Assembly (NCBI GenBank): GCA_964036045.1
Contig: OZ038378.1
Coordinates: 7,688,001-7,752,000 of the forward strand
Reading direction: 5' to 3'
From: Eutreptiella sp. 'Long Island Sound 2002'
Taxonomy: Eukaryota; Protista; Euglenida
Length of the DNA stretch: 64,000 nucleotides
Of this stretch, positions 1-64,000 are shown in pieces; the stretch's first letter is position 1; each line of letters starts with the position of its first letter. The notes beneath the pieces were generated by a model. It searched no databases, was not told the origin of the DNA, and worked only from the letters and a program-made list of their open reading frames with translations. Made by a program: the position numbers and the translations under genes.

Positions 1-3000
1 TGTAAGGCCCGTGTAAAGTGGCGGAAGGCCCGTGTAAAGTGGTGTAAGGCCCGTGTAAAGTGGTGTAAGGCCCGTGTAAAGTGGTATAACGCCCGTATAA
101 AGTGGTGTAAGGCCCCTGTAAAGTGGTGTAAGGTCCGTACAAAGTGGTGTAAGGCCCGTGTAAAGTGGTGGAAGGCCCGTGTAAAGTGGTGTAAGGCCCG
201 TGTAAAGTGGTGGAAGGCCCGTGTACAGTGGGGTAAGGTCCATGTAAAGTGGTGTAAGGCCCGTGTAAAGTGGTGTAAGGCCCGTGTAAAGTGGTGTAAG
301 GCCCGTGTAAAGTGGTGTAAGGCACGTGTAAAGTGGTGTAAGGCCCGTGTAAAGTGGTGTAAGGCCCGTGTAAAGTGGTGTAAGGCCCGTGTAAAGTGGT
401 GTAAGGCACGTGTAAAGTGGTGTAAGGTCCGTCTAAAGTGGTGTAAGATCCGTGCAAAGTGGTGTAAGGCCCATGTAAAGTGGTGTAAGGCCCGTGTAAA
501 GTGGTGTAAGCCCCGTGTAAAGTGTTGTAAGGCTGGGGTAAAGTGGTGTAACGCCCGTGTAAAGTGGTGCAAGGCCTGTGTAAAGTGGTGTAGGGCCCGT
601 GTAAAGTGGTGTAAGGCCCGTGTAAAGTGGCGGAAGGCCCGTGTAAAGTGGTGTAAGGCCCGTGTAAAGTGGTGTAAGGCCCGTGTAAAGTGGTATCAGG
701 CCCGTGTAAAGTGGTGTAAGGCCCGTGTAAAGTGGTGTAAGGCCCGTGTAAAGTGGCGGAAGGCCCGTGTAAAGTGGTGTAAGGCCCGTGTAAAGTGGTG
801 TAAGGCCCGTGTAGAGTGGTGTAAGGCCCGTGTAAAGTGGTATAAGGCCCGTGTAAAGTTGTGTGAGGCCCGTATAAAGTGGTATAAGGCCCGTGTAAAG
901 TGGTGTGAGGCCCGTGTAAAGTGGTGTAAGGCCGTGTAAAGTGGTGTAAGGCCCGTGTAAAGTGGTGTAAGGCCCGTGTAAAGTGGTGTAAGGCCCGTGT
1001 AAAGTGGTGTAAGGCACGTGTAAAGTGGTGTAAGGTCCGTCTAAAGTGGTGTAAGATCCGTGCAAAGTGGTGTAAGGCCCATGTAAAGTGGTGTAAGGCC
1101 CGTGTAAAGTGGTGTAAGCCCCGTGTAAAGTGTTGTAAGGCCGGGGTAAAGTGGTGTAACGCCCGTGTAAAGTGGTGCAAGGCCTGTGTAAAGTGGTGTA
1201 GGGCCCGTGTAAAGTGGTGTAAGGCCCGTGTAAAGTGGCGGAAGGCCCGTGTAAAGTGGTGTAAGGCCCGTGTAAAGTGGTGTAAGGCCCGTGTAAAGTG
1301 GTATCAGGCCCGTGTAAAGTGGTGTAAGACCCGTGTAAAGTGGTGTAAGGCCCGTGTAAAGTGGCGGAAGGCCCGTGTAAAGTGGTGTAAGGCCCGTGTA
1401 AAGTGGTGTAAGGCCCGTGTAGAGTGGTGTAAGGCCCGTGTAAAGTGGTATAAGGCCCGTGTAAAGTTGTGTGAGGCCCGTATAAAGTGGTATAAGGCCC
1501 GTGTAAAGTGGTGTGAGGCCCGTGTAAAGTGGTGTAAGGCCGTGTAAAGTGGTGTAAGGCCCGTGTAAAGTGGTGTAAGGCCCGTGTAAAGTGGTGTAAG
1601 GCCCGTGTAAAGTGGTATAACACCCGTGTAAAGTGGTGTAAGGCCCGTGTAAAGTGGTGTAAGGTCCGTGTAAAGTGGTGTAAGGCCCGTGTAAAGTGGT
1701 GTAAGGCCCGTGTAAAGTGGTGTAAGGCCCGTGTAAAGTGGTGTAAGGCCCGTGTAAGTGGTGTAAGGCCCGTGTAAAGTGGCGGAAGGCCCGTGTAAAG
1801 TGGTGCAAGGCCCGTGTAAAGTGGTGTAAGGCCCGTGTAAAGGGGTGTGAGGCCCGTGTAAAGTGGTGTAAGGCACGTGTAAAGTGGTCTAAGGCCCGTG
1901 CAAAGTGGTGTAAGGCCCGTGCAAAGTGGTGTAAGGCCCGTGTAAAGTGTTGTAAGGCTCGTGTAAAGTGGTATAAGGCCCGTGTAAAGTGGTGTAAGGC
2001 CCGTGCAAAGTGGTGTAAGGCCCGTGTAAAGTGGCGGAAGGCCCGTGTAAAGTGGTGTAAGGCCCGTGTAAAGTGGTGTAAGGCCCGTGTAAAGTGGTAT
2101 AACGCCCGTATAAAGTGGTTCTAAGGCCCCTGTAAAGTGGTGTAAGGCCCGTGTAAAGTGGTGTAGGGCCCGTGTAAAGTGGTGTAAGGCCCGTGTAAAG
2201 TGGTGTAAGGCCCGTGTAAAGTGGTGTAAGGCCCGTGTGAAGTGGTGTAATGTCCGTCTAAAGTGGTGTAAGGTCCGTGTAAATTGGTGTAAGGCCCGTG
2301 TAAAGTGGTGTAAGGCCGGGGTAAAGTGGAGTAAGGTCCGTGTAAAGTGGTGTAAAACCCGTGTAAAGTGGTGTAAGGCCCGTGTAAAGTGGTGTAATGC
2401 CCGTGTAAAGTGGTGTAAGGTCCGTGTAAAGTGGTGTAAGGCCCGTGTAAAGTGGTGTAAGGCCCGTGCAAAGTGGTGTAAGGCCCGTGTAAAGTGGCGG
2501 AAGGCCCGTGTAAAGTGGTGTAAGGCCCGTGTAAAGTGGTGTAAGGCCCGTGTAAAGTGGTATAACGCCCGTATAAAGTGGTGTAAGGCCCCTGTAAAGT
2601 GGTGTAAGGCCCGTGTAAAGTGGTGTAAGGCCCGTGTAAAGTGGTGTAAGGCCCGTGTAAAGTGGTGTAAGGCCCGTGCAAAGTGGTGTAAGGCCCGTGT
2701 AAAGTGGTGTAAGGCCCGTGTAAAGTGGTGTAAGGCCCGTGTGAAGTGGTGTAATGCCCGTGTAAAGTGGTGTAAGGTCCGTGTAAATTGGTGTAAGGCC
2801 CGTGTAAAGTGGTGTAAGGCCGGGGTAAAGTGGTGTAAGGCCCGTGTAAAGTGGTGTAAGGCCCGTGTAAAGTGGTGTAAGGCACGCGTAAAGTGGTGTA
2901 ATGCCCGTGTAAAGTGGTGTAAGGTCCGTGTAAATTGGTGTAAGGCCTGTGCAAAGTGGCGGAAGGCCCGTGCAAAGTGGTGTAAGGCCCGTGTAAAGTG

Positions 3001-4080
3001 GTGTAATGCCCGTGTAAAGTGGTGTAAGGCCCGTGTAAAGTGGTGTAAGGCCTGTGCAAAGTGGCGGAAGGCCCGTGTAAAGTGGTGTAAGGTCCGTGTA
3101 AAGTGGTGTAAGGCCCGTGTAAAGTGGTGTAAGACCCGTGTAAAGTGGTGTAAGGCCCGTGTAAAGCGGTGTAAGGCCTGTGCAAAGTGGCGGAAGGCCC
3201 GTGTAAAGTGGGGTAAGGTCCGTGTAAAGTTGTGTAAGGCCCGTGTAAAGCGGTGTAAGGCCTGTGCAAAGTGGCGGAAGCCCCGTGTAAAGTGGGGTAA
3301 GGTCCGTGTAAAGTGGTGTAAGGGCCGTGTAAAGTGGTGTAAGACCCGTGTAAAGTGGTGTAAGGCCCGTGTAAAGTGGTGTAAGGCACGTGTAAAGTGG
3401 TGTAAGGCCCGTGTAAAGTGGTGTAAGGCCCGTGTAAAGTGGTGTAAGGCCCGTGTAAAGTGGTGTAAGGCCCGTGTAAAGTGGTGTAAGGCCTGTGTAA
3501 AGTGGTGTAAGGCCCGTGTAAAGTGGTGTAAAGGTCGTGTAAAGTGGTGTAAGGCCCGTGTAAAGTGGTGTAAGGCCCGTGCAAAGTGGTGTAAGCCCCG
3601 TGTACAGTGTTGTAAGGCCGGGGTAAAGTGGTGTAAGGCCCGTGTAAAGTGGTGTAAGGCCCGTGTAAAGTGGTGTAGGGCCCGTGTAAAGTGGCGGAAG
3701 GCCCGTGTAAAGTGGTGTAAGGCCCGTGTAAAGTGGTGTAAGGCCCGTGTAAAGTGGTATCAGGCCCGTGTAAAGTGGTGTAAGGCCCCTGTAAAGTGGT
3801 GTAAGGCCCGTGTAAAGTGGCGGAAGGCCCGTGTAAAGTGGTGTAAGGCCCGTGTAAAGTGGTGTAAGGCCCGTGTAAAGTGGTATAAGGCCCGTGTAAA
3901 GTGGTGTGAGGCCCGTATAAAGTGGTATAAGGCCCGTGTAAAGTGGTGTGAGGCCCGTGTAAAGTGGTGTAAGGCCGTGTAAAGTGGCGGAAGGCCCGTG
4001 TAAAGTGGTGTAAGGCCCGTGTAAAGTGGTGTAAGGCCCGTGTAAAGTGGTATAACACCCGTGTAAAGTGGCGGAAGGCC
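1..4080. repeat. 21-bp tandem satellite, consensus GTGTAAAGTGGTGTAAGGCCC (~190 copies in window, open at the left edge)
   Basis: The unit is read directly from the sequence, with two related halves GTGTAAAGTG and GTGTAAGGCCC. It produces the 7-aa periodic ORFs (HGPYTTL, VKWCKAR). The array ends abruptly at ~4080. Confidence 0.98.
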
Positions 4081-4483
4081 CGAGCCCCTCTATGTCATTA
4101 ATTTGCCTCCTCTTCTCTAGCTAAGGCCACGGGCAGCACACCAGTGGTCCCGCTACAAGAATACGAAAGCCACCTACCTAGCCAATAGAGCCATACCTCT
4201 TGGACGACCCATCCGTATAAACCGGCACATACTCCTGCCTAGTAAGCTAGTGAAGCCCCAACAGCTGGCGTTCTTCTTTTTCTGGCTTGGGGCACTTTGC
4301 CCGGATTTGCACCTTTGTGAGTGGTTTAACTAACATTATAGGTAGTGCTGGATACCTCAAAGTGCCTCACTCTTCCACAAATTCCAATGCATGCAAAAAG
4401 GGTTCCAAGCCCACTAGTGCGGTCCTGTGTCATGCAGAAAGCATATTCCAACGGACACTCGGGGGGGGGGGGGGGTTCCGGCT

Positions 4484-4810
4484 ACCCACACAGAGCCACA
4501 CAGAGCCACAAAGCACCACACAGCACCACACAGAACCACACAGAGCCACACAGCACCACACAGAGCCACACAACACCACACGGAGCCACACAGGGACACA
4601 CAGCACCACACAGAGCCAACACGGAGCCACACAGCACCAAACAGAGCCACGGAGCACCACACAGCACCACACACAGCCAGAGAGCACCACACAAAGCCAC
4701 AGAGAGCCACGCACAGCCACACAGTGCCACACAGAGCCACACAGCACCACACAGCACCACACAGAGCCGCACAGAGCCACACAAGGCCACACAGCACCAC
4801 ATAGCACCGA
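4484..4810. repeat. 10-bp minisatellite (CACAGAGCCA / CACAGCACCA variants)
   Basis: Directly visible tandem 10-mers, preceded by a G-homopolymer at ~4461-4475. Confidence 0.93.
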
Positions 4811-5343
4811 GTCCCACTGCCCAGTGCTCCCCGGCAGTGCGGCAGTGCACAGAAGGACAAGCTCCCGCCAAATCGGCGGCCAAATTCGGCCGACAGCGCC
4901 CATTTGCTGTGCCGATGTGTTGGATTTCTGAATTTCGCCAATTTGTTCTACCAATTCGTGGGGTTTTTGTGATTCTGCCGATTCATTTTGCCGATTTATT
5001 GGGGCTTCTGGGATTCTAGGACACCTGATTTGGAGGCCTCACTACTCTTTTTACACCATATGTATGTTCATGGCCCCCCCTATCTTCATACTTCATGCTC
5101 ACTCAACTACATTTTACACTCCGCAATAATTTTTCAGCCCACAATCATTGGGCCTCATGCACGTTGGGAAGCCTACGGGCGTGGCAATCTCCCACTGCAT
5201 CACCCGTTTCCAGACTCCGCTAATCCTCAGTATGTGTTCCAACGCTACCACAATCCCTCGTGGGATCATCACAGAGCTGGACAGCTCTGAACCTTGCTTC
5301 GGAGAGGTTTTGTTGCGTGCCATACAATGAGGGGGATACGACA

Positions 5344-5441
5344 GCTCATCCCGGTCTAGACCAAAAATGAGCTCATCCCGGTCCAGACCAAAAATGAGCT
5401 CATCCCAGCCTAGACCAAAAGAGAGCTCATCCCGGTCTAGA
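5344..5441. repeat. 27-bp tandem repeat, ~3.6 copies (GCTCATCCCGGTCTAGACCAAAAATGA)
   Basis: GCTCATCCC recurs at 5344, 5371, 5398 and 5425. Confidence 0.92.
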
Positions 5442-6499
5442 CGGTTTGTGAATGTTGCCGAAACACCCAACACGACTCAAGTGTGCGACATTAAGATCCC
5501 CCACACAACAAACCTATCTAGTGGCTATGCGGCACGATAGTATTTCTGGTGCCGCTCAAAACACATCCCACTGCCACGATGCCTATTGTGCTAACCATAC
5601 ATAGGGTACCAACGGGCCTTGTAATAGCATAGCGAGCTCCGCCAAAAGCAAGTCCTGGCCCGCTATGGAAATATCACCAAAATCAAGTGGCGCCAAACAT
5701 TGTTAGATGGCCGCCACCCCAATATGTAAATTTATCTCCTGAGATTCAAGGTGATTGCATATATAGCTACGCTCTTTCAACAAAGGAGCCAAACTAGGTA
5801 CCGTCGAAGATTTTCCAAAAGCACGTGATGCACAAATTCAAACAATTGTGGTGGTAACCCAACTCGCGGCCAAGCGATTGATGTGTGGTCAGAATACCAA
5901 ATGCCCATTGCATTGCACGCTTTCAGGATGTGGAGCAATGGCCTAGAGATCCAACGCCTTCACATTTCGAACCCAAAAGTAAATGATTTGGGCACAAGGC
6001 GAGCCGTAGTCTCTTGAACGAGGCTCAATACCCAGCCATATGATGTCCTGGCAATTGGTGGCCGGGGCCCCGTAGGAAATAACTTGCCAAAAGGGATTGA
6101 AACACTTGAACAATCCCCTACAACACCAAATGAGTGCGAAAATATGTATCCATGTTTGCAATCGCAGAAAGCGTATTGTGCCAGAATGGCATAGATGTAT
6201 GATCAAAGTCATCACGCCTTATCACATGCGACGTCTTTTCTGACGTGGGAGAAGCACTTTGCATACAAGGCCAACTTCGGCATGGACTCCCGAAAAGCCT
6301 TGCCTACTTGCGCAAGAAACAACAAATAAGTCGTCGGTTGGAAGCCAACCCTCATGCACCACCGTTGGTAGGGATGCACTACAAAAGCAACGAAAGATAA
6401 AGTCCCATGTGCACTCTTGCGTGCCGATACAATTTGTCGCTATCGAGACTTGCATCCATTCACACCGCTCATGCATGATCAAAAGCAAGAGGGGCGGGT

Positions 6500-9270
6500 A
6501 TTTTGTCGATGCAACCCCCAAACCAGCTAAGGGACAAACACTTGACTGCACTGAGAGTGTCCAAGCAGCTCTCCAAGACACTTGAAGTTCATTGTGACCT
6601 GCACCCTGTGCCGCCTCCGGAGCTCCTCCAACAGCTGCCCGTCGCAGAAATTACTCAGCACCTGCTTCTTCGTTCGTTGTCGCTCTGCATTTGCGGTTGT
6701 ACAGGTCTCCAAAGTAGTGCAACTTCATCCTCTTCAAAGTCTTTCAAGAGAAGTCCTTGTCACTTCATAGAAACTCCAAAATAACTTGAAACCTCAAACT
6801 TGTAAAACCCAAGCATCAATATTGTCGTCGTCTTTTGTCAACGACGAGTGTTCTTGATTTTTCGTCGACGCTCTCATGGTCTGGACGATGAAGCCTTTGG
6901 TAGATTTGAAATCAGCGTTCAAAGTATGCAAGTATAGCTGTGAATTATCATAGTAGATCCTTCATTTTAGAACCATGTCTTCTTGGACAGCGTACAACAA
7001 CAGCTCATCGTTGTCGTTCACCAAAGTCGAATTTTCTGGGTTGTACAGTCTTTGTCGTTCCTTCTAGCTATTAATAGGGCAAGACCTGCCGTTCTGCAAG
7101 GACATTTTGGTGTGCAGGGGTGATACCCGTCTACACGTTCATGTAGGTCCTTAAGAGACCTGAGCCATTGGTGGTCCCAGATCTTCCTCAATACTTGAGA
7201 AACACAGTCATTCGTCCCTAAGAAAGAGGCCGTGCGGCGACCCCGACCCTGCCCCTCAATACCTCCATTTGTGGTGCTCAAAGCACTGCATGCGTTGCCG
7301 TTTTCGGTATCCGCGAGTAGGGCCGCTAAAGTGAGCAATGACAAACATAGATGCAAGCAATTGCTATGGTACAATCAATGTGCCAAGCAAGCAACCGGAG
7401 GCTTGAATGGGCTGAGAAGGCTCTTACCTTGACTACAACATTGCGTAGGTGTCGCTCCAACTTCCCCAGAGGCAATATCCCCCCCTTCGGGGGGCTATCT
7501 CTTAAACCACACCATCCTCGCCTACAACCCAAACACCCAGCTAACTTGCAATCCACACCTGCAGCCGCCTCCGGAGCTCCTCCAACAGCTGCCTGTTGCT
7601 GAAATTACTCAGCACCTGCTTCTTCGTTCGTTGTCGCTCTGCATTTGCGGTTGTAGAGGTCTGCAAAGTAGTGCAACTTCATCCTCTTCAAAGTCTTTCA
7701 AGAGAAGTCCTTGTCACTTCATAGAAACTCCAAAATAACTTGAAACCTCAAACTTGTAAAACCCAAGCATCAACATTGTCGTTGTCTTTTGTCAACGAGA
7801 GTGTTGTTGAATTTTCGTCGACGCTCTCGTGGTCTGGACGTTGACGCCTTTGGTAGAGTTGAAGCGCCCCAGGAACGGCGACTCCACCAAGTTTTTCAAC
7901 AGCACCTTGCTCTTTGGTGTATTTACGAGAAGTCCAAGGAATTGTTCAAAGTTGGTGACAAGCAAGATAATACCGCACACTACATGTAAACATTGCAATT
8001 GCTCTTATAGACACCAAATCCACAACTCAGTCAAAAACATGATTGGGCGTTGGCATTTTTTGGTTTAGTACCAAAATTATCTTACTTTGACTTTGCTGTA
8101 TCGTTCAGCTGTCCTACGGGTGAAGCAGCTCCTGGAAGCATACATGATGCTTGTTGTAGCAGTGTTGTTAGTCCCACAGCTTTTTGTGGTAGAGAGAGCG
8201 GCGGTTATGAAGGTGGTGCATTCACAGTCCAGCGTACGGTAGTGTGATGCCCTCCACCAGGCGCTGTTTCTGTTGGTGGTCTGCCATATGCTTTCTTGAA
8301 GTGTGTTTTATAACCAAGACTCCATGACACCGCATTTTCTTGACGGCACCACAAGCGTGCCACAGACCAACCACAATATGCCCACCTTTCAAATATCTCT
8401 TTTGCTCCAATGGTAGTTGGTCTTGTAGTTGATCCTCTATTTTGAAGAAGCGTGGTTCTGATCACCCACTGGTGCAAAACATTAAACACAAAAATCGCCC
8501 ATCTCGACTCTTCTCACCCGTTGCCATGAAAGATCACCAAAATTCGCGTAACTTAGTTGCAGTGTGGACACGGTCATGTAGTCGCTGGCCTTGCTACGTC
8601 TTTATAATGCCGCGTTTGGTGCTAGAGCTCACGCACCAAACTGTCTGTCTGTTGCTTTCTCTCCACCCTACCCGACATTCGGCATCTCAAGCGGCATTGT
8701 AATGCCTACGGGTGTATGTCCTAGGAAAATCATGGACGCGGACTCCTTCGCCTCCAGCTCCTTCACAGGTCCCAACCTACAAGTGATGCATCATGATATT
8801 GAACATACTATCGATTAGTGCACACTTAGCCATACACGTTGGGACCCACGTTGGGCTGCACAAACTGTTCCTTGTCCTCCACTGATTAAGTGTATCCTAT
8901 GCCATACACACAGTGGCTCCGTGAGGCATGATTGGAGTGATGTAGTGTCAAGCACTACCTGAAGATCACATCCTTACCAGCACTAGCCCGACATCATTTT
9001 CTTTCCACTCCCATGCATATGCGCAATTCGCAAGAACATCCAATGCTTCATTTTCTTTGCAACTGGGGGCTTTGCGATAACTCGAGCTAGACTTAACCGG
9101 ACCAACTCCTTCTCTATGGAGACATGCACACGCATCACCGACATGCGCCCAATTCCACGATAGCCATCTTTCAACTTTTCAGCTGTCACTTCTGTCTTGT
9201 CCCGGGCCCCTTCGATCTGTTGAGCATTGTTTCCCGTTGCTTGTCGGGGAAGTGTTCCAGAGGATGACAT
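6500..9270 (-). pseudogene. Decayed protein-like reading frames of unknown identity, possibly cargo of the adjacent large element
   Basis: Stop-interrupted but protein-like minus-strand translations, e.g. RLYNPENSTLVNDNDELLLYAVQEDMVLK*RIYYDNSQLYLHTL and the ORF at 8983-9270. No family motif was recognised. Confidence 0.3.
6612..7863. repeat. Pair of ~300-bp direct repeats (~6612-6910 and ~7566-7863)
   Basis: The near-identical block CCTCCGGAGCTCCTCCAACAGCTGCC...CCTTTGGTAGA occurs twice, ~955 bp apart, with scattered substitutions. Confidence 0.9.
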
Positions 9271-9789
9271 AACTGCAAATTAGCATCCTTCAAAGACGTA
9301 AGTCAACAAGCATGCGTACTACACTATGTGCCACATCATGCGGTTTCTTGGTCGCTCATTCGCTGCATCGTCCATTTTTGACTGCGGTCGCTCTACGCCA
9401 TACATATGATCCACAATAGTAAGGCTAGTTTTTTCGTCCGCATTTTGACTTAAAAAGCAACCTGCCTATCGACACATACGAAGTATAAACGGCGCACTTA
9501 TTGCCAATTCTAGATGCCACCTGCTTTTGTCACTGTCGTATCAGACAAGGCCAAAATGAACACCATCAAGGACTAGATTATTAAAGGCATGCATGTCACC
9601 AAGCAAAAACGTTCCTCCATGCTCTACACAATCCCTATACTTAGCCTATATGAAGTTGCATGCGATCGCACCAAGGTCATCTCAATGATATCGCAACAGC
9701 CAAAAGCGACACAAAAGCATACAACACACGCCCCATATTCCGCTGTTTGAGACACAAACGATCCAAGCCATAATGCAAAAGCACATCAT

Positions 9790-12700
9790 GACGCACAAAC
9801 TCACAGCGATGGATTTTCATCGTGATACATATTGAAAAAATCACCGACCAAATGCAACATCTTTCATGCTGCTAGTATTGTGACCCGAGTACATAATTAG
9901 CAAACCACACTACGTTTACTACAACCTGTACTCTACGTACATATTTCTCCCCGCATTCACGCCCCCTATCGCACAAAACCTTGCGCTTCTGCAACACCAA
10001 TGGGGACAATAAATGCATTCAGCCACGGATCATTCAGGAAGTGAGTGCACCCTTATACCTCCTCCTCGGCAATATAAAGACGTTCTCTTGGATAAGAGAA
10101 TGCTGACAATGCGTCATACACCAAACCTCTTTCGCTATAATTTAAGGTTGCAACTTCGTATGTACAATGAATAGTTCCACTCCATAGCATTTCTTAGCAT
10201 CATCCGTCCAAAACACTTTAGCCTTGATAGGCATCCGCAACCAACAAATCTTGACCTAATTGCAAATGACTACGTATACACAATCAAGAATTGCAATTGC
10301 TAATCATTTTGTACCATCACACTTCCACGAGACTTCAGCCCTCAGGGGCACCGATAGCTAAGTGGGCGATCCACACCATGTAAGCTACCGTCAGCTAAAG
10401 AAAAGTTGAGAATGCACACAATTCTTCGCGTGAACGCAGTAAAAAAACCCAAAAAAAGACAAGTGGAATATATGGTTTGAAACCGCCTCAGTATTTGCAT
10501 CAATGATGCACTTGCGTATCATTTTCAGCGCACTAACCTTCTAAGCACAAATGTGTTAACGGGATTCCTTCTGAATGTGAACCCTTGCTGCAGAAGCCTA
10601 CATGCTCAACATATATTCAATGTTCGCATTGGTCTTGCTTGTGAAGAAATTGTATTTGAGTTCCACATGAGGCAATGCCGTATGTTCACGGGCATGCTTA
10701 CTCATCACGCAACAGAAACATCTGCACGGCTGTTATAAGCCTCCCAACGAAGAACATGTATCGCATATTCTTGAAGACAAGGAGCCACACACTTGGGAGG
10801 TCGGAAAAAGGTTTGCGGTGGGGTGGGGGGGTCATTCGAGCCCCCTTCCCCCGGGCGGGGGGGGGGGTTGGAAAGCGGGCTCGCGTGACAGGACTGGTGT
10901 CAAAACAAACATTTTACTGAATTTTCCCGGACTTCACTCCCACAGGTCCCTACGGGGTATACAAGGGGCACGGGTAGGGCCTAGAGGGGCAGCTGCCCTA
11001 TTGCGGTCAATCATGATGTCATTTAAAGCCATGTTTGGCAGGTGTTACACCTTTTTTTTTTGGAGGATCCAAAGAGCGGAGGAGGGGAAAAAGTGACGAA
11101 TGGGGGCACCTAGGGCTCCTCGTCACGGGTCGCGAAGCCCAACCCCCTTATAAAGTGGGCCAAGCGAAATACACACTAAGACCCCCACCCATCCCTCGGG
11201 GGCTAAAAAGGTGGCCGTGACCTCTCCTAGACTCACACCCACCAAGAAGGAAAGGGGGAAAAAAAGTATCTTTTTTTGGACACCAGAAAAATCCCACACG
11301 TGATTGTAGTGCCTTTCAAGCTTTTTTCTGTGGCAAGCAATCAATATGACGAATATTGGAATGCAGAGCATTTGCATGTGTACACAATGTTTCCCTCTAC
11401 CCCCCTAAAAGACGGCATTCAAATTGTGTGCAAAAATGTGGCGGGACTGCCAAGAGGAGGCCAAGGTGGGGCACTATCTGGTAGTTTTTTGTTGGATGAG
11501 ATGCAGCTTGAATTGACCGGACATAAATACCACCACTATTGGCAGTTGGGGGGGGATAAGGGGCTGATGTTTAGCATTTGTCACGGGAGCCCCCACTTTT
11601 TGGGGGGTTTGGGAGTTGTTTGGAGGTCCCCGTCATGGGAGCCCTCTTTCCTTGGGGGGGGGGGAGGGGGGGCATGGCTTGTTTTTTCGTGGCTCGTCAC
11701 GGGAGCCACCCCAGGGGGGAGGGGGGGGTCCGGAAAATCGGCTCGAACGACCCCCGCCCCCCGTAAACCTTCCCCCCCCCACCCCTTTCGCAGTGCGTGA
11801 ACACTTTGTACCATACCAACAACCTCCACCGCGACAAATATGAAAGAAACATTTTTTTTGCAAGAAACATGCGCCTTTGTCATTGACTCAACCTCGCATC
11901 ATAGCATCATGTGACGTTTCTTCAGCGGGCACCCGCCATGCCTTAAAACCCAAAATACATTTAATACCAAAAAGTCCACTTCCTTAGATGGGCAACGGGT
12001 GGGTCGGAGGGATTCCACTACACTCCACCTTCCAAATCTCGCAAGGCTCGCTGTCACCCATCACCACCCACAGACTCGTGCATTCTAAAGTCTTAGGGAC
12101 GTGCAAAACCTTTTGTCGAAAACGAGTATAGTTCTAGAGGTAGGCCTAGTTCGTGCATCATAACACATCCAAAGGAACCACTACCTGATACCTGTGAATG
12201 GAGATAAATAATATGTTCCATGGTTGACCACAAATCTATGTGCAAGTCCCTCCACAACCAAGGGGCTTGGTTGAGAGAGAACGCGATGTATAAGCACCGC
12301 ATCAAACCTACCTCTTGAATGGTGATCGCCGCTTTGACAGTGCTACATTGTAAGAGTCACCACCTTGCCGAAGACCGTCAAATGGAATTCAAATACACCT
12401 CACGTTATTGAGCCCCGGTGGACAAATGGAAAGTCTGAAGAGCGAACAACGTAGTCAAAAAGCAAAAGGAAGATACGTGAAGTCAAGGACTAATAGATGG
12501 CAACAAGAGGTGTCCGAATACCGTTCACTTTGAGGTGCAAGAAATGCAGTTGCGCACGCCAACCAAAGTACAACTGAATAAAACACTCTCTTAACGGTCC
12601 ATCCAAATCATAGCGCAAAAGAATATCATGAAGCATAGACTCACAATGACGGATTTTCATCCTTACACGTATTAAAAGTCACCAACCAAATGCAACATAT

Positions 12701-14430
12701 TTCATGCTGCTGCTAGTGTGACCCGAGTACATAATAAGCAAGCTGCACTACGTTTGCTATAACCTATACTCTACATACATGTTTATCCCCCCATTCACGC
12801 CACCTATCCCACAAAACCTTGCCCGTATGCTGCGTGAATGACACCAATACATGCATTCAGCCACAAATCATTCACTAAGTCAGTGCAACCTCATACCTCC
12901 TCCTCAGCAATCTAAACAAGTTCTCTTGGATAAGAGACTGCCGACAATGCATCACACCCCAAACCTCTTTCGCTATAATGTAGCGTTGCAACTTGGTATA
13001 TCGATGAATAATTGCAATCGATAGCATTTCTTACCCTCATCCTTCCAAAACAATTTAGCCTTGAGACACATCCGCAACCAACAAATCTTGGCCCAATTGC
13101 TGCTGACTCCGTGTACGCAATCAAGAATTGCAATTGCTAGCATGTTGCACCATCACCCTCCCATGAGACTTCAGCCCTCCGGGGCACCGATAGCTAAGTG
13201 GGCGATCCACACCATGCAAGCTACCATTAGCTAAGTAACATTTCCGAATGGACACAAGTCTTCGCGTGAACATAGTGAAAAAAAAAACAAAAAAACAGAC
13301 AAGTCGAATATATCTTTTCAAACCGAGTATGTACATTAATGGTCTACTTGCGTATCATTTTCAATGCACTAACCTTCTCAGCACAAACGCTTCAACGGTG
13401 TTGCTTCTGAATGAGAACCCTTGCCGCAGAAACCCGCACGACCAGCATATATTCCGTGTTTGCAATGTTCTCGTACCCTTCTTACAGCTACATTATTCCA
13501 TTGTAATGGTCCTTTGCAATACCACATTCTTTTCTAGTGCAATTACACCAAAACAAACATATTGGGCAATACTCAAACAACCAATTCCATCCAATAGACT
13601 TTTGAAGGAATTGTATTTGAGTTCCGCGTGTGCTAATCTTCACGGGGCATACATATTCACCACGCAAGAAACATCTACACGGCTGTTATGAGCCTCCCAA
13701 CGAAGAACATATCGCAGATTCTTGAAGACAAGGAGCCATACACTTTCACAGTACGTGAACACTTTGCACCCTACCAACGACCTCCACCCTAACAAATATG
13801 AAAAAAACAGTTTATTTTTTTTTGCAACATACATGCGACTATCTCATTGACTCAACCTCACATCAGAGCATCGTATGATCTTTCTTTAGCATGAAACCAA
13901 CAGGGCTTAAGCGCAAAAATACATGTAAAGCCAAAAAGTCCACTTGCTTAGATGGGCAACGGGAGGCTTAGAGGGATTCCGCTACGCAAGCCTCCCAAGG
14001 CTCAGTGTCACCCATCATCACCCATAGAGACATGCATTGTAAAGTTTGAGGGACCTGCGAAACGTTTTGGGGAAAGGCAGTCCACTTCTAGAGGTAGGCC
14101 TAGCTCGTGCATCATAACACATCCAAAGAAACCACCACTTAATTCCTATAGATTGAGATAAACAGTATGTTCTATGAATGACCTCAAATGTATGTAAGCC
14201 CCCACAGCCCAGGTGCATGCTTTAGATAGAACATGATGCATAAGTACTGCATCTAGCATACCTCTTGAAGGGTGATCACCGCTTTGACGGTAAAAAATTA
14301 TAACGTTCACCACCCTGCCGAACACCATCAAATGAAATACAAATACGCCTGAAGTTATCGAGCCCCCCGTGGACAAATGGAAACTCCGACTAGCCAACAA
14401 TGTAATCAAAAAGCAACAGGAAGATATGTG
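9790..14430. repeat. Diverged ~1.8-kb tandem duplication (copy 1 ~9790-12560 including a MITE; copy 2 ~12630-14430)
   Basis: Collinear shared anchors: GTGACCCGAGTACATAA (9880/12719), CCAAACCTCTTTCGCTATAAT (10121/12959), GATAGCTAAGTGGGCGATCCACACCATG (10352/13189), TTGAAGACAAGGAGCCA (10771/13721), TCATTGACTCAACCTC (11880/13845) and CTAGAGGTAGGCCTAG (12134/14088). Confidence 0.88.
10795..11784. mobile_element. Non-autonomous TIR element (MITE), 990 bp, with a 3-bp TSD CTT; PIF/Harbinger (Tourist)-like
   Basis: The left end GGGAGGTCGGAAAAAGGTTTGCGGTGGGTGGGGGGGTCATTCGAGCC is an imperfect inverted repeat of the right end GGCTCGAACGACCCCCGCCCCCCGTAAACCTTCCCCCCCCCACCC. The paralogous empty site at ~13740 (ATACACTTTCACAGTACGTGAAC) shows that CTT was duplicated on insertion. 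Confidence 0.85.
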
Positions 14431-14499
14431 AAAATACCACATCCAAACTATGTCGGCAAGCAGCGGGATATTATTGTGTAGAGATCGCCAGCCGCGTCC

Positions 14500-17400
14500 A
14501 CGACGATATTGATGCTACCCCGTTGATTTCATTTCCTTTTCGGGGTAGTGATCAGCCGCCTTCGCTTGGTCATGCCCGGCCTTGTTTGCCGGAAACATAC
14601 TAGCGTACATTGCCAGCAACCAATCCATCCGGCCACAACAACGCCTGCTCGCGAGAGACGTGTTACTATTCTCTTGTGCTTGCCTGCGCTCCACATTCTC
14701 ATAATATGCAAAGGATGTTTCGTAGGGCCAGTTCTCTTGCTGAAGTAGGTACACCGACATGTGTCCCTCCGTGGCAGAGGCAGGTTGACGCTTGTACAGC
14801 AAGGCCGCGAAAGGACCTAGTGCAGATGCACAGGCAATAGTAGCGGATCCACTTTGCCTCCGCCTTGGTTGAGCAAGTCAGCTTGCTCCAACCAAACATC
14901 AAATACGGCAAGGTCAACGTTTGGCCGCACTAATAAGAAGTTGAGCACCTGCTCCTCATAGGACAGGAGCCATACCTTCGCCAGATTCTGCACCCGCGTG
15001 ATCAGCATCTATAACATGCCACAGCCCCACGTTCGGTGACCAGGCTCCGTGGAAAACTCCGTCGCAATTGCACAAAGCGTCATCGCGACCCGCATGTGTA
15101 GTGTCTAGCATTCGGCAAGACCAAGGGGATCTGCGTGCGGGTGATGCCGCCCCTCAGGCCCAAGTTGGCCTCCGACTCTTCTGGACGGATGTGCACCGCC
15201 TTGCTCCACCGAATGGGATGCGTGAATTGCACCTCTACCCATTGAAGACCACGCTCCAGATCAGTCTCAAATCCCGTCTCCGGTCCAATCGCACCTTTTA
15301 CGTGTGCTGTCTCAACATCCTGGTTGCGCCCGCGATACATCAATTGCAACCCCTTCCACACACTTAAGACTCTTGGAATCGGTATGTGAATCCAAAATGG
15401 ACCCTGCCTGGCTACAATGCTTCTCCGTAAGCTCACACACTTCATAATGCTCGACCTTCCTCATGATGCTTGACCTTCCGGTCTGGACAATGGGACACCC
15501 CCTTCTTCTTTGGTATCTGTGCTGCCCGCTGCTTGTTATACTGTGCAACCTGCTTTTTGTGGGCAAAAAAGCTGGCTACGCCCACGGCGTACGGCGGCAC
15601 TTCGCCAGGGTGGCAATGCAGCAGCACAAGATCCTTGAATAGCCTGATCTCTTCGCTCGTGGGTGTGGTCTTCCGGAGGATGTCGGCCGCCACCACGGAC
15701 GGCAAGGAATGCGAATTTTGCTATGAACTGCGTCCAGACGCCCAAAGCGCGTGCCAAGTCTAGGACGGCCTTTGATGAGGTGTGACTTTCTTTCACCTAC
15801 CGGGCCCGTGACAAGCACCCGATAGCTATAGCACCTCACAACTGATGCACTAGCTTGCGACATCTCCTTTGCGCCGGCATCACGCTCGTTTCCCGGAGGA
15901 CGTGTGGTCGGTCTACACCGCAGCTGTGGACTCTCATATGTTCATCCCTCGTAGCATGTGTCATTGCAGAGTCATGCACGGCAGGATGTGCACGGACCAA
16001 AAATCCATCAACATCTTGTTCAGTGCCACGTGCATTCGCCGCCTCTCGCATGCGATGCGACTCCTCGCCAGCATGAAGTGCCCTCTCTTGCATGGACGCT
16101 TAAAACTTGGGGTACCGCTTCAGGTGCTCCCCAATGAGTTCACTCTCCGACACACGATAGTAGCGCTCTAGCGCCGTGAGTGGTAGGCCATCAGTTTGTA
16201 GCACTCTTGCAATCGCCGCTTCTGCCTTCATTGCAATGTTCCAGTTCTCGTGATAGACGATGCCCCATCGACGCAGGTCGGTAACAAAGAACCTATTCTA
16301 CACCTTAGGGATACCTCCATCTAGAACAATCCTCCTTTGGTCAAGCGACAAAGGCCCCTTGGCTACAACGTAGGCTCCGGAAAAGAACATGGCGGCCTTG
16401 TCATCGAATGCTATCTCACAAGTGACGGTAGCATGCACCAACCATCGCACCTTGTGACTTGGTGTAGTGTACTTGGTAACTCCAATTGCGCTACCTCTCT
16501 TCCAATGAGCATAGTCCGAAATCTTGTTGGGCGGATGTGGATTTTCAATCTGCCAGTGGGCACAAATAGCGGTCATTGGCTGTCGTGCCCGGAACTTGTC
16601 CACAAACACACGATTCACCAAGTGAGCATACCGCTCATGGTAGAAAAATGCCACATGTAGCCGAAGGTGCTGTCTGGAAATCCGGGCCCCCAGAGGCCAT
16701 GTGGCAAGGCTCGCTGCCAAGGCAAGGGCTTAGCGTATGGCATAGGGTCGTCGCATTGCAAGCTTGTTGTAATACGCCATAGGCACCTAACTTGCCGCAT
16801 ATAGCGTAGGTGGGCCCATGTCGTAATGTGGTGCCCTGTCTGCACACAGGCCCGAGCTTTGGGCCCGCAGCCACACCCAACACTGCCCAAGCGACGGCTA
16901 GCACTGCGACGGAAGGTGCCCAAGTCGTGAAAGGACCTCTTCCGCGTCATGCTGGCTGCCAAACACACGACCGGTGTCACTTTGCAAGGCAACGTGCGGG
17001 GCCATGTGGCGAATGCGCACATACACGGCCGCCCAATCCACCACCTCCATGACCCCCACAATGGGCTCTTGCTGCACAAGTGCCACCATTTTTGGCTCTG
17101 GTATGCATTGCCGCATTGCACCCGGATCCCTCTTCTTGTCGTGTGTCTCGGCTATCACCCGTTCTCAAAAATGACGGTTGTTCATCTCTAGGCGCGCCAC
17201 CGCCTTGTCACGTGGCACGGGGACGTATCAAGAGCCGCTCCTCTTGCCTTGTAGTGCACCAAATAGGAATCGGAGAAGTGGCCCTCGTCGCAGTGCTCGA
17301 TACAAATGTGGCACCCGCTATTATAGCGGTACAACGTCCTTTGTATCGGTATTGCCATCGGAAACTCGGCACGCAACCAGTCACATAGTTGCACCTTTCC

Positions 17401-19100
17401 CGTGACCGGATCGGCCCATGATGCACCAACCATGGCCTCCAAGTGGTCAGCAACATGTTTTGTTTGGAAAACTAATCTCAACCTTTAACAACTCTCCGAC
17501 GCAACGGCAGTGCTGCGGGAGATGACAACGGTGGGGCCCCTCACTATCCGTGCACGAACAAGTGTGCTTGTGAACTGGGTTGTCCAATTGAAGGTTCAGT
17601 AGATGCCGTTTGAGGAGGCGCATCGCCTCCTCGTGGGTGGTGATGCCAGCCTGGACGGCCGCCCGAGCTATGGCTCGTATCTCCGGGTCCCGGTCCACGA
17701 TTTTATCGTCGGTCCACAGCTTCGCATGAGTGTGCGCTAGGTTGCAGCGTACATTTCGGCCCCCTTGTCGTAACCTGGTAGTTTTTCCTATGGGCGTACA
17801 ACTGAACATTGCCGAAGCCACGCTCCTTGCCGAGCAAGATCCTATCAGAAGTTATGAGATGTTCCCTGCTCGAACAATGGATCAAGTATGGCAAATGTGC
17901 CGCGACTTGCGCATCAAGATGACGTACAATTCTCCACCAAAGCTCGCTAATCCTCGGAAGATGATCGAACGGCAATGTCATGGTAACAAAGTACGCCACA
18001 GGACTGTCTTCGCACGCATCGAGCGCTGCCAGCGCCGCCACTCTTGCTCGAGTGTCGTACGATGTCACGGGAAGACCCGGCAGCACTTCGTCTCCGAAGC
18101 GTGCACTCAACTCTTTTACGCTCTCCTTGTGGTGCAATGCCCCACGAAGGACGCGTCTCACGTACGTAGCACTCATCCCGCTCTCCATACAACGGCAGCA
18201 TAGGATACTGCAGTAATACGAGCACATGACGGGATCGTAGACCTCGGCTCCCTTGAGCCCAAGCATCTTCTTATAGATCATCCGCTCGGGGGACACCAAT
18301 TTGTCTTCTTGCGCTTTGTTAGCCACGTACAGCTTCGTGGGCATGCATCCGATGACATGGCCCCACGGCGTGCATTGAGGGTAGTGCCACGGCGCAAGAT
18401 ATGCCGGCAAATAGTCCCACAACACCTCGCCCATGTCCTGTGTCCGAGCTCGTACGCCCTCAAGCAAGTCGGACCACTTCTTGCTCTTCCGTTGTTGGGA
18501 CGATAGTATCCCGCCAGGCGCACTCCTTGTCAGCATGTGTAGTAGTCCGTACTCCAAGCGCTGCTCGCGACGACGAAGATCTTCGTCAATGTCCTCGTAC
18601 TCGGCCAACCCCGTCAAAGTGTGTGCTGTACCATGTTCTTCGCCCTCATCTCTTGCGTCCGCTTCGTCACCATGTCCAAGGTCAACAAACTGTGCCACAA
18701 CATCTGCATGATCTCCTTGCTCTGCACCGTCTATACCAGATGCTTCAACATCGAAAGGAATGTCCGAGTCGTGTGGTTGCTGTCACTGCCTACCAGGGCA
18801 AGAAAAAACCATCTAGGACCAAATTCGAGCTTACAAAACTGACACTGTGATTTGCCAGTTAACCAGAGGTAAAGACAGCTCATGCACGGGAGGGGGGGGG
18901 GGGTGCTGCGACACCCATCCTCCCAGGATGTCTGGAACGCCCCCGAGCCGTGCCACAAACGAATCATGGTAAGCAGACCGGCCGGCAATCTGCTCTGCCA
19001 GCGATCTCGGTGAAACACTCTTGCAGCCAGAGAGAGGGAGGGATCATGGTCCAGCGCAGACTTGCTGCGAGTGTGCGAGCAATGAGGCATAATTGGCAAG
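14500..19100 (-). pseudogene. Helitron-type RepHel (HUH Y2 Rep + PIF1-family helicase), frameshifted and stop-interrupted
   Basis: Rep motif I AYFVTMT (17973-17996); motif II NLAHTHAKLW (HUH, 17714-17737); HKHTCSC..HRC (~17550); motif III YLVHYKAR (YxxxY, 17242-17265). Helicase Walker A-like VTGPVGERKSHLIK (15780-15812); VVAADIL (motif Ia-like); FAHKKQVAQYN (IV, 15535-15570); TRTQIPLVL...TLH (V, ~15090-15142); GML*MLITRVQNL (VI, ~14980-15020). Order and strand match RepHel. Confidence 0.85.
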
Positions 19101-19949
19101 TGCTGACCGCTACTGAGTCAGAAATCAGATGTGAGCCGGCCTTGCTGAGTGATGAATGTAACTGAGCTTTGCAGTGTTCAGAAGCGTTTCCGGGTTGGAC
19201 GCTGGCGGCAAATCTGGTCCCGTGCAGGCCACTTCACATCGTGTCCTACAAGTGCCCCCAACTAACCACCTGATACCTTTTGCTGGAGGTTCACAACTCT
19301 TCCCTTTTCCATCCGTCCATCGAGTCAGTGCATGGGGGAGAGGAGTGCGGAGGGGAAGGGCTAGGGAAACGGCGCGGAGGTGGCTTGGGAATTGCTGCAT
19401 GGTGTTGCCGCCGCTGCTGCTGCTGCTGGTGGTGCTGCTTGTTGTTGGCAGCAAAAAAGGCGCGGTCCCATGGGCCCACACTTGAGCAAACCCGTGCTTG
19501 GGTAAGACGACAGCCCTTGCTGCGCTTGACATGTGGATGTGGACGCACGAGCCTTGGATGGACCAAATTCCACACTTTTCAAAACCTCAAGCCATGGGCA
19601 GGCACCATATTCCCACCCTCGTGGAGTTGTCTGCCATGGAACGCGTTCACGCCGTTGCTGACAACAGCCAACTTGGTTTCAGCAAAAACGGTGTTTGATC
19701 AGCATCAACACCCTAACGGACACATCATCATCTTCAGTGGCGCTTCTTGGGCAACGTTCTTCCTCATTTGCCCTATAAAGATCATCCAAAACTTCCTCGT
19801 TGATATGTTTCTAGGAGGAGATATCGGATTCATTCACGACAGCCTCATCACCATCTCCGTGTAGAGATCATTGGTCACCTTTGTCGTCCCCAAGAGCATT
19901 GATTTGAAAAGTCTTGTCGACTCAATATCAACATCAATGACCACAACAA

Positions 19950-21190
19950 TGTGTGCAGTGACAACGATGTTTGGCACGGCTGGATGCTCTTCGTTTAGTC
20001 GAGCAGTGGGAGGCCACGCTCGAGTATTTCAACGGCTTGCCTCGATGTCCTGCGCTTTTTGGAAAAGGAATTGTGGATCGTGATCATCAATTTCAAACGG
20101 ATTTGCTATGGCAATCGGTACCTCCGCATCTTGTACATCCTCCGGTGGCCTTTGCATGTCACCATTCACAACAACATCCGTCTGTACATAGAACAGCATG
20201 CTGCAAACCAACTCCTCCGGTGCATTCACGCACCGTCACGCCGTACGTAGGCAATCCACTAACCGGCCTTGGGTACCACAATGCACTGCAATGTAAGCTG
20301 CACTGTCCGGATGTTAGGGAGGGTTGCTACTCTCACCTTTGGGCCCAGTTGCACCTGACGATCCGCAACATGCGGCGCCCTGTGTCTTCCCGCGGCTTGC
20401 GGCATGCTCAAAACACGCACCGCCGTCAGGTCTAGAAGAGTGGTACATTCATGAGAAGGCTGTCGACTAATTTCACCGCGCACGTGATTCCAATGCCTGC
20501 AAGCCTTCGTCTCGCACACCATCTCGCCTAGGTGGGGCGGCGTAGGATTCTGCAGCTACCGTAGCAAGTCCGCCACACTGTCTCCACACTTTCTCCACAC
20601 ATTGCAGGGATAGGCAACTCCACAACCGCAACCTAGTTAGGGTTCTGGTCATAACGTCGCGCATTGCCGCATCGCTGCAAATTTCGCTCAACTGTGGTAG
20701 TCGTCGTCACTACATCCGCAGGTAATGATGAGCAATCACGGCGAACACATCCTCCGCGGTGATAGATGTCATGTACACAACAAAATGTGTTACTCCATCT
20801 CTAGACTGCCGGGCTTCCACAAACTTGTGCCCTTCATTGACCATGATGCCAAGTTTAACATCACGTAATTTGTGTAGAAGACCGACCGCTACCTATTCAC
20901 CACCGTCGAGCAATGAAACTACTCCTCGAATGAACTCTTCATCGCCACACGCACCGCCAAGCATGAAGTCTTGTAGTTTGTCAAGAAGAGCCGCCGATCT
21001 CGGACTACCAGAATACGCCACCACCACCACCTTGTGAATGGCAATGACCAACAAGGGGTGAACATGGTCGAGTCCCAGAATTTCCAACAAAGCTACTCGG
21101 CAAGGTTTGTTAGACAACCACACATTGCACCAAGCTTTTCAAGTAGCACGTGTTACCAACATTACCGGGGCCTGTCCGCATGTATTCGCT
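19950..21190 (-). pseudogene. Ubiquitin-specific protease (peptidase C19/USP) catalytic domain remnant
   Basis: Cys box GPGNVGNTCYLKSLVQC at 21121-21175, compared with canonical GLxNLGNTCYMNSxLQC. After a frameshift come LSNKPCRVALL, GDEEFIRGVVSLLD (QQDAxEF..LL-like), LVDCLR and NAPEELVCSML (PxVLxIxLKRF-like) in the expected order. The His box is degenerate. Confidence 0.72.
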
Positions 21191-23329
21191 TGGCGGTACA
21201 GGCACATCCTCTTCTACATTTGGTCTTACTTCCAGCCCAACGGGCACAACGTGACTCGGCACCTCGTATAACGGAAGATTGGAAGACCATTGAGTGGTTG
21301 GTGGCAACCCAATGCTTTCGCCTTGTGATGTGTCCTTCGGAGTTGCTGCAGATGTTGCTGAGGGTGGCATTGCCACTCTACCCACTGAAGTGGGTCTCTC
21401 GTAAGCAACCAGCATAGCTGTGGCAACGTTGGGATGCTCGACCTCCCTCATGTCGCGATCTGCGCATCGGTACCACCGTTTACCGTCCCATACTCTTAGG
21501 GTCGTAGCCTAATTTTGCTCCTCAACCACGTGTTCAAGGAACCCTCGGAGAAAATGTCGAACAAATTGATCCTCTCCATCAAAGGATTGTTCTAGACTCT
21601 CGGCGAGACCGACACGCAAAACACCTCGGCTGTCTTTGCTGTTCTTCTCCTGCGGATCCTATGGCGGTCTTATGGAGAGCACCAACAGCCACGTCGACAT
21701 GCGGTCTGCCAACATGGGGACTCGTTTCATATTGACACATCACCGGGTTGAATGTATTGCAAGCAGCCGTCGGACACCGCTCGCTACTCCCGTATGATCT
21801 TATGGCGTGGTGAAGCATGCCTCGAACGCACGGAGCTCTCCGCCCTGGGTGCACTAGTGGCCAAACACAACAATCCACCACTCCAACTGCCGGTTTCACA
21901 TTATCGCATCAGCACCACCTCTCCTCCGATACACTGGCCCTGGGACATTATGTACCTATATTTTCTTTGTGCATAGACCAGTGGCCCCGTTCATGTTTTT
22001 TGAAGATCTCGGTATGTTTTGACAGCATTCCACGCAACGTCGTGGCTGCCCATCTCAGTCTCGGGCTGCGCTCAGATAGCAAAGCTTGGGCTCTGCGCCT
22101 TCACGACTACACCAGCAACTCGGGTAAAGCATTCCTCGGAAAACATGTTCCATACCGTAACAACATCTATCTTAGTATCATCCACTTGCCACAAGGTAGC
22201 GTGCACCGGTCCAGCAACCAACTTCGCCCCGTCGAGTTTCCATTCAATACAAGCTTGCAAGAAGGCTCGCGGTAAAACGTTGTACTCCCTCTTAGCTAAC
22301 ACTGTTCGGCGTAGCACCAATGCCAATACCTGTTGCAATGCAGGATGTAGCTCCAAGCTCACCGGATCACCGATCATCTTGTTGGACAAGTCTAAAGGAC
22401 TCCACGTCATAATGAAGTGAACCGCGTCCGGCACAACGAACGCTACCGGCAACAAGCTATTGATGTTGCTTGTACCTTTGTCCCGATGCGACCCAATAGG
22501 CATCCGACCTTCTGGTTCCAAGTGTACCACTGCAATAGTACCGTCCTCGGTCTTCGTACATTTTTGTCCCCCCCGGGCATTCACTCACTAGAGGACCTCC
22601 GGAGCACAGCAGCCGCAACCTGCCGCACCGCTCGCTGAACCGCCAAGAACTCCTCTTTCTTCCTTCACCTCTCGGCCGCCTCCTTGAGTCGTTGCTATTC
22701 TGATGCTCAAGTTCCTCATCTGGTCCAATCAGGTACGCCTCGTCCAAGGTACCCTTCTGCTATAGCTCCCTCCACCACACACTTGGATCTGGCCGTGTAT
22801 CCACCGTGCGCGCAATCCAGCCGTGGCACGTCGGTCTAAGGATAGCAAACCCGCTGCTGACATCTAGTGATCGCGGCATCATCGAGAAGAACGACGTAGA
22901 TACCCCGCGGTTGTCCCCTCTCACCTTCAATACGCGGGACGCGAGATTCCCGGGCCGATTAGGATCCCCCTAACGCATTTCGTTACGGCCAGACCACTGA
23001 GAGAGTTGGTCCTCCCACGTCTTGAGCTGCAGTATGGCAAGTTCGATGGCGACGACCCGTGGCTGCAGCCGGCGAACTGTGTGGACCTCAGGTTCCTCGG
23101 TGTGGTATGGTTAGTAGACCTAATACTCAAGGCGTCCCGGGTGTGCTACAAGCCGGGATGCTCCGGGCAAAAGAAGCAAACGCATGCCACGAAACCACGA
23201 CCTTCACAAAGCCACACTTGGGTCAAGATAACGAATCCGTAGGAAGTACTCCACGGCTCTTGCCATCCTTCATTACCCCTTATTAGGTGGTGCCGGAAAC
23301 CCGCCTCCGCTTCATTTACGTAATTCGCC

Positions 23330-23700
23330 ATGACTCCCGTGGTTGATCCACTCAAACTCAGCATTACAAAGGATTTGCACGCCGACCACTTCTTCAGGAA
23401 ACAAGCTCATGCAACAAACACTGCACCGCGTGCTCGAGTGGCCATTGCTCTGGACTCCGAGTATGTTTATGATGGTCTGACTGAACGCATCCCGTGTTGG
23501 GAAAGGGACTCTTGGCGAACAAGGGTAGGGCCTGTTGCTCATGCAGACCTTTGGATTCAGCTGTTAGCTTGTATGCGACTTCACCAGACTTTAGTTCGCT
23601 TCTTCTGGCTCCCCTCACACATAGGAATTGACAGCAATGAAGGGGCAGATGCCCTAGCTGAGCAAGCGTGCCTTCGGCACCCTTACAATGAGCTGCGCCA
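23330..23700 (+). pseudogene. RNase HI-type domain fragment from a retroelement, inserted antisense into the Helitron-like element (insert ~22760-24010)
   Basis: VAIALDSEYVYDGLTERIPCWERDSWRTRVGPVAHADLWIQLL...VRFFWLPSHIGIDSNEGADALAEQA matches the C-terminal two-thirds of RNase HI (DS-Y, W..W, N/H-DLW, W-SH-G---NE-AD-LA). The N-terminal catalytic D/E residues are not visible. Confidence 0.85.
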
Positions 23701-26249
23701 AGCCAAGCGACATCGGCTGGATGGGAACTTGCCTCGACAGTCAACTGATCTTCCCCAGATGGTTATTGGGTGCATAGCGAGGAGGGGAGGGACGCGCATG
23801 ACAGGACCTCCCTGTTGTCGGAAGAAGGGGACGAGGGTAGTGGAGATGAGTCCGTGAGTGAGGGGAGTGCCGACACCGAGGGCGCTTTACCTTCTTCTAT
23901 GGATAGTGGTTCGAGCTCGGATGAATATGAGCAGTTCCCTCTCAGCTTCTAGGTGACGATGAACTTGGCCGCCGGAAGCGCCACAAGGGGTACGGGCACA
24001 TGACCTGACCCCTAGCCTCTCTCCTTTATGTATGTTATTGCTGCATTGCATTTGACCTCACTTTTGTTTGAACTCAAGAGTGCGTAGCCGGATCCTGTGA
24101 GCGGGGGTACCCGGTTGGCCAAACGGGGGTACCCGGTCAGCCAAGTATCCGTCTCTATGCCAAAAACACTGCACTGCGTCTTTGCTTGTTGCCTCAACTT
24201 CCGATGTACAACGGGGATAGAACGCAGCTCCGCTCGATTCAACATGCTCCCAACCTCCACTTCTTTGCTTATCCATTGGTCCACGATTTTCCAGCGTGGA
24301 CGCACCTGTGTGTAGCGGCAAAAGACCCTACAACAATCGAACGGTCAACTGTTCACGGCTTGAAAGCCAAAAGCTGAACAGTGATGGCTAAGAGACTCCA
24401 CACTTCACGTCTCGACGCTTTCCCACTTTTACTTTACTACGACCAAAGCGCGGGATTGATTGAGATTGAAAGAACCAACATGCATCCTCCACACACACAC
24501 ACACACACACACACGCGCGCGGTGATGTACACCAATGCGGTGATCTTTTGCAACGAACGATGCATCAAAATGTCCTATGTGCCCAACAAACCGTACGAGT
24601 CCGAGAACATTGACTCCGAACAACACCTTCATTCGCGCCTCTACTTCACGAACAACGGCCTCGGCTGCGAGTAGATCCGTTTGTGCATATGGCTGTCGAG
24701 TATAAGGATCAATCAACCGCACATCACTACGCCCGCATAAGCGGCACTACTCCACCCCTATTGTCGAATCCGGTCATGTCCTTAACCATGCATCATAAGA
24801 ATGTACGGTGTTTAAGAAACTCAAGTCAACCAAACCGTGACTGCCATACAAACCACGAAACTACCAAACTTTCTTTTCAAGATCTTGCGGCATCACGTTC
24901 GGGTCTATGTCCGTTCTGCGTCTCCCTATAAACATTTCATGGAAATAGAATATGCAAAACCCATTCGTTGCAATCGGCGCACCCTCTACTTCCGAGCATA
25001 CCGTGTAGTTATCAACACTTCACCATACGTGCATGAGATCCGCGTGCTTGTCGTTTCCTCTGGACATCGTCCTGCAGATCATCATCTTCTTCTTCATCAT
25101 GATGCTCCCAAAATGCATTGATCGATTCCTAATCCACGTCCTTCCATGATGCCGCAGAGCTCCTTCCCATTGACCATGTTGATTCGCCACCATCGGTTCC
25201 TAAAAAGAGGCATAGTTTACAAACTACCATTGAAGGCTTCTTATTCGGCGGACAATACACCTATTGTCATCTCCGACGACCTCTCACTACCAACAGCCGT
25301 TCACATACCATCATAGGGACACACCGCCGCTTCATATGCCCATTGCCACTTTTGAAATGCCTTAATGGCCTCTTCAACTGTTCGTAGTTTATCTACAAGT
25401 AACAATAAGCGAAGATATGCACAGCATATGGTAGCCTCATGAGAGGTCTCATCGACTCGGGACCCACCACAGCAGAGTATCTCCCAAAGGCCAAAAAAAG
25501 GCACAATTTGCTATGCCACCCACTCGCCATGAGCGCTTTCACCACCGTGCTCCGTGTCTTCAACGGCAGCCATAGGTTCATCATCTCTTGCATCTCCTTC
25601 ACCGAGCTGAGTTCTTCGTGCTGTAGGCACATTTGCATCATCGTTTGCACCCCTACCACTTTCAACATCCCTCCACATTGTCTTCTACGTGTGGCTTCTC
25701 AAGACAGCGAGATTCGTCTACCATCAAAGCTGTGGAACGTTGACGGTGCCTCTTTGCCCTAGCGCGAGCTGGATGGTACGTTGTATCCTCCTTCTTTTTT
25801 TTGTTTTGCTAGCATGTTTGATAGAAAACTATGCATAAAGTATGCAGAGTTGGGAACTCGACCGATCTAACAACATGTCTTGTACTTATACCATTCATAT
25901 GCGCAATTCTGTTACAAGATGGATAGCACCATCACCCTTCACTGATGCGTTGGACTGTGTATGCATTGGTTGCGGAGACGTGGAATATTCATGGCCATTG
26001 AAACTTTTATTGACATCACACAACTAACATCACACACAACCGCTACATTCGTAATTTGCAATGTGTTACACGGCTTTGCAATGTCCATTACTAGAATGCC
26101 TATCATCGACTTGGAATATCGATGACTATCATGGGTCATAGTGTTCCGTTCATTGGGTTGGTGCCGCTCATTTTCCTCACCCATCCACTTGTTTCTACAA
26201 AGCCCGACAATCACCCATTCTTCCTCGTAATTCTGGGCAACTGCACATG

Positions 26250-26480
26250 ATGTGAAAAACTTGCACGCGGTAGGAGGAAGTTGTTTCCACCAAAATACCC
26301 AATCAACCATCTATTCGGACGATAATCCGTATGTTGCTGCATCCATGGACCTCAAAATAGAAACAGGCGGTTTTTTCCGGCATGTGACGTGAAAAACTGG
26401 CACCTGGTAGGAGGACACTTTTTCCACCAAAATACACAATCAAACATCTATTTCGATAATAACCCGTCTGTAGCCTCCTA
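26250..26480. repeat. 137-bp-period tandem duplication
   Basis: GTGAAAAAC.GGCAC..GGTAGGAGGA...TTTCCACCAAAATAC.CAATCAA.CATCTATT occurs at ~26252 and ~26389. Confidence 0.85.
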
Positions 26481-26989
26481 CATTTGATTCATCGCCTCTG
26501 GCAACCTGATAACAACGGGGAGGGGGGGGTTACACAACAATAGGCACAACCAGAAATTTTCCCCGTGCTCTTTCATGGCAACTTGATGGCAACCGGGAGG
26601 AGGTTGGTTACGCAACAACAGGCGTAGGCGAAAAAATTTCCCTTACTCGTTCGTAAAACCACCCATTTCCCCCCCCGTACCAACAGGAATTCCCTTCCAT
26701 GGTCCTCATGCTCGCTACTGCCACATGTCCCACTGCGTTTGAGAACAAAGAAAATGGTACGAGTGGGGGCCGTTCCAATCCATGACAACACAAATGGGCA
26801 ATTTGCACCGAGACTCCACTTTTTTGTACAATTTTCATGCACCGAGAGGCAAAAGCGTTAGATATCAATTGTAACTTCTAACAAACTATCCACAGCCACC
26901 GAATCTTAATACCTACCACACTGCGACCGGGGACCTAGGAATAAAGGGGTACGATCCCTTTGCTACCTGTGACACACAAAAAAACAACA

Positions 26990-29900
26990 ACCACTTTGCC
27001 CATAAAATGCATCTTTTCCGGCATTTTTCATGGGAAAAAGCAGCACCTTTTCGACAAGAAAGCTCAAATCTGCCCGTCTGTTGGCATTTCTGGTCTTCGA
27101 CACCCGCGTCACTGCGGCTGGAAATGGAAAAAATAGGGGGATGGGGTAACATCCCCATTGGTGCGTGTGATCCGCCAAAAAACACCCTTTTTGCTCCCAA
27201 GATGCACTTTGCACAGCACTTTTCATGAGAAACATGAGCAACTTTCTGACAAGAATGATGAAAATGCCCCGTCTGTTGCCATTTCTAGCCCTCAACGCCT
27301 CACTGCGTGCAGAGACCCTGAAAAACGGGAATAGGATCCCATTCCCACCGGTGAAACGGCAAAAACACCCATTTGGGCCTTCCAAAGCACTTTTCATGCA
27401 AAATATGGGCAACTTTTGAACAGAATGCTGAAATCTGCCTGTCTATCGGCATTTGTGGCCCTCAACACCTGCCTCATTGCAATCGAGCACCCAAAAACAT
27501 TGGGTTAGGGTCCTGTTCCTACCAGTGGAATGCCAAAAAATAACCATTTTACCCCCGAAAAACACTTTTTCGGACACTTTTCATGCAAAAAAAGTGGGGG
27601 GGGGCAAGTTTCTGACAATGGCGAATCTGCCCATCTATCTGCATTTTTCAGCCCCATCACCTACTTCACCGCGACTGGGGACCCACAAACAGGGGAGTGC
27701 TGTCCCATTCCTATCCACGAAATCCAAAATAGGCGCATTTTCCTCCCAAATTGCACTCCTTGTGGCATCTTTTCATGTAAAAAACAAAACCGCAGTTTTG
27801 TTAACCATAAATCTAAAATCCGCCTGTCTACCCTCATTTCTGTGCTTCAAATTCTGCTTCATCGCGCTTGAGGAGAGAAAAAAGAGTTGATAAGGTCCCA
27901 TTCCTATCCATGGAACCCAAAACAGCCATTTCTTCTCCCCCAAAAAAACATTGTTAGGGCGCTTTTGAGGCAAAAACCGCAAATTTTTCAACCAAAAATC
28001 GGAAATCCGCCTATCCAGCAGCATTTTTGGGCCTCACCACGTCCTTCCTTGGAACCAGGGACCCAAAGGACGGGAGCTGGGGTTCCATTCCTACCCATGA
28101 AACCTAAAACAGGCGCATTTTCCCCGAAAAAGGCACTTTTTTGGGGGCACTTTTCATGCAAAAACCGCAACTTTTCCGACCAGAAATGTGCAATCTGCCC
28201 GTCAACCTGCATTTCTGGGCTTCAACGCCTCCTTCAGCGCAACTGAGGACCAAAAAACGGGGGGGGGGGGGTCCTATTCCTACCCGTGGAACCCAGAACA
28301 GCCCCCCCCCCCCCCCCAATGCACTTTTTCGAGGACTTTTCATGTAAAAACCGCACATTTTTCGATCAGAAATCTGCAATCTGCCCGTCGTCCTGCATTT
28401 CTGGGCTTCAATGCGTGACCAGGGACCCAAAAATAGGGGGTGGGGTCCCATTGCTACCCGTGAAACCCAAAACAGGCACATTTCCCCCCAAAATTGCGCT
28501 TTTTCGAGCACTTTTCACGCAAAAACCGCAGGTTTTCTGACCAGATATCTGCAATCTGCCCATCGACCAGCATTTCTATTTCTGGGCCTCAATACCTGCT
28601 TCACTGCGACCGGGGACCAAAAATAGGGGGATGGGGTCCCATTCCTACCCGGGAAAACCCAAAACATGCACATTCTCCCCCAGAAATGCACTTTTTTGGG
28701 CACTTTTCATACAAAAACCACAAAATTTCCGACCAGAATTCTGCATTCTGCCCATCCAGCCGCATTTCTGGGCCCCCACACCCGCTTCACCGCAGCCGTG
28801 GACCTAAAACTACGGGGGTGGGGTCCCATTCCTACGCTTCAAACCCAAAACTGACTCCCCCCCTCAAAATGCACTTCTTCGGGCACTGTTCATGCAAAAG
28901 CCATAGATTTTCCTACCAGATATCTGCAACCTGCCCGTCGACCGGCATTTCTGGGCCTCAACACTTGCTTCCCCGCAATTGGGTCCCCAAAAAAGGGGGT
29001 GGGGTCCCATTCCTACCCATGCAACCCAAAACAGACACATTTTGCACTTGCACTTGCAAAATGCACTTTTCCGCGCACTTTTCATGCAAAAACCACAAAT
29101 TTTCCAACCAGAAATCTGCAACCTGCCTGTCTACCCACATTCCTGCCTCACTGCGTCCGAGAACCCAAAACTGGGGGGGGGGTCCCATTTGTATCCGTGA
29201 AACCCAAAACAGGCGCATTTCCCCCCAGAAATGCACTTTTTTCGGGCACTTTTCATGCAAAAACCACAAAATTTCCGACTGGAAATCTGCAACTTGCACG
29301 TCTACCCGCATTTCTGGGGCTGAGCACCTCCCTCACCGCATCCGGGGACCCAGAAATAGGGGGTGGGGTTCCATTCCTACCCATGAAAACCCAAACCGGG
29401 CGCATTTTCCCAAAAAAATGCACTTTTTTTTTGGGCACTTTCCATGCAAAAATCGCAATTTCCGACCAGAAATCTGCAATCTCCTTGCCTAGCCACATTT
29501 CTGGGGCTCAACACCTCCTTCACCGCGTTCGGGGAGCCAAAAATAGGGGGACATGGTTCGATTCCTACACGGGAAACCCAAAAAAAAATGCATTTTCCCC
29601 GGAAAAAATGCACTTTTTCGAGCACTTTTCATGCCAAAACCATAAATTTTCTGACCAGAAATCTGCAACGTGCCCTTCTACCCACGTTTCTGGGTCTCAA
29701 CACCTGCTTCACCGCATCTAGGGACCTAAAAATAGGGGGATACGGTTCGATTTCTACCCATTAAAAACCAAAACAGGGGCATTTTCCTCCAAAGTTGCAC
29801 TTTTTCGGGCACTTTTCATGCAAAAAGCACAAATTTTCCGACCAGAAATCTGCATCCTGCCCGTCTACCCGCGTTTCTGGGGCTCACCACCTGCTTCATC

Positions 29901-30485
29901 GCGACCGGGGACCCAAAAATTGGGGGTTGGGGTCCCATTCCTACGTGTTAAAACGCAAAAGAGGCGCATTTCCCCCTAAAAATGCACTTGTTCGGGCATT
30001 TTTCATGCAAAAACCGCAAATTTTCCAACCAGAATTCTGCAATCTGCCCGCCGAACCGCATTTCTCGGTCTCAACACCTGCTTCACCGCATCCGGGCACC
30101 CAAAGGTAGGGTGGTGTGGTTCCATTCCTACCCATGAAACCCAAAACAAGAGCATTTTCCTCCAAAAATGCACTTTTCCGGGCACTCTTATGCATGAACC
30201 GCATATTTCCGAACCAGAAATCTGACCTATTTTTTGGTTGCCAGCCGTAGGTGGGGACATTTTGAGGGTAACACATGCAGATATACGGGCAACATTCACA
30301 ACTCTTGCCCAAGGAAACTAATATTGTTGGATGAAAAGTGTCCGAAAAAGTGCATTTTGAGTTGAAAGTGCGCCTAATCTGGCTTTCATGGGTAGGAATG
30401 CGACCCCCACACCCCGTTTTGGGTCCGCAGTCGCAGTGAAGCATGCATTGAGGCTCAGAAATGCGGGTACAAGGGCAGATTTGGG
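26990..30485. repeat. ~185-bp satellite array, ~18 direct units plus one terminal inverted unit (30331-30485)
   Basis: The anchor GCACTTTTCATGCAAAAACC recurs at ~28146, 28335, 28507, 28699, 28880, 29074, 29245, 29435, 29619, 29808, 29996 and 30180 (spacing ~170-195 bp). Units left of ~28100 are more degenerate. Confidence 0.93.
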
Positions 30486-31099
30486 AATTTCAACATCAGA
30501 ACATTTTGTTCACTGGACGTCACTCATCCGGATGGGGGGGGAGGGGGGGGGTTCCCTAACACGCCAACCATAGAACGAGCAAGCCATCACATTCCATGAT
30601 ATTGTACGCTAGGACCCACAATAGCCACAATAGGCCACCGTCCATGATAGCCATGAATATTTGGTAGCCACGATAGTCGAATATCCATGATTGTCAAATG
30701 TACTTTGTGTCCATAATGCCCAAACATTTCATCGTCAAGTATCATGACCATGCATAACATTCACTGAGAAACGGTACAGCAAGAGGGGAGCAACTGTTGA
30801 TCTACCTTAATACCATTCCGCAATCAAACCTTAACTCAGTTTTCTAGACGTCACTACGATTCCTTTCACTTAGTATATTTCTTCAATACAGTTCCCCATC
30901 GTCATTCGCCTCCTTCCACACCTATCCGGTTACCATGCGCGCAGCACCACGTAGCAACACATCATAACACAAATCAAAACACAATTTTGGCCCGCCATGC
31001 AATTGTTCTATCCAAGCATGCCAACTTGTGTGCACCAAATGGATCCCCAACGGGGTTCTTGGACATGACAACATTGATGACCTCAGTGCCATCATCCGG

Positions 31100-31735
31100 C
31101 TTCACCCCCCTCCTCCTTGATAGCACGTGACCGTGGCTGCTTCTTCTACCTTTCCATCGCCAACTCCACCGCGGCCTCCTCCACCTTTAGCCTGGCCTCC
31201 GACGCCTCCCGCTCCCGCCGCGCTTCCGCTAGCAGTGTCTCTCTCAGCTCCCCTTCCCTCTTCAAATACCCCCTCATTGTCTCCCACTTTCATACCCACC
31301 TCCGTGCCTCCTCTCCATGCTTCCATTCGGCCTTACTCAACCTATCGTTCAACACTGCGTTCTCCTTCTTTACCTCCTGCAACGCACCATCCTTAACCGC
31401 CAACTTCCTCTCAAACAACCTCCGCCGCATGTCAGCACACTAGCACACTCCCTCTCTGCTTGCCATGCCTCCTCTGTCAGTCTCTTATTCTCCTCCCACA
31501 AATGGTGCTCCCAATCCTCCTCAAGAGGTACCTTTCGCTTCCTATACACATCATGTGCACCAAGATTACGTCGGCACTGATAACACCAATAACACCCACT
31601 CCCACTTTCTTTGGCCCACCTATCACAACCCTTGCAATAGAAGTAGGACATCACAAGATAGCAAGTCACAACAACTCTGTACATTGGTGATAGTGCCGCA
31701 TAGCCCACATCCACACCAACACATTCCCAGTGCAC
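31100..31735 (-). pseudogene. Decayed ORF with a Cys-rich zinc-finger-like motif followed by a coiled coil
   Basis: YFYCKGCDRWAKESGSGCYWCYQCRRNLGAHDVYRKRK (CxxC...CxxC), then E/K/R-rich helical sequence continuing in a shifted frame (RRRLFERKLAVKDGALQEVKKENAVLNDRL). Confidence 0.45.
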
Positions 31736-32823
31736 CTACACACTTCACTTCCCCCCGCCATCCATCTCCACTTTCACCCGCCATCCATCTCCACATGTGT
31801 ACCTCTCCATACCACTTATCTCTACCGCACAAGCACCAAGTCAACAGCAACAACAACTTGCAACATCATATTCACCCTGCCATTCAATGTTCCTCCGGAC
31901 AACCTTTGATCAACCAGGTTCTCACCATGCACCGCATCCACTCCAACCATAAGAGGCCAGGGTGGGCGCTGCACTGCAGCTGGAACAAATCGGGGTCTTT
32001 GTGCCCTGAAACACAAATACCACCCATATCCGTTGAAACACCAATGGTTACCTTGAAAAATAGCCTCCTTGCACCTTCCAAACCGAAAGAGGTGGGGTAG
32101 AGTTGAGCAAATTTCAGGTTTTGGGGTCCGGAAAAAAATTTGGTGCAAATTTTTTCCCGGACCCTCCCCCCCCTCCTCCGGGGGTCCCCCCCCGAAAAAA
32201 AGGCTGTGTGCTGGTACCAGGAAATTTTTCATTCTACCACCCCCCCTGACCTAGTACCATCCCAAGGAAGACACTTACAGCAAATGTCACCGAGGAAGTG
32301 ACGGAGGCACTTGCTACGGGGTTTTTTAGGCTTTGCGCAAAAGGAGCGACTATGGAGAGCGGGAACACCAGTTTAACAAGGAATATGTCGGACAACTTCG
32401 CCACGAGCAAAAGGTGAAAAGGGCGCAAGAGTTGAAGGAAGCAGTTGCCAAGTCTGAACGTGTTGATGGTGAAGGAAATGGGAAGAAAAATGCAAAGAAG
32501 AAGAGGACAAGGACCGAAGAGGTCGCCGATGGAGGAACCGCCAAACGGACCAAAACCGCCGCAAAAGAAAGTGACAAGGGCACTCCCGCAACGGCAACAA
32601 AGACAACGCCCCGAAAGAATCCCTCGCCAACATCCACAAGTGCCCGAGCCATGGTGGTGCCACGCCCACACTTTCATTGCCAGGTACGTCAAGAAATGGA
32701 AGTAACGTGAGCTTGATGGAGATGACGGGGAACCTTGACAAAGAGCAAGTGAACGTGGAGTGGAGTGGGAAGGCAACGCATGCAATGACGTACGAAAAGC
32801 GCCATCCGGAGGAACACACAACA

Positions 32824-34254
32824 CACCCTTGAATTAAACGCTGGCCGGGTCGCTGGCCGAATGGCAAATTTACGCGTAAATGCGTAAATTTTACGAAAAC
32901 GGCCACTTTTTGGGCCACCGCAGTGTATATAGGTGTAAATTCGGTGTAAATTGGTGTAAATTGCTATTTTTGCACCATTTCATGATGGAATTGACCTTCT
33001 TTGTCTTGCAAGTTGCGTGCTTTTTGTCATTTTGTTCACATTGTTGCCATTCATACATGGTTGTCCAGGCAAGTTTCCCGCGCGTGGTGAGGTAGGGTAA
33101 TCTATGCATAGGCGAATGGTTAAGAGCAAAGCTTGGGGGTAGAAGAGGGTTGGTGACAGGGGTGGCCTCCTCCCCAAACTTGGTGGCACAACAACGTTGG
33201 TATCAACGGGTGGGGTAGACTAATGGAAAATGCTTGTAAAGAAGAGACGAATAATTGTAGAGTAGAAAAATGTCGGTGGTAGGGGTGGCCTCCTCCCCAG
33301 ACTTGGGGGCACAACAAGGTTGCTTACAAGAGTGTGCTTCTTTCCCATGCGTTGTTGTTGCATTCCCCCCCTCTTTCTTTTGATTAGTCTTGACATGGGT
33401 TCTGCCGCCGGGCAATGGTGCCCACGCACAATACAATGTAACGCATTTGCAATTAACATATCCCGTGCATTGGACAATGTGTATTGCTTGGGATGCGGGT
33501 GTCCATGCCATGCCACATTTGTGTTGCAAGTGGGGAATTGGAAAGAAACGGTACCCATCCAGAGTTGTAAAAAAAAAACCCGGCGATGCCCAGATGACAA
33601 TCAGGTAAAAAACAGCACCCATCCGGAGTTGAAAAAAAATAAACAGCGATGGCCACGTGACAATTAGGAGTAAACAGCACTCATCCAGAGTTGTAAAAAA
33701 AACAAACATGGATGTCCAGATGACAATGAGAAACAAACAGCACCCATGCAAAGTTGTGAAAAAATAAACAGCGGTGGACATATGAGAATCAGGAATAGAC
33801 AGCACCAATGCAGAGTTGTAAAAAAATAACAACAGGGATGACCAGTTAACAATCAGAAATAACCAGCACCCATCTAGAGTTGTAAAAATTTAAAAAGTGA
33901 AGACCAAATAACCATAAGGAATAAACAGCACCCATCCAGAGTTGTGAAAAAAATAAGCAGTGATGTTCATGTGACGATGCGGAATAAACAGCACACGTCC
34001 AGAGTTGTCAAAAAACAGCATTCAAGCAGAGTGGTGTTAGTGGTGTCTAGGTCATATGCATGAATGACTAATTGTGTCTTATGAAGCATTTGGGGAATGG
34101 GTAGGAAGAAGGAAGCATGAAACAAGTAAAAAGGTACAATTTTTTTTTTGGATTTCTCTCAAAAAAAGGTGGAATTTACAACAAAATTTACAACAATTTA
34201 CAGTCTACTGGCCGCTGGCCGAAAAGCCTTGGGCCAGTGTTTATTTTAAGGGTG
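32824..34254. mobile_element. Non-autonomous TIR DNA transposon, 1431 bp, with a perfect 8-bp TSD ACACAACA (hAT- or P-like)
   Basis: Left TIR CACCCTTGAATTAAACGCTGGCC versus reverse complement of the right end CACCCTTAAAATAAACACTGGCC. ACACAACA lies at 32816-32823 and 34255-34262. Subterminal TGTAAATT sub-repeats are inverted at both ends. No transposase ORF inside. Confidence 0.9.
33550..34020. repeat. ~63-bp tandem repeat x8 inside the 8-bp-TSD element
   Basis: AGCACCCATCCAGAGTTG variants at ~33553, 33614, 33676, 33739, 33801, 33866, 33928 and 33991. Confidence 0.9.
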
Positions 34255-34784
34255 ACACAACAGACGGTGGAAGTGCGGATGCTACGGACACCGAGCACGT
34301 GGCGGCATGGCGGAATCGGCGACACACCAAACCAAAGAGTTACAATCAAAATCTCAATGTGAAGCAAATCCGGATTCCGAAGAAAGGCAAAACAAGGAGA
34401 AAGGTCGGCGGCCCAAGAGTCGGGGAATGTCGGCGGAAGAGATCAATGACATCATTTTGCAAGTGGCATGCAAGGGCACCTCCGTCGCCCCGGTCCTGAC
34501 TGATGCCGTCAGCCTCCTTATGGACCATGGGACCATGTCCTGCCTCGTGTCTGGACTCAACTCAGCCGCCACGTAAGATGAGGGAGAGGATGAGCCAGAC
34601 GTGTGTCCTCTGATGTTTGATTCCAAAAATTTTCTCGGTAACCATCTGGTAAGAGGGCATCACCAGCATGCTTGGGGCTTGATCCCCAGAAGAAGGAAAT
34701 AGTTTTGGGCTGGCAGCGAAGTAGGCAGCACTTTCCTGCAATGTCCATCATCATGGAACACCGGGTTCTCTGTAATATGATGGC

Positions 34785-34804
34785 TCCCCTTGACGTTTGC
34801 ACAG
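34785..34804 (+). promoter_or_regulatory. Candidate spliced-leader trans-splice acceptor for the GNAT gene
   Basis: Pyrimidine-rich CTCCCCTTGACGTTTGCACAG, ending 26 nt before the ATG at 34831. Inference only. Confidence 0.35.
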
Positions 34805-34830
34805 ACACAAATCTTCTGCTCATCACGTTG

Positions 34831-35751
34831 ATGCAACCCCTTGGCGCGTCTCTGCCAGCCACTGCGGTGTGTCCCACGTGGCAAGGCAGGCGAGTCGCCC
34901 TTCTCATCGTGTGCCTGTCCATAGCGCTGGCCATCGGCGTCACACTGGCGGCTTCATGGGGGGGTCTGGCGCAGACGCGGGGCGGTGTCGAAGTCCTCAC
35001 CCTCTCCAAGCCCCTGCGCACTGCGCGCCCCGGCTCCGTAACTGTCTCCGCCACCAGACGTCATCCGCCCCCGGCACTTCATGTGCCGTGGCCGAGGCTT
35101 CACTCTGCGGCGGTCCTTCCGCTGCCACCGCCTGAGGTCGCTTCCCTCAGGGCCGGACTACCCCGCAGCCCGCATGGGACCCCCGCTCTTGTTGTGGGCG
35201 GTGCGGCGGTTGTGGCAGGTGTTGTCGTGGCGTTCCTGCGGGGCCCACGCTCAGCGCTCGCTAGCGCCTCGGGCGAGGCCGGCGGTGAGCCTGCGGTGCG
35301 CCTGCGACCCGCCACGGCGCAGGACCTCCCGGCGATCTTCCAGGCGATGGCGTCGGAGAAGATGAACCCGCTGTTCCTCAAGCCAAAGCAGTTTGTCGTC
35401 GCAGAGACGGCGGTGGACGGTCAGTTCGTGGGATGTGGGCAGATCCGGCCCATCACCGCCACGGAATCGGAGTTGGCCAGTCTGTACGTCGTGCCGGACT
35501 GGCGCGGGCGCGGCGTCGGGGGGCGCATTGTGGGGCAGCTGCTGGCCTCCTTCGTGTCGGGCGGTGGGAGGCCCGCGTCGCTGTACCTGCTGACGTTGGC
35601 CCGCACGACGCCGTTCTATGAGCCCTGGGGCTTTGAGGAGGTGGCGCCCGAGGCCCTGCCGGGGCCCATGCGGGGGGAGTTCGCCGTGGGCCGCGTGGTG
35701 ACCCGGGCCCTCGGGGAGACGCTCGTGGGCATGCGGTGCGTGCGGGGCTGA
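34831..35751 (+). CDS. Plastid-targeted GNAT-family N-acetyltransferase (short ArgA-like), ~306 aa, single exon
   Basis: GC-rich ORF. Tripartite leader: TM1 RVALLIVCLSIALAIGVTLAASW, an S/T/P/R-rich transit region, then TM2 PALVVGGAAVVAGVVVAFL followed by RGPRS. GNAT core: VRLRPATAQD, VGCGQIRP, ELASLYVVPDWRGRGVGGRIV (acetyl-CoA R-G-G-G loop), LYLLT, FYEPWGF. The start ATG is inferred; upstream in-frame ATGs exist. Confidence 0.9.
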   Translation: MQPLGASLPATAVCPTWQGRRVALLIVCLSIALAIGVTLAASWGGLAQTRGGVEVLTLSKPLRTARPGSVTVSATRRHPPPALHVPWPRLHSAAVLPLPPPEVASLRAGLPRSPHGTPALVVGGAAVVAGVVVAFLRGPRSALASASGEAGGEPAVRLRPATAQDLPAIFQAMASEKMNPLFLKPKQFVVAETAVDGQFVGCGQIRPITATESELASLYVVPDWRGRGVGGRIVGQLLASFVSGGGRPASLYLLTLARTTPFYEPWGFEEVAPEALPGPMRGEFAVGRVVTRALGETLVGMRCVRG

Positions 35752-38700
35752 GGGGCGGACGTGAGGGGGCCTGTGGGACGTCGTCCGAGGGCTTGGGGGG
35801 CCGCGGCTTAAGGGATGGCGTGCCGGGCTATGGAGCCCCCGTGGACTGCGTGGCCCTGGCGTTGGACCGAATGATGAGCCCCCCAAAACCTCAAGCCTCA
35901 CCCCCCCCCCTCCCCCCACACCCGCGTCGGATGGGCCTGAACAGGGGGCCTCCACCACCAGGAACCGCTTCGGCGGATGCCTCCCCTGGGGAAGGTGCGA
36001 TCCGGATGGGGCAGCAGTACCACTGCCATACCAAGTGCTACACACCCGGAGCCGCGGTGAGTGTGATGTCCTCTGGCAAACCTCACCAGTCTCAATACGT
36101 GCAGACCTGGTCCTGTGGTCTAGTGGTTCGGCCCTGACCTCGTGCATCATGTCTTGGACTGTGCACCGCCGCCTGTGTGCCTCAGCCGCTGCGGCACGAT
36201 GTGGGACCTGCGGTGACTGCCACTGCTTGCGGGTGAGCGCGGATACTCCACTGACTGCTTTGCGTGGGGCACGCCATGCCCCCCGGTCAGGACCATGGAA
36301 TGACATGGTGTGTGTGTGTGTGTGTGTGTGCGTGAGTGTGCCCCGGCGGAGTGCGGATGGGCCATTCATGTCCCGTGTGACGTGCTTTGCAGTGGACGCC
36401 GCGGTGCACCAGCTCACTCCATCCCCGGCCACACGGGCATGTGCCGGGGATGATCTCGATGCCGTTTGGGGGGCACAGGACTCGCATGCGATTTTGAGGG
36501 CCGGTGCGCCCCTTCTTGTGTCGTCCCACGTGCATTCCAGGCGCCCTCCTCGGGTCTGCACAGATGCGCTCAGGACGAAGTCCGCTCCGGGGCCTCTGCC
36601 GACCCGACCCGCACGGGGCCGGCGTCCGTCACACGAAGAGAGCACAAGTCCTAAAGAAGGGGGTGGGGGGGGGGGGGGGGCACAAAGTTGGGCCCGCACC
36701 GATGCAGAGTGCAGTGCCTTGTCCCCCCCCCCCCTTCCCCCGGGCGGTGTGCGGGGGGCGGCGCGCGACGGGGGAGGGGGTCGCCTTGAGGAAACGAGGG
36801 GCGGGTGGCGTCGTGGTGGTGCGCGGAAGGCGGGGTGGCGGGGGCCTGCGGTGTCGGTTTGCTTGTGCGGGGGGCTTGAGGGGGGCTGTGGTGAAGTGCA
36901 GGGCTGACGGGGGGGGGGGGGGGGGGGGACGGAGTTCGGCGAGGGGTTGGGGTGTGGGGGCAGGGGGAAGCTTCGTCTGTCCATGGCATGTGGCTGCACC
37001 CCATCGAACATGATCGGCAATCACGGCCAATAGGACGAGGGGGAGACGGGCTTGTTCTCGGGAGCGTGACTGCCGGTCGGCAGTGTGGTAAGTGGGCGCC
37101 ACCCTGTCGCTGCTGGCCCCTGCTGCTGCACAATTTCCCGATGCACTGAATGGTCACAGTCAGCCCTTCGACGCTTGCAAAGTGCCCTCCCCCCCCCCCC
37201 CGAAACAACAATACAGAGGATACGCCGGCATTCATCCTTGGCAAAGACATACCACATCCGTGCACACCACGGGGCATACCCATACATAACCCCATACACA
37301 CCACCGCAGTATACCTCACCTCAACATCAAACCCAAGCCACATCCACTACGATACCACACATCGTCTGCCATCCCCAACCGTCCCTCTGGAAACGGCAGG
37401 TTGTCCGTAAATCGGAGGTTTGCCTGCGGGCGATGTCGGGCGATGTGGGCCACAGGGGCCGGCCACGTTTGGGGTCAAGTATGCCTCGGGTGGCGTCACA
37501 ACTCTCGGCGCCGGAGTCTCTCTGACGTAGGGATTTATGGACCATCTTGTGCAGGGGGGTTGCTGGGGTCGATGGACTTGCCAGCCTCGGGTGTTGGGCG
37601 ATGGGTGTGTGAGGCATTCGATGTTCCCTGTTGCACCGGTTCACTTCATCCCTGGCCACAAGGGCATGTGACGGGGATGAGCATTGCTGATGATCACGAT
37701 GCCATTCGGGGGCACAGGACCCGCAGGCCCCGCTAAGGGCCGGCCTGCGCCTTCTTGTGTCGTACCATGTGCCGCAGCCACTCCAGCCGCACTCCTTAAG
37801 TCTGCACCGATGCACTCAGGGCAAAGTCCGCTGTATTTAAGTGTGCCATGTGCCTGAACAGCCGCTCCCAGTGTGGTCATGGGTACCACAGCATGCGGTG
37901 TGCGCGTCAGCCGTGATCACTGGTCGGGACCGGTGCAGCAGCGGGTGCCCATACTTTGCATGTTGAGATTAGCGTTGCGCGGCAACGGCACTTCGGTCTT
38001 GTATCCAGTCGCTGTTGAATTCCTCAGACTGACAAGGAGGAGGAATGAAGCGTGCGGCCAACAGGCTGGTAGCTCCTCAAGTTGCTGGGAACTGCGGCCC
38101 CACGCTTTTACCCAACCCACACCTGCGGTCTATGCGGCAGCGGCTGCCAGTCCCCAACATTGCGCATGGATTTCGGTTTTCTCCATCTTCTGCTCGCTGC
38201 CCAAAGCAGATCCCAATGAAGCGACATGCCCTAGCGCTTTTGTAAATAATTCTGATGTTGGGATGTAAGACAAACCCCACGCCGCTTCATGCCTCCGTAC
38301 TGAGCGCTGGTTTTTTGTAGTATACTTGGACAAGAAGACGCCATGGCGAAGCGCCATAAGGACCTCTGGTCCGCTAAGGATGGCTTCTTGATGGGCGGGG
38401 AAGCACGTGGTGCCGATGCTGTTTGCGTCTTTGTGCTTCAATAAAGCACAGAGTTTGCGACCAGGAGTACCTTCCTTTTGGATGATTTGATGGTGTAGTG
38501 TTGCCCATATTGTGGCATTGACATCGTCCTTCTTGACTGAAAGGTCAGCGCCTCAGGCGAACACCGCTTGACGGATTGATTGTTTGAGTACCTGTGCGTT
38601 GGTGTGGCGTGATCTGTTTCAGGGAAAGCGATGCCCAATGGAGGCTGCATTCTCTGTAGGTGGTTGCTCGATGCTACGCTGGGCTCACAGAGCGGAATGG

Positions 38701-39550
38701 CGTCTGCGGTACCAGTGATGAGGATTTTGTTGTGCTAGTACGGTGTGCTTGTTACTGAGGCCAAGCACCCTACGCCTCTCCGTACGCAGGGGCGTGCCTT
38801 CTGGACAGGCATCCCAATCAAACCCACAAAATGCCCCCCCCCCCCCCCTGCCGTCAGCAGGTCTGCAACCCCCCACAGACACCAGCTGCCTTTGCACTAT
38901 AATCGATTGGTTTGAGACCCCTCAACTGTGGAACCCCATCAGGTGGCCCATCCACTTACCTCCAAAAACCCGTGGTACCTCCCAACAGACCATTCCAGCA
39001 CTTCCATTCCACCCCCTGAGCAGCCCACCTAGAAACATCATTGTTCCCCTCCTCTCCTCCCCAGCAACGACCTCAACTGCCCCCCAAAAACTAGGAAGCC
39101 CAAGTAGGCCCCCAAACACGGGGGGGTCGCCGGGCCCGGGTCCTTTACGCCGACCCCCCCCCCCCCCCCCCACCCTCTCTGTTGGCCCAAATTTCAGCCA
39201 CCACAAAGTGAGGGTGCAGGCCGTGGGCTGGTTCCCCTTGGGGACCAGGAGGGTTACCATGTGGGTCCCAAATCCCAACAAACTCGTCGTTCGGCGTCCG
39301 TCCCCTTTCCGCGAGGGGAGGGACCTCGATCACCATGTGTCGGCCTGCAGTGAGGGTGCGAGGGCATGCTGGGGGGGGGTGCCGGGCCTGCTTTCGGGCC
39401 GGCCCCCATTGCTGTTAGGGGGGGGTAGGGGCAGCAAAAGGTCTGCTCCCATGTTTCAGCAGGTGGTCTTCCTCCCCCAAACAAATGAGCACCACGAGCC
39501 ACTGAACGGACAGGTAGACCCATCCACCACACTAAACCCCCGCCCCCATG

Positions 39551-39970
39551 ATTAGTACCCTAGGGTACTAATTTCAGCAGACTGCTCAATAAGGCCGGGG
39601 GGGTACTAAATATGGGGGGGTACTAATTTTGGGGGTGGGAACTAATTTTGGGTGTCTGCGATGTTGTAAACCCTGTGTGCCTGCAATGTTGTCTGTTGAG
39701 TCTTTCTGTTGGCTGCATGGAACATTCAGATTCTGAGTCTGATTTTGAGCTGCAGGCGGTAGACCCAGGACTTACTGATTTGTCTGATGAACTTTTTGAG
39801 ACATCTTCGGACATTTGCAGCTCTGAGAAGTGTGCCCCGGATTTCTTCATGTTCCGTTTGCTTGGGAGGCTCAAGGGGGGTACTAATTTTGGCAGACTGC
39901 TCAATAGGGCCAGGGGGGTACTAAATATGGGGGGGTACTAAATATGGGGGGGGTACTAAATATGGGGGCG
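39551..39970. repeat. 22-bp perfect palindrome followed by ~310-bp-spaced direct repeats built from GGGGGTACTAA units
   Basis: ATTAGTACCCTAGGGTACTAAT at 39551-39572. GCAGACTGCTCAATA.GGCC.GGGGGG(G)TACTAAATATGGGGGG occurs at ~39577 and ~39892. Confidence 0.85.
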
Positions 39971-40599
39971 GGGGTTTAGCCCCCCCCCCCCCCCGCCTGC
40001 GCCCCCGACGGGAGGGGTGCACGGAGTCGGCGCCCTCAGGGCCTGAAAAGTGGAGGCTGTGAAGGGCTCACAGCTTGACCATTGTGGGTATCCCTTGAGC
40101 GGCCTGCCCAGGGAACCTCCAGGTGTGCGCGCGCCCCTCCAACTTCATCACAGACGCCTGGGCCAGCACAGCCCCGTGCACTCCAGTGCAGTTGTGGGCG
40201 AACCCCGGAGGCCAGACAGCCACCTGCCGACCCCTGCCCCCCCCCCCCCCCCCCCCCGGCAACGCAAGCCCACCGGGGGCCGCGCGCTCAAGGGAGTGAC
40301 CACGGCAGTAAGTCCCAGCGTGCTGGCACTGAGAAGCGAGCAGGGGAGAGACTCCTTCCCTCGCGTAGCAACCCAACCAGAAAAGGGACGCACCACGTCG
40401 TCAAGCGCCCGGACCAAGCCGGGAGAAGGGGGCCAGCAAGGGGCCCTACGCACCTCCACCCAACACGGGACACCACCGTCAACCCAACAACAACTCGCTC
40501 CTATGTTCAGGTGGTCCGGGGAGTCGCGCAACGAAGTGGGCGGCCAGCGACGGTAAGAGGCCCACCCCACGTCACCCGCTACATCCTACTCCCCCGTGC

Positions 40600-41193
40600 A
40601 CCCACGCATCCCCCACAACCCCCGTCCGCGCAGCAAAGGCATGAAGGAGAGGGTAGGGGGTTTGTGTTGCGCTCGCCAAAGGATGGACTGAGCGCGGGAA
40701 CTTGGAGGAGAAAGGTTGTTATGTGCCCCCGTCGGGGAAACGACCCCGCAAGTGGCCATCCCAGGGCCCACCAGCCGCCGTTGGGGAGAGGTACCTCACC
40801 GCCGGCTTGGGATGGCCGCTTGGACGCACCTGGCCAACGGCGAAGGCATTTGCCTTCCTCTGCGTGGACTCGACGCAGAGAAGTGAAACAGGGCAAGTCC
40901 GGGGGCTCCGTTGGCACAACCGACCAAGGGAAAGGGAAGGGAAGGAGTGTGGTGAGGCCGATGGGCACGGTGGCCTACAGAGGGAAAGGCCAAGGGAAGG
41001 GAAAGGGGAGGGGAGAGGGAAGGTTAGGGCAAGGAGGAAGAGGAAGGTCAAAGGGTGGTGAGAAGCTGATGGGCACCACCGCCTATGGAGGGAAAGGGTC
41101 CAAGGGAAGGGCAGCGAATGGCGATCGGCCAGTAGGCGCCGCCAGCTGCAGACGAGATCATCACACCATGGCGTCATGCCAAAACCCCCCCCC
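40600..41193. mobile_element. Dispersed purine/G-rich repeat element (longer copy), ending in a poly-C tract
   Basis: Its 3' ~255 bp is nearly identical to 46077-46332. Its 5' part (~40670-40850) is a diverged match to 42200-42385. Confidence 0.75.
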
Positions 41194-42181
41194 CTCAACG
41201 GAGAGGCCCATTCGGGTGTGGTGCCCTCTGGGCCCCCTCGTCTACGCGGGCTGTAGCGCCGCAGCCAGTGTAGCCAGCACCGGTGGCACCCAGGGCAGGG
41301 AAGCACTCTCTGCACCTTGGGGCCCCTCCACCTGCCCGGGGTACGCCCTCGGCCGTGGGGAGCCGGACCCAGCCCGCGTGGCAGCAGCACCTGTGCCGAA
41401 GGCAGTCAAGGAGTGCGGGTCTGACCCCAGTTGTGCCACGTACCACCACCATCCCGTGCAAACAGGCAGTCGTGGAGTGGTTGGATAGCTTGTCCTTGTG
41501 ATGTGGAGGTTGCGAGCCCAGGCCCACATCTCCCCCGGTGTGCTCAGCGTCAGGCTCTCCAGCCTCCCTGCCAGGGCCTGGAGCACCAGGCACACAATTC
41601 CCCGCGCCATGTGCGCCAACGCCGAACAACAATGGAGCAAGCAGGTGTGCCACAGCCCCCCCCCCCCCCCCCAGACACACAAGGGCACATACACACAGGC
41701 ACGGCGGCATCTCCCGCCCGCGAGCGCCACCGCGGGGTCTGGGGGCGGTCAACAGTCCGGTAGGCCTTGTGACCGGACACCCGGGTACAGCCGCCCAGGC
41801 GGCACGGACCGTGGGTAGGCGACTAGGTGAGGCCTTCACCCAACCCAACCCAACCCCCCCCCCCCCCCACCCTAGAAATTGGCACCAAAGTGCCAGACCA
41901 TCGGCGCCAAAGGCGCTGAAAGCACTTTTTTCCTGATGTGGCAAAAGGTAAAAAGTTGTGTTTTCACCCCATGTGTCTACAGTCAATATACTCGGAATTT
42001 TCAGGAGAAATCAATAATGGGCAAAAATGGGTATTTTTTTAGTCTGCCCGAAATAAATATCCCACCTCTGAGCAGAGTTTCTCACAGATGGCCACTACCC
42101 TAGTTGGTGGGACAATGTACTGACAAACAGAGGGCCCTTGGTTCAATTCTCAGTGGAAGCAAAAGCACACTGTGGACATAA

Positions 42182-42607
42182 GGGGGGGGGGGGTAGGGCC
42201 CACATGATGTGCTCGCCACAAAAGTAGGACTGAGCATGGGGTTGGACATGCAAACGGTTATTATGTGCCTCCGTTGGGGAAAAGACCCCGCAAGTGGACA
42301 TCCCAGGGCCCAAAAACCGCCGTTTGGGAGAGGCCCCTCACTGCCGGTTTGGGATGACCGCTTGGAGGCACTTGGCCAACGGGTTTTTCCCCCATAGCTC
42401 ACCAAGAGGCTACTATGCAAAGGCAGATGACATGCAGCCAATTCTGATTTTGTCCCCCTTGTTGGGGTCCTGAGAACGCAGGGGTTACGTAGCATTCCCG
42501 CCCACTTGTGGGCCCCCGTGAAGGCAGGGGTGAGGCAGCCAATTCTAATTTTGTCCCCATTAAACCTCCTTAAACAAAAGTACCACCTACCATCCCCCCC
42601 CCCCCCC
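42182..42607. mobile_element. ~425-bp composite element bounded by a G-run+TAGG on the left and CCTACCAT+C-run on the right (homopolymer-tipped inverted ends)
   Basis: Left end: G-run followed by TAGG. Right end: CCTACCAT followed by a C-run. The interior contains a copy of the 40670-40850 repeat and ~1.5 units of the ~103-bp repeat also found at ~56010 and 59060-59365. No TSD seen. Confidence 0.5.
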
Positions 42608-44111
42608 TGTTGCAATATCTTTTGCCCCTACATCTGCACCTCCAAGTGATCAAAGCAATGAGAAGGCCATTTCAAGCCATATATGTAGGGGTCCGGAGCC
42701 CCCCCCCCCCCCCACTCTTGCTGGCCCCCTAACCCCCCCCACCCCCCCCATACCCTGAAAGTGGCACGGAAGCGGGAAGGATTCGGCGTATGGCCCGTTG
42801 CTGCGAGCCCCCGTGCCCCCAAACCTCCTTCATGGAAGCACCGCTCTAACGCACAGCGACATCCCCTCCCACCTTACCCCCTCAGGCCGGTCTCCGGCCC
42901 CCTCTCATGCACCCATCGGATAGTTGGCGCGCCTGGCACACTACCGATTTTTTCATTTGCTCAATGTTGTTCAACGGCTGATGTCCCCCTTTTGTGTTTT
43001 GTCAACCACTAACTATAGATTGTGATGTATTTGTAACAGAGGGACAGTCCAGCTAACATACAAACATTCAAGTCGGGGTAGAGGGTCATCACTGGGAGCT
43101 TCGGCGAATTGTTGGGGGGTGAAGACAGGTTTAATCACAGAGGGTCAAAGGGGACTCCAATGGGGGGGGGAGAGGCAGAAGTACCCCAAAGCAGAGAAGG
43201 CGCCCTTGCAAGGGTTGAGAAGGTCGTTTTGCTATCCTTGTCATGCGTGAGAGTCTTATTTCGCTGAAATGCCCTCGCCCATCGCTATAGTAAGCACAAT
43301 CCATAGCTTCCCTGCACCCCACAATAGGGACTTGAGAAGGCAGGGGTATCGTTTGTTGCATTTTGCACAATTTTGTATTCGGAGGTAGGTCGATCACCTC
43401 CCCTTTGTGGCCCGTGCAAGCATGTGCCCCCTTATGTTTGGAAGGCTATTGATACAAGCAATTCAGCTACCACACAAGACAACGGAGGGGATGAGGTTGT
43501 CGTTTGTGCTTTGTGCCGCCGGAAGCGCACCACCACTTCGTGGTGCCCGCAATAAAAATTAATGCGCGTCCTGATTTTGACCCCCTCACTTGTGGGGATG
43601 AAATTGTCTATTAGGCACAACACATGTTGCACGTGTTTGTGCAAAGCGTAGATTTGTTCTGTGTTATGTGCTATGTGCTCTGTAGGGATGGGCTTGACTT
43701 TGATTGTGCTATGCTTGGGGAGGGCAAAACTAGGGCTAAAGTCGGGATATGTGGAACAAAAGTAGCATGCCGGGCAAACACTGCCTCGAGGATTGTGCCT
43801 GGCATAGTCAACCGCTAGCAGTGACCGGTCAACCGGCGGTCCTCCAGCCACCCAGCTGCTTTCGTGAGCCAGCCAATCCCCGATTGTCAGCCGTCAACTG
43901 CCGACCCTTTCTGGTGAACTGTCAATTATCATCGGCTCAGGTCATCACCGTTGCTGAAGTACCAACCACTGTTGGCTGGCACCTCCCCAGTACCATGCAC
44001 ACTGTGCCTTCGGGTTCCCTGTTGCACCCATGGGCCAGAGTCCCAGTGCGGACGTCGATGGTCGACAGTGAGGCACGATGGGCTGAGCCCTGCCCTGAAA
44101 ACATGGTCCAC

Positions 44112-44144
44112 TGTTGTTTCTTCCCATTGTCCATCTTTTTTGAG
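44112..44144 (+). promoter_or_regulatory. Candidate polypyrimidine tract + AG trans-splice acceptor for the channel gene
   Basis: TGTTGTTTCTTCCCATTGTCCATCTTTTTTGAG, ending 8 nt before the ATG at 44153. Confidence 0.5.
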
Positions 44145-44152
44145 GGAGCGTC

Positions 44153-44611
44153 ATGATTGCCGCCATCAGCCACGCCGTGCGTGCAGCGCGGCGGCGGCAA
44201 GGCACTGCCCCCGCCGATGCCCCCGGGTCTCCCCGATGGGATCTCGAATTCACCCCCGAGCAGTGGGCGGCGGTTGACAAGCTGGTGGCAGGCCGCACGA
44301 TGTCGCAGCGCCTGGTCGCGTACTTCTACAACTCCCCGGCCATCCAAATCACTGTCGCCGCCCTCATCTTCGCGAACTTCGTGGTCAGCGCTGTGCAGAG
44401 CCAGTTGGTGCCGGCCGAAGGGTCTCCCGCGATGCACGTGTTCACGGTGCTGGAGTGGGTGTTCAACATGGTGTTCCTGGTGGAGCTGGTGGTGAACATG
44501 TTTGGGCACTGGTTCTGGCTGTTCTGGGGCTCGGCATGGAACTGGTTCGACTTCATCATCGTCGCCGCGTCGCTGGTCGCGCTGTTGTTGCCGAATCTGC
44601 CGGGCATCCAG
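44153..44611 (+). CDS. Single-domain voltage-gated cation channel (BacNav/EukCat-type), exon 1: N-terminus and S1-S3
   Basis: IQITVAALIFANFVVSAV (S1), FTVLEWVFNMVFLVELVVNMF (S2 with conserved E/F/E), WNWFDFIIVAASLVALL (S3 with conserved D), ending LPNLPGIQ. Confidence 0.9.
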
Positions 44612-46459
44612 GTCCTTGAGGTCAAGGTAGAGGTAGGACAGACCCCGCGGCACCAGCAAACCGTCGCGGGTCCGTTCCGGCGCACGGGCTCAGCTCAACC
44701 CCAAATTCGACCTCTCGGGCTATGGTACGTCGCCATGCCCAAGGGTCTTCCAAACGGGCCATGACCAGCCCTAGGCCACAGGCTGCAATCGACGTCCCTT
44801 TTCATCCCCGCGCTCGTCCCATTCCGCTCAGCCAAATCCGATGCACTTCGCACCCGAAAACACTTTTTCGGCTCAAAATTGAAAAAAAATTTGTGATCTT
44901 GAACCCGAAAAAAGGGGGTCTTTCGACCCCCTCCCCGCCTGTCCCCCTCCCCCACAAAAGTGGGCTTCGGGTGGCGCGTGGGGGGGGGGGGGGGGGCTAG
45001 GGGGGGTCCCAATCACAAACTGAGTGAGGAACGTGTTTATTGGACACAATAATGATTTTACAAGGGGTTACTATGCCCCCCCCCCCCCCTGAGGGGGGAA
45101 CATATATGGGACAACGCCACGTGCCCCCCATTCGCGTGCCCTACCCCAAGGGGTTGGATTATTGGTGTATCCCCATCTGGAATGAGGAATCGTGCCCACC
45201 CCCTGTCGCGGCCCCCTGCACCCGGAAGCAAGAACCACGGCCTGGGCACACTTGTGAATGCTGCGTCCGTCAGGTTCCGCTGATCCCATGTTTGAAGCCC
45301 AGCGCTAGCCCGTTCGCTGCAATCAGAACATGTCTGGTGGTTTGGCTGGTCAATGGACCATAGGAATAGGAATAGGAATTCCACTTTTGCCCACAAAATC
45401 CGCCCCACCCACCCCACGTCCACCCTCCCCCGGAGCCACAAGCAGCCTGGCACGCCTCCACGAAACCCGAAACACATGATGCCAGAAGCACCAACCCGCA
45501 GACCTAACCCCCCTCCCCCCGGCTTTGGCTCCCCACACCCGCCATGACGGGGTGCTCGAGGCAGCGGTGCCCAAGCGCCGGCAGGTCCAGTGAGCTGCAC
45601 TTGATGGATCTAGGAGAAACATGGGCGTCGTACCATAGGGGAAATCCCTGCATGGCAAGAAGCCCTGGTTAGCCCTCCCCCGGGCGCCCGTCACTCAGTT
45701 GTACAATACGTACACCCCTCCTCTTGTGCAATACCTCATCTTGGGCGTCAGACAAGTGGATTAGGCACCGCGTATGGACTTCGTCTAGGCCCTCTGGCGT
45801 GGCGGCTTTGCGGTTCTTCGTCTAGGCCTTCAGGCCCCAACGTGTTGATGCCAGCGGGTGGGGCAGTTCCAAAATGAGGACATTCTCGCGGTGGCGTCAG
45901 GGGCTGACTCCCCACCTCTCGCAATTTGTGCACCCACCCCCTCCACCCCCAACCCGCTGGGCGGACCACCAACCCACCAATCCACGAGTGGAGGGTTCCC
46001 TCAAAAGGTGAACAGGTACGTACATCCGGAAGTACCAACCAGCATACTCAGCCTTGATGCCCCCCCCCCCCCCCGGGGGAAGGGAAGGAGTGTGGTGAGG
46101 CCGATGGGCACTGCGGCCTACAGAGGGAAAGGCCAAGGGAAGGGAAAGGGGAGGGGAGAGGGAAGGTTAGGGCAAGGAGGAAGAGGAAGGTCAAAGGGTG
46201 GTGAGAAGCCGATGGGCACCACCGCCTATGGAGGGAAAGGGTCCAAGGGAAGGGCAGCGAATGGCGATCGGCCAGTAGGCGCCGCCAGCTGCAGACGAGA
46301 TCATCACACCATGGCGTCATGCCAAACCCCCCCGGGGTGTGTGTGTAGATTTTCAACGAAGTAGCATTGCGGCCTCAGGCTGGCATTGTGCCGGGTGGTT
46401 TGGCTGCCGACGCCAAAGCCCTCCTCCTGCCCCTTGTCTGGTCTGCCTCCCTTGTCCAG
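44612..46459 (+). other. 1848-bp intron (GT...AG reading) with complementary ends and a junctional direct repeat
   Basis: Splicing gives the in-frame sequence LPGIQ|VLRLFRAFRVLRVFKR. TCCAGGTCCT is present at both junctions. The 5' CAAGGTAGAGGTAGGACAGAC pairs with the 3' GTCTGGTCTGCCTCCCTTG. The exact junction can slide. Confidence 0.75.
46077..46332. mobile_element. 5'-truncated, near-identical copy of the 40935-41190 element inside the channel intron
   Basis: Base-for-base match GGAAGGGAAGGAGTGTGGTGAGGCCGATGGGCAC...GCGTCATGCCAAA with only a few substitutions. Confidence 0.92.
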
Positions 46460-47701
46460 GTCCTCCGGCTCTTCCGGGCCTTCCGTGTCCTGCGGGTCTT
46501 CAAGCGCGTGAAGAGCCTCAAGCGCGTCGTGGAGGGCGTGATGGTGAGTATGCCCGGGGTCTTCAACGTCTTCGTGATCATGGGCCTGATCATGGGCATC
46601 TGGGCCATCATGGGCACCGACCTGTACGGCCCGGCCATGGGGGAGTACTTCCACCGCTTCCTGGCGTCGTCCCTGACCATGTTCCAGTGCATGACCGGCG
46701 ACGCCTGGTCCGCGATCATGTGGACCACCCTCGGCATCCCCGGCGGCTGGTCCGCCTCCGTGTTCTTCCCCCTCTACGGCCTGGTCATCTGCATCATCAT
46801 GCTCAACATCGTCATGGCCACGCTGCTCGACCGCTTCGTCTCGTCGTACGTCCAGAGCGACGCCCCGCAGCTGGACCAGGACCCCATCGTGGCCGAGGCC
46901 GTGCGGAACATCGCGTCGGGCTTCCGGAGCCGGGGCTGCTGGCGGGGCTTTGGCCGCATGTGGTCCGTCCTCCGCGGGCTGCGGGAGATGGAGCGCCTGC
47001 AGAATTCCCCCACCGCCGCGCGGCAGCGGCAGGCGCGGCAGCTCTTTGGCCGCACCGCCTCGCAGCACACGGCCAGTGTCGCCGGAGCGCTGGACGGCAG
47101 TGGCTCTGCGCTGGACGTGCGCGACCGCAGTCGCTCGACGCCACGCGTGGACGCCGGCAATCCGCGCCGCTCCGACGACGGGCTGCGCGGCCCGGGGCAG
47201 TCGCACGCTCCCGATCCCCAGGGCGCCGCCCCCGCCGACACTGCCCTCGAGGGCGTGTCGGGCCGTTCCGACAGCCCTGGCCCCGGGGCTGCGGGCGGGA
47301 CCGATCCCGTGTTGGTGCTCCCGGCGCCCCCTGGCGCGGCTGCGGGGCCGCCGCCCTCCTCCTCCTCCGGCATAGATTTGGCGTGGGGGGACCCCACGGT
47401 CACGCCCCCCCGCGCCGACGCAGACGCAGGGCTCCAAGTCTCGGTCCTCACGCCCCCGGACGCCCATCCCCCCGACGATGACCTGCAGTGCGTCGTCGAG
47501 CTGATCCTGCAGCGGCTGGCGGTCTCGGACGAGTTCATTGCACAGCAGCAGTGCACAGTGCTGTCGGCGATGGAGGGCTATGAGTCGCGGCTGGAGGAGC
47601 TGGAGACGTTGTGGCAGTCGATAGGGGGCGAGATCGAGGGAGGGGGGGCGGTGGCCGTCGGGGGCCCGGGGAGCGGCGGCTCCCGAGGCAGCAACCGCTG
47701 A
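46460..47701 (+). CDS. Single-domain voltage-gated cation channel, exon 2: S4-S6, pore, long linker and C-terminal coiled coil (full CDS ~566 aa)
   Basis: S4 RLFRAFRVLRVFKR (RxxRxxRxxRxxK); S5 VFNVFVIMGLIMGIWAIMGTDLY; pore SSLTMFQCMTGDAWSAIM; S6 VFFPLYGLVICIIMLNIVMATLLDRF; C-terminal helix LSAMEGYESRLEELETLWQSI; stop codon at 47699-47701. Confidence 0.92.
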   Translation, partial: VLRLFRAFRVLRVFKRVKSLKRVVEGVMVSMPGVFNVFVIMGLIMGIWAIMGTDLYGPAMGEYFHRFLASSLTMFQCMTGDAWSAIMWTTLGIPGGWSASVFFPLYGLVICIIMLNIVMATLLDRFVSSYVQSDAPQLDQDPIVAEAVRNIASGFRSRGCWRGFGRMWSVLRGLREMERLQNSPTAARQRQARQLFGRTASQHTASVAGALDGSGSALDVRDRSRSTPRVDAGNPRRSDDGLRGPGQSHAPDPQGAAPADTALEGVSGRSDSPGPGAAGGTDPVLVLPAPPGAAAGPPPSSSSGIDLAWGDPTVTPPRADADAGLQVSVLTPPDAHPPDDDLQCVVELILQRLAVSDEFIAQQQCTVLSAMEGYESRLEELETLWQSIGGEIEGGGAVAVGGPGSGGSRGSNR

Positions 47702-48049
47702 AGTGCGATGGGCGTGTTTGCGGGGATGTTGTGCAAACATGTGCCCAGCCCCCCCCCCCCCCCGACACTCGAGGGTCTGTGCACATGATGGAGCGGCCAT
47801 GTCTGTTCTACAGCAGAGACTCATCGGTGCATGTGGATCCGCGGCTCTCGTCTGGCTGTTCCTCCCCCTTGTCCGTAAGGTGTTTGCTCACCTCCGGACA
47901 TGCTGGAGCCCAAACCCTGCACCATTTTGCATGGATTTCTTTGCTCCAACGCGACGATCCGCACGAGTTCGAGGATGTCAAGTAACCCCTTGTTCCGAAA
48001 CTGTCGGCATGCATCATCAGAGAGCAATATGCACAAACTCCCTCCCTCC

Positions 48050-48056
48050 CTCCCTC

Positions 48057-48090
<34 letters not shown>

Positions 48091-48108
48091 CCCCCCCCCC
48101 CCTCTCTC

Positions 48109-48145
<37 letters not shown>

Positions 48146-48146
48146 A
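48050..48146. repeat. (CT)n microsatellite with a central poly-C
   Basis: Directly visible. Other simple repeats: (CA)n at ~24490-24513 and ~50484-50537; (GT)n at ~36308-36332 and ~54328-54366. Confidence 0.95.
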
Positions 48147-49627
48147 CTCTCATTTGCAAGTGCTTCCAGCAAACCGGCCAAAATATTTCCCCTGGAAACG
48201 ATTTTCTCACCCATGAATGACCGCATTCGAGGAATGGTCAGTGTGTTCTGGGCATGATTTTGCGGTAAATATGTTGCGGTACCCCTACCCTCCTTCCCAG
48301 CCCCCCTCGAGGATTTCGTCCCCTCGGCAAACCAACTAGTACGCTTTGCAGCCTTGAACATTAATCCCCTCCCCCCTCCCCTGCCCGCCCCTGAGCTCGA
48401 AGCCATAGGAGCGTGGCCTGGCCGAGTGAGTGCAGCCTGAAAAGCACCGTGCCCACAGCTCCTGTACGTATATGTGGAGTGTATTTGGTATGAAGCCATC
48501 GGCGACAAAACACCAACTCAGTCGAACATCGGTGGTTAGCAGCAAAACGCGGGGGATATACCTTCCCCAGCCCCTTCGCAGACATGGGCTAGGCCCAGTA
48601 AAAGTGCGGGAACATGGGGTTGCTGTGTTTTGACAAGCCCATGTCAACGCAGGGGGCGGGAGGTTATAGCTCGCCGACCAAATAATTGGGGGCAGTGACT
48701 CCAACGGGGCTGAGCGCCTACAAACCGAGAATGCTTTGGCCGTGCTGTATCCCGCTCTGTGATTTGAATGCGTTGTTGCAGCACCGCCCCCGAATTTTGT
48801 GGGCTTTGGTCACAGGAGCCCTTTTGGAAGTTTGGAGTCCAGATGGGCTTGTGCAGAATGAGATCAACCATCCAGGAAACAGGCAGGGGCATCCATTTTC
48901 GTTGTGTTTAGCAGCATCTCACTTGCTTGTGTGGGTCCCGTGTGTGTGTATGCAAAGGTGGGGCTGGGATGCCTAACCCGCGATGGCATTTGCGGTTTGC
49001 TCACACGAACACCCCCCCCCCCCGCCCCTCAAAATGACTAGGTCAAAGGGGTGAGGGGTCTGGGTGGATGTAGTCTTGGGTGGATGGGTTTGACGAGGAG
49101 CACCCGATGCGTGCGGCGCAGCAATTAGGGCGGCCGTGCACAACTCGGCAGGAGTGGCAAGAGCACAGTGGAAAGTGTGAAGCAATTCGGCGGTTCCCGC
49201 GACAGCCACCTCAACACTTGCGCGGTGCAGATGCACGGCGCACGTACGTCAGCCTCCAGAGCCCTCCTCCGTGTAGCCCGACGCTGATCCCTCACCCCCT
49301 TTGCTATCTCTCCGTCCGCGTCTCTCATCGCTCCGTCCCTGTCTCATCCGGCATGCCTGTGTCAGCGTTCTCCCTCAAAAGACAGTTGTCTCCATTGGCA
49401 AGCAGCGCCGCGGATCAATGAAGACCGTGTCGATGCCAGTGAGAGATTTTGGACCTGAATGGACCCATACCCTCTTGACTGTGAGGCTGTCTGTCGCAGG
49501 GTGGTCCACCCACGTTTCACCCCTTGGCCTACAGCGATTTGGTCATCAGTAAGCTCGAGCTTCATAGCCCGCTCCATGTGGTATTCCCCACGGCACTCTC
49601 ACGCGTCCGTTCCCCGCGTGCTCCATA

Positions 49628-50402
49628 CCCCCCCCCCCTTGCGCAAGCACGGCCTTGTCTAAGCACGAAGACCCCGTGTGACCGTTGTTTTGATGGATTT
49701 TTCTGACCACGGTTTTTATGGTCAGAAATTCATTGTTTCGTGATTGTGCGCTGATTGTACAGGGAAAGAAGGGCTGGGTCATGTTTGTGATGGTTCCTCT
49801 TGCTCACAACAACATTCTGATTGGTACTGCAACCCAATGGTAATTTTTTTGCTGTGGTTTTTAGCCATGAAAAATGTTGCTATCGCTGGCTTGGGTGTCA
49901 CATACATCCGATCCACTGGTGAGCATGCACCTGCCACCATCATTGGTCCTTCTACGCGTGGAGATGACTTCATTCATTTGAAGTACATGAGGAATGGGCA
50001 ATCTTTACTTCACCAAAGATATTGTTGATGACAGTTTTGTCCCCAAGAATAGGAAGCCTAAACCTATTTCCAAACCTGCAGCCAAGCCTGCTCCAAAGCC
50101 TGCCCTGAAGGGGAAACATGTGCAACTATTTAAGATGAAGCGCAAGGTTGGAAAGGGTTTCTATTCCGTACCCGTTGATGGGCAGTGAGGACACGAGGAC
50201 CATGCTGAATTTTGCCTACACGTTGTGTTCTAGTGCCATGTTTGTGAGTGATGTGCTTGGTGTGGGGTACGGGCAGGTTTTCTGTGTGCAGTGTCTCTTT
50301 GTGTTGCGCGTTGCGCGCAAGCACGGGCTTGTCTAAGCTCGGGGACCCCGTGTGACCGTTGTTTTTCTGACCTTGGCCGTGCTTGCGCAAGGGGGAGGGG
50401 GG
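49628..50402. mobile_element. ~775-bp TIR element (C-run+TTGCGCAAGCACGGCC ... GGCCGTGCTTGCGCAA+G-run) with an internal direct repeat and coding-like cargo
   Basis: The ~22-bp TIR is read directly. GCAAGCACGG.CTTGTCTAAGC.CG..GACCCCGTGTGACCGTTGTTTT is repeated at ~49643 and ~50317. Flanks are ATA and TTA (TSD ambiguous). Confidence 0.82.
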
Positions 50403-50481
50403 TTACGGCCCATCATGGGCACGCTCCTTCGGCTTGAGGCTTTGGAACCCTCCCCCATAACTACAACGTGGTCCCACAAAA

Positions 50482-50538
<57 letters not shown>

Positions 50539-53500
50539 CTCCTGGCCGCTCGTTCGTCATATCCAACGGCGGTGCGCCGAGAGATCGGCGGTGGTTCAGT
50601 GGGCCACCGGCACAGCACCAGAGCCTGAAGTCCTACATACGTTTCTTTGAGGCAGCAGGAATGCCAGTTTCTTCCCCACACCCACCCTCCCCACGCCCTT
50701 GCGGCACCCCAACCCCAGTGCTTCAGCAACAGGCACTGGATGATCCGGAGGCCGGAGAACCCGGAGTGGTTTCCCCAGACCCCGAATGATGCCCCGCTTT
50801 GTCTCAGCGGGGCAGCCACGCGCAGCACGGGCAGGACCTCAAATTCGTCGGAGTACTCTCCTCAGGAGGTGAGTGCGGCCGACGTCCCACAGCGAACACC
50901 GCCAGACGCCTGGGACCTGTCGTCGCAGTCCACTTCCATACACGCCTTTAAGTAGCGCACAGGCACAACGAATGATCAAGAGGTCCAGGAGGACAGGCAG
51001 GGCAGCGAGACAGCGGCTCTCGTGAGCCGTAACCCTTCCGCAAGCCGCTGGACCTTTCCCAGCACATGAGCTCCAGCAGGCCCCATGGGCTCCAGCCCCG
51101 CGACCGCCGACAGCACAGTGGACTCGCCCAAAGGAGCCTCCACACAGGGCAGCACGGAAGCATGGTGACGGGATGCAGGGTGCAGTAGGAACACAGACTC
51201 CACTCCCTCTTGTTGCATGTATGCCAGTGTCTCTCAAGGCAGTTTCCTGAAGCTTGTCAACGGGGCGCAAGAACAACAGAACTCATGCTTCGGTCGATTA
51301 GCAGTACATCTTAGCTGTTGAACCTCGCAGTTTGAGCATGATTTGAAGGATTGGGGCGTCACACACGCACGCACGCACACACGCACGCACACACGCACAC
51401 ACGCACGCACACAGACACAGACAACGAAACCATTCCCATGAGCCCCCCATAAACCAACCCATTCCCATGAGTCCAGCCAAAAACCAACATATGTGCCTGC
51501 AGGGAGGCAAAATGCCAGGCAGTCGCCTACGGCCCAGAACCCGTTTGACAACCACCAGACCTTGCCCCACGAACCACTTTTCTACCGGTGGGTGTTTGGT
51601 GTTTGGGCAACCGCTTTTGAAACCTGCCTTCAGCCTGTCCTGAAGCCTGCTGCCCCTCAACCACATCGCTGACTGTGACGTGTATTGCATTTCTGCTTCT
51701 TTGCTTGTCTTTGAAACTTTGATCCGTTTGATTTGACTGAGGGGTTGCCTCGGATGCTCGTCAGCAACGGACCCACAGCATGCTGCCGTCCAAAGGGTAG
51801 TTCCTGTGCTTCATCCTCCATCCTCTCTGAACCTTTCTGACCCCTCCTCTGACTGTGTTGACCCCAGCTCTTTTCTGCCCGCCGGGCGGGGGGGGGGGGG
51901 GGCGCTGTGCTCATTGGTGTCCAGACTTCAACGTATTATGCAGACTACCTGACTGTCAAATGAAGGAAGGGGGTGAGGGCAGGAGCTGTTGATTGATTTG
52001 CAGAGTCTGCCTGGCAGCTGCAACAGTACCGCTGCGGACTTCGCAGGGTTGAGGAACTCTAGTCATAGTTCCTGCAGTGCCAGTGCCAGATAGAAAGAGG
52101 CATGGTGTCAGCTTGACAGTGTGTTCTCTGTAGGTCCCCAACTGATCCAGTCGCTTGTCACCGCAGAGCCGAAAGGCGCCTATGGTACCACTGACGAGGA
52201 TTTTCTTGTGCTGACGTGTGTTGGCTCTCTGTGACCAGCACACCACACGCCACCATACGGGGGGTGCCCAGGCACTAACTAGTGAAGAGCAATTTCCAGG
52301 GCTTTTCGGCCAGATGGCAGATGTTTGGCCACAAACTGCGCTGGACTTGTGGTCTGGGGCCCCATGTTTCTTTACGCGGGATACACCTCTGGTGCAGTGA
52401 CCCCCGCTGTCCTCCGCCAGCACACCAGTGCACGGGATTCACGATTGTTGGCTCCCGTATCATCCGGCAAGTACTCCTTACTCAGTTCCCACAGTTCATA
52501 GCTGATCACCTTCGGTGCTCATGGCGTGACGTTCATCTCCCATCAACAACAGCAATCTTGCAGAGCAGCGATGAAAGGGACCCCCCACACCCAAGCCTGA
52601 CCCAAGATAATCGTCCTCCATGTGATTGGCCCCCAGAATGGACAATGTTTCCCGCAATCGCACTCAGGTCGCAGAATGTGCACAGTACCCTAATCCGGGT
52701 CTGCCAGCAAAGCGCACACAGTACTGTCTCCACAAAGCTGATATTTGGAGAGTCATCAAATCAAAATACGCCCGAGGTGTCCAGCTGGTTTTTCCTCTTG
52801 ACTTTCTCGTTGTCAGTGCTGTGGTTATTGTCCGGCGGTGACCTGGCATAGCCCCGCGTTGTGAAGACCCGAGGCCAGACCCCTGCAAGGCCATATGCAC
52901 CGTCTAGGCAGTCCATGCAGTCTGCGCAAACAGTTTTGCGCGGTGTGCCCCGCTTTTTGTTTTGCTTCTTTGACCTCCTGTTTGCATTACCATTTACAAA
53001 TATTATCCCCTTGTCGACGACTTATTTTACTGTGCAGTCCAGATCGGTTTGACACGCAGCCACTGCCATCAGTTGTCCATAGTGGCGTTGCTCTTGAGAA
53101 GAGTTGTCATTAATCGGTGTCATCGCTGGGCTCCATGACGCCCCCCAACCCCCACCCACTTCGTCCTACATTGGGCCTGTCCAAACACTGCGACACCGTG
53201 TTGCCGCCGCTGTCTGACGATGGCGGTTTCTGTCGCAACAAGACCACTGCACGTCCCACGCGCAAGCGCGGCAATGGCCGAACACAATACCCCCGTGTTC
53301 CCATCATTTTCACGCATTTGGCCCGTGTCAGGACAAGGGGGGCTGAGGGTTCGCCCTGCTGTTGATGTTTGGTTGACCATAAGGCAGGCTCCCGTGCTTA
53401 ACACTGTGCCTCATGATTCGTCGCCCTGCGTTTCTTGGCATTCTCGGTTCATAAAATGCTTCATTTCCGTCAATCCAGCCAGCCAGCCTTGTTGAGGGAC

Positions 53501-54320
53501 AGCGACCCCATCGGACTGCACTCCTTGTGGTCCAGACTGTGAGATGCCACGGATGTGAGCTCACCTCCACACCATCTCGGTCCCAATATTCAGTTGTAAT
53601 TGGGGTTAGGGGACCTCTCTCCAGTACCGGCCTCACACAACTCTTTTTTCCCTTTCTGTTCAGGACTGCCCCGGGGGGGGGGATCTGTACTTTGCCGCTG
53701 TCGTATGTTGCTTCCTGCCTTGCTTCTCCCTTTTGCTATGAGAGGAAACTGCCTTCATGAGCCCCTGATACTGCTTGCCTGGAACGAAGCAATGGTCTGT
53801 GAGTGGAGGGGGGAAGCTTTTTTGTGCAAGTACCCATATATGCAGCTCCGTCTCCAGCAGTGGTGCTGGAGACGGGCAATCTTGTCACTGATGTATGCCA
53901 GCACCAGCGATGACAGTTTTCCTCGAGTTGCAGGGGGAGTCATCTTGAGCCAAATGTACCCGATGCTGCTGAGTTTTTGTGTTGCACCGAGCCAACTTGA
54001 CGAATTTTGCTGGACTCATTTGACCCACTATGATTTATCCTTGTGACTTTACCTGTGACTGTAGTTGACTGTTTGGAGAAAAACAGTCGATTGTTGTCTT
54101 TGGCTTTGCCTTCCCCAATGACCAGCATACAAACCTGCCTGTTTTACCAGGGGCACTACTTTGTCGGGGCAGCAACAGCTGGTTTGCTGGTCCACCACCA
54201 ATGGCGATCGGTGGTGCGCCATGACTGCCGTCCAGTTCTGCATGTTCTGCTGAAAACAGCGGACACCCAGACCTTACGCCAACATTCAAGTGCCATGCAT
54301 CGGCTTTGGTACTTGGCACA

Positions 54321-54369
<49 letters not shown>

Positions 54370-56130
54370 AGTTTGCGTTATGCCGCTGGGATCACCCTTC
54401 AGGATGGACTCTCTGAATATAATTCCGCCTTCGGCTGACAGGTGGGGTGCTGCAGCGCCGCAACTGCCTGGCCATGGCTGCATGTTCAGCCCGACACATG
54501 ACACATTCCAACTACTGACCCCTATGTTTCTCTACATTGCTGCTCTCAAGCACCGCTGCCTGCAGAAAGGCGCCTCGCCGCCCATGGTCATGACATCTCT
54601 TAGACTGGTGGAAGGCCTGACGAGAATTGAGCACTCAGCGCCCTTTTTAGTGCCTGTTTGTCGCGTGATATGTGTGTGTTTGTGTGTGTGTGCGTGTGTA
54701 CTTTTGTATGTAGGGTGTGTAGGCGTATGTTCATGGCCACGTAAAGCTTTCAAGGTAAGCCTTCCCGGCGAGGCGAAGCCCTGACCTGCCTACACGCGCT
54801 TCACAATTTGGCTGAGTTGGGAAGCGATCCTCCAACGCAGTGAAAAATTTGAACGTCCATTCCACACAAGATTACTTGACGCTGGGCACACCAGACAAAC
54901 CACAGAGCGCTTGACCTGAAGGCAACCCCCCAGCCCCAACAACAACCAGGGCTTTTTCGACGCACCACCTTCCCCCAAAAATAACCAAAAACACTCCCCA
55001 AAATGTACCATTTTGGGACCAGTGCACCACACCACAGCCCAAATGTACAGCAAACCAACTATGCCCATTCCCAGTCACAGCAAAACGTGTGAAGCCACCA
55101 GAAATACACCCATGTCCACCTCGACATGGGACCACAAAATCAATGAGTCCAAGAACATGAAAAAAGCACCTGGTGTCTTTTGGACACCGCATTATTTGTA
55201 CAACAACAAAAGAGGGTTGAGGAATGCTACCCCTTGTTATTCAGATCAATTACCCTCGCGCGGTCCGACGTGGTGTTGCTCTTCGGACAAGCTATTGGCC
55301 AACTTTCGACGCCTTTGCTAAGTTTTGCACCAGGGTGGGGTGCTGCCACGTGGTTCCGGTCTTGTTGTCAGAGATTGCCTTTTGGTGTGGCAGTTGCCGA
55401 ACCCTACTATGTTGTTTTCTATGTGATGCATCACACGTACATACCCCTTGAATGCAAATTTTTTGCATTCACTTAAGATGAGTATTTTCTAAGTGTTTCC
55501 GAATGCAGAAAGAAAGACATTTTTCGGACATGTACCTCCCATTGATGGCACTCATGCAGCATGCTTTTGCACCACATTCTTGCCCACCCGCTCCAGTTGT
55601 GTGTGCATCAATCCAGCCATCGCATTTGCGCTTCTATGGGTTCTCAAACGATTCAAGGGAACGTGAAAGCCCGTTTGGCCCATGGCTACGGGTGCCACAC
55701 AACAGCACATACCAATGTTATCAACTATCCAATAACCCATGTGCTTGCCCATGCGGGGTGGCACCACATCCATTCAACACTCACCATAGCGTAGTTTCGC
55801 CCTCCATTCTCAACGTCACCGTGAAACTACAACCATGGGGGAACGTCAGCGCGCCGGGCATCTTTTTGGACCCGTGCCCCTCTAGTGGCCTTTTAGGGGG
55901 TGCGCTAAGGGGGCGCACTTAGCACAGTGCAGCTATTTGGGCGCCTGGCTGTACTAGAGACCCACACTTTGAGATACTAGGAGCATCATGGTGACCCCTA
56001 GCGTAGGTTTTGACTTCTGATTTTGTCTCCTTTGTTGGGGACCCCCGAGAATGCAGGGGTGACGTAGCATTTCCGCCCTCTATTGGGCCCCAACCTTCCG
56101 GTGCTATTGAGGAAACCGGGACAATCTTTG

Positions 56131-56318
56131 AATCCACGCTTTGTTGCGTGGCCCCTCGAGTTGGGGTTAGGGACTCACAATCCACGCTTTGTTGCGTGGC
56201 CCCTCGAGTTGGGGTTAGGGACTCGCAATCCACGCTTTTTTGTGTGGCCCCTCGAGTTGGGGTTAGGGACTCACAATCCACGCTTTGTTGCGTGGCCCCT
56301 CGAGTTGGGGTTAGGGTC
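56131..56318. repeat. 48-bp tandem repeat x4 (AATCCACGCTTTGTTGCGTGGCCCCTCGAGTTGGGGTTAGGGACTCAC)
   Basis: AATCCACG at 56131, 56179, 56227 and 56275. Confidence 0.95.
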
Positions 56319-56319
56319 T

Positions 56320-56595
56320 CACGCGGAATGTTCGGAGGTTGCCTGGCGGCAGAGTGTTGCCCGTGCTCGCGAATACCTTAACCATGTTGTTCAAGAGATT
56401 CGATGGGCCCACAAGTTGAATCCTTTCAACCATTGTCCCCATTTTCCATTCTTTGTGACGCATTTCACAGACTCCATGCCCATCGGTTCCATTGGCGGGA
56501 TATGGAGTGCAGACCTGTGGAATCCTAAGTATGCGTCGCATGTTTACAAGGTGACTGTTGCCGTTGATATGTTGGGCAACATTATATGGATTTGA
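56320..56595 (+). pseudogene. PIF/Harbinger (IS5-like DDE) transposase fragment
   Basis: VTHFTDSMPI...LWNPKYASHVYKVTVAVDMLGNIIWI* resembles the first catalytic Asp region (iDgt.i...yN.K..h..k.q.v.D..G.I..v). It is truncated by a stop, and the later D/E residues are not visible. Confidence 0.6.
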
Positions 56596-57666
56596 CACCC
56601 ACACTTGTGGGACCAATGTTGTTTGTTAATTACACTACAAATGACATTTGGAGTGGTTGAATGCACAGATCCTTCTCTTTTTTGCAACGTGCTTTGTATG
56701 GAAGGTGTGCAGTGCAATGTGGTCTACTTGGGGGGCTTCTCCATGGGAGGCGCGCGCCGGGCAAACATTCCCCCCATGAGGCATGCCCGAGGAGAGGTTA
56801 CATGCCCCAATTTGGAGTCCCGGGCTGTTGTCTATCGGTAGCTTCCCATTCCAAGCATTTTGTCGCTCATTCGGCCAATGTCACCATAACATAAGTGTTA
56901 TCGTGCTCATTGGGAACGGAACGTGCATTGCATTGTGCTTACCACCCTTGGAATTGCTGCCGAGCAACCTATTTTTTCCTTTCAGCGTGGCTCTTTTTCC
57001 CTTGACAGCTGCTACAACACATGATGTCATTTCACCGCCCGTCCATTGTGGCACGCCGAGCACATGCGCTGTCACGGTGGGCTTCTTCTTTTCCGTGCGG
57101 CGTTTATTCGGCCTCGGGCCTTGGGTCCACTTGTACCCATACGCTTCAACCTCCATCGGCTTTGCAGCAATGTGGATGATCATCACTGACCTGCCCAAGG
57201 GAGCCCCGTCGGGTGTCTTGAGGAACTCCTCCAAGCTCACCTTCCGCAACTTGCTAGCCAACACCTTTGGATGGACATGAGGGGCATGGTGCTGATGCCA
57301 GCAGACATTGCCCTTGTGAAACAAATCATGAGCATGCGGGACAACATCCAAGCCAGCAAAATTGTCCTTTTGAACGGACGCAAGGGGGGAGCCTTAAGCG
57401 CAGTGCGCACACAGTGCAACTATTTGGGACTCTGGCCGTACTGGAGCCCCATACTTTGAGATAGTAGGGGCCGCTAGGGGCATCATGGTGACCCCTAGCA
57501 GAGGTTTTGCAAGGCGTAGCATGTTTGGGTCAAGGCATGGCAAGGCGTAGCATGGTTGTGTTAAGGCATGGCAAGGTGCAATGCTCGTGTGCACACATTG
57601 ATCTATCGTGCTTGCACATATGCTACAGGACTTCATACCCCCCCCCTCCTTTCTTAGACACACTTC

Positions 57667-57834
57667 ATGGATTTGAGTCTTGGCGATCGGGTGTTCTACA
57701 CCCGCTCCAACGGCGTGCGAGTTCCTGCCACGGTGGTTGGGATGGCGGGAGATGGGCTCATCCACTTGGAGTACTACCAAGATGCACTACGGGTGGTTAA
57801 TCGCCAATGCAAGATGGAGTCCATGTGTACTTAG
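57667..57834 (+). CDS. 55-aa micro-ORF, homologous to the cargo ORF at ~49885-50028; unknown function
   Basis: MDLSLGDRVFYTRSNGVRVPATVVGMAGDGLIHLEYYQDALRVVNRQCKMESMCT*, open from ATG to stop. Expression unknown. Confidence 0.3.
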   Translation: MDLSLGDRVFYTRSNGVRVPATVVGMAGDGLIHLEYYQDALRVVNRQCKMESMCT

Positions 57835-59059
57835 TTGACAATGGAACAGAAAGACAATTGTGTATTCTTGAGGGTTGCGACCAATGCGTTGTTCATGGTT
57901 TTTCCAGTTGTGCATGATGAGTGTTATGTGAAGGGAAGGTAGTTTGCAACTTTCTTGAGCTGGGGCAGTTTGGGTCGCCTAATTCTAAGGGCGTTTCCAA
58001 GGGGTTTGCTTGGGGGCTCTTCGGGGGGAACATAGTCTAAAAGTAGCGCGCAGTGCGCACACAGTGCAAAGATTCCCCCAAGAACACGAGCTGGTAGCCA
58101 GATACAAACACGGATTTGTTCAACATTGCGAACATCCATAGCAATGTGACTAGATCCAAAATGGGTACAATCTGTTCGACAAGTTTGCGGCGGCGGCAAA
58201 GACAACCTTGGAGCCAAAGGACTGTGTGATCGGGGCGTTCTTCCTCTTGACGATGCGTGTCACCACGGTCCGCTACCGCGTGCAGTAGGTGACCACATGC
58301 GCGAACAAGACATGTGAAGGGCTATTGCCCATGGCATCCATTGAAGAATTGTGAGTGCTTTCGGAATATGGAGGATTTGCATTTTTTTTCCGGAGTATGC
58401 ATGCTCCCCTGGGCATTGACCACTGCACTGCCTTGATCCAAGAGCAATAGGTGCTAAAGAAGGAGGTCGCTGTCTTGACGGGAAATAGCAGGTTAGCAAC
58501 CCTGCAACCCGAATGGTGGCCTTGGATATCAAGCCCCGGGATGTTGTATGCAAACAGTGTGTGGACGACAAGTTATTTGTGCAGCGGCCGCTAAAATAGG
58601 TAGAATATGGGACCTCATGACATGTGGAATGCATCAGCTGAAATACCCATCATTCCTAGTTTGATAGGCACAGTTGAAACCGTAGGCTGGCAAAGTTGGG
58701 ACATGTGGATTGCGTCGGACTGAATACCAAATGTTTTAGTGGTCTCACGGTGGTGGCTGAAATGGGCAATCGTGGGGCTTGGGGCAACTGGATAGCTTTA
58801 GATTACACACCAACACGGCCTCAAGTATATGCATCCCTATGCCAAGCCCAACAGCCAAATGGATGATAGTGACCTGCCATAAACGCCACAAATGAGACTT
58901 TGAGCAGTATTTGCACTTTTGGGGGGTCATGTGTACCCCCTGGACCTACAAGCCCTATAAGAGCAGGGCGGCTCTGAAGGAACCAGAATTTTTTTTGTTA
59001 AGGACCGCCCTTAAGGACCACCCTCAAGGGCCTTTTTGCACTGGCCCGACGTGGGCCAT

Positions 59060-59365
59060 TTTTGTCCCCCTTCTTGGGGACCCCCGAGAATGCAGGGGTT
59101 TCGTAGAATTTCCGTCCTCTTTTGGGCCCCCGAGAAGGCACGGGTGAGGCAGCCAATTCTGAATTTGTTCCCCTTTGTTGGGGATCCCCGAGAATGCAAG
59201 GGTGACATGGCATTTCCGCCCTCTTTTGGGTCCCCGAGAAGGCAGGGTGAGGCAGCCAATTCTGATTTTGTTCCCCTTTGTTGGGGACCCCTGGGAATGC
59301 AGGGGTGACATAGCATTTCCGCCCCCTTTTCGGCCCCCGAGAAGGTAGGGGTGAGGCACGGGATT
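59060..59365. repeat. ~103-bp tandem repeat x3, with dispersed copies at ~42430-42560 and ~56010-56100
   Basis: GGGGACCCCCGAGAATGCAGGGGT...GAGGCAGCCAATTCTGA.TTTGT at ~59082, 59186 and 59288. Confidence 0.9.
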
Positions 59366-59554
59366 GGGTTGGAGGACAAGGATGAGGATACAGACGATGA
59401 GGACTCGGACTAGCCGGGTGAAGTCGCCAGTAGCTCCTCTTCTGACCTTCCTGACCCTCTTGCTGCGGTCTCTACGTTCTCTAACCCTGCCTCCCAGTTG
59501 GTGTTCATGTATGACGTGGGTGAGGCAGCGGTGAAGGCAATGCAGAGGGGTAGT

Positions 59555-59671
59555 ATGCATGAGTGGACTCATATTGAGTTCAAGGCCATTTGCAGGAGGC
59601 ATGGTTTGAGTGTGAAGGGGGCAAAGGGTGCACTTATGCAGCGTGTCGAGTCCCACTTCCACCAGATGTAG
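59555..59671 (+). pseudogene. SAP DNA-binding motif remnant at the C-terminus of a decayed ORF
   Basis: MHEWTHIEFKAICRRHGLSVKGAKGALMQRVESHFHQM* fits the SAP pattern (..l.v.eLK..l..rGL...G.K..Li.RL). It is preceded in frame by an acidic tract containing one stop. Confidence 0.6.
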
Positions 59672-61719
59672 CAGTCTTAGAGAGTATATTCTAGCCGTGC
59701 CACGGGCGATGGAACATTCGGGTGGCCGAACGCTATGTCACTACATTTGATGAAAAAAACATTGCTCGTGTTCTTCTTCAATTGTGCAGGGTGTCGGATA
59801 GGGAGCGGATGCTATCACAAAATACATGTGGGGGTAGGAACATATGGATGAGTAATTGCACACAAGTGGGGCTAGGAAGTCATGTTTGAACAGTTAAGAA
59901 CCCCTAGATGAAGACGCGAAGGGCTAGGAACCAATGGTTGAACACATGGAGTGCCGGCAAGCTAGGAACCAATGGTTGAACACATGGAGTGGCGGTAGGC
60001 GTTTTTGGAGAAGCTTGGTAGCAGAACACTTTTTTTTCCGTTAAGGACCGGCCTGCATAAGAGTGTCGAAAAAGAGCTTGGAGGTCCACCCTCGGCTAGA
60101 TCAATTTGCATCAGCCCCATTCAAAAATGTATCATTGGTGGTGTATTTGGATGCCACTAACCACGGTGACCATGCATTTGTTAGCGGCGTCTAATGTCCT
60201 CTATCCCATCATCATGCATCACCGAATATGCTAAATGGTACCTTTGCTTGGAACCAACATCCCTAGGGCTTGGGCCTGTTCTTGAGAACTGCTTTGATCG
60301 GCCACTTTGACGTGTGGTATGTGGCCATGGCAGGTACATCCTTGTATGCATCGTGCTCGGCACGAGCTTCACGGTTCTTTTTATATCTTGGCCTAGTGGC
60401 GGCCAATCATGTTCCTGACCAATGTGCACAGGCTGTTTTCAGACCCATATCACCCAATGCAAGTTCCCAAAGAGCATTTCAAAGGACCAAAAATGGCCTA
60501 AATTATCTTGTAAGTGACCAAGCATAAGGACCACATTCCTTCGCGGCATTTGACTTCCATGTAATGCGTTGGGCACCCTTATCATGATAATTGATGCCAA
60601 ATGGGAATATTTGCAAGCTATTTCAGCATCACCAACACCCCTCAAATACCCCATCGGCACCAACAAGTGGTGCACGGCACATGTGCAAGAGTAGGGTTAG
60701 TGGAGGTGATTTGTGGGTCAAAAAGTGGTCAAAACAATTTTTGCAAGACCACTAGGCGGGCTCACACAAGTTGTTTGGGTTGTTGAGGGGGCTTGTTGCA
60801 CTAGAACTAACCGAGATGAAGGAGAAACACCTAGGAGCACCATCTCATGGCTTTGCAAACAACTAGTGGGCTTGCATATTTTTTCAAGTTTCCTCTTTTT
60901 TTCAAGTTTCAAGTTTCACCTTCTTTTGTTGTGATTGAGTGCCATGTATCACATTGTGCACCGTTTTGGTGACAAATAATGATGGCTGGGAACACATACA
61001 AAGTAGTTTCTTAGCGCCAACAACCCCCGATGGCATACAATCAGCAAGGAGTGGTCACCAAGCCGGGTCTCCCAGTGGAGGTTTTACAACCCACTATAGG
61101 GTACGGGTTGAGAAATGTATTGTCGTAGCAGCAAAAGCAGTAACAGCAACAAGCAGCAAGTAGCACTAGTAACAACCCTTTGCAGGCGCATAAAAAGTCT
61201 TTTTTGCACCTTGGCTCAAAACTGGCATCCAAGTAGCTCAAAGAGACCACGGAGCAAATGTGTATCTCGTGAAACAAGTTTTGTGTGATTTGGAGCCGCG
61301 TTAGCCACATGGCCACATGGCCCATTTGGTGTCCAAAAATCACTGGTCTCATCATGTTTTTCGGACAAATATCTTGAAAGTTGAGGATGATCGCCAGTCT
61401 GTCATGTGGGTGTATGTAATCATGGCTGCATTGTCTTTCACATTGATTGGGCTATGAAGTGATTGCAAATGGACGTTCAATGTAACGTCTGTCACGCCTT
61501 GGTGCCAAGCGGTGGTCCATTTTGACATGAAAATGAGCCGCTTTTTCTACCTATCTTCACGGCTTGCCCCAAACATTCAAGACAATGGCCAGTGTGTCAT
61601 GTTGGCGTCTCCAATGATGGCCGTCCTTCGTCTACAGCGGTTGCATATGCAATAAGCAAGACTGGGACCAAGCTCAGTCTTGTTCGGAAGTCTTCATATT
61701 GGGGTAAGGTAGTGCACAT

Positions 61720-63030
61720 TTGCATATGGCGTAGGGATGGCTTCCCTACCCCCGTTCACACTAGCATAGGGAGGAGGGACATTTTACCCTCCCCCATGAG
61801 AAGTAGCACAGGGCGGAGGGACAAGTTCCCCACCCCTATGCAGAGCAACACATGGCAAAGGGTCGGTTGCCCCACCCTTGTGCACACTAGCACTTGGTAG
61901 AGGGATGGCATCCCCAGCCTTGTGCACACTAGCACATGGCGGAGGGACGGCTTCCCCACTGTTGTGCACACCAGCACAAGTGGGGCAATGGTTGTGCCAC
62001 CCTTCTTCGCACCGGTATGAGGGCGGAGGGATGCGTGCCACACCCCTATTCACATCACGGGGCAAGGGGACGGGTTCTACACCGCTCAGCACAACAAGGG
62101 AATGCCGTGCACGCAGTGCGCACACAATGCAAACTTTGTATGCCGGCAACTACTTGAACTTCACAAGTTGGTTGTTCCATAACAGAAATTTTTACGCTTC
62201 TTGTGCATTGAGGATGTGGCGCATTTGAATTGCCACCCATGTTCACCCATTTTCAGCCATTTTAGCCCACTTTTACCCGGTTTTGTTGCACGTTCTTTGT
62301 TATAGGTGGATTCTGGATTATGATGATGGGGAATCACCGGATGTTGTGTACATTCACACTGCAACAAATCGGCAGGTGGGTTGTTACACATTCCAAAGCA
62401 CATTCCAACCTTCATGGTCATTGCCTTGCTATCTCTAGGAAACAATGTCTTTGTGGATTCTCTTTATGAGCCAGCACTTGAACCCTCCATCCGCACTCTC
62501 GGATCATTGTGAATCATGTAGCATGGTTTATCGGTATCGGCCCACATAGTGCTGCATACTGCTGCAAGTTGGGCCCCAATGGGGTCAAGGCAGAATGCCT
62601 ATGTTCCCAAGAAGGCTGCCACCATCTTCCAATACACTCACGCAACAACAGATTGCGCTTGGCCATGGCCACCAATTACCAAGGATATGAAGACCCTTGT
62701 AACGCCTGCATAAATGCATGGGGGTTTCCTCCCTTCCTCCGTAGCTAGGTTTCATTGTGTCGGCACTGCACGTAGTCCCCTGGGCACACCAACTTGGGGA
62801 AGAGGAGCGGTTTCCCTGTTCCATTGCAGCCGGGCTAAGGGTGCAGGGCCGGATTCCCCACCCATGTGCACACCGGCATAGGGAGGAAGGACGGTTGCTC
62901 CACCCTTGTGCACACTTGCATGGGGAAGAGGTACAGTCCCTCATCCACTGTGCACACGATGAGGGCGCAGGGACATGCCCCGCACCGGGGCGCACACTTC
63001 CCCAGGGCACAGGGGCAGCCCCCAGCCCTC
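61720..63030. repeat. Two clusters of degenerate ~40-bp repeats (CCC...TTGTGCACAC.AGCAC.TGG.GGAGGGA) at ~61720-62010 and ~62780-63030
   Basis: TGTGCACAC core recurs at ~61878, 61922, 61963, 62863, 62907 and 62949. Confidence 0.75.
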
Positions 63031-63448
63031 CCCATCACACGGCAAAGAGACAGGCTCCCCACCCCAGGGAGAGGGGAGAGGGAGTGGCGTAGCAGGGAGG
63101 CAGAGGGAAGGGGAGGGATGTCAGGGCACGAGGATACCACTATGCCCCCCCCCCCCCTGCCCAACCCACCACCCCACCACCCCACACCTGCCTGCACACC
63201 TATGAGCCCCCAGCCCAACCCACTGTGCCACATATCCATGTACACTCACACACCCCAGTCATACCCTGACATAGGCCAGTGGGATCACAGAGGTGTGTAA
63301 GAGGGAACTGCCCCAGGACAAAAAAGAAGTCCTGATTCTTAGTATTTCACAGTGATTCAAAAATTTTTAATGAATAATCTAAGTGCCTAAATATTCATTT
63401 CAAATGCTAGACCCTCCCCCCCCCCCCATACACACACTTTCCCCCAAT

Positions 63449-63590
63449 GGTGGCAGATCTGAGCACCTCTAGAAATGAGCACATTTCCCGGAATTTCTAG
63501 AAATATGTTCAGATTTGACACAAAGGGTTTGGACAATACGCTCACAGAAATGGGCACATTTCTAGAAATGTGCTCAGATCTGCGACCACC
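63449..63590. repeat. Imperfect inverted repeat (~40-bp arms) with TCTAGA cores
   Basis: GGTGGCAGATCTGAGCACCTCTAGAAATGAGCACATTT versus reverse complement of the right arm GGTGGTCGCAGATCTGAGCACATTTCTAGAAATGTGCCCATTT. Confidence 0.75.
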
Positions 63591-64000
63591 CTCTTTTTTT
63601 GCTCACCCCCAGGCCAAGTGAACATATTTTCGCAATTTTCAGGAATTGTGGTCATGGGTACCCTGCAGTCCATGCCTCTCACACGGAAGGAGGAGATGCA
63701 TGAACGCACCGGAGCTGGAATTTTTTCGCACTAGATCTAACAACCTCTGTTCAAGGTGATTTTCCAGCGCCACATTGGTGGTCCAGACCTTCTAAACATT
63801 TTGGCCATTTTGAAGTGGGGAGGGGATCAAGGGCTGCAGCTGGGCGCCTCCCATGACACAAATTGCAAATTTGCATGCACGCAGCAGCAGCGGCGGCGGC
63901 GGCGGCGGCGCCCCCGCCCCCGCCGCCACTTCCACCGCCCTTGCCAGCAGTCGAGGTGCAGGCACAGCCCTGGCGAGGGACACGGGAGGGCATCTGGCAA

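Follow-up and report, generated by a model that had tools for sequence, protein, structure and literature searches.

What brought a USP/C19 deubiquitinase to lie directly upstream of the Rep and helicase of a Helitron-like element? This question is raised by the minus strand of the window, the 64,000-nucleotide stretch of Eutreptiella DNA analyzed here, in which a preliminary description had placed such an element at 14500-21190. The USP, Rep and PIF1 motifs that it listed are all present on this strand and in the order it gave. The USP Cys box GNVGNTCYLKSLVQC is intact (21122-21166) and is followed by later USP blocks, namely a His-box region (20262-20285) and MLFYV (20182-20202). Rep motif I (YFVTMT, 17961-17993), the HUH motif (NLAHTHAKLWT, 17711-17743) and the YxxxY motif (SYLVHY, 17245-17268) are legible, and the helicase is represented by a degenerate Walker A (GPVGERKS, 15777-15818). 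Domain searches of window pieces alone returned a sub-threshold UCH match only (Cys-box piece against Pfam UCH, E 0.0049, 16.9 bits, cut-off 23.9), with no Pfam match to Helitron_like_N or PIF1. This sub-threshold match, the foreign repeat found between USP and Rep, and the more advanced decay of the USP part relative to the Rep part would all fit an unrelated USP pseudogene that came to lie beside a Helitron remnant by chance.

Intact relatives from the same assembly as the window (ERZ25074135) bear directly on this. An uninterrupted 9.6-kb ORF of 3,197-3,206 stop-free codons was present in three genomic copies (L001, L003 and L004), confirming the giant polyprotein that had been envisaged, and UCH, Rep and PIF1 were found within one ORF in six 90%-identity clusters (P0001, P0002, P0025, P0026, P0027 and P0028). 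The P0002 ORF encodes, in order, a cysteine-rich N-terminus, a first USP domain lacking an intact active site (USP-1), a second with intact Cys/His/Asp (USP-2), Rep, PIF1 and GIY-YIG. A C19/USP domain upstream of RepHel therefore stands as described, with the correction that two USP domains, rather than one, precede the transposase in a single protein of ~3,200 aa. Residues 1-3169 of P0002 (3,197 aa) were colinear by tblastn with the window minus strand from 24893 to 14437, and a 359-aa window ORF (17706-18782) matched P0001 (E 1e-156) and P0002 (E 6e-96). As the same order and spacing recur in single uninterrupted ORFs of at least six relatives, and the colinearity of the window takes in the whole protein, to either side of the USP, chance nesting is refuted and its probability is close to nil. 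The minus-strand region is instead very probably a pseudogenised copy belonging to a family of giant Helitron-like rolling-circle transposons. The same colinearity makes this copy larger than the span first assigned to it; the element does occupy 14500-21190, but it continues well past both sides.

The window copy is dead and capable of none of the functions proposed for the element below. At least 24 in-frame stops and 14 frame switches were counted, together with damage by two insertions and one small inversion. These lesions are real, since independent unique-depth contigs matched 16500-18804 and 19649-22400 with zero differences. One insertion is what the preliminary description took for "~0.8 kb of decayed linker coding": the USP-Rep linker is interrupted by ~910 bp of an unrelated multi-copy repeat (18805-19714, strand unassigned). 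Word depth there was 130-720, compared to ~45 in the flanks, contigs broke at 18804/18808 and about 19714 with loose ends leading into other flanks, and the repeat was missing from L002, the closest copy to the window, and from P0001. The second insertion (~640 bp; 23512-24147, plus strand), recognized as a colinearity gap against P0002 and L002, lies inside the N-terminal region and carries an opposite-strand RNase H fragment (ORF 23330-23857; Pfam RNase_H, E 6.6e-13). Other transposons fill both decayed copies, the window copy and L002, the latter being cut by an LTR retrotransposon.

In element orientation, the window copy opens with a tandem array of ~187-bp period located 5' of the coding region (26905-30481, strand unassigned), for which TRF reported periods of 187/376 at 28080-30224 and unit-based blastn widened the limits. 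This is followed by a J-domain (DnaJ) exon remnant (25193-25802, minus strand; tblastn of the L002 DnaJ ORF, 45% identity, E 6e-27) with a conserved start motif (KKKKEDTTYHP, 25770-25802) and a J-helix remnant (25385-25420) that has lost the HPD tripeptide; the window piece had no Pfam DnaJ match. The remnant of the cysteine-rich N-terminal region (22587-24926, minus strand) corresponds to P0002 residues 1 to about 525, as supported by tblastn of residues 1-255, 215-485 and 491-524, and was matched by L002 ORFs at 57-65% identity. Besides the ~640-bp insertion, it is broken by an inverted segment of ~180 bp (22970-23158), where P0002 residues 336-398 read on the plus strand and both tblastn and blastn matches lie opposite to the flanking colinear matches. 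The USP-1 remnant (21335-22479, minus strand), colinear with P0002, includes a Cys-box remnant (KGTSNINSLL, 22438-22479) and a C-terminal block (WYRCADRDMREV, 21440-21475). The USP-2 remnant (20170-21172, minus strand), which is the C19/USP domain originally noticed, was matched by P0001 in tblastn (45-66% identity, E 1.6e-112) and contains 9-10 in-frame stops, with a TAG (20259-20261) replacing the catalytic His codon. Downstream of the repeat, the pre-Rep region and HUH/Y2 Rep nuclease domain (17245-18782, minus strand; P0001/P0002 homology) have zero stops and two frameshifts, and the Rep-helicase connector and PIF1-family helicase remnant (14900-17218, minus strand; tblastn of P0002 residues 2083-2937) has at least eight stops. 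A C-terminal GIY-YIG nuclease remnant with degenerate motifs (14437-14778, minus strand) was matched by P0002 residues 3053-3169 in tblastn (55% identity, E 1e-30).

Intact members are ~25-kb units composed of a 5' ~187-bp array, a J-domain exon, an acidic exon and the 9.6-kb ORF. Their array (~5 kb, ~187-bp period) occupies the same position as that of the window, and ~187-bp-offset arrays were located upstream of the J exon in L001, L003 and L004. The predicted J exon matched Pfam DnaJ above threshold, with HPD present, in L004 (ORF 8952-9389, E 8e-11) and L002 (E 2e-9). GIY-YIG matches exceeded the Pfam cut-off of 22.6 bits for P0010 (34.8 bits, E 2e-8), P0026 (24.4 bits) and P0002 (residues 2990-3197, 24.9 bits). 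The J domain, the GIY-YIG domain and the tandem array also belong to the element.

The assignment of the Cys box to C19, which fell below the Pfam cut-off for the window piece, was borne out by the relatives. Pfam UCH matched P0002 residues 1053-1365 over the full profile and above the gathering score (75 bits, E 1e-20), P0001 reached 39 bits and P0028 30 bits, and USP structures were among the PDB matches of relatives. P0028 comes from a different assembly. The USP-2 domain of P0002 retains the catalytic Cys, His and Asp (GNTCYLN, PGHW and CDD). USP-1 (residues 603-912) is 26% identical to USP-2 (E 3e-20) and has a weak Pfam UCH match at 605-643; with Cys changed to Ala (GNAAHIN) and His to Arg, it is probably catalytically inactive.

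A place in the ORF would not by itself make these domains useful, and they might be passenger cargo, a host gene fragment captured in frame and of no use for transposition. Helitrons often capture host sequences (PMC11417382, PMC6431247), and the USP search found no long or close relatives outside the family. The sister proteins P0010 and P0013, which have Rep, PIF1 and GIY-YIG without UCH, indicate that a USP need not accompany RepHel in this clade. Against this, dN/dS between the L001 and L004 copies was 0.20 for USP-1 and 0.22 for USP-2, alongside 0.26 for the J domain, 0.03 for Rep, 0.10 for the helicase and 0.07 for GIY-YIG; every tested domain was significantly below 1, and the USP values of ~0.2 between diverged intact copies had p values of 1e-8 to 1e-13. 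The arrangement persists in relatives as little as 50% identical and recurs in a second assembly, USP-2 has kept its catalytic residues, and a neutral insert in a 9.6-kb ORF would not remain open and conserved. Passenger cargo is therefore unlikely, although purifying selection on the USP domains indicates solely that they matter to the element.

The Rep itself is very divergent. In alignment A1, YFxTxT..FPG, GNLxHxHxxxWT and aYLVxY..EER were conserved, in agreement with the three motifs read in the window and with an HUH two-tyrosine nuclease. Neither P0002 nor its Rep matched Pfam Helitron_like_N, and a Rep-region profile found zero Helitron transposases among PDB sequences. An AlphaFold model of the Rep region was poor (pLDDT 55), and a fold search with it yielded non-significant AAV Rep matches alone. 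Helitron_like_N was matched by 7 of 15 family members at E<=0.1, including P0007 (E 1.3e-11, 45.5 bits, cut-off 28.9), which in turn matched the window ORF (E 9e-12). As the window pieces and P0002 have no match of their own and homologues such as P0007 do, membership among the Helitron-like elements is based on motifs together with transitive homology. The PIF1-family SF1B helicase is fused C-terminal to Rep in the P0002 ORF, where residues 2579-2730 matched Pfam PIF1 (E 1.2e-8) and PDB PIF1 helicases (E 7e-10); the window remnant is colinear with it.

The ends of the window copy were looked for and not found. In the intact family, the tentative left end is a poly-C run and then GTTAGTGAG, and the tentative right end is CAGCGCTTGTT; these are based on two or three copies and may be wrong. 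At these ends, 5'-TC/CTRR-3', a 3' hairpin and a terminal inverted repeat were absent, short terminal inverted repeats with a TT target (HLE2 type) were not seen, and the last 90 nt folded no better than shuffles (z +1.1 and +1.3). The missing canonical ends, the low copy number (1-9 members per 90% cluster) and the strong purifying selection across the whole ORF would be compatible with a domesticated, immobile RepHel-USP host gene family with pseudogene copies. Such a family would not readily account for diverged lineages (97%, 91%, about 64% and about 52% identity) that coexist in one genome and have their ~25-kb non-coding architecture, tandem array included, in common, nor for unrelated flanks, as seen for L003 and L004, which have ~24.8 kb in common and are bordered on both sides by unrelated sequence. 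Decayed copies riddled with transposons, such as the window copy and L002, are likewise the pattern of a transposon family, and domestication is thus very unlikely.

Among known elements, Helitron-like ones of the HLE2 clade had previously been found to carry Pfam UCH (HELIANO, Nucleic Acids Res 2024; PMC11417382), in subgroups c and d, mostly of lungfish and axolotl. This weakens the suggestion that the architecture is novel and makes the family an unusual variant, not a new kind of element. As in these subgroups, a USP/C19 domain is stably tied to RepHel at a conserved position. However, the HELIANO survey lists UCH among 17 domains in ORFs separate from RepHel (PMC11417382), whereas in the Eutreptiella family it lies in frame within one ~3,200-aa ORF and is duplicated, with one domain predicted to be dead and the other live. 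The family also differs in its unicellular eukaryotic host and in its J domain, of which that paper (PMC11417382) makes no mention. The moss Sphagnum has an HLE2 family with GIY-YIG (PMC11417382), and HLE2/Helentron elements commonly contain tandem arrays (PMC4067079, PMC7492417). With UCH, GIY-YIG and an internal tandem array, the Eutreptiella family has features of HLE2 type (PMC11417382, PMC4067079), but this is resemblance only. DUF6570, proposed as an HLE2 marker N-terminal to Rep (PMC11417382), was not detected (zero matches at E<=0.1 in 15 family members, pre-Rep regions included, and none at E<=0.01 in full-length P0002, P0010 and P0013).

A second parallel comes from Helentrons whose deubiquitinase domains are of the OTU and herpes-tegument-like (VTD) classes (Nat Commun 2022; PMC9741609). 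Activity was demonstrated for the VTD domains and protection of transposition proteins was proposed; active domains are paired with catalytically dead ones, and one deubiquitinase class can replace another in the same slot (PMC9741609). The Eutreptiella family likewise has a predicted papain-fold deubiquitinase within a RepHel polyprotein, but of the USP/C19 class instead of OTU or VTD, and it has GIY-YIG where those Helentrons, which are animal elements, have an AP endonuclease (PMC9741609). Like Helraiser and canonical Helitron1, it combines in a single protein an HUH two-tyrosine Rep and, after it, a PIF1-like SF1B helicase, and its Rep shows their motif pattern (FxTxT-type motif I, HxH and YxxxY). 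It differs from them in its very divergent sequence, in a protein about twice the length of their RepHel, and in tentative ends where their 5'-TC/CTRR-3' and 3' hairpin were not seen.

The transposition steps considered for intact members are modelled on those of Helraiser and of HUH enzymes in general. By analogy, the Rep tyrosines would nick one strand at the element end and attach covalently, the 5'-to-3' PIF1 helicase would peel the nicked strand off, and a circular intermediate would be re-inserted, with the GIY-YIG nuclease possibly cutting the target or second strand. Being under purifying selection, the USP and J domains presumably serve the element. Most likely, the USP would deubiquitinate the transposase or host replication/repair factors and the J domain would recruit Hsp70, which may allow a very large, aggregation- and degradation-prone protein to survive and work.

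Downstream of the giant ORF, by ~2.4 kb in intact copies, sits a small ORF, of which a remnant was located in the window at 9043-9243 on the minus strand by tblastn of L004 22057-22326 and L003 22022-22291 (39-40% identity over 67 aa, E 1.5e-11 to 3e-11), suggesting that the element reaches at least this far.

Every feature named in the preliminary description was located on the minus strand of the window by stop-to-stop translation and motif mapping. These comprised a USP Cys box (GNVGNTCYLKSLVQC, 21122-21166) with further USP blocks, the last of which was MLFYV (20182-20202), Rep motif I (YFVTMT, 17961-17993), the HUH motif (NLAHTHAKLWT, 17711-17743), the two-tyrosine motif (SYLVHY, 17245-17268) and a degenerate Walker A (GPVGERKS, 15777-15818). 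When 20 stop-to-stop pieces of the window were scanned with Pfam, the only match was UCH in the Cys-box piece (E 0.0049), which at 16.9 bits fell below the cut-off of 23.9 bits; Helitron_like_N and PIF1 had no match among these pieces. The window by itself is weak evidence, and it is the relatives that decide.

An exhaustive HMMER search with the longest open piece of the window, a 359-aa ORF (17706-18782), returned 19 relatives, including P0001 (1,205 aa, 73% identity, E 1e-156) and P0002 (3,197 aa, 52% identity, E 6e-96). Along P0002, a UCH domain (residues 1053-1365, Pfam E 1e-20) was followed by the region matching the window ORF (1567-1878), a PIF1 helicase (2579-2730, Pfam E 1e-8) and, near the C-terminus, a GIY-YIG domain (24.9 bits when scanned alone, cut-off 22.6); PDB sequence searches agreed with the PIF1 and USP assignments. 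The window ORF was found on contig ctg8917 of ENA assembly ERZ25074135, from which P0001, P0002, P0021 and P0022 also derive, and these relatives are thus other copies in the same genome. Gene calls in this assembly are plain ORFs; a check of the translations found three genomic copies with the giant ORF (L001, L003 and L004) to be stop-free over 3,197-3,206 codons each. The linkage of the USP to RepHel (Rep nuclease plus helicase), proposed in the preliminary description for the window copy, recurs in other copies and withstood refutation, because four further relatives all carry UCH, the same Rep and PIF1: P0025 (Rep region 96% identical to P0002), P0026 and P0027 (both ~64%) and P0028 (50%, from the separate assembly ERZ28668936). 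GIY-YIG was also present in P0026 and P0028. UCH is missing from the sister proteins P0010 and P0013, which do contain Rep, PIF1 and GIY-YIG, indicating that the USP marks one subclade.

Alignment of the Rep region from 15 relatives identified three conserved motifs (YFxTxT..FPG, GNLxHxHxxxWT and aYLVxY..EER), which correspond to motif I, the HUH motif and the YxxxY pattern of two-tyrosine HUH enzymes. The Rep of P0002 itself had no match reaching the Pfam threshold for Helitron_like_N; seven of the 15 aligned relatives matched this domain at E<=0.1, and one of the relatives, P0007, exceeded the threshold (E 1.3e-11) and also matched the window ORF (E 9e-12). Together with the fused PIF1 helicase downstream, the Rep motifs and the P0007 link support assignment as a divergent Helitron-like RepHel. 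AlphaFold2 modelled the Rep region poorly (pLDDT 55), and Foldseek against the PDB gave nothing significant with this model, the repeated matches to AAV Rep nucleases being weak and non-significant (E 0.15-0.5). In the ESM Atlas, the window Rep ORF was linked to phage and plasmid HUH Rep families (0.87), which serves as a lead only. DUF6570, proposed as a marker of the Helitron-like clade HLE2 (PMC11417382), was not detected in the family.

A profile of the Rep region searched against PDB sequences returned no Helitron transposase, and its sole match was a short motif of phycobilisome linker proteins. This motif (RGL..AL....EY..RFGD..LP) precedes Rep motif I in the alignment (P0002 ~1745-1790; window ~18070-18200), resembles a repeated phycobilisome-linker motif (PDB 8imk, ApcH, E 5e-4) and is probably a short convergent motif. 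Between the HUH and tyrosine motifs, P0002 also carries an LRGG (L-x-GG) at residue 2020 (CDWLRGG) that is identical to the ubiquitin C-terminus and is deleted near 17370 in the window copy. As it is also present in P0010 and P0013, which have no USP, this motif is probably structural.

P0002 was colinear with the minus strand of the window over 24893-14437, despite many frame changes, so that the copy represents ~10.5 kb of former coding sequence, and the 6.7 kb assigned to it in the preliminary description was too small. Upstream of the USP already described (USP-2), residues 603-912 of P0002 form another such domain (USP-1; 26% identical to USP-2, E 3e-20), whose remnant lies at ~22479-21335 (minus strand). 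The catalytic Cys and His of USP-1 are replaced by Ala and Arg, whereas USP-2 retains Cys, His and Asp. The first 600 residues of P0002 (window ~24926-22587) are cysteine-rich and under purifying selection (dN/dS 0.16). Atlas language-model features of this segment resembled fungal HNH_2 nuclease proteins (0.95); such a nuclease was unsupported, as Pfam returned nothing and the AlphaFold2 model was useless (pLDDT 33).

Just 5' of the giant ORF, an HPD-bearing J-domain ORF was found in L001, L004 and L002, the last being the copy closest to that in the window (DnaJ, Pfam E 8e-11 in L004 and 2e-9 in L002), and in L003 the same segment was readable upstream of the giant ORF. An acidic segment follows the J domain, and the reading frames of both segments are identical in L001, L003 and L004, suggesting small introns. 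The window retains a J-domain remnant that has lost its HPD (25802-25193, minus strand). Farther upstream, all copies have a tandem array with a ~187-bp period (window ~26905-30481). L003 and L004 have ~24.8 kb in common and diverge on both sides, placing the intact unit at ~25 kb. At its tentative ends, the intact family showed no canonical Helitron features, and pattern searches and sensitive blastn found no counterpart of these ends in the window. Nor did the window have a DNA match to the 3' region of intact copies, save for one small ORF remnant (9243-9043), whose counterpart lies 2.4 kb 3' of the giant ORF. Immediately after the GIY-YIG remnant comes a ~1.4-kb stretch (13004-14432) that is repeated ~2 kb on, within 10167-12481, at 78-82% identity, and may represent a duplication of the element's 3' region.

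Compared to P0002, the window copy switches frame at least 14 times and has at least 24 in-frame stops, with the catalytic His codon of USP-2 changed to TAG (20259-20261) and the Walker A and GIY-YIG motifs degenerate. It also contains a ~180-bp inversion (22970-23158) and a ~640-bp insertion (23512-24147) that bears an oppositely oriented RNase H fragment. A 175-aa ORF at 23330-23857 (plus strand, opposite to the Helitron) encodes an unambiguous RNase H domain (Pfam E 6.6e-13) and probably represents part of a retroelement that inserted into the Helitron remnant. The stretch at 18805-19714, previously read as decayed linker coding, proved to be an inserted multi-copy repeat absent from L002, with a word depth of 130-720 versus ~45 in its flanks and contigs breaking at its edges. 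Unique-depth contigs from two runs matched 16500-18804 and 19649-22400 without differences, indicating that the lesions are not assembly errors. The Rep segment (17245-18782, minus strand) contains no in-frame stops in ~529 codons, versus ~6 expected, compared with ~1 stop per 90 codons in the rest of the copy. This may be due to chance, to gene conversion or to the segment having decayed later. The window copy is a fossil whose value lies in having led to the intact family and in dating an old insertion that other repeats subsequently invaded. An LTR retrotransposon (L002 13.6-20.7 kb) with a gag zinc knuckle, protease, RT, RNase H and integrase interrupts L002 itself after the Rep domain.

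In a comparison of the diverged intact copies L001 and L004, dN/dS was 0.20 for USP-1, 0.22 for USP-2, 0.26 for the J domain, 0.03 for Rep, 0.10 for the helicase and 0.07 for GIY-YIG, with linkers at about 0.57. All domain values were significantly below 1; the added domains are therefore kept by selection on the element and are not neutral cargo. Synonymous divergence between the two giant ORFs was 0.57 over codons 1-600 and 0.11-0.19 beyond codon 1050, suggesting recombination between lineages.

The steps of rolling-circle transposition are taken from work on Helraiser, and by analogy the element described here would follow them. From a further analogy we infer that the added domains would stabilise the transposase or act on host factors, as proposed for the tegument-like deubiquitinases (DUBs) of Helentrons (PMC9741609). 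The intact family could conceivably be a still-active Helitron lineage with a protein-stability module, made of the J domain and the dead and live USPs, built into its transposase, a reading we regard as rather improbable. The J domain would then recruit Hsp70, and the USP pair would remove ubiquitin from the transposase or from a host factor, for example PCNA. Alternatively, the USP pair might process the 3,200-aa polyprotein by cleaving xxGG sites, like viral papain-like proteases; six such sites were observed versus three expected, an enrichment that is not convincing, and processing of this kind is possible but unsupported. If the reading of an active lineage with such a module held, transposition would require USP activity, and the element would offer a tractable model of how Helitrons handle host ubiquitin control.

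OTU and tegument-like DUBs are known in Helentrons (PMC9741609, PMC6431247), and the HELIANO survey reported Pfam UCH stably carried by HLE2 elements, chiefly of lungfish and axolotl, and GIY-YIG in one moss HLE2 family (PMC11417382). That survey places UCH among domains whose ORFs are separate from RepHel (PMC11417382), whereas here it is in frame with RepHel. The novelty considered in the preliminary description thus narrows: UCH in Helitron-like elements was already published, while the in-frame USP-RepHel fusion is new, as are the pairing of a dead with a live USP, the presence of a J domain, the co-occurrence of these with GIY-YIG, the size of ~25 kb together with a conserved array, and the host, a unicellular eukaryote. 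No publication linking a J domain to Helitrons was found, and no long relatives of USP-2 turned up outside the family itself. Helitrons have repeatedly gained DUBs of differing classes (OTU, tegument-like and, here, USP), suggesting that they generally need to evade control by ubiquitin. Among these classes, assays exist for tegument-like domains only; intact copies under selection, with the USP in frame with RepHel, a J domain and GIY-YIG, make direct tests possible.

Rfam had no match in the window. Two runs, one from an estuary metagenome (X5) and the other bearing the label of a second organism (X6), contained low-depth contigs identical or near-identical to unique parts of 16500-22400, indicating that the same or a very close species occurs in those samples. 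The start of the window (1-4082) is occupied by a 21-bp satellite (consensus TGTAAGGCCCGTGTAAAGTGG; ~194 copies, 90% match, strong GC skew of 0.44), which is followed by a 10/30-bp repeat at 4486-4801.
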